A stretch of 60,468 bases of DNA, counting the filler, from Chiloscyllium plagiosum (Eukaryota): NCBI RefSeq assembly GCF_004010195.1. It is 5 parts of 5 records of this genome, joined end to end, with 100 filler letters (N's around TTAATTAATTAA, not from the genome) between each part and the next. Parts side by side here need not be neighbours in the genome. Positions count along the whole stretch, not along the records: positions 1 to 25,655 come from NC_057720.1; 4 more parts are not named here. One strand, given 5' to 3'. This document shows, piece by piece, positions 1 through 60,468 of this stretch (its first letter is position 1; each line of letters starts with the position of its first letter). The notes beneath the pieces are model-generated. The model did not search any database. It saw nothing but the letters and a program-made list of their open reading frames with translations, and was not told the DNA's origin. The translations under genes and the position numbers were made by a program.

Positions 1-993
1 ATAGAGTCATAGAGATGTACAGCATGGAAATAGATCCTTCGGTCCAACCTGTCCATGCCGACCAGATCTCCAACCCAATCTAGTCCCACCTGCCAGCACC
101 CAGCCCATATCCCTCCAAACCCTTCCTATTCATATACCCATCCAAATGCCTCTTAAAAGTTGCAATTGTACCAGCCTCCACCACTTCCTCTAGCAGATCA
201 TTCCATACATGTACTGCCCTCTGTGTGAAAAAGTTGCCCGTTAGGTCTCTTTTATATCTTTCCCCTCTCACCCTATCCCTATGCCCTCTAGTTCTGGACT
301 CCCCGACCCCAGGCAAAATACTTTGCCTATTTACCCTATCCAGGCCCCTCATAATTTTATAAACCTCTATAAGGTTACCCCTCAGCCTCCGACGCGCCAG
401 GGCAAACAACACCAGCCTGTTCAGACTCTCCCTATAGCTCAAATCCTCCAACCCTGGCAACACTGTGTAAATCTTTTCTGAATCCTTTCAAGTTTCACCA
501 CATCTTTCCGATAGGAAGAAGACCAGAATTGCACGCAATATTCCAACAGTGGCCCAACCAATGTCCTGTACAGCTGCAACATGACCTCCCAACTCCTGTA
601 CTCAATACTCTGACTAAAAAAGGAAAGCATACCAAAACGCCGTCTTCACTATCCTATCTATCTGCAACTCCATTTTCAAGGAGCTGTGAACCTGCACTCC
701 AAGTTCTCTTTGTTCAGCAATACTCCCTAGGACCTGAACATTAAGTGTATAAGTCCTGCTAAGATTTGCTTTCCCAAAATGCAGCACCTCGCATTTGTCT
801 GAATTAATCTCCATCTGCCATTATTCAGCCCATTAGCCCATCTGGTCCAGATCCTGTTGTAATCTGAGGTAACCCTCTTCGCTGTCCACTACTCCTCCAA
901 TTTTGGTGTCATCTGCAAAGTTACTTACTGTATCTCTTATGCTCGCATCCAAATCATTTATGTAAATGCCAAAAAGTAGAGGACCCAGCACTG
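1..993 (-). mobile_element. CR1/HER1 LINE, 3' portion (RT C-terminus and tail), 5'-truncated
   Basis: Minus-strand ORF fragments LEYCVQFWS...KLERIQKRFT and RRLRGNLIEVYKIMRGLDRV...FFTQR are typical of the CR1 ORF2 C-terminus; ATAGAGTC-type tail at position 1. Confidence 0.9.
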
Positions 994-1104
994 TACTTGT
1001 TCGCTACCTTAGATTTTCTTGTAAACATTGTCACTGAAACAGCACAATTCACCAGAACAGCAAACAGCACCCAATGTATAACACTGTAAGCCCTTCGGTA
1101 ACAT

Positions 1105-2792
1105 GCACACAACGCTTCAGTATGGCCTAACCTGTGTTTTATGAAGTTCCAGTATCATCTCCCTACTCTTCATTGTCAATGTCTCGGCTAATAAAAGCAA
1201 ATACCTTCTTCACCTTCTTAGCCTCTTTGTCCAGACGACACAGTACTACAGGGTATCGGTGGGTATGTATACCAAAGATTCTTAGTCCTTTCCAGGCTTC
1301 TACCATTCAAAACGTAATATCTCGCAGTTTCTTCTGCCGAATTACATCACATTACACTTATCCAGAATGATTTCCATTTGCAGCTTCTCTTCACATATAA
1401 CCAATCCTTGTCTATCCTTCTGCAATCTAAAGCTGTTATGCTCATGACTTACCAACATGGCAATTTTCCTTCCAATTGTGAGTTTACTGGTTAACCCTCC
1501 TACATTCGAGGCTCAATCATTGGTATATAAGAGAACCAGCAAGAAAATCAACACCAGTCCCTTCAGAACACCACGAGGCATTGATTTCCAGTCATGCATA
1601 CACCCAATGACCATTATCCCCTGCTCCCACCACTCAGACAGTTCTGGATCCAATCTGTCAAATTAACTCGGATCCCATTGACTATGATTATTGCTATCAT
1701 CCGGACATCGAATTATCTCTCTGAAAATTACCATCAAATTGTTAAGACATGCTTTCCTGTCAATAAAACTATGCTGAAAATTGTTGATTGATCTTCCAAA
1801 GGAAGACCACTTCCGCTTCTCAAGAGTTCTAATAATTTCCCTACCGGAGACTAGCTTGACGGATGTGTGATAGCATTGTTTATCCCTTCCTTCATCCTGC
1901 ATAACAGTGCAACGTTGGCTGATCTACACTCACTTGGCACAACTGCTGTGGCCAGACAGGAATTCTAAATTATTGCCAGCGACCCAACTATATTATCCTT
2001 TGCATCGCTCAACAGCTTGCGATACATTTCATCTGCCCTGGAAATATAACCGCTTTTCAACCAGAAGACAACACAGAACATCACATCATGTGTCCTAATT
2101 TCTGAAAGTACATCACAACACTCCTCCACAATTTCTGTCCCCACATTGTCCCTCTTACTAGCGAACACTGACACAACACATTCGTTTCGACCACAACCTA
2201 ATCCTCCGGCTCCACACCAATAATAACACTTAATGGGCATTACTGTTTCCTGAATTGTTCTTTTATTATGAATGAGCCTGTAACTTTTAAAAATATTTTC
2301 CGTTATTTTGACTGTTATTATTTTCTCATGGTCCCTTTTGCTCTCCTAATACCTCTTTCTTTCAAACTCCCTCTTGCACGTTCTTTACTACATACTAGTT
2401 TCGATTGTTTTCAGATTTCAGTATAGACCGGAAGCCTCCCTTGTTTCTCTTTATCTCCCCCTCCATGCCCTTTGGTGTCCAGAGCCTACTTCATTCTTGG
2501 TCCCAGGCAGTGGCTTCCTGGGAAATCTCCTCCCTGTGCTTTTCTTATTTCTTTCTTAAATGTGTCACATTGCTCTGATTTAGATTTACCACTAAGTGCC
2601 AGCTTCCAGTCCACTCTGGTCAAATCACTACCTGATCTTATTAACATTGTGCTTCCCCCTTCAGAATGTTGGGCCAATTTCTATCCATTTTCAGAACAAT
2701 CTGGAATCCAGCAGATTTATGATCATTGTCTGCAAAGTGCTTCACCATTGATGTTTTGCCCAATGGGTCGACTTCATTCCCTAAAGTTAAGT
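1105..2792 (-). mobile_element. Old degenerate CR1-type LINE ORF2 fragment
   Basis: QHSFIDRKACLNNL (cf. QHGF..SCLTNL) in ORF 1663-1902 and TRVDWKLALSGKSKSEQCDTFKKEI in ORF 2486-2677; many stops; ends at an N gap. Confidence 0.7.
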
Positions 2793-3629
2793 NNNNNNNN
2801 NNNNNNNNNNNNNNNNNNNNNNNNNNNNNNNNNNNNNNNNNNNNNNNNNNNNNNNNNNNNNNNNNNNNNNNNNNNNNNNNNNNNNNNNNNNNNNNNNNNN
2901 NNNNNNNNNNNNNNNNNNNNNNNNNNNNNNNNNNNNNNNNNNNNNNNNNNNNNNNNNNNNNNNNNNNNNNNNNNNNNNNNNNNNNNNNNNNNNNNNNNNN
3001 NNNNNNNNNNNNNNNNNNNNNNNNNNNNNNNNNNNNNNNNNNNNNNNNNNNNNNNNNNNNNNNNNNNNNNNNNNNNNNNNNNNNNNNNNNNNNNNNNNNN
3101 NNNNNNNNNNNNNNNNNNNNNNNNNNNNNNNNNNNNNNNNNNNNNNNNNNNNNNNNNNNNNNNNNNNNNNNNNNNNNNNNNNNNNNNNNNNNNNNNNNNN
3201 NNNNNNNNNNNNNNNNNNNNNNNNNNNNNNNNNNNNNNNNNNNNNNNNNNNNNNNNNNNNNNNNNNNNNNNNNNNNNNNNNNNNNNNNNNNNTGTTTCTT
3301 AGATTTACTTATTAACTTCCCCCAAGTTTTCTATTTTTACACATAGGTTTATGAGTGAAACTACACATTGTCATTTAGCTCCTTTCACCTGCTAATTATT
3401 TTCCTGATTATTTCAGAAACTATGACTAAAAATCCCTATTTTTAACAAAGTTTCAAATATTATTAAAAGTTGCAGCACTGGCATTTCCTACAGTGAGCTT
3501 TGTGGTGTTTAAATGTTCTGGTCAAAATTTGCTTCAAGCAGAAGACTTAAACATTGGTTTCTCCGAGTTCCCAGCCATTGCCATTGCAGTTCCTTAATAA
3601 CTGCAATCTATTGATAAGCCCCAGAATGA

Positions 3630-4780
3630 ACAGAATGTCCAGGCCCTGTACGCATCCAAACACCATGATGTCGGCCTCGAAGCCCTCCGTTTCTTCCTGT
3701 CACGCCAACCCAAGCAGTACATGCTCAACCTCAACTACATTTCCTTTCAATCCTCCCACTTCCTCCAAACCAAAGGGGTAGCCATGGACACCTGTATGGA
3801 CCCCAACTATGCCTGCCTCTTCGTCAGATATGTGGAGCAGTCAATCTTCCACAGCTACACCGGTATCATTGCCCACCTTTACCTTTGCTACATTGATGAC
3901 TGTGTCAACGCCATCTCATGCTACCACTAGGAGGTTGAACAGTTCATCAACTTTAATAAGGCCTTCCACCCTGACCTAAACTTCACAGGGACCATCTCGG
4001 ACACCTCCCTCCCTTTCCTAGACCTCTCCACCTCTATCTCCAGTGACCGACTAAACATTTACGACAAGCCCACTGACTCCCACAGCTACCTGGACGACAC
4101 ACCTCCCACCCGACCTCCTGTAAAAGTGCCATCCCTTATTGTCAATTCCTCTGCCTCCACTGCATCTGCTCCCAGGAGGACCAGTTCAACCATAACACAT
4201 CCCAGATAACCTCCTTTTTCAACGACTGCAATTTCCGCTCCCATGTGGTCGACGATGCCCTTGAACCCCATCCCTCCAATCGCAACAGGGAGCCCTCCTG
4301 TTCCTCATCTTCCAACGCACCAACCTTGCATACATCATATCATCCTCCCCTGCTTCCACCACCTGTAAACAGACCCCATCACTCGGGGTATATTTCCCTC
4401 CCTACCCCTATCTGCATTCCGGAGACACCATTCCCTCCGCGGCTCACTCGTCAGGTCCATGCCTCTCCACCAACCCACTCCCCACCCCTGTCACCTTCCC
4501 TTGCCACCACAGGAAGTGCAAAACCTGCCCCCACAACTCCCCCCTCACCTCCGACAAGGCCCCAAATGATCCTACCACATCCCAGAGAAATGTATCTATA
4601 CTTCCACAAATGTCATCCACTGTGGCTGTTCCACCTGATGTGGTCTCCTCTACATCAGGGAGACAGGACACTAACTTGCGGATCATTTCAGAGACCATCT
4701 CTGGGACACCCGTGCCAACCAACCCCACGGCCCCGTGGCTGACCACTTTAACTCCCTCTCCCACTCCACCAAGAACAGGC
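3630..4780 (+). mobile_element. Penelope-like retroelement remnant (RT + GIY-YIG endonuclease)
   Basis: LNYISFQSSHFLQTKGVAMDTCMDPNYACLF...YIDD RT motifs (3721-3930); TSTNVIHC..CGLLYIRETGH.LADHFRDHL GIY-YIG-like remnant at ~4600-4700; disrupted by stops and frameshifts. Confidence 0.8.
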
Positions 4781-5316
4781 CGGTCATATTCTGTTCATTT
4801 CCAATGAATAAATACAAAATAACCGAGCCTGAATTTGGGATGATATTAACAGGATTTATTTTGATCTAAGCATGAACAGATTCTTTTGACATAACAGGTG
4901 GAGAGATTCACTTCCTGAAAAAGCAGCTCAAGTGAACTTAGCTGGCACCAAACCGATTTTGGTCAATACTGAAGCAAGAATACTGCATACAGTCTTCACT
5001 GAAATAAATAAAGAAACTATCTTAACACCGGAACAAGATAGAGTGTATTAAATATGAACAAAGACACAAGTATTTTAGGATATAATAGAAAAGTAATTTA
5101 TAGTATATTGAAATGCAAACAGAGATGTGAATTTGTGTGTCTACATTCTTCCAAGCTAAATTAGTCATTTCAGAAATGCCTTTGTTAATTTTCATGAATC
5201 ATTTGTTGGTCCATCCACGAACCTTGCGAGGTCCTTGTTAAATTCTGAACCATCGCCTTCCAGGTTCACAGTGGTTGTGAGTTTCATGTTATAGCAAATT
5301 GTGAAGTTGTGCACTG

Positions 5317-7447
5317 TATGCCAATGTCTTAGTTAAGAATTTAAAGCAATCACAGCTCCAAATATTTACAAGCTATCACGATGGATCTTCCTTGAATCCA
5401 AAAAAAATTGTCCCTTTGATCAATGATTTCTAAAATTTACTCACATACCTTTTGTGAAGGACGTTTTCAAATAACTTGAAGTGCAAATGGTTCACATCAG
5501 TCGGAATACAGTAACATTTCATGTGTTACCCCACACAAAAAGAAGTCAAGCAATATTCACGAGTTGCTCTAAGCAAGTCTGCGATGGATTCTTTTATCAA
5601 ACAAAATCATTTCCAATGTTGTGAGGGCTCGTCTATCTTCTGTGCAATGGCCTGAATTTTGTGTCTGACTGCAGATGAAACTGGCTGATCTGGGTAAAAG
5701 TACAGTTTGTGCCTTTCACATTGTTAATGTATATTGCTAACTTTAGTTGAATAAAGTGATGCTGTCCCAGGCATCTTCTGGCACCATTAATTAGATCATT
5801 AGTTTCCACATCACTAGCCGGAGAATCAGGTGGAGTGTATTGACCTCATTGAAACGAATGCTTGGAATATTTCCGGTATGAATCATGTGAATTAGAGCCT
5901 CTGAATGAGACAAAGTAGGAAAGATGAATTTAGAGTAGTAGAACGTTTTCACGACAGAGAGAGATCACTTCGCCCATCGCACCTGTATCACGTGAAGACA
6001 GAGCCTTCCAGCCAACACCCCATTTATAGCATGTTGTCCATAACCCTGCAGGTGATAGCACTGTAAACGTTCGAGAACATTGTGTAGGGTCTAATCCATT
6101 ATCAACATAGATATGTTCTCCAATGCTGTAAATCCTGGTTTATGGGGAAAAAGTAGGGGCAGAACTGTATCAAAACTCAAACAGTTGGTACAGCCCTGAG
6201 GAGCTAAGAGGCCCATTTCTAAACGTTGTTTCTCAGGACATTTTGACTATTCTTGACTTAATATCATTGTAAACTGACATGAAAAAAAATGCAGACATGT
6301 TCCCCCGAAATGCTGACAGCAACATACCTTTATTCAGCATCAGCAACATGAATTAAGAAAGTTTAAAAAAAAACTTTCTTTTAACTGATTATTGATAACA
6401 CTGATTTCACAAAGTGGAATGTACAGACGGGCAGGGTGGAGGGTTGGGTGTGGGCGATGTTCATTGTTCCCTGATGTCTGGTTGCATTTGTGAGCAACAG
6501 GTGAACCTGGGAACCAGATTCAGGATGGTACTGCAGGTATTTCAGCAGATATTGTGTAATCGGAATTCTCCCATAAATCAGCAATGACATGAACATTTAT
6601 TTTTTATGGTGTTTGAAGCCAAAGAAAATTGAAAAATATGGTGGGAGAAGTTCCTTTCATTTCTTTGAACTGGTATCAAGGGACACTGTCTGTGGACCTG
6701 GGGTGGCAGGAGGATCTTTCACAGCAGAATGTGAGGGAAGAGAATCACTGTTGGAAATCCAGATAGACTGGAACTTGTTTCACTGGAGGGTGAGAGTTTG
6801 GGGGGTGACCTCATACAAGTTTATAAAGCCATGAGTGGAAAGGTGAATGGCTCTAATTAACATGATTCATACTGGAAATGTACGAAGCTTTCGTTTCAAA
6901 AATATCACATATCAATAAACTCCACCTGACCCTACGGCTAGCGATGTGGAAATTAATGGTCTAATTAATGGTGCCAGACGATGCCCGGGACAACATCTCT
7001 TTATTCAACTAATGTCAGCAATATACATTAACAATGTGAAAGGCACAAACTGTATTTTTACCCAGATCAGCCAGTTTCATCTGCAATCAGACACAACTTA
7101 AAATTCAGACCATTGCACAGAAGATAGACGAGCGCTCACAACATTGGAAATGATTTTGTTTGATAAAAGAATCCATCGTAGACTTCCTCAGAGCAAATCA
7201 TGTTAACATACTTGTTTTTTTTGTGTGTGGGGTAGTGCACGAAATGTTACTTTAATCCGATTGTTGTGAACCATTTGCACTTAAGAAGTTGTTTGAAAAC
7301 GTCTATCACAGTAGATATGCGAGTAAATTTTACAAATCATTGATCAAAGGGGACAATCTTTTTTGGACTCGAGGAAGATCCATAGTGATATTTTGTAAAT
7401 GTTTGGAGCTGGGATTGTTTTCAATTTTTGACTAAGACAGTGGCGTA
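5317..7447. repeat. Inverted repeat, ~580-bp arms (5317-~5899 and ~6849-7447) with a ~950-bp spacer
   Basis: Reverse-complement matches, e.g. ctgatctgggtaaaagtacagtttgtgcctttcacattgttaatgtatattgct vs agcaatatacattaacaatgtgaaaggcacaaactgtatttttacccagatcag. Confidence 0.9.
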
Positions 7448-7449
7448 TT

Positions 7450-7745
7450 TTCGCTATGATGGGGGATTTCAACAACAGGGAACATGTTTTTACAATGAGA
7501 GGAGAAAATGTTTTAAAAAGATATCAGAGACAACTTTTTACACAGAGAATGGTTTGTGTGTGGGATGATCTAGTGGTGGATAATTACAAACATTTGGTTA
7601 AGTAAATGACTATCAAATGTTTGGAAGGATATGGGCCAAGTACACACAGGTGGGATTAGTTTAGTTTGGGATTAGGACTGGCATGGACTGGGTGGATCGA
7701 GGGGTCTGTAACCATGCTGTATCACTCCATGACTCTATGACTATT
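7450..7745 (+). mobile_element. CR1/HER1 3'-end fragment (continues the fragment at ~6775-6852)
   Basis: tttttacacagagaatggt...ggatatgggcca...tccatgactctatgactat tail, homologous to the reverse complement of 1-400. Confidence 0.7.
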
Positions 7746-8070
7746 GATCAGTTTTTCTCAATATTAAACAGTGCTGTAGTGATCCTTGAATGAGCTGTTG
7801 ATGTTAAGGTTGTGTCTGAGACTCTGCGAATATTTCCTTCAATGAGAGGAGGGACTAGTTCTCCAAGTTACATAACTGAAAAATAAACTTTTCTCCAGCA
7901 TTGTTGCTGAGTCGATTTGTTTCTGCGGAGGCGGTGGTTTTGGTTTTCAGTTGGCTTTCCACCAACTGGTCAACAGTGAGACAAAATATCTCTGATCGAC
8001 TGCAGAAACTCCACCTGCTTCCAGTAAATGAAACTGGGAACTCCAGGACCTTTTCTGCAGTCATCTTAAA

Positions 8071-8380
8071 ATTAGATTAGATTAGATTACTTACAGTGTG
8101 GAAACAGGCCCTTCCACCCAACAAGTCCACACCGCCCCGCCGAAGCGCAACCCACCCATACCCCTACATCTACCCCTTACCTAACACTACGGGCAATTTA
8201 GCATGGCCAATTCACCTGACCTGCACATCTTTGGACTGTGGGAGGAAACCGGAGCATCCGGAGGAAACCCATGCAGACTTGGGGAGAATGTGCAAACTCC
8301 ACGCAGTCAGTCGTCTGAGGCGGGAATTGAACCCGGGTCTGTGGCGCTGTGAGGCAGCAGTGCTAACCACTGTGCCACCC
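8071..8380 (-). mobile_element. HE1-type tRNA-derived V-SINE
   Basis: Minus strand: A box TGGCACAGTGG, B box GGTTCAATTCC, V-domain core (gtttcctcccacagtccaaagatgtgcagg) and (TCTAA)n tail. Confidence 0.9.
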
Positions 8381-9228
8381 ACATTGCTGCCAACTATTGT
8401 ATCTGGCCGATTAAAGGGAAACTGAATCAACTAAAGTAAAATCCTATCAAACAAACTATATTTTCCCATTTACTCACAATGGACACATAACACTTGGCAT
8501 TTCTTCTTTAAAAAGGAAGGACACTGAATCCAGCATTCACTGTATGACTATCAGAAAACAGGACATTGAATGCAGTGACGTTCTGGTTAGTTCAGCCTGT
8601 TTACTGAGTATCTTTAAAGCTCCTGAATATGAAGTTAATGGATCCAAAATCCCACATTGCAGTAACATTTGTTATCATCTCAAAGTAAATTAACAAAATT
8701 GAACTGGTTCAAACTCACATCACTTGTTACACCATTCTCTGAATCATGCATCTCATTAAAACTGAGTGAGCACTTTATACATGGTTAACACTGGTGTAGT
8801 GTAACAGCGAATATTTGCTGATTTTTATGAGTTAACTGCCCTGTCAGAGTTATCAGTGGGCAGAGAAATGTACTGTTTATAACCTACAATTCGTGGTAAT
8901 TATTACTGTAATACTCTCTAATTTAACCAAACACTCCTGGTGTACCCAGATTGTTACATGCAATGGTTTAGACGTTGAGGATTTAAAAAAAGAACTTATG
9001 GGCTGTCTTGTTCTAGTTCATTAGATGCTCTTTCAAAAGTTTACCTCGGTGTTATGTATCACTGCGGACTCATATTTTGTTTCTCAGGCACACAGCTTTC
9101 CTTTACTGTGCATTTTAGTGTCGGAGCAATTTGAAAAAAAAATGCAAGGAGAGACATTCTGCAATGTAAGGAGGTGCTTCTAATCTCCGGGTCCAAACTG
9201 TTTAGTGACATACACTCACATTCTGAAC

Positions 9229-9671
9229 ATAATCACTTTAGACATGCTCCATATTAGGTTGCCTAAAATGAATTTAGAAACGCAGATTAGAAATGGTATG
9301 CTATTTTGTAATGTGTGAGAGACTTTGAGTGACAGCAAATAAAGTCATTCATTTTGTTGGCTAATAATATTATTGAAGTTCTTTTTAGCTTTATCTGCTT
9401 GTGGTGGAATGTAGGATTTAAGGGAGTTAACTTCTAATTGAATATTCTAAATATAATCACTTTGGACACGCTCTGTATTCAGTTGCCTAAATTGAATTCT
9501 GAAATGTTTCATATGAATTACATGTTATTTTGTAGTGCGTCAGAGACTTGCAGTATCCAGGGAAGAAAAGCTCCTCTGTTTTATTAGCTAGTAATATGTT
9601 TGAACTTTATCTTTAGTTTTATCTGCTTGTGAATGAATGTAGAAATAAAGGGAGCTAACTCCCAGTTGAAT
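9229..9671 (+). repeat. Imperfect tandem duplication, ~224-bp period, upstream of the IgH promoter
   Basis: ataatcacttt(a/g)gaca...gttgcctaaa...tttatctgcttgtg...aagggag(t/c)taact occurs at 9229 and 9453. Confidence 0.8.
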
Positions 9672-9923
9672 TTGTTTTTTTTAAAACAAAATACATGCAA
9701 CTATCATGTGAAACAGACCTGAAGCTACTCAAATGTACTTCCAAAGAAGCTATTCAGCAAAACAAATATCCCAAGATGTGTATGTGTCCATGTTTAAGCA
9801 GATCCTCATGTAAAGACATGATCCCATGTGTTCGGGCTGTGCAAGCTGATACCAGGATCCAGTCTCAGCCTCCAGCAGGATACCAACAGGCGGAAGCTGT
9901 AAGTCTGCCCCTTCCGATGGCCA

Positions 9924-9929
9924 TATAAA
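9924..9929 (+). promoter_or_regulatory. TATA box of the IgH V promoter
   Basis: TATAAA 93 bp upstream of the leader ATG at 10017. Confidence 0.65.
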
Positions 9930-10016
9930 TCCTGGGCACTAAACCGTTATTCAACACTCCTGCGTCGGCTCTGTTTAGAAAGATCTTGACAGAACCGTTT
10001 CCCACAAGTTATCAGA

Positions 10017-10065
10017 ATGATTGTGTCGACACTTTTTCTCAGTTTGTTACTGACTTTCTTATCAT
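10017..10065 (+). pseudogene. IGHV: IgM heavy-chain leader exon (MIVSTLFLSLLLTFLS-C)
   Basis: Hydrophobic 16-codon signal peptide, phase-1 donor GTGAGT at 10066, 127-bp intron to an AG acceptor at 10191-10192. Confidence 0.9.
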
Positions 10066-10192
10066 GTGAGTGATTTTTATTCAAGTCTCTCTTTGTGACT
10101 GTCTCAATGTTAGTCTACCGCAGGAATGTAAAAGACACAGCTATCATTTCATCAGCATTAATGCTCATGGTTTATTTGTTTTCTTTTTAAAG

Positions 10193-10552
10193 GTGTCCAG
10201 TCGGGGGTTGTTTTGACCCAGCCAGAGGCAGAGACTGGCCGTCCCGCAGGCAGCCTGAAACTGACCTGTAAAACCAGCGGTTCGATCTTAGCAGCTACTG
10301 GATGAGCTGGGTCCGACAGGTTCCCGGACAGGGTCTGGAGTGGCTGCTGAACTACTATAATTCAAACAGCAATAACTATGCAACAGCGATTAAGGGTCGA
10401 TTTACTGCGTCCAAAGACACTTCAAACAACATTTTCGCGTTGGACATGGGGAACCTGAAGATCGAAGACACCGCCATCTATTACTGTGCAAGATAGTTGG
10501 GGTGACTATCTTGCTGACTGGGGCCAAGGGACCATGGTGACAGTGACTTCAG
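10193..10552 (+). pseudogene. IGHV: Pre-joined (germline-joined) IgM VH-D-JH exon, frameshifted
   Basis: [25 protein letters not shown] / [22 protein letters not shown]...DTAIYYCAR followed 10 nt later by DYLADWGQGTMVTVTS and a GTAAG donor; no RSS between V and J; 1-nt loss at ~10280 (TGA at 10303) and TAG at 10494. Confidence 0.93.
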
Positions 10553-12681
10553 GTAAGAACTTTGAACTTTCTTAGTGACTGTTTAAAAAACATTCTATTC
10601 ATGTGACTAATTTCTGAATTAAATGAAACTCAGATTCTGTGCTGAGTTTGGTTTAGTTCGGATTGATTTTTGTTCAGACTGATTTATAGACCAGTTAAGG
10701 CTCAGCAAATAGTTACAATGGTGATGATGGAGTCAGTTGCTCGGTGTATCTCTTTTTTTGGATCAGATGGGCATTCTGTGTGGCTGGGTTACTTGAAGCA
10801 CCTAATGTCTCTTAATCAGTCAGGTATAAATAATGTTTAATGTCAGTGACACCCTGACTGTGTGTTTTATTATCAGCAACAAATGCTAAGAATTTAAAGA
10901 TATTTGAAATATTACCAAACATGATTAAAATATGTTAAAATATCATTATTCATTTCTTGCATATATTCCCCGTATAATGTTCTTACTATGGTTATATTTT
11001 CTCATTTATTTTGTTAATTTTGTTGATGGCAAGCAGGTTAGAAACTGTCAGAAAATTTTCCTGCTGTGCTATATTTCATTCTGTTTTTATTAGATTCTGA
11101 GTTTGTTTTACTTGGTTTTGTTGAATTGTGTTGATTGGCTTTTGAAATTGTTTTATTTGATTCTGTTGAATTGAATTGCTTGGATTCTGATTATCATTCA
11201 TTTAAATCTGTTGTTTTGAGTTGATTGCATTCTGATTTTATTTTCCTTGATTCTGTTGAATTGAGTTGATTGGATTCTTATTCAATTTGTGGACTTGATC
11301 TGCGTTTTCATGCTTTCTGTAATTGGTGTTTTCTTTCTGGTGAGGAGATAGTCTCTCTGGATTACTTTTCATTACCAATATTTGTGAAGTTCTTTGTTTT
11401 TCATTAATCATTTCTGGATTTGTTAAACTCATGACATATTTTTCTCTGCTTGATTGAAAACATTACATCTGTTTGTAACTGTCTGAAAACCAACTTAAGT
11501 CAGAAACACGGAAGTGTGAAAAATGAAATGGAAACGAGTTTTTAATGCACTGACTTTTTAAAAAAAAACTGAGTTCTAATGTAAACTAAATGAATTTTGT
11601 TTTGAGTAGCCTCATTCAAAATAAAATTTGGGACTAAAATCTGAAACTGCAGAATTGATCAGATTACGTAATTGAAACTAACTTAAAATTATAATGTGGT
11701 AATATTTGTCCATTCAAATAATTTTGTTTTGACCTTGAAGTGATTAATCAATATATGCCTTCAACCGCTCTACTGTAGACTGCACAAGATTGTCCTGATC
11801 AGGAAGGGTGTACAGGTTGGAAATAAATTGAACTGTTGCTGGAAACGTTACAGCTTTAAGTGTTAAGTCCCCTCACAGACAGGCTACTGTTTTGACTTGT
11901 TATTTCTTGTTATGACTGTTCAAGTTAATCATTAGTTTGCTTGATTCTGAGTAGTTTTGTTAGATTTCAATTTCTGTTTTTTGGTGAGGTTACACCAAGT
12001 TCTTGGTTGTGTTGGAAATGTTTGCAGAGCGAGTTCTGCTGCAAACACACCGTGTTGTGATTTGGTGATCTTTGCTCTGTTGAGGAGGGAGTGTGTTTTA
12101 GAAATGAAGGGAAAACAGATACCTTCGGGCGCCATTTTTACTTAGAAGTAGTAATTAAGGCTTAATCTAATCCATGCTTTACAATCCAAATTCAGAACTA
12201 AACTGTCTAGTTCATTTACAAGGTCTGTCTTTAAACAGATTACAAGCCATAGAGAAATATAAATAGAATTTCAAAAGTCTAATGTTCTAATAGTTCTTGC
12301 TCTTGAGCAAAAATGCCATGACAGTGTTATAATTGATCAAGAAACACCTTTCAATTCTGCTGTACACTACATACAATTTTTCAGGCTGGAAAAGATCATT
12401 GGCAAAGACCATTTGGAAATTCTGCTCAATTCTATCAAGAACAGATCAGTTTCACTGCTTTGAATTGTTTCACAAGTAACTTGAGTTAATTAATCGTTAT
12501 GTCCCTGATTAAACTGAATTTGCAGGATAAAAATAAAACATTAACTGAATTATTTAATCTGCACAGTGCTTTAGGTGTTCCCCAACTGAAGAGTCATTCT
12601 TTTGGAAACAACTGCTATTGTGAATTATGTGGCCAAGACCAAATTTCAAATTAATTAAAATAATCCACTCATGAATTCGCA

Positions 12682-13030
12682 GGGCAACATGATGGCTCAG
12701 TGGTTAGCACTGCTGCCTCACAGCGCCAGGGTCCCAAATTCAATTCCACCCTCGGATGACTGCCTGTGTGGAGTTTGTACATTCTCCCTGTGTCTGCGTT
12801 GGTTTCCTTCGGACGCTCTGGTTTCCTACCGCAGTCCAAAAGATTGTGCAATTTAGCACAGCCATAGTGTTCAGGGATGTGGAGGTTAGGGTGCATATAA
12901 GTATACACTTATACATATAAGTGTAAATATAAGTTAGGGGGAATGGTCTGAGTGGGCTACTTACTGTTCGGAGGGTCAGTGTGGAATTGTTGGGCCAAAT
13001 GGCCTGTTTCCATACTGTAGGAACTCTATT
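12682..13030 (+). mobile_element. HE1-type SINE (duplicate at ~16891-17235)
   Basis: tggctcagtggttagcactgctgcctcacagcgccaggg head, V-domain core, ggcctgtttccatactgtagg tail. Confidence 0.85.
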
Positions 13031-13265
13031 CTTAAAACCATAGGAGTATTTGCTGCAAACGCAGAGAATGTATTTTACATCAATGTGTTCAGACATATGC
13101 AGAGTTCACAAATTTGCAGAAGACATGAACTAGAGGATAACAGAGCACTTTGTTTGTTCAAACACTGAAAATAGAGTAATATTTATTTTAATTAATATAC
13201 TTGACCGATTATTGCAATGTAGCTATCGGAAGGAATCTGCTCACATTGGTTAAGTGTGACAATCA

Positions 13266-13537
13266 TTTAGATTAGATTTCCTGCAGTATGTATCGGGCCA
13301 TTTGGCCCAGCAAGTCCACACCGATCCTCTGAAGAGTAACTTACTCAGACCCATTAGGTGACTGATGCACCTAGCATTATGGACAATATAACATGACCAC
13401 TTCACCTGACGTGCACATCTTTAGATTGTGGGAGGAAACCCACACAGACACAGGGGAGAATGTGAAAACTCCACACAAACAGTCGCCCGAGGCTGGAACC
13501 AAGCCCGGGTACCTGGATCTGTGAGACAGCAGTGCTC
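13266..13537 (-). mobile_element. HE1-type SINE (duplicate at ~17474-17745)
   Basis: ttagattagatt tail, gtgggaggaaacccacacagacacaggggagaatgtg core, degenerate tRNA-like head. Confidence 0.8.
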
Positions 13538-13956
13538 TCCACGAAACTGCCTACATTTACTTAGACATCCGTTAAAGCGGGCAGCTCCAGATGGAAGCAT
13601 GTTTTTAATTCATACCTTTTTTTTAATACATTAAAAGCAGCTAACAAGAAAATGAACTTGCACTAATTTCTTCAATAGAAATGCATTTCCACACTGAATG
13701 TTGTTTTAGCTTTATGCAGTGCATGCAATATCTCCACAGTTCAAGAAATGTTTTAAGAATATGTAAAAAATAATTTAGAGAATAATCCATTTCCTCCGGG
13801 GCTGTGCTTGAATTGGCGATATATCCCACCTCAATAATTTTGTTAATTACAATGACTTATTAAGTTTAAACTCATTGGTTATCAATGTTCATTGTGAACA
13901 CATTCTTGTTCACATTAATCCTCTGGTTAGTTCCTCTGATGAATGTTCAATTACAG

Positions 13957-14252
13957 TAAATACTTGATGTGAGGAATTGAGCAGATGTATTTGTTCGGAT
14001 CAAGGCTGTTGTACAGTTTGTTTCAGTGCTATCTCTGACTAACTTGACAACTTGTGCTGACCATTTGTAAATTGTCCAGTTCGGATACCTGTATCTCAGA
14101 CAGTTAAATACTTGATGTGAGGAATTGAGCAGATGTATTTGCTAGGATCAAGGCTGTTGTACAGTTTGTTTCAGTGCTATCTCCGGCTAACTTGACAACT
14201 TGTGCTGACCATTTGTAAATTGTCCAGTTCGGATACCTGTATCTCAGACAGT
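13957..14252 (+). repeat. 148-bp tandem duplication present only in the first 4-kb unit
   Basis: taaatacttgatgtgaggaattgagcagatg at 13957 and 14105; single copy in unit 2 (~18166). Confidence 0.9.
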
Positions 14253-16890
14253 TCAATTTTATCTTGCACTTCAAAACCACTTTTATCAGAAATGCAATAT
14301 TCGATTAGGTGCTTCAGAATTGAGAGCCCTGACTAAGTTGTAGCAATCAGAACGAACGTTTCAGGAACAAAAGGCAGATTATAAGAGTTTTGAAATTGGT
14401 TGTTGGCAACAAGGGATATTGATTGAGCGAGGCAGAGGGAGATGTGCTACATATTTTCTTTGTGCCTCAGTTATCCGGGACATGTTTAGTGGCACAATGC
14501 AGAAGCAGAAATTATTTTGCATCCTATTATTTAAAAACCTATCATCAGCTTTTAATGTCACTGGCAACGGTCATAATACACTTCAAAACATTTAAATCTA
14601 TTTCAGACTAAGATCATCTGGTGCAGTAACATTCACAGGGCTAAGAGGAAGGGAGATCTAGGTTGAAATCCAGTGACAGTGAATAGATGGCAATGCAATT
14701 CCTAGTTTTATTCTTCTGCAGTTCCCATAGAATTTGAACAAATCTGAGCTGCTGTCAAAGTATTATTGGATAAATGTTGAAATGTTACTTTTATTGTACA
14801 AACATTCTGGAACAGTCTCTGGTTGTTGGAAGGTGTTAATAACTAACATGGTTTGTGCACTGTCAAACAGGTGGGCTGTGTTCTCCGCGATAGTGTCGAG
14901 CTCATTGTGTTCAGGTCTGTTGTGGTTTGTAATAGGGTCCCTGATTCTGTGGCAGGTGGCCTGTGTTCACTTACAACCTGTAAGAGAGGTATGTAACACC
15001 ATCTCTTATCAGGTTACTTCAGTGCAAGAAAGCAGATTGACATGTTTGGGTGCTTGTTGGAATTCCACTCACAGAGGCCAGTGAAATCTACTCAATTCGC
15101 TGTCCTGACTTGTGTCTCTTAGATATTAAATAGAATTTTGGCGGTTAGCAGCTTTTTCCAGATCAAAATTTGTTCACAAGCTTTTGGGTATCGCTAGATG
15201 GGGTTAATGGAGTAAGTGCTCAAAGAAATCCCAGCTTTTTACTTCCTGTTCTAACAATATCATTTATAACTAAACCAGAATGAATCATTTTCGAAGCATA
15301 TTTGATGAGATTATGCTTAGGCTGTTTTACTTTATATTAAACCAGTGCTGTAGCTGAATTTGATTGTTTAGTACGGTGGGGGTTCCGCTGAATCCAACAC
15401 TTGCAGCAGATGGTGATAGCTTTTCAATTGGTCTTCAATTGCTATCTCAGACCATCCAGTACCTCTGCTAAGAATCCTTTTTCCAACAGGAGTCAAGCCA
15501 ACATAATCGCTGTCTAACTCAGCAGGTGTGACCTCTGGTGCCAAACACATGAAAACAATTTGCTGAAGTTCTAATGTAAACTAAATGAATTTTGTTTTGA
15601 GTAGCCTCATTCAAAATAAAATTTGGGACTAAAATCTGAAACTGCAGAATTGATCAGATTACGTAATTGAAACTAACTTAAAATTATAATGTGGTAATAT
15701 TTGTCCATTCAAATAGTTTTGTTTGACCTTGAAGTGATTAATCAATATATTCCTTCAACCGCTCTACTGTAGACTGCACAAGATTGTCCTGATCAGGAAG
15801 GGTGTACAGGTTGGAAATAAATTGAACTGTTGCTGGAAACGTTACAGCTTTAAGTGTTAAGTCCCCTCACAGACAGGCTACTGTTTTGACTTGTTATTTC
15901 TTGTTATGACTGTTCAAGTTAATCATTAGTTTGCTTGATTCTGAGTAGTTTTGTTAGATTTCAATTTCTGTTTTTTTGTGAGGTTACACCATGTTCTTGG
16001 TTGTGTTGGAAATGTTTGCAGAGCGAGTTCTGCTGCAAACACACCGTGTTGTGATTTGGTGATCTTTGCTCTGTTGAGGAGGGAGTGTGCTTGGGTAATA
16101 TTAAATTAGTTATATTTGGGAAACAGTTTCTGGTTTCTACATTGTTTTTGCACTGTTTATATGGTTGGTGACAGTGAACTGCTCCAGGGTTCCTCATTCA
16201 ATGCAATCAGCATGCCCGTTGAAATTTCATAAAGCCTAATATTAAGTGAAAGCTAAATCGCAAAGGTTTTGGAAATGAAGGGAAAACATATACCTTCGGG
16301 CGCCATTTTTACTTAGAAGTAGTAATTAAGGCTTAATCTAATCCATGCTTTACAATCCAAATTGAGAACTAAACTGTCTAGTTCATTTACAAGGTCTGTC
16401 TTTAAACAGATTACAAGCCATAGAGAAATATAAATAGAATATCAAAAGTCTAATGTTCTAATAGTTCTTGCTCTTGAGCAAAAATGCCATGACTGTGTCA
16501 TAATTGATCAAGAAACACCTTTCAATTCTGCTATACACTACATACAATTTTTCAGGCTGGAAAAGATCATTGGCAAAGACCATTTGGAAATTCTGCTCAA
16601 TTCTATGAAGGACAGATCAGTTTCACTGCTGTGAATTGTTTCACAAGAGTTAATTAATTGTTATGTCCCTGATTAAACTGGATTTGCAGGATAAAAATAA
16701 AACATTAACTGAATTATTTAATCTGCACAGTGCTTTAGGTATTCCCAATCAGTGCGTTTAAATAAATAGTTACATTTTACAACAAATTATCAACTGAAGA
16801 GTCATTCTTTTGGAAACAACTGCTATTGTGAATTATGTGGCCAAGACCAAATTTCGAATTAATTAAAATAATCCACTCATGAATTCGCAG

Positions 16891-17745
16891 GGCAACATGA
16901 TAGCTCAGTGGTTAGCACTGCTGCCTCACAGCGCCAGGGTCCCAAATTCAATTCCACCCTCAGATGACTGCCTGTGTGGAGTTTGTACATTCTCCCTGTG
17001 TCTGCGTTGGTTTCCTTCGGGCGGTCTGGTTTCCTACCGCAGTCCAAAAGATTGTGCAATTTAGCACAGCCATAGTGTTCAGGGATGTGGAGGTTAGGGT
17101 GCATCTAAGTATACACTCATACATATAAGTGTAAATATAAGTTAAGGGGAATGGTCTGAGTGGGCTACTTACTGTTCGGAGGGTCAGTATGGAATTGTTG
17201 GGCCAAATGGCCTGTTTCCATACTGTAGGAAATCTTCTCTTAAAACCATGGGAGTAGTTGCTGCAAACGCAGAGAATGTATTTTACGTCAATGTGTTCAG
17301 ACATATGCAGAGTTCACAAATTTGCAGAAGACATGAACTAGAGGATAACAGAGCACATTGTTTGTTCAAACACTGAAAATAGAGTAATATTTATTTTAAT
17401 TAATATACTTGACCGATTATTGCAATGTAGCTATCGGAAGGAATCTGCTCACATTAGTTAAGTGTGACATTCATTTAGATTAGATTTCCTGCAGTATGTA
17501 TCGGGCCATTTGGCCCAGCAAGTCCACACCAATCCTCTGAAGAGTAACCTACTCAGACCCATTAGGTGACTGATGCACCTAACATTATGGACAATATAAC
17601 ATGACCACTTCACCTGACGTGCACATCTTTAGATTGTGGGATGAAACCCACACAGACACAGGGGAGAATGTGAAAACTCCACACAAACAGTCGCCCGAGG
17701 CTGGAACCGAGCCCGGGTACCTGGATCTGTGAGACAGCAGTGCCC
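16891..17745. mobile_element. Duplicated pair of oppositely oriented HE1 SINEs in the second 4-kb unit
   Basis: Near-identical to 12682-13537. Confidence 0.85.
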
Positions 17746-20700
17746 TCCACGAAACTGCCCACATTTACTTAGACATCCGTTAAAGCGGGCAGCTCCAGAC
17801 GGAAGCATGTTTTTAATTCATACCTTTTTTTAAATACATTAAAAGCAGCTAACAAGAAAATGAACTTGCACTAATTTCTTCAATAGAAATGCATTTCCAC
17901 ACTGAATGCTGTTTTAGCTTTATGCAATGCATGCAAAATCTCCACAGTTCAAGAAATGTTTTAAGAATATGTAAAAAAATAATTTAGAGAATACTCCATT
18001 TCCTCCGGGGCTGTGCTTTCATTGGCGATATATCCCACCTCAATAATTTTGTTAATTACAATGACTTATTAAGTTTAAATTCATTGGTTATCAATGTTCA
18101 TTGTGAACACATTCTTGTTCACATTAATCCTCTGGTTAGTTCCTCTGATGAATGTTCAATTACAGTAAATACTTGATGTGAGGAATTGAGCAGATGTATT
18201 TGCTAGGATCAAGGCTGTTGTACAGTTTGTTTCAGTGCTATCTCTGACTAACTTGACAGCTTGTGCTGACCATTTGTAAATTGTCCAGTTCGGATACCTG
18301 TATCTCAGACAGTTCAATTTTATCTTGCACTTCAAAACCACTTTTATCAGAAATGCAATATTCGATTACATGCTTCAGAATTGAGAGCCCTGACTAAGTT
18401 GTAGCAATCAGAAAGAACGTTTCAGGAACAAAAGGCAGATTATAAGAGTTTTGAAATTGGTTGTTGGCAACAAGGGATATTGATTGAGCGAGGCAGAGGG
18501 AGATGTGCTACATATTTTCTTTGTGCCTCAGTTATCCGGGACATGTTTAGTGGCACAATGTAGAAGCAGAAATTATTTTGCATCCTATTATTTGAAAACC
18601 TATCATCAGCTTTTAATGTCACTGGCAACGGTCATAATACACTTCAAAACATTTAAATCTATTTCAGAGTAAGATCATCTGGTGCAGCAACATTCACAGG
18701 GCTAAGAGGAAGGGAGATCTAGGTTGACATCCAGTGACAGTGAATAGATGGCAATGCAATTCATAGTTTTATTCCTTTGCAGTTTCCATAGAATTTTAAC
18801 AAATCTGAGCTGCTGCCAAAGTATTATTGGATAATTTTTGAAATGTTACTTTTATTGTACAAACATTCTGGAACAGTCTCTGGTTGTTGAAAGGTGTTAA
18901 TAGCTAACATGGTTTATGCACTGTCAAACAGGTGGGCTGTGTTCTCCGTGATAGTGTCGAGCTCATTGTGTTCAGGTCTGTTGTGATTTGTAGTAGGGTC
19001 CCTGATTCTGTGCCAGGTGGCCTGTGTTCACTTACAACCTGTTAGAGAGGTATGTAACACCATCTCTTATCAGTTTACTTCAGTGCAAGAAAGCAGATTG
19101 ACATGTTTGGGTGCTTGTTGTAATTCCACTCACAGAGGCCAGTGAAATCTACTCAATTCGCTGTCCTGACTTGTGTCTCTTAGATATTAAACAGAATTTT
19201 GGCGGTTAGCAGCTTTTTCCAGATCTAAATTTGTTCACAAGCTTTTGGGTATCGCTAGATGGGGTTAATGGAGTAAGTGCTCAAAGAAATCCCAGCTTTT
19301 TACTTACTGTTCTAACAATATCATTTATAACTAAACCAGAATGAATCAGTTTCGAAGCATATTTGATGAGATTATGCTTAGACTGTTTTACTTTATATTA
19401 AACCAGGGCTGTAGCTGAATTTGACTGTTCAGTACGGTGGGGGTTCCACTGAATCCAACACTTGCAGCAGATGGTGATAGCTTTTCAATTGGTCTTCAAT
19501 TGCTATCTCAGACCATCCAGTACCTCTGCTAAGAAACCTTTTTCCAACAGGAGTCAAGCCAACATAATCGCTTTCTAACTCAGCACCTCTTGTGCCAAAC
19601 GCATGAAAACAATTTGCTGAAGAGGGGGGTCTCTGGAAGTGAAAGGTTAACCTTGCTTTCTCTCCACAGGAGCTGCCAGACCTGCTGAGTTTCTTCAGCA
19701 ATTTCTGTCTCTATGTTGGTTTTCTAGCATTTAAAGTTTGTTGTTTCATTGAAAAAAGTTCTGTTCGATGAAAGACGTTCTTCAGAGAGAAGATGCATTT
19801 GAACAAATTGCGAATGTTCAGAGATATTAAATATCAGAGAATCATTGAATTTGAGCGCCCTGATCTCGAGCTGTAGTTTCACAAGAAACTATCATGAAGT
19901 AACAACACACTCCAGAGCGCAGGGGCTGTTGTAATTGGGTGAAAGTTATTTTGATCACTCAAATAGAGAATATCAATGATCCCGTTCCAAATAATCAAAG
20001 AAGGGTTTTTTTTAAAGCATGTGTGAAACAATTAATTTGTTGAAATATTTTAATAAAAAGTGTTCACCGCCAGTGCTAGCTTAATGAATGACACAATGAT
20101 AGGAAGGTAGGAGCAAGAGGAGCGCACTCAGCCCCTTGAGCTATTCCACCACTTACTTAGATCATGGTGCATCTGTGAGCCAAATCCAGAGATCTCCCTT
20201 TGGCTAAAACTCTTTAATGCCTTTGATTAACAAGTAAAATCTATCCCAGATTTAATGATTCGACTGCCCATAACAAAGGGAGACACCATTTCTGAAAGAC
20301 ATTTCTGTGAGTATTTAAAGTGACACAATGAGGCTGGAATTAATTGCTCATGAAAGTAAGCTTTAAATCTCTGACAATTTCCAATTGAAGCATCCCAATC
20401 ATCATATTCCATTAGTTTAGCACTATACTTCCCTGGAATAAAGAAATATAATGTGTGATGGCTTTGCTAAAAATGAGGGAAGCTTCATTCCCATTATATG
20501 ATTAAGAAATAGCTCTGTTCATTCAGTGAAAACACAGTCAAATCACCCAGAAGGAAACCATGTCATCTTGTGTAGACACACAAGTACCTCAAATAATTTT
20601 CAATTCTTCCAGTGGTTGTTTGCATCTCTAGACAGGTGTGGAAGTGTCAGACGTTTTATTTCGCCTTGAGAAACCAGTTGTCATCAGCGTATTTGAATTG

Positions 20701-21049
20701 CTGAAGTTTGTGTGGTATTAGCACATTCACAGCACTGTTAGAAAGTGAGTCCCATGGCTGTGATTGAGGAAGAGGAAAGGGGCGGGGAAATAGTTGAGAG
20801 TCAAGTTGAAGTCTAATTTGGAGGAAAGCTCTCAGGTGAAACATTTACATGCATGTGGGCCCTTATCCTCAAAGATCACAGTTTTGGAACATGCTGCCGA
20901 AGGGACATGTCAGCATACAGAATGGAAGCTGAAGAAGGCACCTCGGCCCCTCTAGAAGGCTATTCCATTCATGGGATCGTCAGAAATCTTGCTGCTCACC
21001 AGTCTTCCCAACACACCGATAACATTGAACCTGATTGTTTACTGTTCAA

Positions 21050-21661
21050 CAAAAGAATGGTGAACCTTTGGAATTCTCCGCCACAGAAATTGATTGAGGT
21101 CAAAACATTAAATGATTTCAAGAAGGAGATAGATTCCTTCAATCCTTAAAAGAAAATGCTACGGATGTGTGGGAGGAAGGCAGGCAGGGTATAATATTGG
21201 CTGAAAGCCATGAAAACATTGAATGGGGCATGGTTTGTAAGTTTGTACGGAACGCCAACGTTGATAGTATAATTGGCAGTGAAAGTTATCTAAACGTACA
21301 ATGAGATCTTGATCAGCTGGGCCAATGGGCTGAGGAGTGGCAGATTGCGTTTAATTTAAATGAATACGAAATGTTGCTTTTTGAGAAGATAAATCAGGTC
21401 ACAACTTCAGAGTTAATGGTAGGGCACTGGGTAGTGATGTTGAACACAGGGCCCTGAGGTTCAGACTCATAGATTCTTGAAAGCGTTGTCTCAAGTAGCT
21501 CGTGTGTTTAAGGTGTTTGGCAAATGTACCTTCATTGGTCAGAGCACTGAGTGCAGGAGTTGGGGCTTCATGTTGTAACTGTCCAAAACATTGGAATGAA
21601 CTGCCAGAGGAAGTGGTAAATGCAGAGATAGGTCCAACATTTGGAAGCCATTTGAACAGCT
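21050..21661 (+). mobile_element. Patchwork of degenerate CR1 fragments
   Basis: RMVNLWNSPPQKLIEVKTLNDFKKEID and WNELPEEVV motifs. Confidence 0.65.
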
Positions 21662-22242
21662 NNNNNNNNNNNNNNNNNNNNNNNNNTCACTGACTTTATG
21701 GTGGAGTAGGCTCAAAGTTTGAAGGTGGTGAGCAAGTGAGGGGCTAGATTGGGCATGTGGGAGAGTTTGGGCTGGTAGCCTGTGAGGTGTTGGCTGGCTG
21801 CTGGGTAAGCCTGCATGCACTCTGTCTGGCAAGGTGGCATCAAGGTAAATTGTAATGATCACAGGTTTATTTGGTCAAATTGTGCTTGGTCGGTTAGGGG
21901 TAGTTTGAGCTGAAAGGCAGGAGGCCTGTCTTTGCCAGGCTGGTTAGTGTAGAGGTGGGCAGGATGCCAGGTTGTTGCGGGGGTGGAAGGTCACTGTAAT
22001 GAAGTGACAGGTGGACGTGATGTCAAAATGCAAAGCTCGGAGTCTGGAAAATGGCAGGTGGTAAAGCACAGATGCGAAGGGAGCACAATGTGCACAGGTT
22101 GACTTGGGTAACATGTGAGGTCAGAGGTTGTGCAAATTACGGTACCAGGTCCCAGTCAGGACCAGATTCATCATGGACCAGGTGCAGGGTGGCAGGAGTG
22201 GAAATGAGTGAAAAGAATTGAGATTATATGTCTATCTGGAAT

Positions 22243-22912
22243 ATAGAACATAGAACATTACAGTGTTCAAACTTTGATGTTGCACCGACCTGTGGAACCA
22301 ATCTGAAGCCTGTCTATCCTGCACTATTCCATTTTCATCCATATGTTTATCCAATGACCTTTTAAATGCCCTTAAAGTTGGCGAGTGTCCAATTTTTGCA
22401 GGCAGTGCATTCCTGAGTAAAGAAACAACCTGTGACACCTGTCCTCTATCTATCTATCAGCCCTCAATGTAAAGCTATGTCTCCTCCTGCTAGCCATCAC
22501 CATCCAAGGAAAAAGACTTTCACTGTCCACCCTCTGTTTATCTTTTATGTCTCAATTAAGTCACCTCTGAACCTTCTTCTCTGATAAAAACAGCCTCAAG
22601 ACCCTCGTCCTTTCCTCCTAAAACCTTCCCGCCATACCAAGCAACATCCTGGTAAACCTCCTGCGAACTCTTCCAAAGCTTCCACATTCTCCCGAGAATG
22701 AGGTGACTAGAAAAGTACACAATACTCCAAGTACGGCCACACCAGAGTTTTTTACAGCTGCAGCCCAACCTCATGGTTCTGAAACTCAGTCCCTCTATCG
22801 ATGAAAGCCAACACAAAGTATGCCTTGTTAACAACCCTATCAAATTGGCTGGCAACATTTAGGGATCTATGTACATAGACACTGAGATCTCTCTGCTCAG
22901 CTACACTACCAA
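22243..22912 (-). mobile_element. CR1-type LINE 3' fragment
   Basis: tagaacatagaacat tail; LRAFKRSLDKHMD and LNVASQFDRVVNKAYFVLAFI motifs on the minus strand. Confidence 0.8.
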
Positions 22913-23463
22913 TATGGATTGCCTTGGATGTGTTTCTTGTGATATGGGTTGTGTGTTCCGGGCATGAATGGGTATGTAACAGGGTAGGGTTTGTCAGAGT
23001 GAATGGAAATTTAGGTCTAGACAGAGAGTAAGTGCAGTGGTTAGTCTGAGAGACGTGGTTTGGTGGTGAACTGCGTATCAGTTTGATAGTTATTAAAGTT
23101 AAAGAGTACTTGTTCATTTCTCAAATCATATTTACGTAAACACTCAGGTGTAACACTCCAAAGTCTCTGAACCTTAATGGTCCTCCACTTTTCAGAGGCC
23201 TCGAAATTCAGATAATTGTAAATTAGAAGTTTCAACTTTCAGACAATTGGCATGAGGTCAGCCGTGACAGCCATCCTCCTAGTCCCAGTGCTCAGCTCCT
23301 GCCTGTACTGCTGCTGCAGTGACCTTCCTCCCAGAGAGAACAGTCTGCCTTGCATTGATAAGTGAGGAAGGCTCACTGGACCTGATTCACTCTGATTTCT
23401 CTCCGTTGGGTATTTCCAGCAATATCTGTTTTATTTTTGATGTCCAGCAGTACTGTGCCTAGT

Positions 23464-23782
23464 GGGGCAGCACGCTGATTCCGTGGTTAGCATTGCTGCC
23501 TCACAGTGCTAGGGACTCGGGTTCGATTCCAACTTCGGGTGACTGTCTGTGTGGAATTTGCACTTTCTCCCCGTGTCTGTATGGGTTTCCTCCCACAGTC
23601 CAAAGATGTGCAGACTGGGTGAATTGGCCATGTTGTGTTCAGGAATTGGGAGGTTAGGTGCATTAGTTAGGGTTAAATGTAGAGTAATAAGGTAGGGGAA
23701 TGGGTCTGGTTGAGTTACTTTTCAGAGGGTGGGTGTGGACTTGGGCCAAATGGCCTGTTTGCACACACTGTAGAATTTCTAT
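23464..23782 (+). mobile_element. HE1-type SINE
   Basis: gtggttagcattgctgcctcacag head, B box GGTTCGATTCC, V-domain core. Confidence 0.85.
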
Positions 23783-24082
23783 GAATCTGCATATCATTGG
23801 TTTGTATTTACTGAAATCTCTCTGCTCTTCACTTGCAATCCACTGAAAGTGTCAGTTGGTGAGATCTTCAAACAGATACTGGTGTGGGATCAGGATGTTC
23901 TTCTTCCTTAATTATGGTAATGGTCAAGGTAGAGGGCCAGCAATTGGTAGGAAACAAAAATAAACTCCAGTTATGCTGTAAACTTCAGCGGGTGCATACT
24001 GGCAAACGTTTACAGATGAGGATACATTTGATAAGGTCAAATTAACAGAAACTAACATGCTCAATTGGTCATTCTATTGTAG

Positions 24083-24388
24083 AGACACCGTCTCCCCCCA
24101 CACTTTATGGCCTGGTCTCCTCCTGTCAGGAGCACAACACCGGTTCTCTGATCTTTGGTTGTTTGGCGATGGACTATTCCCCTGACGTCACCAAGGTAAC
24201 CTGGAAGAAAGGTGAGGAGCTGATCACGACTGGATTGAAGACTTACCCATCAGTGAGAAACAAGAAGGGAACCTACACCCTGAGCAGCCAGTTAACCCTG
24301 CCTGGGTCAGCGGTAGATTTCCCCAGTGAAATCTACTGTGAGGTTCAACACAGCGGGTCACACAAGAGCAAAGAAATGCCATGTGTTG
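24083..24388 (+). CDS. IGHM: IgM heavy-chain constant domain 1 (Cmu1) exon, open reading frame
   Basis: (E)[42 protein letters not shown]...[18 protein letters not shown]...YCEVQHSG resembles shark Cmu1; AG acceptor at 24081-82, phase-1 GTAAGT donor at 24389; downstream CH exons not in this piece. Confidence 0.9.
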
Positions 24389-24469
24389 GTAAGTGTTGTG
24401 GGAACTGAGATAAACAGAGCATCTGTGGATTTACATGAATAAGGCATTATTTATAACAGTTTTCACAGA

Positions 24470-25655
24470 ATCAGCACAGGAAAAAGGCCCTTTGGTCCAT
24501 CCAGTCCACACCTATCAATAATAGCCACCTATTCCAATCTCATTGTGCCAGCACTTGATCCATTGCCTTCTGTGACTTGCCTTTGCAAGTATGCGTCTAA
24601 ATACTTCATACATATTATGAGGGGCTTAGTCTCTACATGACTTATAGGCACTGAGCTCCAGACTCACATCACCTTCTGTTTGATTTTGTTTCCCCCGAGA
24701 TCCACTGTAAACCTCCTGGCCTTACCTTAATCCTGTGCTCCTGAGGCATTGATCTCTCCATCAAGGGGAAAGGTTTCGTCCAGTTTACCCTGAATATGCC
24801 TAAAATAATTCCAGATATCATGATAATCTTCTCCCTAATTCTCCTTTGTTCCAAGGAAAACCCCCCGTCTATCTAATCTAGTTTCATAACTAAACCAATC
24901 CAGGCAAAATCCTGGCAAATCTCATCAATGCTGCCTTCAGTGTAATCACATTCATAGAGTCATAGAGATGTACAGCATGGAAACAGACCCTTCAGCCCAA
25001 GCCGTCCATGCCAACGGAATATCCCAACACAATCTAGTCTCACCTGCCAGCACCCGGCCCATATCCCTCCAAACCCTTCCTATTCATATACCCATCCAAA
25101 TGCCTCTTAAATGTTGCAATTGTACCAGCCTCCATCAATTCCTCTGGCAGCTCATTCCATACGCGTACCACCCTCTGTGTGAAAAAGCTGCCCCATAGGT
25201 CTCTGTTCTATCTTTCCCCTCTTACCTTATACCTATGCCCTCTAGTTCTGGACTCCACCACCCCAGGGAAAAGACTTTGCCTATTTACTCTATCCATGCC
25301 CCTTATAATTTTGTAAACCTCTATAAGGTCACCCCTCAGTCTCCAACGCTCCAGTGAAAACAGCCCCGCCTGTTCAGCCTCTCCCTGTAGCTCAAATCCT
25401 CCAACCCTGCCAACATCCTTGTCAATCTTTTCTGAACCCTTTCAAGTTTCACTACATCTTTCCTATAGGAAGGAGACCAGAATTGCACGCAATATTCCAA
25501 CATTGGCCTAACCAATGTCCTGTACAGCCGCAACATGACCTCCCAACTCCTGTACTCAATACTCTGACCAGTAAAGGAAAGCATACCAAACGCCGCCTTC
25601 ACTATCCAATCTACCTGCGATTCCACTTTCAAGGAGCTATGAACCTGCACTCCAA
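24470..25655 (-). mobile_element. Older CR1 3' fragment (24470-24950) followed by a younger HER1/CR1 copy (24953-25655)
   Basis: ORF 25336-25650 LYRTLVRPMLEYCVQFWSPSYRKDVVKLERVQKR; catagagtcatagag tail; near-identical to 1-700. Confidence 0.9.
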
Positions 25656-25755
25656 NNNNNNNNNNNNNNNNNNNNNNNNNNNNNNNNNNNNNNNNNNNNT
25701 TAATTAATTAANNNNNNNNNNNNNNNNNNNNNNNNNNNNNNNNNNNNNNNNNNNN
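25656..25755. other. Artificial assembly spacer (44N-TTAATTAATTAA-44N)
   Basis: Identical 100-bp structure also at 31734-31833, 53250-53349 and 58287-58386; TTAATTAATTAA gives stops in all six frames. Confidence 0.95.
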
Positions 25756-26855
25756 ATCACTACTGAGCAAGGTGGTCAAGTTCCACCTAATTCAGCTGCT
25801 CGACTGGACCTGGGGCAGGTGGTGAGAGAACCAACAAGAGGGAAAAACATACTCACTATCAGCCTCACCAATCTGCCTGCTGCTGGTGTATCTGTCCATG
25901 ACAGTATCAGTAAGGGTGACCACCACACAGTCCATGTGGAGACAAAATCCCATCTTCACATTGAGATTACCTTACATTTTGTTGGGCAAGAGATACGGAA
26001 TCTCATGAAGAACGTTTTTTTAGCAGCAATTGGTAATGACTTGGAAATTAGTGCCCATTCAGGTGAGGCAGGTAAAGACACTCAGTGATTGCAATGGCAG
26101 ATTGGATGGGCTCTTGATGGAAATAAACCTGCAAGGCCCTGGGGGTTGAGTAGGAGAGAGGGTGGGACTGACTGGATTGCTCCATGAAATGACAGCATTT
26201 ACACACTTAGTCTTACCTTTTCACAAAGACTAGGAGAAACAGACAAACCAGTTCACAGAAGTGTTTTCTCAAGCAAAACACTCTTGAACCAACTCAGGGA
26301 ACAGGCCAGACTAGATTTACGAGAATAAATCAGCAAATCAATGGCAAGGGAACGGCGAACCAAAAGTGATGGAACTGAACAGTTTATTCAATAGCACAAA
26401 CAACGAGAGGGGGAGGGATGAAGGGCGGGAGGTCAGAGAGCATGCTGTAGGGGTCTGAAGGCTCTGCTGTCAATTGTGGGATGGAGGAAGCAGCAATGGG
26501 CAGGAGACCAGAGACAGAAGGTGGAAGGGGGAGGGAGGGAATGTGAGTCTGCAGCAAGACACAGAGTGAGGGAGGAGGGAGGCCATGGAGGCAATTGGCT
26601 GTCTGTGAGGTCAGATTCTGGAACAACGTTGTAAGACAGGGAAGGGACCACTCCATATTAGACAAGTTGGGGTTTGTGGAATGTGGCTTCAGGAAGCTGG
26701 GAGAGGACATTGAAATCATAGAGTCAGGAGATGGGACAAGCAGGAATTGGGGTTTCTGTGGTCAAGAGGCTGAGGTAGTGCGGAGACAAACAATGTTGTT
26801 CAGATTGAAATAAGAGACCTACGTGATGGACAGGATGTGGGGTTTGCAGCTCAGG

Positions 26856-28330
26856 TACTGGACAGTCCAGTGGGAAGGAGGCCCATATTTACTGTTTATT
26901 GGTCCTATGGGAAGGTGCCCCATGTTTACATCATCATAGAGTCATAGAGGTTTACAGCGTGGCAGCAGGCCCTTCAGCTCAACTCATCCATGCTGACCAA
27001 GTTTCCAAAACTGAACTAGTCCCATTTGCCTGTGTTTGGCCCAATCCTCTCTAAATCCTTCCTATCCATGTTCCTGTAAAAATGTCCTTGAAATGTAGTA
27101 ATTGTACTCCCCTCTACCACTTCCTCTGGCAGCTCATTACACATACACATCATCCTCTGTGTGAAAATGTTGTCTCTCAGGTCCCTTCTAATTCTTTCCC
27201 CTCTCAACTTAAACCTATTCCTTCTCATACTGGACTCTCCTACCCTGGGGAAAAAAAACTTTGGCTATTCACCTTATCTATGGCCCTAATGATTCTATAA
27301 ACCTCTCTAAGGTCACCCGTCAAACTCCTGCATTCACTGGAAAAATCTCTCGGCCTATCCATCCTCGCCGTGTAATTCAAACTCACCAACCTTGGTAACA
27401 TCCCTGTTAATCTTTCTTTTATCCAAACCAGTAGCATGTCAAATACCCTCTTCACCACCCTGTCTATCTGTGACACCACTTTCAAGGAACTATGTACCTG
27501 TACCCTTCAGTCTCTCTGTTCAACAACACTCACCATGGCTCTACCATTAATTGTTAATTCCTGCCCTGGTATGTCTTACCAAAATGCAACTCCTTTCATT
27601 TATCGAAATTAAACTCCATCTGGATTTGTTGACCCACTGGCCCAGTTGATCAAGATGACATTGCACTCTTGGATAACCTTCTTCCCTGTCCACGATGCCA
27701 ACAATTTTAATGTCAGCCACAAACTTCCTGACCATTCCTGCTATTTTCTCATCCAAATTGTTCATATAAGTGATGAACAACAGTGGATCCGGGATTGATT
27801 CTTGTGGCAGACGGCTGGTCACTGGCCTCCAGTCTGAAGAACAACCCTCTCTCACCAACCTCTGCCTCCTACCGTCAGGCCCATTTCATATCCAATTGGT
27901 TAGCTCTCCCTGGATCCTCTGTGATATAATCTTATGAAGCAGTCTACAATGGGGAACCTTGTCTAAGGCCTTGTTAAAGTCCATGTCGACGATGTGTACT
28001 GATCTATCTTAATCTATCTATTTCTTCAAAAACTCAACTATCCACTTGTCTCCATTAGAAGGACAAGTGAATAGAAGGCCCACATTTACTGGTCTTCTTG
28101 GAGTATCCAGTCAGAAGGAGGTCCATGTTTACTGGTCTCCTTTGGAGAGCCCATTAGGAAGGAGGCCGACATTTACTGGTCTTTATCGGAGGCTCAAGCA
28201 GGAACGATGCCCATGTTTACTGGTCTCTATTGGGAGCTTCAGTGGGAAGGAGGCCCATGTCTCTCCATGGGGCACTCTCGTGAACTGACGTCCATGTTTA
28301 CTGGACTCTGTTGGAGAGTCCAGTGTATCG
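26856..28330 (+). repeat. Degenerate ~44-45-bp minisatellite upstream of kappa V, split by a CR1 insertion
   Basis: Unit resembles cccatgtttactggtctctattggagagtccagtgggaaggagg; units at 26856-26930 and 28040-28330. Confidence 0.8.
26931..28038 (-). mobile_element. 5'-truncated CR1/HER1 LINE inserted in the minisatellite
   Basis: SDWRPVTSRLPQESIPDPLLFITYMNNLD...KFVADIKI RT motifs (27547-27858); catagagtcatagag tail. Confidence 0.88.
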
Positions 28331-29114
28331 TGGACACCATGGTGGGAGTGGGGTTCAGTTCCTTTCTGTTATAAATGTGTGATGATCCAACCCTCATCCC
28401 AGTAAAACACCCTGACTCAGAGACTGATCATGGAAGGGGAAGGAGAGGGGAAGGGATTGGAACATGTTGTGAATGGACAGGATGGGTCAGTGGGTCAGAG
28501 CCTGTCCTGTCCCTCCAGCTCACACTGATGGCCTGAGAATCTCCTCTCTCTGCTGGGCCTTCATGGAATGAGGTTTGTGTCCAAACCAGTCCCGAGTGAG
28601 AATAGGCCAACAGCACAAAACTGCCCTCATTTAACAAGAATCTGTCCATCTTCCTGAGAGATACCAAAACCTGATCAATGTGGAAATGGGCCTTTACTCC
28701 AGGAGAAGACATGCTTTTGGGGTCAAGGGTTAACATCCATTTGTGGGGCAGAGCAGAGAGAGAGATTTATCCTGAATTCAACTGTCACCACCTGGAACAC
28801 TGTGAGAAAGAGAGAGAAGCGAGACAGAGGGAGAGAAATAGAGGTTGAGTGGGATGCGGGGAAGGAGGGAGAGACAGAGGGAGAATACAGAGGCGTAGAT
28901 AACATTTGGAGGCTTTCAATTGAAGTGAGAGATGGAGAAAGATTATGAGACGGAGTGAGGAAGCGTGAGTGAGTTGGAGAGAGTGGTTATGAGACAGAGT
29001 GAGAGAGAGAGAATATGAGAGAGATTAACAGTGGGAGAGAGAGATAGATGTAGAGAGATCAAAGTAGCAGATGTGAGACAGAAAGGGGAAAAGAGAGAGA
29101 GAGAGAGAGAGAGA

Positions 29115-30050
29115 GATCCTGGTCACCACATTCTGGGAAGGATGTGATTGTACTTGAGAGGGGGCAGAGGAGATTTCTCAGGATGCTGCCTGGGATGGAG
29201 GGTCAGCTATGAGGAAAGATTGGAAAGGTTGGGGCTGTTTTCCTTGGAGCATTGAAGGTTGAGAGGGACCTGATAGAGAGGTATAAGATAATTGTTGGCA
29301 GTGATATGTTGCACAGGAAGGCACTTTATACAAGAGTAAAGGACTCAGTAACCAGGGACCGAGATTGAAGGTAACACAGACATGGACACATAGAAACTCG
29401 GAGCAGGAGCAGGCCATTCGGCCCTTTGAGTCTTGTGTGTCATTCAGTATGATCATGGCTGACCCTCTCTCTCAATGCGATGTTCCTGCTTTCTCCCCAT
29501 TTCCTTCATGCCGTTAAAATGCAAAACAACTCTCTTTTTTTTCTTGAATATATTCAGTTCCTTATCCTCCACAGCCATTTGTGGTAGAGAATTAATCAGG
29601 TTGACCATCCTCTGAGTGAAGAAATGTTTCCTCATCTCAGTCCTAAATGGTCTACCCCGTATCTCCCTGAGACTGCATCCCCTGGTTCTAGACTCCCCAA
29701 CCAGGGGAAACCTCCTCCCTGCCCGGGCCTGTTAGAATTTTAAATGTTTCAATCAGATTCCCTCTCATCCTTCTAAACTTCAGTGAGTCCAGGCCCAGTT
29801 GAGTTGCAGAGTGAGAGGAGAGTTGAGGGGAATTGTTTTCACCCAGAGGGTGGTGGGAGTCTGGAACTCACTGCCTGAAAGGCTGGTTGAGTCACAAACT
29901 CTCATGACATTGGAGCAGAATTTAGATATTCCCTTGTGTTGCTGTAGGCTCCAGGGTAATGGGCCAAGAGCTGGAGGATGGGATTAGTGTCATCAGATCT
30001 TTGTTTACCAGCACAAACACAATGGGCCAAATGGCCTCATTCAGTGCTGT
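29115..30050. mobile_element. Nested CR1 fragments (plus-strand copy interrupted by a minus-strand copy ~29390-29790), shared by the kappa upstream regions
   Basis: FTQRVVGVWNSLP (+) and MRKHFFTQRMVNLINSLP (-); homologous blocks at ~38280-39480, ~43000-44170 and ~54745-55550. Confidence 0.7.
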
Positions 30051-30080
30051 TCACATCAATCACTCTCTGAGACAAAGAGA

Positions 30081-30177
30081 GAGGAAGTGTGAGGGGCTGA
30101 CGTGGCTCTCTCTGCCTGATTCCATTTACGTACTGAGGAACACCCAGTCAGATTCTCACAGACTGCAGCTTTATAAA
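30081..30177 (+). promoter_or_regulatory. Kappa V promoter: PU.1/Ets box, CRE-like site, octamer variant, TATA
   Basis: GAGGAAGT 30081, TGACGT 30098, ATTTACGT 30124, TATAAA 30172; same layout at 55593-55689. Confidence 0.65.
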
Positions 30178-30237
30178 GCAGAGCCCAGTGAAGGGAGAGT
30201 TTATCAGGAACCAGGCACAGGGACAGGAGCACACACC

Positions 30238-30286
30238 ATGATTTCACACATCCAGCTGATCTGGCCCCTGGCATTCTGTGTCGCAG
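30238..30286 (+). CDS. IGKV: Ig kappa (NS4-type) leader exon MISHIQLIWPLAFCVA-G
   Basis: ACCATG start, phase-1 GT donor at 30287, 186-bp intron. Confidence 0.9.
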
Positions 30287-30472
30287 GTACAAATCTCTCT
30301 CCTTCCACCTTGAATTTTTAGCTGCTCTCCATTTCACTCCAATTCCACTGATTTGTGATTGAAGGAAAAAAGCTGAAACCAGAGGAATGCTCAGTGTCTC
30401 CAACAATCTCTCATTTGACAGGCTCTTTCTGTGACAGTTCTGACTTCACTGTGTTTCTCTCTGATCCCTCAG

Positions 30473-30771
30473 GTATCAGTGGGGACATCACCATGACCCA
30501 GTCTCCCCCGGTCCTGTCAGTGGGACTGGGCCAGATCGCAACCATCACCTGTACGGCCAGTCAAGGTATTACAGATGACCTCATCTGGTACCAGCAGCGA
30601 GAAGGTCAAAAACCCTCTCTCCTGATCTATGAAGCAACAACTCGATTCACAGGAGTCTCCGATCGATTCACCGGCAGTGGATATGGGACCAGTTTCACCC
30701 TGAAAATCAGCAACGTTCAGAATGAGGATGTCGCTGACTATTACTGTATGCAGTATAACAGCTACCCTTGA
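30473..30771 (+). CDS. IGKV: Unrearranged Ig kappa V segment
   Basis: [52 protein letters not shown], both Cys and Trp intact; followed by a 12-RSS. Confidence 0.95.
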
Positions 30772-30799
30772 CACAATGATACAGAGCCATACAAAAATC
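30772..30799 (+). promoter_or_regulatory. 12-bp-spacer recombination signal sequence (V)
   Basis: Heptamer CACAATG, spacer atacagagccat (12 bp), nonamer ACAAAAATC; V-12/J-23 is the kappa configuration. Confidence 0.92.
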
Positions 30800-31180
30800 T
30801 CAAATCACACAGAATCACCTCCTGTACTGACACATCCACAGTTATATAAAATGCATAATAATGGACACACAGTCCCACTGCCTGAACTGACATATCCCAC
30901 AGTTAGATACAAATGAAACTGAACAAATTACCCCATGCTGGGATGGTCACTGTCTGCTACACACTCCAGTCCCTGTGGTGTCTCAATGCTCACTAAAGGC
31001 CTCAAGTTTCCCTCTTCCACTCCATGGCCACATGTGAAGAACAGCTGCAAGATTTAACAACGAAAAATAAAGTTCACAACCCAGAGGCAGAGACAGAAAG
31101 ACACAAAAAGAGGGTGAGAATGATCAACAGACTGGGAGATAGGGAGAGGGTGAGAGTGACAGAGGGAAGCAGAGAGCAGA

Positions 31181-31219
31181 GGTTTTTGTATAGCCTCTGC
31201 ACTGGAAGCTCTCACTGTG
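31181..31219 (-). promoter_or_regulatory. 23-bp-spacer recombination signal sequence (J)
   Basis: GGTTTTTGT, 23 bp, CACTGTG: consensus RSS. Confidence 0.95.
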
Positions 31220-31254
31220 GCTTACGTTCGGTAAAGGAACCAAGCTCAGACTGA
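31220..31254 (+). CDS. IGKJ: Unrearranged Ig kappa J segment ([11 protein letters not shown])
   Basis: FGxG motif; GTAAGT donor at 31255. Confidence 0.95.
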
Positions 31255-31623
31255 GTAAGTAAACCTCAATCCTCCATTAATAACCCTTTCAATACTGAAA
31301 CTTCCTAAAACACAAATGCTGAAATGCTGCAGGTGTTAGTGGGGAGCTGCAGTGAATGAAATGGTTGATGGAGGAGCCCTGTGTCTAACAGGGTGTCCTG
31401 CTGAATTTCTGTAGTCCTATTGCCCCGCTTAAGCAGCAAGATATAAGTCAGTCAGTTTTACTCACCGTGTGGAGGAGCTCTGTCCATTTGCAGCCTGTGG
31501 TCCCATTCCTGCAGCATGGAGTGAAATCAGTGAGTAGCCTCCTGCCAGTCTCAGTGTGACGGACACAGGCAGAGTTTGATGTGAGGTCTGGCTCCCTGTC
31601 CCAGTCTCTGATCTCACTGACCT

Positions 31624-31655
<32 letters not shown>
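31624..31655 (+). repeat. (CAG)n microsatellite abutting a CACAGTG heptamer in the J-C intron
   Basis: About 10 CAG units followed by CACAGTG at 31654-31660. Confidence 0.9.
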
Positions 31656-31833
31656 CAGTGAGACACCGAGCTCCCACCTCCCCCAGCTTTAACTCTGCTC
31701 AACCACACAATCACAGAATTGTTACAATGCACANNNNNNNNNNNNNNNNNNNNNNNNNNNNNNNNNNNNNNNNNNNNTTAATTAATTAANNNNNNNNNNN
31801 NNNNNNNNNNNNNNNNNNNNNNNNNNNNNNNNN

Positions 31834-33873
31834 TTTTTTTAAACAGTTTAACACCATCACGGCGGGGTGGGGGGCGGGGGGGTGGGTGTTGGGGAAGAAA
31901 GCAGGAGCATGGCAGTGAGAGAGAGGATCAGCCATGATCATACTGAATGACAGAACAGGCAGAAGAGGCTTAATGGCCGACTTCTTCTCGTAGTTTCTAT
32001 CTTTCCTCTTCTGTATTACCATCAATCTCGACCCCGCTTATTGACATTTCTATTCACGTCTCCTCTGAATAGACTTGGTTACTCTCCTTAGAGCATTGGA
32101 CACTAATGGGTGACTGGAATGAAGTATTTCAAATCATGAGGGGCTTGAATAGGGTGAATAGCTATGGTCTTTTCCCTAGGGTAAAGGTGTCCAAAACAAG
32201 AGGTCTGGTACGTTGGCGGAATTAGCTGCCAGATGAAGTGGTGGATGCTGTTACAATTACAGTATTTTAAAGACATCTGAATGGTTCAATGAATTGGAAA
32301 GGTTCAGAGGGCGATGAGCCAAATTCTAGCAAATTAGAGTAGAGTAATTTAGAATGTCTGGTCAGCAGGATGAGTTGAAACGAATGGTCCTGCTTTTGTG
32401 CTGTACACCTCCATGCCTTCATGAATCTACGCATGGGAACAAGTGCCTTCCAACACGCCCAATCTCTACCTCACATAATCTTATTCTGCTCCACCATATC
32501 TCCCCCGAACCTTCACTGCTCCATGGAAAATACACAGCGTTTCCAATCCATTCTCTTTACCTCAGAATGTCCAGGCCCGACAGTATAATGATAAATCTTC
32601 TCTGCCACCTCTCGAGTCTAATCACATCCTTCTGAAAATGTGTTGACAATCATCTGCCTCTCTGTCACTCCCTCTTTATTTGTCACTCATGCGTTAACAC
32701 CCTCTACATCCAACTCTCTCTCTCTCTTTCTATGTCTCTGTCTCTCTCTCTCACACACCCCTCTCTCTCACACACACAATCTCTCCCTCACTCACACAAA
32801 CCCCCTCTCACCCTTTCCCACATTGTTGCCAGGTAAATCTCCCTCTGCTCTGATTTAGTACTGATGTTGACCCTTGACTCCAGGAGCATGTTTTCTCCTG
32901 GAGAACGGCTTCATTAGCCACACTGGCCAGGTTTCAGCCTCTCACAGGAAGACAGACAGATTTTTTCGAATGGAGGGCAGTTTTGTGCTGTTGACTGGGG
33001 ATTGGTTTAGATATAACCCTCTTTGCATGAAGTCATACTAGAGGGGGGATATAATTAGGCCATCAGTCTGAGCTGTATAAACAATGCCTCTGACCCATTA
33101 AGCCATCCTGCCCATTCACAACATGTCCCTGTCCCTTTCCCTCACGTTTCGCTTTTTGTGATCAGGCTGCAAGTCAGAGCGTTTTACCGGGATAAAATCT
33201 GGACCATCACCACAGTTGCCAGAGAAAAGAAATGAACCCCACAACCATCATGGTTTCCCTGTCTAACAGACTTTCCAATAGTGATCTGTAAGCATGAACC
33301 TCCTGCGGACTGGAGCCTTCAAAACAGACCAGATTCCCATTCACTTTCCAGGGTAGACCGAACAAGAATGGTTTCCTTCCTATTTGACTATTCAACAGAG
33401 AACTCTACACATCAACCTCCTCACATGGACAGCGTTGAGTATTGCCAGCTTCCGACTGGACTCTCCAAATGGACCCCATTTCCAATTGGAACCTCCAATA
33501 GACACCACTGAAAATGAACTTTCTTTACACTAGACCCTCTTATAGTGACCAGTAGCCAATTGAGTTTTTGACGAAGTGACTCAAAAGAGAGATGAAGGGT
33601 TTAGATATAACCCTCTTCTGTATTACCATCAATCTCGACCCCGCTTATTGACATTTCTATTCACGTCTCCTCTGAATAGACTTGGTTACTCTCCTTAGAG
33701 CATTGGACACTAATGGGTGACTGGAATGAAGTATTTCAAATCATGAGGGGCTTGAATAGGGTGAATAGCTATGGTACATATTGTCCATGTGGACTTGGAA
33801 ACATTCCCCCATGACACACTGATTAGTAAAGTTGGATCACATGAGATTCATGGAGATCTAATCATTTCGATAC
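31834..33873 (-). repeat. Inverted copy of the kappa upstream region (matches ~37197-39100)
   Basis: Identical 72-aa ORF-track entry at 32640(+), 38062(-) and 42775(-); reverse-complement identity throughout. Confidence 0.95.
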
Positions 33874-34654
33874 TACTATATTCATCCTACTTTGACCTCT
33901 TAGGGTTTTGAAAGTTTCAAAATTCAAACTTCAATTTTCTGAACTCCAGTGAATATTGTATATTCATAACCGACCCAGTTTTTCATCAGATATAAGTCCT
34001 CTCATCCCAGGAATCAGTTTGATTTGTGCCCTTCCTGCACAGCCAGAACGTCTTTCCTCAGATAAGGAAATCAAAACTGCTCACAATAGTGCGACGAAAT
34101 TACACCATTAGAAGAGTCCCTTCGGACAATTGAATCAATGCCAGTCAACCTAAGCCTACACTAGCCCCACTTGCAATATAGGGCGCATAGATTTAAATGC
34201 TATGATATTTTAAGTATTTATCCAAGCACGTTTTGAATGTTATGAGGTTTCCCATCTCCATCTCTTGCTCAAGCAGTACATTCTAGATCCCCAATACCCT
34301 GTGGGTAAAACCTGCTCCTCAACTCCCCTCTAAACCTTCTGTTTTTCCGACGGAATGCATACCAACTTGGTATTGACCTTTTCACAAACAAGAACAAGCT
34401 GTTTTGTATTCTTTTTTCCCATGTCTCTTATAAACTTATACAACTCTCTTTAATCATGAATTCGAGTATTTTCCTCCAATAACACCGGAAACTTGCCATT
34501 TTCTATCTCACGACCTTTTTCAATTCTGAGATCTTATGAGCAAACAAGCAGTTATGAAGGAACATTACCTGAAAACAGAGAACCGTGATACTTGAACACC
34601 ATTATTCCAACAATTTATGTACCACCTTCTGGAATATTTTGGGATGTAAATTAT

Positions 34655-34780
34655 TGTGGGGTGAAGGGGTAAATGTAGGGGAATGGGTCTGGGTGGGTTG
34701 TGCTTCGGCGGGTCGGTGTGGGCTAGGTTGAGCCGATGGGCGTGTTTCCACATTGTAGATAATCTACTCTAATCTAATCT
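34655..34780 (+). mobile_element. HE1 SINE 3' fragment
   Basis: ggggtaaatgtaggggaatgggtctgggtgggttg...taatctaatct tail. Confidence 0.75.
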
Positions 34781-36259
34781 TCACTCGGAGAATAGAAATC
34801 TGTGAAAGTTGCAATCATAGAAAGCAGAAGAGCCAGAAATATTGAATGTTCTAACGGGGATTAGATGCAGTTAATGGTGAGTAAGCATGAACAGGGGATT
34901 GAGTTTGATGATCAGCCATGATCATATTGAATAACGGAGCAAGCGCAAAGGGCTGAATGGTGCAGATCTGCTCCTAGTTTGGCGACAGGCGACAAAGACG
35001 AGGGAAATTATGTGTCCCCAACAAGCAACATACGAATAGTGGTGTCCTCAGGGATCTGAGCTGGATCCTCAGCATTTCAGAGTATTTCCAAATGACCTCA
35101 GCGAAGGAACGGTCATGACAGGAGCCACAAAGATATGGCTGAGGTTTTTAGTGGCAGATCATTGTGATGTGGAGGACTGGGGGCTCAAGTAAAATTCAGA
35201 AATGAAGCCAAGTTTTAAAGAATCTGTTTAAGCAGGAGAAAGGGCTCTGGGAGACGGATGTAGGTGGACACGAAGTTGAAGAAGATAGCTTTAATCTTGT
35301 AAAAGTGTGTCCTGGTCTACCTTGCTACAAAGTCCTGACAGCTGTTAGCTGCTGTGCCTTTCACTTACAAGGCACTTATTATTAGAGATTCTGACCACAG
35401 CAGAAAGCCCCAGTGTAAAAATAACTGCAAAGTCTGACATATCTCCCGGTTTAGCTTCACCAATAGAGGAAGTGAAAGGAGGACCTCAGACTAGCTGGAG
35501 TTTGTCACTGACAGGAGAGAAAAATGTGAACCGTCGGCACTCCCCGGAATCTAATGGCATAGGACGAGACCGGTCGACCCAACGTGTCTGTGATTCACAC
35601 ATTTAGTTCCATTATCCCCCTCTCTCTACCCATTAACCAGCAAATCTCCTCTTTCTAGCTTGACATGCAATTTCCTCTTGTAGACTGGGTGCACAACACG
35701 AGGCTGTCCTTAAGACGACCTCAAAACCGGGATCTTATTCATTCATTTGGAGATAACCTGACTCATTTGGGAAGTGGATTCAATGAGCATGATGCTGGAA
35801 ATGCACATCAGGTCTGCCAGCACCCGAGGAGCATGACAGTTGACGTTTCAGGCATAAGCTCTGGAAACTGCGCCTGACCTGCTCATCGGATGCTGCTTGA
35901 CCGCCTGTGCTTTTACAGCATCAAACACGTTGACTGATTAACTCTATTAGCGGGTCATTTGGGAAGGAGCTCCATGTTTACTCGTCTCCATTATCGAGTG
36001 CAATGCAAGTTGGACTATATTTTCTTGCAGAGAAAGTGAGGGCTGCAGATGCTGGAGATCAGAGCTGAAAATGTGTTGCTGGAAAAGCGCAGCAACACAT
36101 TTTTAGCTCTATTTTCTTGCCCTTATTGAGGGTGCTAATGGAAGGTGCCCACATTTATTCGTCTTTATTGGATAATATGAAAACAAGAGGCCAGTTTTAC
36201 TCCTCTGCATTTAAGAAGTAGGCCAGACTATCCATTTCCTGTCGGAAATGGTCCATGTC

Positions 36260-37345
36260 TAGGTGGGAAACAGGCCCTTTGGTCGACTCGTCCATGCCAA
36301 CCAGTTTCTAGAACTGAACGAGTCCCCTTTCCCTGTATGTGTCTCAAATTCATCTAAACCTCTCCTTTCAATGTGCCTGTCCTAATATTCTTGAAATGTA
36401 GCAATTGCACTTGTCTCTAACAGTTCCTCTGGCATCTCGTTCCATATAAGGTCCAACATTGTGTGAAAAGGTTGCCTGTCAATTCGCTGCTTAATGTGTT
36501 CTCCAATCGTAAACCTCTGTACTCTACTATTAGACTCTTTTAACTCAAGGGAAAATACTTCGTCTATTCGCTATACCAATGATGCTCATTAGTTCAAGGA
36601 GCCAGGATTGGACTAATGTAGAGAAAGTTAAATACAACACAATACAAGGTTATAGCCCAATAGGTTTATTTAGAAGTACCAGCTTTGGAAGCGCTATTCC
36701 GTCATCAGGTGATTCTTCATCATGGCTCTATAAACATGGACAATATTTCACCTCAGTCTCCTATGATAAAGCAAGAAGAAGTATAGACCTATCCACCTTT
36801 ATCATTCTAACTCTCTAGACTCGATAACATCCTGGTAAATCGATTTTTTATTATTTGTTTCAACAACACTCCCCAGGGTCAGAGCATGTCTTACCAAAAT
36901 GCAACTAACTTACCTAATTTTCCAGAAATTAAGCTCCACCGGTTTTTTTTGATCCGTTGGTACAGTTGATCAAGATGCTTATGTACTCTTCGACAACATC
37001 CTTCTTTGTCCACTATATCTCCAATGAAGGAGTCAGCCACAAATTGATTGAATATTCAAACTATGTTCTCATTCAAATAGTTCATATAAATGATGCACCA
37101 CAGTGGATCCAGGATTGTGCATTGCGTCAGACACAGGCTTCCAATCTTTAATAACAACACTCCACAACCAGACACTTCCTCCTACCAACATTTTTTAGTA
37201 TCGAAATGATTAGATCTCCATGAATCTCATGTGATCCAACTTTACTAATCAGTGTGTCATGGGGGAATGTTTCCAAGTCCACATGGACAATATGTACCGA
37301 TCTCCCTTCATCTCTCTTTTGAGTCACTTCGTCAAAAACTCAATT
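36260..37345 (-). mobile_element. Degenerate CR1 LINE within the minisatellite, with a Penelope-type end inserted at ~36590-36720
   Basis: Homologous to 26931-28038 with the same truncation point (caaaaactcaa); flanked by minisatellite units at ~35940-36200 and ~37350-37670. Confidence 0.7.
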
Positions 37346-40238
37346 GGCGACTGGTCACTATAAGAGGGTCGAGTGTAAAGAAAGTTCATTTTCAGTGGTG
37401 TCTATTGGAGGTTCCAATTGGAAATGGGGTCCATTTTTACTCGTCTCTATTGGAGAGTCCAGTAGGAAGCTGACAATACTCAACGCTGTCCATGTGGGAG
37501 GAGGTTGATGTTTAGAGATCTCTGTTGAATAGTCAAATAGGAAGGAAACCATTCTTGTTTGGTCTACCCTGGAAAGTGAATGGGAATCTGATCTGTTTTG
37601 AAGGCTCCAGTCCGCAGGAGGTTCATGCTTACAGATCACTATTGGAAAGTCTGTTAGAACAGGGAAACCAGGATGGTTGTGGGGTTCATTTCTTTTCTCT
37701 GGTAACTGTGGTGATGGTCCAGATTTTATCCCGGTAAAACGCTCTGACTTGCAGTCTGATCACAGTAGCGAAACGTGAGGGAAAGGGACAGGAACATGTT
37801 GTGAATGGGCAGGATGGCTTAATGGGTCAGAGGCATTGTTTATACAGCTCAGACTGATGGCCTAATTATATCCCCCCTCTAGTATGACTTCATGTAAAGA
37901 GGGTTATATCTAAACCAATCCCCAGTCAACAGCACAAAACTGCCCTCCATTAGACAAAATCTGTCTGTCTTCCTGTGAGAGGCTGAAGCCTGGCCAGTGT
38001 GGCTAATGAAGCCGTTCTCCAGGAGACAACATGCTCCTGGAGTCAAGGGTCAACATCAGTACTAAATCAGAGCAGAGGGAGATTTACCTGGCAACAATGT
38101 GGGAAAGGGTGAGAGGGGGTTTGTGTGAGTGAGGGAGAGATTGTGTGTGTGAGAGAGAGGGGTGTGTGAGAGAGAGAGACAGAGACATAGAAAGAGAGAG
38201 AGAGAGTTGGATGTAGAGGGTGTTAACGCATGAGTGACAAATAAAGAGGGAGTGACAGAGAGGCAGATGATTGTCAACACATTTTCAGAAGGATGTGATT
38301 AGACTCGAGAGGTGGCAGAGAAAATTTATCATTATATTGCCTGGCCTGGACATTCTGACGTAAAGAGAATGGATTGGAAACGTTGTTTACTTTCCATGGA
38401 GCAGTGTACGTTCGGGGGAGATATGATGGAGCAGAATAAGATTATGTGAGGTAGAGATTGGGCGGGGTTGGAAGGCACTTTTTCCCATGCGTAGATTCAT
38501 GAAGGCATGGAGGTGTACAGCACTAAAGCAGGACCATTCGTTTCAACTCATCCTGCTGACCAGACATTCTAAATTACTCTACTCTAATTTGCTAGAATTT
38601 GGCTCATCGCCCTCTGAACCTTTCCAATTCATTGAACCATTCAGATGTCTTTAAAATACTGTAATTGTAACAGCATCCACCACTTCATCTGGCAGCTAAT
38701 TCCGCCAACGTACCAGACCTCTTGTTTTGGACACCTTTACCCTAGGGAAAAGACCATAGCTATTCACCCTATTCAAGCCCCTCATGATTTGAAATACTTC
38801 ATTCCAGTCACCCATTAGTGTCCAATGCTCTAAGGAGAGTAACCAAGTCTATTCAGAGGAGACGTGAATAGAAATGTCAATAAGCGGGGTCGAGATTGAT
38901 GGTAATACAGAAGAGGAAAGATAGAAACTACGAGAAGAAGTCGGCCATTAAGCCTCTTCTGCCTGTTCTGTCATTCAGTATGATCATGGCTGATCCTCTC
39001 TCTCACTGCCATGCTCCTGCTTTCTTCCCCAAACCCCATCCCCAAACCCGCCCCCCCCCCCCTCCCACCCGCCGCGATGGTGTTAAATTGTAAAAAAAAA
39101 CTCCCTCTGTTTCTTAAATATACTCAGTATCTTATCCTCCCACAACGTTTGTGGTAGAGAATTCCACAGGTTGACCACTTACTGACGAATGACTTTTCTA
39201 ACCTCCATCACCCTGTGACTGTGTCCCCTGGTTTCCTCTCTGTCTGGTTCTGGTATAACTTGACATGTTAAAATCAGAAGAGAGTTGAGGAGAAAAGTTT
39301 TCACCCAGAGTGTGCTGGGAGACTAAACGTCACTGTTTGAAACGGTCATAGATTCACAAACTCTCAGAATGTTGAAGTAGGATTTAGATATTCACTTGTG
39401 TTGCTGTCGCCTTCAGGGATATGGACCAAGAGCTGGAGAATGTGATTATTATAATCAACTATTGGTTAACGCACACAGATACACTGACCATGTTCACATC
39501 TATTACTGTCAAACCGAGAGATAGTGAGATAGATCGATGCACTTAGTGAGATTGACTGCGAGTGTGGGGAGACATTAAACTGTACGTGACTCAGTGGTAC
39601 GAGATTATAGAGAACAGTGAGAGAATGACACAAAGGTGGAAGGTGAGAGAGATAGAGTACGTCAGGAAGGGATTGAGGGCATAAAGACACAGGGCTGAAG
39701 AGCACGTAGAGAGATCGGTGAAGAAGGATGAGGGAGTGAGAAGCAGCGACAGAGGTAAATACAGATACAGAGAGAGACGGAGAGGGACTAACCAGCATTA
39801 CAATACAGAGTTATTGAGAGACAGACATGGAGAGAGACAGAGACAGGAAATAGCTTTGTCATTGGTAAAGGAGAGGTTTGTAACTGAAGACAGAAACTGA
39901 GACAGTAAATCGGTGTAAAATAGACTAATTAATTCAATGTCTCAAGCTTAACGCTTCAATTCCTTGAATCAAACTGCATTCATTCTTTCATTCAGAAAAT
40001 GAGACAGTAAATCGGTGTAAAATAGACTTAAATATAAATGGAGTGAGAGAGTGCAAGACTTGAAATGGAAACAAGGGAGAAGCGGATGTGCAAGAGGCTT
40101 ATGTGGCTCTCTCTGCTTGATACTATTTACATACTGAAGAACAGCCAGTGAGAATCTTACCGGCTGCAGCTTTATAAAACAGAGTGCACTGACGTGAGAG
40201 TTTATCAGGAACAAGGCACAGGGACAGGAGCACACACC

Positions 40239-40287
40239 ATGATTTCAAACGTTCAGCAGATCTGGCCTCTGGCATTGTTCATCACAG
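40239..40287 (+). CDS. IGKV: Ig kappa leader exon MISNVQQIWPLALFIT-G
   Basis: Homologous to the 30238 leader; ATTTACAT at 40125 and TATAAA at 40173 upstream; GT donor at 40288. Confidence 0.85.
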
Positions 40288-40474
40288 GTACAAATGTCTT
40301 GCCTTCCACCTTGAATCATTTGATGCTCTCTATTTCACTACAATCCCACTAATTTGTGATTGAAGGGAAAATGTTGTAACCAGAGGAATGCTCAGTGACT
40401 CCAATAATCTCTGATTTGACAGAGGCTTTCTGTGGCAATTCTGACTTCACTGTATTTTATATCTGACCCCTCAG

Positions 40475-40638
40475 GCATCAGCGGGGACATCATCATGAAC
40501 CAGTCTCCCCCGGTGCTGTTTGTGCGACTGGGCCAGACCGCAACTATCAATTGTACAGCCAGTCAAGATGTTAACAACGACGTCAATTGGTACCAGCAGC
40601 GAGAAGGTCAGAAACCCTCTCTTCTGATCAGCGATGCA
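40475..40638 (+). CDS. IGKV: Ig kappa V exon, 5' half (cut by the N gap)
   Basis: [51 protein letters not shown], open up to the gap. Confidence 0.9.
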
Positions 40639-43600
40639 NNNNNNNNNNNNNNNNNNNNNNNNNNNNNNNNNNNNNNNNNNNNNNNNNNNNNNNNNNNNNN
40701 NNNNNNNNNNNNNNNNNNNNNNNNNNNNNNNNNNNNNNNNNNNNNNNNNNNNNNNNNNNNNNNNNNNNNNNNNNNNNNNNNNNNNNNNNNNNNNNNNNNN
40801 NNNNNNNNNNNNNNNNNNNNNNNNNNNNNNNNNNNNNNNNNNNNNNNNNNNNNNNNNNNNNNNNNNNNNNNNNNNNNNNNNNNNNNNNNNNNNNNNNNNN
40901 NNNNNNNNNNNNNNNNNNNNNNNNNNNNNNNNNNNNNNNNNNNNNNNNNNNNNNNNNNNNNNNNNNNNNNNNNNNNNNNNNNNNNNNNNNNNNNNNNNNN
41001 NNNNNNNNNNNNNNNNNNNNNNNNNNNNNNNNNNNNNNNNNNNNNNNNNNNNNNNNNNNNNNNNNNNNNNNNNNNNNNNNNNNNNNNNNNNNNNNNNNNN
41101 NNNNNNNNNNNNNNNNNNNNNNNNNNNNNNNNNNNNNNACAACACAATACAAGATTATAGCCCAATAGGTTTATTTAGAAGTACCAACTTTGGAAGCGCT
41201 ATTCCGTCATCAGGTGATTCTTCATCATGGCTCTATGAACATGGATAATATTTCACCTCAGTTTCCTATGATAAAGCAAGAAGAAGTATAGACCTATCCA
41301 CCTTTATCATTCTAACTCTCTAGACTCGATAACATCCTGGTAAATCAATTTTTTATTATTTGTTTCATTTTGAAGACACTTTTCATATAGCAGTATTTAT
41401 ATGCAGAGTACTAATTTACCTTTAACAAAGCCTTGTACAGCTGTAACATGATATTGCAATTCCCCGCTATGCCCAGTGAAAGAAAGCGTGTTAAATACCT
41501 TTCACATCCCTCTACCTATGTGTGACACACCTCTAAACGAACCATTTATCTGCATATCTCGGTCTCTCTGTTCAACGATACTCCCCAGGGTCAGAGCATG
41601 TCTTACCAAAATGCAACTAACTTACCTAATTTTCCAGAAATTAAGCTCCACCTGTTATTTCTTGATCCGTTGGTACAGTTGATCAAGATGCTCATGTACC
41701 CTTCGACAACATCCTTCTTTATCCACTATATCTCCAATGAAGGGGTCAACCACAAATTGATTGAATATTCAAACTATGTTCTCATTCAAATAGTTCATAT
41801 AAATGATGCACCACAGTGGATCCAGGATTGTGCATTGCGTCAGACACAGGCTTCCAATCTTTAAGAACAACACTCCACAACCAGACGCTTCCTCCTACCA
41901 ACATTTTTTGGTATCGAAATGATTAGATCTCCATGAATCTCATGTGATCCAACTTTACTAATCAGTGTGTCATGGGGGAATGTTTCCAAGTCCACATGGA
42001 CAATATGTACCGATCTCCCTTCATCTCTCTATTGAGTCACTTCGTCAAAAACTCAATCGGCTACTGGTCACTATAAGAGAGTCTAGTGTAAAGAAAGTTC
42101 ATTTTCACTGGTGTCTATTTGAGGTTCCAATTGGAAATGGGGTCCATATTTACTGGTCTCTATTGGAGAGTCCAGTAGGAAGCTGGCAATACTCAACGCT
42201 GTCCATGTGGGAGGAGGTTGATGTTTAGAGGTCTCTGTTGAATAGTCAAATAGGAAGGAAACCATTCTTGTTTGGTCTACCCTGGAAAGTGAATGGGAAT
42301 CTGATCTGTTTTGAAGGCTCCAGTCCGCAGGAGGTTCATGTTTACAGATCACTATTGGAAAGTCTGTTAGAACAGGGAAACCATGATGGTTGTGGGGTTC
42401 ATTTCTTTTCTCTGGTAACTGTGGTGATGGTCCAGATTTTATCCCGGTAAAACGGTCTGACTTGCAGCCTGATCACAGTAGCAAAACGTGAGGGAAAGGG
42501 ACAGGAACATGTTGCGAATGGGCAGCATGGCTGAATGGGTCAGAGGCATTGTTTATACAGCTCAGACTGATGGCCTAATTATATCCCCCCTCTAGTATGA
42601 CTTCATGTAAAGAGGGCTATATCTAAACCAATCCCCAGTCAACAGCACAAAACTGCCCTCCATTCGACAAAATCTGTCTGTCTTCCTGCGAGAGGCTGAA
42701 GCCTGGCCAGTGTGGCTAATGAAGCCGTTCTCCAGGAGAAAACATGCTCCTGGAGTCAAGGGTCAACATCAGTACTAAATCAGAGCAGAGGGAGATTTAC
42801 CTGGCAACAATGTGGGAAAGGGTGAGAGGGGGTTTGTGTGAGTGAGGGAGAGATTGTGTGTGTGAGAGAGAGGGGTGTGTGAGAGAGAGAGACAGAGACA
42901 TAGAAAGAGAGAGAGAGAGTTGGATGTAGAGGGTGTTAACGCATGAGTGACAAATAAAGAGGGAGTGACAGAGAGGCAGATGATTGTCAACACATTTTCA
43001 GAAGGATGTGATTAGACTCGAGAGGTGGCAGAGAAAATTTATCATTATATTGCCTGGCCTGGACATTCTGACGTAAAGAGAATGGATTGGAAACGTTGTT
43101 TACTTTCCATGGAGCAGTGTACGTTCGGGGGAGATATGATGGAGCAGAATAAGATTATGTGAGGTAGAGATTGGGCGGGGTTGGAAGGCACTTTTTCCCA
43201 TGCGTAGATTCATGAAGGCATGGAGGTGTACAGCACTAAAGCAGGACCATTCGTTTCAACTCATCGTGCTGACCAGACATTCTAAATTACTCTACTCTAA
43301 TTTGCTAGAATTTGGCTCATCCCCCTCTGAACCTTTCCAATTCATTTAACCATTCAGATGTCTTTAAAATACTGTAATTGTAACAGCATCCACCACTTCA
43401 TCTGGCAGCTAATTCCGCCAACGAACCAGACCTCTCGCTTTGGACACCACTACCCTAGGGAAAAGACCATAGCTATTCACCCTATTCAGGCCCCTCATGA
43501 TTTGAAATACTTCATTACGGTCATCCATTAGTGTCCAATTCTCGAAGGAGAGTAACCAAGTCTATTCAGAGGAGACATGAATAGAAATGTCAATAACCGG

Positions 43601-44629
43601 GGTCGAGATTGATGGTAATACAGAAGAGGAAAGATAGAAACTACGAGAAGAAGTCGGCCATATAAGCCTCTTCTGCCGGTTCTGTCATTCAGTATGATCA
43701 TGGCTGATCCTCTCTCTCACTGCCATGCTCCTGCTTTCTTCCCCAAGTGTTAAACTGTTTAAAAAAACCTCCCTCTTTTTCTTAAATATACTCAGTATCT
43801 TATCCTCCACAACTTTTGTGGTAGAGAATTCCACAGGTTGACCACTTGCTGACGAATGATTTTTCTAACCTCCATCACCCTGTGACTGTGTCCCCTTGTT
43901 ATAGACTCGCCAAACAGGGGAAACCTCCTCTCTGCACCGAGTCTGTCTGGTTCTGGTATAACTTGACATGTTGAAATCAGAAGAGAGTTGAGGAGAAAGG
44001 TTTTCACCCAGAGTGTGCTGGGAGACTAAACTTCACTGCTTGAAACGTTCATAGATTCACAAACTCTCAGAATGTTGAAGTAGGATTTAGATATTCACTT
44101 GTGTTGCTGTCACCTTCAGGGATATGGACCAAGAGCTGGAGAATGTGATTATTATAATCAGCTATTTGTTAACGCACACAGATACACTGACGATGTTCAC
44201 ACCTATTAATGTCAAACCGAGAGATAGTGAGATAGATCGATGCACTTAGTGAGATTGACTGCGAGTGTGAGGAGACATTAAACTGTACGTGACTCAGTGG
44301 TACGAGACTATAGAGATCAGTGAGAGAATGACACAAAGTGGAAGGTGAGAGAGATAAGAGTAAGTCAGGAAGGGATTGAGGGCATAAAGACACAAGGCTG
44401 AAAAGCACGTAGAGAGATCGGTGAAGAAGGATAAGGGAGTGAGAAGCAGCGACAGAGGTAAATACAGATACAGAGAGAGACGGAGAGGGACTAACCAGCA
44501 TTACAATACAGAGATATTGAGAGACAGACATGGAGAGAGACAGAGACAGGAAATAGCTTTGTCATTGGTAAAGGAGAGATTTGTAACTGGAGACAGAAAA
44601 TGAGACAGTAAATCGGTGTAAAATAGACT

Positions 44630-45088
44630 CATTAATTCAATGTCTCAAGCTTAACGCATCAATTCCTTGAATCAAACTGCATTCATTCTTTCATTTTCTT
44701 AAAACTCCAGTCTTTCAATCAATCAATGAATTAAACGTTGTTCTTTGATTCCATGAAACAAACTTAACTCACGCATTTAATGAATTAAACTGCATTCATT
44801 TATTTAATGAATCTGATTTCAATCCTTCAATCGAAAGTTGAAGTCAATGAAACGAACAAAACTCATTCATTTAAGGAATCGAACAGCATTCATTCAAAGA
44901 AACAAAACTGAACGTGTTAATTCAAGATGGAGAGCTTGCCTCATTCATTCAATGTAATGAACCAAACTGCATTCATTCTTTCATTGAGTGAAACGGTATT
45001 CGTTCATTCAATTAAACTCTTGTATTTATTGTGTCAAACTGCATTCATTCCTTTAATGACACAAACTTCAATCGTTCATTCGATGTAT
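44630..45088 (+). repeat. CATT/TGAA-rich low-complexity insertion replacing promoter, leader and FR1 in copy 2
   Basis: Recurrent aaactgcattcatt, aatgaa and ttcaat motifs; its first ~65 bp also occur at 39928-39992. Confidence 0.8.
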
Positions 45089-45321
45089 CGACGTCAATTG
45101 GTACCAGCAGCGAGACGGTCAGAAACCCTCTCTTCTGATCAGCGATGCAAATTACCGATACACAGGCGTCCCTGAACGGTTCATCGGCAGTCAATTGGGA
45201 ATCAGTTTTACTTTGACAATCAGCAACGTTCAGGAAGAGGATGTCGCTGACTATTACTGTATGCAAGATTATAGCGTGCCTCAAGCACTTTCATTTGGTA
45301 AAGGAACCAAGATCCAACTCA
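45089..45321 (+). pseudogene. IGKV: In-frame pre-joined kappa VJ (3' half; this copy lacks leader and FR1)
   Basis: [77 protein letters not shown], no RSS, GTAAGT donor at 45322. Confidence 0.92.
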
Positions 45322-46399
45322 GTAAGTCAATCTCAATTCTCCGTTATTTAAAATCCTTTCAATACTGAAGCACAACTTCAAAAACACAAAAACAGAATTT
45401 CTGAATGTGTTATTCGGGAGCAGCAGTGAATAAATGGTTGATGAGGAGCATTGTGTCTAACAGAATGTCCAGCTCTGTTTCTTGCGTTCCATGCCCCCTT
45501 TAAGCAACAAAATCTAAATCAGTAAGTTTTACTCACAATGTGGAGGAGCTCTGTCTGCTAGCAGCCTGTGATCAAAATTCCTGCAGCATGGAGTGAAATC
45601 AGTGAGTTGTCTCCTGTAATTCTTAGTGTGACGGATCCAGGCAGAGTTCACTTTGAGCTCTGGCTCCCTGTGTGAGTCAGTAATTTCCCTAACTGCAACA
45701 GAAGCAGCGGAAACAGCAACAGTAGGAAAATCACAGTAAGGCATCGGCTCCCACATCCCCCTGCTTTAACTTTGCTCAAACACATAATCTTAAAACACAC
45801 GGAGGCCATTCGGTCCATCTGTTTGAATCGTCTCTCTGACTGACCAATACACTGATTGTCATTTTCCTGCCGTTACCATGCAAATTGTTCCCTTCCAAGC
45901 AACATTCTCATTCCCTTCTCAAAGTTTCAATTGAAGCTGTCATGATGGAAATGTGAGGAATGCACTAATGTCGCATTCCTCACATTAACATCTGTCTGGA
46001 AATGTTTTTCCTCATCTCACGTTTGCTTCTTTTATGTCTTACTTGCAATCCATGGCCTCTGTATCAGTTTTCCAAAAGTGAGAATCCATTTTTTCTGGTT
46101 TACTCTTTTCACACCTCCCCGGATTTTGATTTCCACTGCCTCTTCTGTATTACGAATTGAATTGAAATGGTTAGAAGTGTTCGATATTTGGAGGTGGTCC
46201 ATGAGACGTGATACTTTACTCTGGATTTCATTTGTCCTTTTCCGCTCTAATCCAAAACCTTGCGATATGGTGATCATTCATCCCTAAATGTCCTTTCACT
46301 GCCACTTAATCTACTTGGGTCTGCTCATTCCAACGACCCAGATCCACCAGACTACATCACAGCGTCTCTTCCTCTGTGGCGTGGACGCTTTTCAAGGCA

Positions 46400-48270
46400 T
46401 CTCTACTTATTTCCCGAAATTCCTTTGTTTTCATACCTTTCCCAACAGTAAATACTGATGCGAAATTTTTGCTTAGCAAAGCACTACCAACTATTTTAAA
46501 TAAAAATTCCACAATTTCAAAGTGTGACACATTAGGAGGTGATCCATGGAGTATGTTCTATGATCATGACTTTAATCTGTTCTATTCCATGGTCACCTTA
46601 AAGTTTCTCGTGCAATGATCACTCTGCCCTACATGTCTCTCACTAACACTTGATGTCATTAACCCTCCTAGTTCCTGAAATGCAGGTCCAGCGGAGCGAC
46701 CTTTCTCAACAGACACGAAACATACGTTTGGAGAAAGTCCACCTGCACAAATATCACAAATCTGGCCCTTCTATGCCATTTACATAGCGACTATCCTCGT
46801 CTATATTCGGAGAACTAAAGACCCCATAATAACGACTGTATCATGTTGCACATCTCTGTAAATTCCTTGTAGATTTCTTCCTTTCCATCCTTCACACAGA
46901 CCTATGGACTGCACAAAGCAATCTGATTGCATCTGTTTTGTTTCTTAATTAAATTCAAATCGATTATGTCCTTCATGCTCTGGGACATCCTCTTTCTACA
47001 GCTCTGCACTGATCTCCTTAATTTGTGCCACCACCCCTCACACTTTTTCCCCTTTCTTACATTTCGTGAACACGCTGTATTCGGGAGTATCTAATATTCG
47101 CTACTGCACTTCTTTGTTCCCAGTCTTTGTTAGAGCCCGAATATCAGATTTCTCTTTATAATCTGTGCCTGCAATTCGCCAGTCTTAGTTCCGACACTTC
47201 ATGCAGTCCCATAAATGAATAGACTAACTGATTTAGACTTTATTACCCTCCATCAATCTGGCCTTTCCAAAGAAGTTACTTTCCTCGTTCTGCTGCTATC
47301 CGTCTATCCTTTTTTTAAGCATTGACATTCCTCTCGGTTATAATCTTCTAGATCCCTTATATTCCCGCTAATTTCACATAAACCCTCTCCAACAACACTA
47401 GCAAATTAACCCACGTGGATATCAGTCCTTACTCTGTTCATGAGCAACCAGCCTGGTCTAACCCATTTGCTATCTCCCCAGAGGCAGAGCCAGTGTTCCA
47501 AGAACCTAATGCCCTCGTCCTGGATAATCTTTCTAGAGCCACATTCACCCGTTGTATCCTCGACTTCCGATTAACATTGCCGTTGAGCACTGGGAGTTAT
47601 CTGGAAATTCCAACTTTTGATTTCTTGATGCGAATACACTTCCAAACTATCTAAATTCTAACTGCAGGACCACATGTCTATTCTCCTTCTGTCACTGGGA
47701 CAGATGTGGACCATGATTGCCTGCCTTATTGCTGCTCCCATTCTCGCCTTAGGTTGTTTTAGGGCCTCTCAATGATTTGCTTCACCTTGTATCCAGGGAG
47801 TAAACACACCACTCTTGGTTCCCGTCTGATACTGCAGATATACCTATTGACTGCTTTCGCTCTCGAATCTTCTGTCACTATCGTCGTTTCGTCTTCCTTC
47901 GTCTCCCCCAGCTCTCCCCCATGGTGTCACTCGGTTGTTACTGCAATCCCCAGTTAAACGAGAGTCCTTATCTCGATTCCGAATTGTACACACGTGCTTC
48001 CTGTACTAACTACCTATTCATTTTGAACTGTCTGCTGCTCTGCTATTCCCTGTCTCCCTGCTAACTCTGAGGCTGTAGAGTGGTCACATCTAGAAACTTG
48101 CTCTCCGTGGAACTCCCCGCCTCATGGACGCTCCTCACTGACAGCAGTTGCTATTCAGCTCTGAAATCCGAATTCCAACGGCTGTCAGTGACCACATTTC
48201 CAATTCATATTGTTCTCCAGTAGCTGGGAACCATCGTAAAGTTCCCACATGGAATAGTGTGCGTAATGTC
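46400..48270 (-). mobile_element. Highly degenerate CR1 5'/central region in the kappa J-C intron
   Basis: Resembles the reverse complement of the CR1 ORF1-ORF2 region by eye; no intact ORF. Confidence 0.45.
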
Positions 48271-48417
48271 CACACATTGCTTATTTCTTGGCTGAGTTCT
48301 GACGAGAAACAGCTACAGTAGGGCTTTCTATTCAATGTTTTCAGTGTTCCAGCGTTGCCTAGGGTATTATAAGTTGTTTTCTTTGGGGGTCGCGTTCAGG
48401 TCGATATTTAAAAATCC

Positions 48418-48570
48418 CTTAACCAACATCACTAAAATTGCTCCATGACCTCATTGCTACTTGTGGGGTCTTGCAGTGTACAAACTAGCTGCCACTTGCT
48501 TACACTAAAACAGTGGCTGGTTTTGAAAGAAGTCTTTCACTGTCTGAAAATGTCTTTTGGAGAGCCAGAG
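48418..48570 (+). mobile_element. DeuSINE-like core remnant
   Basis: ccaacatcactaaaa...cattgctacttgtggggtcttgcagtgtacaaactagctgcc resembles the Deu domain. Confidence 0.5.
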
Positions 48571-48881
48571 GTGAGAAATACTCGATACTTGATCGTATGC
48601 ATTGTATGATTCTCTGATTCTCTGATTCCAATAAACCTCCCATATACAGTCTGCCCTTCGGTGATAAATCAGTCTCTTCTTCATGTTGAACAATACTTCG
48701 AGGAAGTATTGAAGGTTGTGAGGGCACAGAATGTACGCTGGGTGGGGGACTTCAGTGTCCTTTTGTTGTGTTTTATACATATTGGTTACAAACATTCAAT
48801 CCAACAGTCTTGCAATTTACTGTTCGGAGAATTGAAATACCTTTCAAACACAGGGACTAAAATTGCTTCTTTTTCTTGCAG

Positions 48882-49210
48882 GGCGTGAGAGGTCTCAGCC
48901 CAAGCTGATCCTGCTACCCCCCTCTCTGGAACAGGTCAAGGCCAAGAGTGCTGCCACTCTGATGTGCTTTGTCAATCATTTCTATCCCGCAGAGCTGAAA
49001 GTGCAGTGGAAGAAGAATGGTGCAATCATTTCGGACGGGGTTCAGACAAGCAACTACCTGCGAGCTTCAGACAGCACCTATAGCCTCAGCAGCCTGCTGA
49101 CACTTTCTCGTTCCGATTGGGAGTCCAATGTTCGCTTATCCTGTGACGTCACTCATGTGACCCTCTCCTCTCCCCTCAGCCGGAGCATCAGGAGATCAGA
49201 ATGTGTGTAG
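48882..49210 (+). CDS. IGKC: Ig kappa constant-region exon, intact
   Basis: (R)RERSQPKLILLPPS...LMCFVNHFYP..VQWKKNG..DSTYSLSSLLTLS..WES..SCDVTH..RSECV*; pyrimidine tract and AG acceptor at 48880-81; phase matches the J donors. Confidence 0.95.
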
Positions 49211-49247
49211 AGTGTTCGAGACAGTTCACACAGAAGGCACAACTTTA

Positions 49248-49253
49248 AATAAA
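49248..49253 (+). terminator. Polyadenylation signal of C-kappa
   Basis: AATAAA starting 38 bp after the stop codon. Confidence 0.65.
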
Positions 49254-50134
49254 ACAGGGCTGAGCTTACAGGACAAAGGCCATTGTCAGCATTGGGTTTT
49301 AACTCTCTTCCATCTCGGCACTGTCTCAGAGACACTTCTGAGTTTTAAGGGTTAAAAAAGGGCATTTGGGCAGTGTAGAGGAAGATTTACTCTGTATCTA
49401 ACCTTATGCAGTTTCTGCCCTAGGAGTGTTAGCTGGGGACGGTGTCAACTTCTGATGCGAAGTAACGTTCCTCAAAGATGTTGATGTCTGTCAGCTGCAG
49501 AAAAAACGATGTGTACCTCTGTAGGCTCTGGTTTAGTAAATTAGACCTCCTTCCCGCTCAGCCACTACTTCCAATTTAAGGTTTTGTCACTGTTTAAAGC
49601 GATAGGATTCTCATGTAATTAAGAAAATCTCCACCAGTGATTGCCTCATGCTCCGTTATAGCTGTGAATTCGTGCAACTTGCTTTACCTAGGCTCTTATT
49701 TGAGCCTTTTCTCTGTCAATGTTAATCTTCAAAATGGAATAAATTCGAAGAAGTTTGAAGTTGATGTCTCTTAGGTGAAGTGAAATTTGAAGCATAGTGT
49801 GTGAACTGAAAAGCTCAGCCCTCAAGGGGTCATTACACAATAGTCTGATGGTAATTCCCCTTTTCACCAAACCAGCCATTCAGCAGAACAACATCCCAAG
49901 CCTCAACTGTTTGAAGCCATAACCACAGGAACACTGTACTGATCAACGTGACCAGCACGATCTTGTTACCCAGAATATCAATTGAACAGGGTTTGGGTAA
50001 TAAATATTCCATAAGCTAGACTGAGGTTTTCTTTTCTCTTCGATTGTTTTCCCCGTGTGCTTCTGAGATCAGATTGGGTGTGTTCAGTTCATGGATTCTG
50101 GGAGTCACGGCTGGGAAGTACACTCAATGATCAA

Positions 50135-50432
50135 GGGTGGCACAGTGGTTAGCACTGTTGCCTCGCAGCGCCAGAGACCCGGGTTCAATTCCCGACTCAG
50201 GCGACTGACTGTGTGGAGTTTGCACGTTCTCCCCGTGTCTGCGTGGGTTTCCTCCGGGGGCTCCGGTTTCCTCCCACAGTCCAAAGATGTGCAAGTCAGG
50301 TGAATTGGCCATGTTAGGTAAAGGGGTAAATGTAGGGGTATGGGTGGGTTACACTTCGGCGGGTCGGTGTGGACTTGTTGGGCCGAAGGGCCTGTTTCCA
50401 CACTGTAAGTAATCTAATCTAATCTAATCTAA
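50135..50432 (+). mobile_element. HE1-type SINE (young)
   Basis: Intact A/B boxes, V-domain, (TAATC)n tail. Confidence 0.9.
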
Positions 50433-50955
50433 ACTAGTTACACTTTCTGCTGTGAAATTCTGTAGTGGTCAGGCCACCTCAGTGAGCATTGTTCAGCGAG
50501 TGGATTCCAAGGCATCCCATTGTCCTGATCGTTATGTCCTTCAATCCACCAATGGCTCCAGCAATGTCACTCACTGGTTCAATTACCAGTGAGACACAAG
50601 GGGGGCTGAAACATTCCCTGAACAGGCCCTCACACAGCGGGGAGGCTGCTGCGGGGTTTATCTCATAAACCCTTGGACTCTGCCCCAGTTTTCCACCGTG
50701 GCTTTTTGATTCAAACAGGGCAACAGCAAACTGATTCCACTATCAGTGCATAAACCTGAGATGGGGCAAGTGTGATTCTTGATTCCAGTGTGAGAAAATG
50801 GGGGCTGTGTGTTAAACGTCCAGTTGGAATAGTTCGAGGACATAATAATAAAGAAATGAAATGGATGTCACAATGAAGGCAATGTTAGTGGGAATATTTC
50901 AGTTATCTGTTCCAAAACTGACAGAATATACGCAATCTTCTGTGAGACCTCAAAG

Positions 50956-51225
50956 TTAGATTAGATTAGATTCGCTACAGTGTGGAAACAGGCCCTACGG
51001 CCCAACAAGTCCACACTGACTCATTTGTCTCTGATTAATGCACCCAACACCATGCAAAACGAAGCTTGGTCAATTCACCTGACCTGCACTTCTTTGGACT
51101 GTGGGAGGAAACCAGAACACCCAGTGTAACCCACGCAGGTTGTGCAAAGTCCACACAGACAGCTGCCTGAGGCAGAAATTGAACTTCAGTCCCTGACATG
51201 GTAAGGCAACAGTGCTAACCATTGC
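50956..51225 (-). mobile_element. HE1-type SINE
   Basis: ttagattagattagatt tail, V-domain core, degenerate head. Confidence 0.8.
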
Positions 51226-52666
51226 AAAAAGTGCACTGCATTGCATCTCAGAAAGCATCTCATTTACACTCTCTATTTCGTCAAATGTCCCTGAAATAGT
51301 GAAATGTTCTCTGCCTCAGTGATTCCCTGTAACAGGGTTTTTAAAAGACCTGTCGGAATGGGAGTGTTGATTCTCAAAGAGAAAACGAATGGAACAATGT
51401 TGAGGAGACAGTGGGAAACCGTAGGACACAGAGAATGACACGAAAAGCACATCAATGTTGTTGCTGCCTCCTTTTTTTCAAAAACTGGCAGTACTTGGTT
51501 ATTGCTGACAATTTTCTCTTTCGTATTCGTTCCACTTGCCTTTTTTGCTTTGCTTCTTCTGAATTGAGTCGGTGGGTACTTCCATCAAAACCCAAATTCC
51601 TCACACTAATCTTGGCCCCTGAATAGGTTAGACAGAGAAGACTGGATTGCAAGAAACATCACAGGTATTTCAAAATTTGCTTCATTGATGTCAAACCACT
51701 GAACCAATGAAACCTGAAAAGGATAACGTCACTAATGTCATATTTGCTGGTTGTGAATGTAAAGTCTGCCACAGGCTGAAAGAAGGAAGTTCTTGACTGA
51801 GAAATGGGTGAGCTAAACCCAGATCCAGAGCAATAGCAAAACAGAACCGAGTGATATAATTCAGAAACAGTATAAACACAAGGCAACGTATATGCGGCAA
51901 CCAGCACAGAGTGCAACTGGCACAGTGTGGAATGCTGGGAAATTTGGTCAGTGTTTGATGATGAGGAACTGTGGGAGGGTGATCTCCATTTGCTTTTCCA
52001 AACTGATTTGGAGCTGTCAATTCAGCTGCTGGAAGCCCACTTGTGCACGTGGTTTGTAAAATTTGCAAAATGATTAAAAAAAAGGGAGTCTGGAAAGCAG
52101 ATCATCTAGGAGTTGTTCAGTATGAGGGACTGTAAATAGACTGCTTCAGGACACATCCATTAGTGAAAGTCAATAAATGCAAAGGATGAAGACTTCAAAC
52201 CAGATATTGAAGACAATTACTGATATAACGAAGAAATGGATATGATTCATTTGTGTTTGGGATCTGTACCCCCTTTTAAAATTGAAATGATTCAGGATTA
52301 ATACATCTGTAATGAATGTATAAAAACTACAGCAACTGTCACTCAGGAGGTTTGGTTTACAGGCTGAGTTGAGAAAAATTGTGACACATCAGCGAGGGGT
52401 GGGGATACCTGAAAGAAGAAAGTTATCAGCCTCAGGGTTGGGCAGTCTAATTTCATGTAAAGAAGAAGCAGGAGTCTATGACTATGAGGGAGGAAGATAA
52501 GCGTTTGGAGAGTTCTGTAGAACAGGAAAACCTCTCACTCTTCTTAATTGCAGTGAGACCAAAGCCACCTTTTCAATTTTTCCTCATCACACAAAACAAA
52601 TATTGCGGGGATCATTCGAATACAACTCCTCTGAAACATCACCAAAGGATTTGTATTCTTTGTTCA

Positions 52667-52985
52667 GGGGCGGCACAGTGGCACAATGGTTAACACCAAA
52701 GCCTCACAGCGCCAGGAACCTGGGTTCAATTCCCACCTCGGGCAACTGTGTGGAGTTTGCATATTGTCCCCGCGTCTCCTTGGGTTTTCTCCAGGTGCTC
52801 CGGTTTCATCCCAAAGTCCAAAGATGTGCAGGTTAGATGAATTGGTCATGCTAAATTGCCCATAGTGGTAGGTTCATCTGTCCGGGGGAAATGTAGGGAA
52901 ATGAGTCTGGGTGGGTTCCTCTTCGGAGGGTCGGTGTGGACTTGTTGGTCGAAGGGCCTGTTTACATACTGTAGGTAATCTAATA
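52667..52985 (+). mobile_element. HE1-type SINE
   Basis: ggggcggcacagtggcacaatggttaac head, GGTTCAATTCC B box, V-domain. Confidence 0.85.
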
Positions 52986-53574
52986 AGGCAATCAAGATTG
53001 CAGCCCGTATTCGAGATGTGGTTTTACTAATGTCCAGGAATAACTGAAACATCGCATTCTTCATTTCAGATCCCTAATCATGCCTATTTTACTTTTACAT
53101 CTCTTTTATATGTCCATCAGTAATTCTCCTAGAGAATGAGGCGCAAAGCTGCATTATTGGACTGCTGCAGACCACATCCTGTAAGTGGAACCACAATGCA
53201 CTGAGGAAGTGACTTCCTGAATTATGACATGATGACAGTGTAGGAACGGNNNNNNNNNNNNNNNNNNNNNNNNNNNNNNNNNNNNNNNNNNNNTTAATTA
53301 ATTAANNNNNNNNNNNNNNNNNNNNNNNNNNNNNNNNNNNNNNNNNNNNAATCTGTCCATCCCCTTCTTGGTGTGAGACACAGAAGGGACCACTCCATTT
53401 CAAACAGTTGGGATTTATGGAGTATGGATGGGGGAAGCTGGGAGAGGACATCGGAATCATGGAGTGGGACAAACAGGAATGAAGGTTTCTGTGGTCAAGG
53501 GGCTGATGTAATGCAGAGGCGGACAATGTTGTGGGAATGGAAATCAGAGGCCTATTTGGGGTTTAATGCTGAGA

Positions 53575-54012
53575 TACCGGAAAGTCTAATGGGAAGAAGG
53601 CCCATGTTTATTGATCTCAGTTGGAGCTTCCCGCGGGAATGAGACACATATCTCGTGGTCTCTATTGGAAGGTACATGGGGAAGGAGGCCCATGGTTCCT
53701 GTTATCTGTTGGAACATCCAGTAGGAAGGAGGCTCATGTTTACTGGTCTCTACTGGACAGTCCAGTGGAAAGGAGGCCCATGTTTACTGGTCTCCATTGG
53801 ATGATCCAATGGTATGGATTTCCATGTTTACTGGTCTCCATTGGACTGTCCATTGGGAAGGAAGTCCCAGTTTGCTGGCTTCTATTGGAGGGTCCAGTGG
53901 GAAGGATGCCCATGTTTAATAGTGTCTATTGCAGGGTGGTCCATATTTATTAGCCGACTGTCCAGTGGAAGGAGTTCCATGTTTACTGGTCCCTTTTGGA
54001 GAGTACAGTGGG
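53575..54012 (+). repeat. Uninterrupted ~44-45-bp minisatellite (about 10 degenerate units)
   Basis: Repeated gaaggaggcccatgtttactggtctccattgga...tccagtgg. Confidence 0.85.
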
Positions 54013-55749
54013 TCATGGACACCATGGTGGGTATGGGACTGAGTTCCATTCTGTTGTAACTATGTGATTATCCAGCTCTCATCCCAGTGAAACACCGTGA
54101 CCTGGAGACTGATCATGGAAGGGGAAGGAGAGGAGAAAGGATTGGAACATGTTGTGCATGGACAGGATAGGTCAGTGGGTCAGAGCCTGTCCTGCCCCTC
54201 CAGCTCACACTGATGGCCTGGGGATCTCCTCTCTCTGCTGGGCCTTCATGGAATGAGGTTTGTGTCCAAACCAGTCCCCAGTGAGAATAGGCCAATAATA
54301 CAGAACTGTCCTTCATTTGACAAGAATCTGTCCATCTTCCTGAGAGAGGCTAAAGCCTACTCAGTGTGGGAAATGGGGCCTTACTCCAGGAGAAGACATG
54401 CCTTTGGGGTCAATGGTTAACATCCACTCATGAGGGAAAGCAGAGGGGGATTCACCATGCATTTAAATATTGCCACCTGGCAGACTGTGGAAAAGAGAGA
54501 GAAGAGAGTCAGTGAGAGAGATAGAGGGAGAGAGTGTGTGTGAGAGGGTGAGAAATAGAGAATGAGGAGTGTCTGAGACAGTGTGAGATGTGTGAAGCGA
54601 GTGAGTGAGAGGTAGAGGGAGGTAGAGATGGTGAGGTTGAGGGATAGAGAGAGAGAGAAATAAGGTGTTACTGAGAGGGATGGAGAAAGAGAAAGAGAGA
54701 AACAGACAGANNNNNNNNNNNNNNNNNNNNNNNNNNNNNNNNNNGCTGCCTGGCCTGGAGGGTCTGAGCGATGAGGAAAGATTAGAAAGACTGGGGTCGT
54801 TTTCCTTGGAGCAGTGAAGGTTGAGAGGGGACCTGACAGAGGGCTGTAAGATTACGAATGCAGAGATAGGGTGGGTAGGAAGGCACCTTTTCCATGAGTA
54901 GAGGGAACAATACCAAGCGGCAGAGATTGAAGATAACACCAACATAGAGACATAGAAACTCAGAGTAGGAATAGGCCATTCGGCCCTTTGAGTATCTCTG
55001 TCATTCAATATGACCATGGATGTTCCTCTGTCTTAATGCCATATTCCTACCATCTTCCCATACCCCTTGATGTTGTTAAAATGCAAAACAATTACCTCTG
55101 TTTTTTTCTTGAACATATTCAGTCCTTTGTCCTCAACAACTTGAACAGAATTCAACAGGTTGACCAGCCTATGAGTGAAGAAATGTTTACTCATCTCAGT
55201 CTGAAAGGTCTACCCTGTATCCCCCTGAGACTGTGTCCCCTGGTTCCAGACTCCCCAACCATGGGAAACCTCCTTCCAGCATCAAGTCTGTCCAGCCCTG
55301 TTAGAATGTGAAACATTTCAGTCAGATCTCCTCTCATCCTTCTCAACTCAAGTGAGTTCAGGTTCAGTTGAGGTAGACCCTGAGAAGAGAATTAAGAAAT
55401 GTTTTCACCCAGAGGGTGGTGGGAGTCTGGAACTCACTGTCTGAAAGGCTGGTTGAGTCACAAACTCTCATGACATTGGAGCAGTGTTTAGATATTTTTG
55501 TCGACCAATACAGACACAATGGGCCAAATGGCCTCATTCAGTGTTGTTCACATCAATGATTCCCTGTGACAGAGAGAGAGAGAGAGAGAGAAGAGGAAGT
55601 GTGAGGGGCTGACGTGGCTCTCTCTGTCTGATGCCATTTACATACTAAGGAAGAGCCAGTCAGACTCTCACAGGCTGCAGCTTTATAAAGCAGAGCCCAG
55701 TGAAGGGAGAGTTGATCAGGAACCAGGCCCAGGGACAGGAGCACACACC

Positions 55750-55798
55750 ATGATTTCACACATCCAGCTGATCTGGCCCCTGGCATTCTGTGTCGCAG
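55750..55798 (+). pseudogene. IGKV: Ig kappa leader exon (identical to 30238-30286)
   Basis: MISHIQLIWPLAFCVA-G; GT donor at 55799; promoter motifs at 55593-55689. Confidence 0.9.
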
Positions 55799-55983
55799 GT
55801 AAAATCTCTCTCCTTCCACCTTGAATCTTTAGCTGCTCTCCATTTCACTCCAATTCCACTGACTTGTGATTGAAGGGAAAATGCTGAAACCAGAGGAATG
55901 CTCAGTGTCTCCAACAATCTCTCATTTGACCGGCTCTTTCTGTGACAGTTCTGACTTCACTGTGTTTCTCTCTGACCCCTCAG

Positions 55984-56311
55984 GTATCAGTGGGGACATC
56001 ATCATGACCCAGTCACCCCCGGTGCTGTCAGTGGGACTGGACCAGACCGCAACCATCACCTGTACGGCCAGTCAATCTGTTAGCAAGTGGGTTAATTGGT
56101 TCCAGCAGCGAGAAGGTCAGAAACCCTCTCTCCTGATCTATGAAGCAACAACTCGAAACACAGGAGTCTCCGAGTGATTCACCGGCAGAGGATATGGGAC
56201 GAGTTTCACACTGACAATCAGCAACGTTCAGAATGAGGATGTCGCTGACTACTACTGGATGCAGTATAACAGCTACTCTTATGTTCGGTAAAGGAACCAA
56301 GCTCAGACTGA
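55984..56311 (+). pseudogene. IGKV: Pre-joined kappa VJ pseudogene (nonsense codon, Cys to Trp, out-of-frame junction)
   Basis: V sequence with TGA at 56175 (CGA in the paralogue), YYW instead of YYC, fused directly to cttatgttcggtaaaggaaccaagctcagactga|gtaagt with J out of frame; no RSS. Confidence 0.93.
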
Positions 56312-56639
56312 GTAAGTAAACCTCAATCCTCCGTTATTAACCCTTTCAATTTCTAAACACAATTTCTAAAACACAAATACTGAATTGTTGAAGGTGTTAG
56401 TGGGGAGCTGCAGTGAATGAAATGGTTGATTGAGGCGCACTGTGTCTAACAGGGTATCCAGCTGTATTTTTTTAATTCCATTGCCCCTTTAAGCAGCAAG
56501 ATATAAGTCAGTCAGTTTTACTCACCGTGTGGAGGAGCTCTGTCCATTTGAAGCCTGTGGTCCCATCACAGTGAGACACCGAGCTCCCACCTCCCCCAGC
56601 TTTAACTCTGCTCAATCACACAATCACAGAGTTGTTACA

Positions 56640-58230
56640 GTGCACAAGGAGGCCATTCTACCCATCCTGTCTGTACTGGCTCTCTGAATGAGCAATTCGC
56701 TGAGTGTCATTCTCCTGCCTTCTCCCTGTCACCCTGCACATTGTTCCTTTTCAAATAACAGTCTCATTCTCTTCGGAATGTTTCAATTGAAGCTGCCTCC
56801 ACCACACTCTCAGGCAGTGCATTCCACACCTTAACCACTCACTGGCTGAACATGTTGTTCCCCATCTCACTTTTGTTACTTTTCCTAATTACTTTCAATC
56901 TGTGGTCTCTCGGTCTCAATCCTTTCTCAATTGGGAACATTTTCTCCCTATTTACTCTGTCCAGGCCCCTCCTGGTTTTGAATTCCTCAAACAGATCTCC
57001 TCTCAGCCTTCTCCAAAGAAGACAGTCCCAAATTCTCCAATTAATCTTCATAACTGATGTTTCTTATCCCTGAATGATCTTTGGGAACATTTTTTGCCAT
57101 CGCTACAAAACATTCACCTCCTTCTTGAATTCTTCACATCATCTATGTCTCTCATGATTTTCTAAACCTCTGTAAGGTCACTCCTCAGAACCTTCTGCTT
57201 CAGGGTAAAAAATCTCAGCTTTTCCAGCCTCTCATAGTCCTGGAGTCATACAGCATGGGAACAGACCTTTCAGTTCAATTTGTCCATACTAACCAGATAT
57301 CCTAAACTGACCTCATCCCATTTGCCAAGCGTTTGGCTTACATCCCTCGAAACCCTTCCTATCCATGTACCCATCCCAATGTGTTTTAAATGCTGTAATT
57401 GTATCTGCCTCCAACACTTTCTCTGGCAGCTCGATCCATACACATGCCACCCTCTGTGTGACAAGTTACCCCTCAGGTCCCTTTTGAATCTTTTGCTTCT
57501 CACTTTAAACCCATACCGTCTTGTTTTGGACTCCCTTACCGAAGGAAAATACCTTGGATTTACACCCTGTCCATGCCCCTCATTATTTTATAAACATCTT
57601 TAAGGCCACCCCTCAGCCTCCAATGCTCCAGAGAAAATAGCCCCAGTCTATTAAGTCTCTCCCGACAGCTCAAACCCTCCAGTTCCTGGTCATGTCCTGG
57701 TAAATCTTTTCCACAGCTTTTTAAATTTAACAACATCCTTCCTATCGCAGGATGAGGAATTGTTCACATTGTTCCCAAAGTGGCCTCACCAGTCTCCTGT
57801 CCAGCTGCAACATGATGTCCCAACTCTGATACTTAGTGCAATGACCAATAAAGGAAAGTGTACCCAACACCTTCTTCATCGCCCTGTCTCCCTGAGATTC
57901 CACTTTCAGGGAATAATGCACCTACACCTGCACCTCGAGGTCTTTTTGTTCAGCAACACTCCACAGGGCTCTACCATTAACTGTATAACTCCTGCCCTGG
58001 TTTGTCTTTCCAAAATGCAACATCTAACATTTATCTCATCTGAACTCCATTTGCCACACCTCTGCCCATTGCCCCATGTGATCAAGGTCCCGCTGTACCC
58101 TGAGATCATCTTCTTCACTATCCATTGTCCCACCAGTTTTGGTGTCATTTACAAACTTAACATTACTCCTATGTTCACACCCAAATCATTTACTTAAATG
58201 ACAAAAAGCAACGGACAAAGCACCAATTCT
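56640..58230 (-). mobile_element. Two CR1/HER1 3' fragments
   Basis: RRLRGDLFEEFK..GLDRVNREKMFP (56839-57051); second copy from 57233 with tail. Confidence 0.85.
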
Positions 58231-58639
58231 TGTTGAAAAGTGCTGGAGAAGTGCAGCAGACCAGGCAGCATCTGAGGAGCAGGAGANNNNNNNNNNNNNN
58301 NNNNNNNNNNNNNNNNNNNNNNNNNNNNNNTTAATTAATTAANNNNNNNNNNNNNNNNNNNNNNNNNNNNNNNNNNNNNNNNNNNNATTATTTCTGTGCT
58401 TAATATAGTATTGGATATGTTGCCTTAATTTAGATAGATGAATGCATCCTGCCACACTACTCAAATTTATGTTGAGCCTGCATAAAATTCTGAATTACTA
58501 GCGGATTTGAAGATTCCATAGTGGTATTGAATTAAATACAGAGTACTCTTTATATTTTACAAGTGACACAATATCTGCAATAACAGTTCAACTACTGCTG
58601 ATGGAACATATACATGCATTGTGTTTGTTGTAATTTTAC

Positions 58640-58945
58640 CTAAGGTGTCAACAATGTAGCTGCAATTTGCTGGACCAGTGATAGAAACATGATAGACTTG
58701 ACAGGTGTAAACCGTGCCTTGCTCAATTGGCCGTGCCTCTTCTAAGGAACTGATCACTTCATACAGTCTGTCTGTTGTTTCCTGTTGTACAATTGAAATT
58801 CCTGTCAGAATTCTGGTGCCATTTTTATGCCAGGTAAGGTTGAATTCCTTCGGATGAAACTCAGCTGTTTGACACTGGAGTCTCATAAAGGTAGATGAAG
58901 CCTTGTGGAATGATGTGGAGACAATCTTCAGGGGTACAGGAGCAA
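58640..58945 (-). CDS. C1-set Ig-superfamily domain exon (probably a non-rearranging receptor or ligand, SIRP/B7-H6/tapasin-like)
   Basis: APVPLKIVSTSFHKASSTFMRLQCQTAEFHPKEFNLTWHKNG...LYEVISSL...YTCQVYHVS: C..F.P..W..Y.C.V.H C1 signature; polypyrimidine tract and AG acceptor; phase-1 GTAAAA donor; 306 bp open. Confidence 0.8.
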
Positions 58946-60144
58946 CTAAATTGAAAGAAAAAAAAAATTAGAAAAAAAACTGAATATCTTGTAACTGTTT
59001 TACCTTCGTGTACAGTGTTTAGTAACCACATCAAGGCATCTTCGTTGGATCTTAGTTAAATAATTATTTTGTGAATGGGCTCCAATGATAATTAATCCTT
59101 TACTCTCCAGCACCGAACTGAAAATGATTGATCTTCACATCATGGAAATATTTTACTGTGTGTGCCAAATCAAAACCTAAGTAAACCAGAATAAGTTCGG
59201 TGGATGGTGGTGGTTGGGGAAAAGGGGGGTCTTTATTCTACTGCTTAGTATTCCACGTGGTTTTTGAAGGTCAATCTACTCAGCTCTGGGACATCATTTC
59301 AGCAGTTTGTCAGGTCTCTACCCATTCTTCAGTTGCTTCATCAATAATTTACCTCCAATATAACGTCCCAATGGGAATGTTTGCTAATGATTGCATAATG
59401 TTCAGTTCAAATCACAACTTCTCAGATAAAGAATATCTGTGCATGCAACCAGTATCCAGATTGTCCTTTGGCATTGGTTGGCATTACAATCACAGAATGT
59501 CCTTCTGTTTACATCCTGAGGGAGACCTGGACTTAACCTATAAACACTAACTGCAAATGGGCTCACAGGCTGGCAGTAATGAAATAACACAGCCCTGAGT
59601 ATTTGTACTGAATTATATATATTTACCTGTTTTTTTCCCTTTTTTCTTAGGTGCTAAAGCACAAATCCCCACATATTAAATATTTTATCTTGGAACATAT
59701 AAGTTAGATATTTAAAAATTAATTAATGATAAATGGGTCTTCCATATGCTGTTTCATAAGTGGAAATGTAGACCTTTGTAGTCAATCCTTTTCCCACAAC
59801 CACACATTGAATGCTCTCTGTTTTCCAGCATGCCCAGTTGATCACTTGTAGATAAACCAACACTAAGAAAAGCTCCCTTAGTTTGTGATGAGCAACATCT
59901 TTCTTACATTGCTGTATGTCATTGAAGGTTCATTGTTCTAGGTTGTTCAATAATGAGTGTCTATAGAACATATGGTGAACTTTTCGTCTGACAGAGTCAT
60001 AGAATTTATCATAATGCAGAAGGAGGCCTTTCAGCCCATCACATTTGCACAGGCTGTATGATCTAGTGCCAATTTTGTGCCCTTTCCCCATATCCTTGTA
60101 GATTCTAATTATGCAAAAGAAATATTCAAACAATATTTTTCCCA

Positions 60145-60468
60145 CTCATGGGATGTGGACGTCACTGGCTGGCAATGACTTTTTTGCCCATCCCTCGTTA
60201 CTTTTGAACTTGCTCGGCCATTTCAGAGAGCAGTTAAGAGTCAACAACATTGCTGTGGGTCTGGAGTCACATGTAGGCCAGACCAGATGAGGATGGCAGA
60301 TTTCCTTCATTAATGAACCAGGTGGTCTTTTCCAACAATTGGTTTCACTGTCAGCAGTAGTGTCTTAATTCCAAAGTTGTTTTAAGTCGAATTCAAATTC
60401 CACCATCTGCCATAGTGAGACTTGAACCCAGTCCTCAGAATGTTAGCTGAACTTCTAGATTAATAATC
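60145..60468 (-). mobile_element. tRNA-headed SINE remnant (non-HE1)
   Basis: B-box-like GGGTTCAAGTC on the minus strand near 60420-60430; body resembles a common shark interspersed repeat. Confidence 0.5.

What the first reader, a model, noticed from the sequence alone, without database searches (positions are those of the whole stretch)
10193..10552. IgM VDJ already joined in genomic DNA
Seen: VH (YYCAR) is fused to JH through 10 nt (tagttggggt) with no RSSs or intersegment DNA. The leader intron and J-C intron are retained, so it is not a retrocopy. Established: sharks carry germline-joined Ig clusters attributed to RAG activity in germ cells. Inference: a heritable V(D)J event with a G-rich D remnant.
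Basis: partly seen in the sequence, partly recalled or inferred. Interest (0 to 1): 0.7.

Follow-up and report, generated by a model that had tools for sequence, protein, structure and literature searches.

The report
Broken pre-joined shark IgM antibody gene
A bamboo-shark-type IgM antibody gene has its variable segments already spliced together at the DNA level, but its reading frame is broken in two places, so it is most likely a dead, probably inherited copy of a kind long known from sharks.

Summary
The join is real. A shark IgM VH runs into JH in one 360-nt exon (10193-10552), with the leader intron and J-C intron kept and a C-mu-1 exon 13.5 kb downstream.

A 1-nt deletion at 10279-10280 gives stops in the leader frame (first TGA at 10303), and the junction puts TAG right after YYCAR with J out of the V frame.

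Against unrearranged paralogs the insert is 11 nt, not 10. V lost about 3 nt, J lost none, and the last three bases equal the end of the J heptamer. D origin is untested.

It groups with canonical Chiloscyllium IgM (V 91%, CH1 94%), not IgM1gj (64%, 62%). CH2 status cannot be read because the contig ends.

Germline status is inferred, not shown: no listed contig from four runs bridged this junction. Two more joined kappa genes in the window and non-hypermutation-like divergence favour germline. No earlier scan note on it was found.

Verdict: likely a germline-joined IgM pseudogene, a new member of a known kind.

The parts
9924..9929 (+). TATA-like box upstream of the leader
   Evidence: Motif scan; function not tested
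10017..10065 (+). Leader exon (MIVSTLFLSLLLTFLS + 1 nt), identical in protein to Chiloscyllium punctatum IgM models
10066..10192 (+). Leader intron, 127 nt, GT..AG
   Evidence: spliced paralog contigs skip 127 nt here in run X2 (table 5)
10193..10493 (+). VH segment of canonical IgM family, frameshifted; about 3 germline 3' bases missing
   Evidence: V-set; 91/100 aa to chiPu_0018445 with X at the break; paralog V end from loose ends
10279..10280 (+). 1-nt deletion (GG where paralogs have GGG); first premature stop TGA at 10303-10305
   Evidence: G insertion behind 10278 in contigs of all 4 runs (table 4)
10494..10504 (+). 11-nt junction TAGTTGGGGTG (D remnants and/or N bases, unassigned); TAG stop in V frame; open in J frame; last 3 nt equal J heptamer end
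   Evidence: J start fixed by loose ends at 10502 in all 4 runs (table 7)
10505..10552 (+). JH segment, untrimmed at its 5' end, followed by GT donor
10553..24082 (+). J-C intron (13.5 kb) with an about 4-kb tandem duplication (11572-15568 / 15567-19622) and a 25-N run at 21662
24083..24388 (+). C-mu-1 exon, intact, phase-compatible with J; no further C exon before the contig ends at 25655
   Evidence: C1-set; 94/100 aa to chiPu_0018444, 73-75% to nurse shark IgM, 62% to IgM1gj; tblastn with 9 full-length shark heavy chains finds no CH2-CH4 or TM exon in the window

Best explanation
This is a bamboo-shark-type IgM heavy-chain minilocus whose V and J segments are already fused and whose reading frame is broken, most likely a germline-joined pseudogene made by RAG in a germ-line cell and then inherited. 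Shown: fusion, loss of intersegment DNA, retained introns, a C-mu-1 exon, a frameshift and a junctional stop. Inferred: RAG cut at the RSSs of a split V-D1-D2-J cluster like its closest relative, about 3 nt were lost from V, and 11 nt of D remnant and/or N bases were left. The join was either non-productive from the start or lost two bases later, since its J-frame reading is open. The copy then drifted neutrally, gaining the FR1 frameshift and scattered substitutions. Any transcript would stop at codon TGA 10303 and is predicted to give no antibody.
For: Joined exon with both introns and no RSS at the junction. The closest relative is a split four-domain IgM cluster: the chiPu_0018445 model reads from YYCAR on into RSS-like DHSER…, and its neighbouring tag chiPu_0018444 carries four C domains, so joined is the likely derived state. 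Cys-to-Trp distance is 31 nt, within the 4-17 codon nurse shark CDR3 range (PMC2435157 passage). Two further joined kappa VJ genes lie in the window (45090-45321, 55750-56311), against one clearly split kappa gene; several independent somatic captures in 60 kb would be unlikely (inference). Of 40 listed difference sites (of 127), 6 differ from every overlapping contig in all four runs; they lie upstream of the promoter (9803), in the leader intron (10073, 10137), in V (10383) and in the J-C intron (10863, 10876), not concentrated in V as hypermutation would be. The contig does not look like raw long-read sequence: 98 substitutions against 6 gaps over about 4 kb between the intron duplicates, and CH1 is intact. 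Germline-joined VDJ clusters are established in cartilaginous fish (PMC2193153 and PMC4279169 passages; RAG-type joints in PMC2193156).
Against: No listed contig of the 4 runs laid bridges this junction or matches the locus over a long stretch; table 8 showed 32 pieces with 1716 more hidden. The best run holds 0.33 of the words. Out-of-frame or stop-containing VDJ are common somatic products in nurse shark B cells. The junction ends in GTG, identical to the J heptamer end, whereas Lee et al. found no RSS-derived bases in germline kappa joints. J is untrimmed with no P nucleotides. D origin could not be tested. A review states nurse shark, a relative, has no canonical germline-joined IgM.
Confidence: 0.7

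Rival explanations
1. A non-productive somatic VDJ from a lymphocyte that was captured in the assembly from blood or lymphoid DNA.
For: Nurse shark B cells carry out-of-frame and stop-containing VDJ, and thymus DNA is heavily rearranged (PMC2435157). The exact junction was not seen in the listed contigs of 4 runs. The contig is a short piece among concatenated pieces.
Against: Each somatic joint is clone-specific and rarely wins a bulk consensus (inference). Two more joined Ig genes are in the window. Locus-private differences extend upstream of the promoter, and no unrearranged version with these flank variants was listed in the two DNA-like runs. Contigs drop minority variants, so their silence is weak either way.
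Confidence: 0.14
2. An intact, in-frame germline-joined canonical IgM gene whose two defects are assembly errors.
For: Both lesions sit in simple repeats (a GGG run; AGAGA/GGGG at the junction). The J-frame reading of the junction has no stop ([10 protein letters not shown]), so two more V-end bases would give an open 11-codon CDR3. Leader, splice sites and CH1 are intact.
Against: Needs two independent errors within 220 nt in a contig with a low indel rate elsewhere. V carries changes at residues shared by its relatives (E to G at the mature start, P to T in CDR2/FR3). No matching transcript was listed in the two runs that show spliced contigs, which is weak.
Confidence: 0.08
3. A non-RAG deletion or an assembly mis-join that fused a V (or V-D) end to the last bases of the J recombination signal.
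For: The three bases before J equal the heptamer end and J is untrimmed. Multi-copy Ig families assemble poorly, and this window is a patchwork.
Against: The V RSS is removed within 3 nt of the coding end and the J side lands within 3 nt of the RAG cut site; a random deletion hitting both is unlikely (inference). The first 8 insert bases are not RSS. The full 11-mer occurs nowhere else in the window; one 10-mer match at 3800 on the minus strand lies in retroelement-like sequence and looks like chance.
Confidence: 0.08

Closest known systems
Germline-joined (VDJ//C) IgH clusters of cartilaginous fish, first described in 1988 (as reviewed in PMC2193153, PMC4279169; horn shark as the species is recalled)
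   Same: V and J fused in genomic DNA, intersegment DNA and RSSs gone, introns kept, C exon downstream.
   Different: Here in a bamboo-shark-type genome where I found no published description of a joined IgM; non-productive as assembled; germline presence not directly shown.
Nurse shark germline-joined NS4 (kappa) genes, incl. pseudogenes R6 and R19 (PMC2193156)
   Same: Joined copies derived from split paralogs, coding-end trimming, some of them pseudogenes; the window also holds two joined kappa genes.
   Different: Those are light chains without D, with little TdT activity and no RSS-derived bases; this heavy-chain joint has an 11-nt insert whose last 3 nt match the heptamer.
Nurse shark IgM1gj
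   Same: Fully joined VDJ on an IgM-class gene.
   Different: IgM1gj is in frame, expressed and lacks C-mu-2. This gene is broken, is only 64% (V) and 62% (CH1) identical to it, and groups with canonical Chiloscyllium IgM; CH2 status unknown.
Canonical split IgM cluster of Chiloscyllium punctatum (gene models chiPu_0018445 + chiPu_0018444)
   Same: Identical leader, 91% V and 94% CH1 protein identity; nearest rows on both trees.
   Different: That model's V reads through into RSS-like sequence (split); the window's copy is joined and frameshifted.

Membership tests
Germline-joined shark IgH cluster (VDJ//C) | V and J fused in one exon, intersegment DNA and RSSs absent | tested here: met
   split paralogs show RSSs at both ends (table 7)
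Germline-joined shark IgH cluster (VDJ//C) | Introns and genomic context retained (not a retrocopy) | tested here: met
   Leader intron 10066-10192, J-C intron, CH1 exon at 24083
Germline-joined shark IgH cluster (VDJ//C) | RAG-type coding joint: trimming, D/N/P bases, nothing attributable to RSS | tested here: inconclusive
   V lost about 3 nt; J untrimmed; no P bases; last 3 nt equal heptamer end; D segments unavailable
Germline-joined shark IgH cluster (VDJ//C) | Present in non-lymphoid DNA and in more than one individual | tested here: inconclusive
   No listed contig bridges the junction in 4 runs; contigs drop variants and the runs may be of another species
IgM heavy chain (mu) | VH and CH1 of the mu lineage | tested here: met
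   Named CH1 hits are shark IgM, 67-73%; trees place it with Chiloscyllium IgM models at 90/92 (CH1) and 83/90 (V), not starred. No IgW sequence was retrieved for a direct comparison.
IgM heavy chain (mu) | C-mu-2 to C-mu-4, secretory and TM exons downstream | not testable with these tools
   Contig ends 1.27 kb after CH1 at an N-linker; no genome held
IgM1gj | In-frame, productive germline VDJ | tested here: not met
   Frameshift and stops
IgM1gj | Sequence orthology to nurse shark IgM1gj | tested here: not met
   V 64/100, CH1 60/97; does not group with it on either tree
IgM1gj | Lack of C-mu-2 | not testable with these tools
   Downstream exons are outside the contig
Somatic lymphocyte VDJ | Restricted to lymphoid DNA, low read support, mutations focused on V | tested here: inconclusive
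   Source reads not available; the 6 fully private differences among 40 listed are spread over flank, introns and V

The most novel reading that the evidence does not exclude
Bamboo sharks carry a recently arisen, originally productive germline-joined canonical IgM gene (an 11-codon CDR3 that is open in the J frame), independent of IgM1gj, that is still intact in living animals or segregates as intact, broken and absent alleles. That would give a young, datable germ-line RAG event at a heavy-chain locus in a laboratory shark.
Probability: 0.1. Interest if true: 0.55.

Novelty: new member of a known kind. Interest (0 to 1): 0.2.

Why it matters
Germline-joined Ig clusters have been known in cartilaginous fish since 1988, so one more broken copy changes little. 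Its modest value: a review states that nurse shark has no canonical germline-joined IgM, and I found no description of one in bamboo sharks, so a confirmed copy would add a lineage-specific heavy-chain event next to a close split relative. That would allow dating and a test of whether TdT acts in germ-line joining. It also matters for annotation: the locus should not be counted as a functional IgM cluster.

Tried and rejected
Whole-genome search for D segments and sister clusters: no genome is held.

D sequences from the literature: Table 1 of PMC2435157 gave no text and its supplements could not be read; they may hold the D1/D2 sequences needed to parse the insert. One metagenome scan for a conserved V-end 22-mer found 0 loci.

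Run search: no RNA holder listed on record; this is no evidence on expression.

Joint 10488 to 10502 in runs X1, X6 and X9 (depths 183.8, 40, 14.3): considered as evidence of a shared joined gene and set aside as inconclusive. What lies between is 'not known', and its J side starts at the same base as split paralogs, so a split cluster explains it equally.

X1 and X2 show spliced joints and exon-heavy depth, so they were not used as germline evidence.

Retrocopy rejected (introns kept). IgM1gj orthology rejected. Templated insertion from nearby DNA not supported. Raw long-read error as a general property of the contig not supported.

IgH-kappa physical linkage in this window is not claimed, because N-linkers separate the pieces.

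PDB searches gave mammalian, camelid-type or engineered antibody chains among the 60 rows shown per search and did not help class assignment.

Literature searches for a bamboo shark joined IgM found none; the library lacks most subscription journals.

Full report
Observation. The window holds a shark immunoglobulin heavy-chain gene on the + strand: leader exon 10017-10065, a 127-nt GT-AG intron, and one 360-nt exon (10193-10552) in which a V-set domain ending YYCAR runs through a short insert into a JH ending VTVTS and a GT donor. The strict RSS scan of the window found none between 8374 and 25924, although it did find the RSSs of a split kappa gene at 30772 and 31219. A relaxed scan of 10401-11600 gave 6 weak hits, all in the J-C intron. 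A phase-compatible, intact C1-set exon lies at 24083-24388. So the join exists in the assembled sequence and the gene is not a retrocopy.

The exon cannot code for an antibody as assembled. The 5' part of V and the rest of V are in different frames. One G is missing at 10279-10280, and paralog contigs in all 4 runs laid carry it (table 4). The leader frame stops at 10303, 10348 and 10456. The V frame stops at TAG 10494, directly after YYCAR, and J is one base out of the V frame. The two shifts cancel (exon length is a multiple of 3), so J and CH1 are in the leader frame again, but behind three stops.

Junction anatomy. Loose ends of paralog contigs give the split configuration (table 7). In run X6, 6 contigs continue from 10493 with GAA and a CACAGCG heptamer (agreement 0.84). 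In all four runs (5, 3, 2 and 1 contigs) J is preceded by sequence that completes the heptamer CACTGTG, with J starting at the base matching 10505. Hence V lost about 3 nt, J lost none, and the insert is 11 nt (10494-10504), not 10. Its last three bases, GTG, equal the heptamer end. This may be chance (1 in 64 for uniform bases, more if G-rich), but it keeps a non-RAG deletion open, since PMC2193156 (section 22 read) found no RSS-derived bases in germline kappa joints. There are no P nucleotides on J. The Cys-to-Trp distance is 31 nt, inside the nurse shark CDR3 range of 4-17 codons (PMC2435157 passage). In the J frame the insert is open ([10 protein letters not shown]), so the join may once have been productive and lost two bases of an AGAGA repeat; this is inference. 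No D sequence could be obtained, so the 'D remnant' is untested.

Identity. CH1 is 94/100 and 92/100 identical to Chiloscyllium punctatum models, 73-75% to nurse shark IgM and 62% to IgM1gj. V, read with X at the break, is 91/100 to chiPu_0018445 and 64/100 to IgM1gj. Both trees (16 rows each) place the window with the Chiloscyllium models, at 90/92 for CH1 and 83/90 for V (below the tool's starred level), and away from IgM1gj. No IgW sequence was retrieved for direct comparison. The nearest V model reads on from YYCAR into RSS-like sequence, so it looks split, and the neighbouring locus tag encodes four C domains and a TM region. The window is therefore from a bamboo-shark-type genome; I did not determine the species. 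CH2-CH4 are not in the window: tblastn with 9 shark heavy chains finds only V, J and CH1 at high identity, and the contig ends at 25655 at an N44-TTAATTAATTAA-N44 linker, one of four.

Germline or somatic. The direct test was inconclusive. Of 24 runs listed, none holds more than 0.33 of the words of 9700-11000. I laid 4 of them. X1 and X2 show spliced leader-V joints and exon-heavy depth, so they contain RNA. X6 and X9 look like DNA and come from one study. No listed piece bridges the junction or matches the locus closely over a long stretch (32 pieces shown, 1716 hidden). The runs may be of another species or of individuals without the locus, or the contigs may have dropped it; contigs cannot show absence. 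A joint from 10488 to 10502 in X1, X6 and X9 has unknown content and is equally explained by a split cluster.

Indirect evidence favours germline. Two more joined kappa genes lie in the window, one in frame but 5'-truncated (45090-45321) and one out of frame with a stop and Cys-to-Trp change (55750-56311), against one clearly split kappa gene; a fourth kappa V at 40477 runs into a gap. Of the 40 difference sites shown (127 in all), 6 differ from every overlapping contig in all four runs, and they are spread over the upstream flank, leader intron, V and J-C intron rather than focused on V. The 4-kb tandem duplication in the J-C intron shows 98 substitutions and 6 gaps, unlike raw long reads. 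Against: out-of-frame and stop-containing VDJ are common in nurse shark B cells, and rearranged IgH is absent from red-cell DNA there.

Mechanism. Shown: fusion, loss of the intersegment DNA, retained introns, two reading-frame lesions. From established shark biology (PMC2435157 introduction read; PMC2193156; PMC2193153 passages): miniloci of V, two D and J about 400 bp apart are joined by RAG, and germ-line activity can fix joined copies. Inferred: a split canonical IgM cluster was joined in a germ-line cell, was inherited, and decayed. Odds: germline pseudogene 0.70, somatic capture 0.14, intact gene with assembly errors 0.08, non-RAG deletion or mis-join 0.08.

Comparison with the known. 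It looks like a VDJ//C germline-joined cluster and meets the two structural features tested; joint chemistry and heritability are inconclusive. It is not IgM1gj by frame or sequence. Papers seen: PMC2435157 (passages, section 5, first part of section 8; supplements unreadable), PMC2193156 (passages, section 22), PMC2193153, PMC5192425 and PMC4279169 (passages), PMC12227049 (passages, section 6), PMC8692893 (passages and supplement search: 37 IgM clusters in white-spotted bamboo shark, pre-joined D in IgNAR clusters, no IgM configuration in the passages seen), PMC7677710 (term search: no 'IgM' in main text), PMC2192082 (reference list only). [quoted passage not shown] Eight searches found no description of a joined IgM in bamboo sharks; most subscription journals are not in the library. 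Four look-ups of earlier scan notes found nothing on this feature.

Verdict. A real joined IgM VDJ exon, broken as assembled, probably a germline-joined pseudogene: a new member of a long-known kind. Interest 0.2.

Noticed in passing
window 25656-25755, 31734-31833, 53250-53349, 58287-58386: Four identical 100-nt linkers (N44-TTAATTAATTAA-N44) show that the window is a concatenation of contigs, so neighbourhood of the IgH and kappa genes is not evidence of linkage.
   Followed up: yes
window 55750-56311 (+): Joined kappa-type VJ with leader intron, no RSS, out-of-frame junction, TGA in V and Cys-to-Trp change; closely related to the split kappa gene at 30238-31257 (33 substitutions in 527 nt).
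   Followed up: partly
window 45090-45321 (+): Joined kappa-type VJ, in frame at the junction (…[22 protein letters not shown]) but 5'-truncated by repeat-like DNA; a kappa-type C exon follows near 48880-49207.
   Followed up: partly
window 30238-31257 (+): Split kappa-type V-J pair with a 12-spacer RSS at 30772 and a perfect 23-spacer RSS at 31219.
   Followed up: partly
window 11572-19622: About 4-kb tandem duplication, 2.5% diverged, inside the J-C intron; real duplication or two haplotypes/paralogs assembled in tandem.
   Followed up: partly
window 58620-58946 (-): Separate C1-set Ig exon, not IgM; atlas neighbours include SIRP/SHPS1-named clusters.
   Followed up: partly
proteins P0005 (chiPu_0016370) and P0060 (XP_048454621): Genome-predicted models in Chiloscyllium punctatum and whale shark that read V directly into J; may be other joined VDJ exons or prediction artefacts.
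   Followed up: no
protein P0019 (chiPu_0018911): C. punctatum model in which a similar CH1 is followed directly by a CH3-like domain, i.e. lacking CH2; gene-model artefact not excluded.
   Followed up: no
protein P0001: A shark IgM CH1 fragment annotated as a Salmonella hypothetical protein on a 480-nt contig, probably contamination of a bacterial assembly.
   Followed up: no
window 31834-33599, 37304-39100, 42017-43746: Three about 95% identical copies of a 1.7-1.8 kb repeat, the first inverted relative to the others, among the kappa genes.
   Followed up: no
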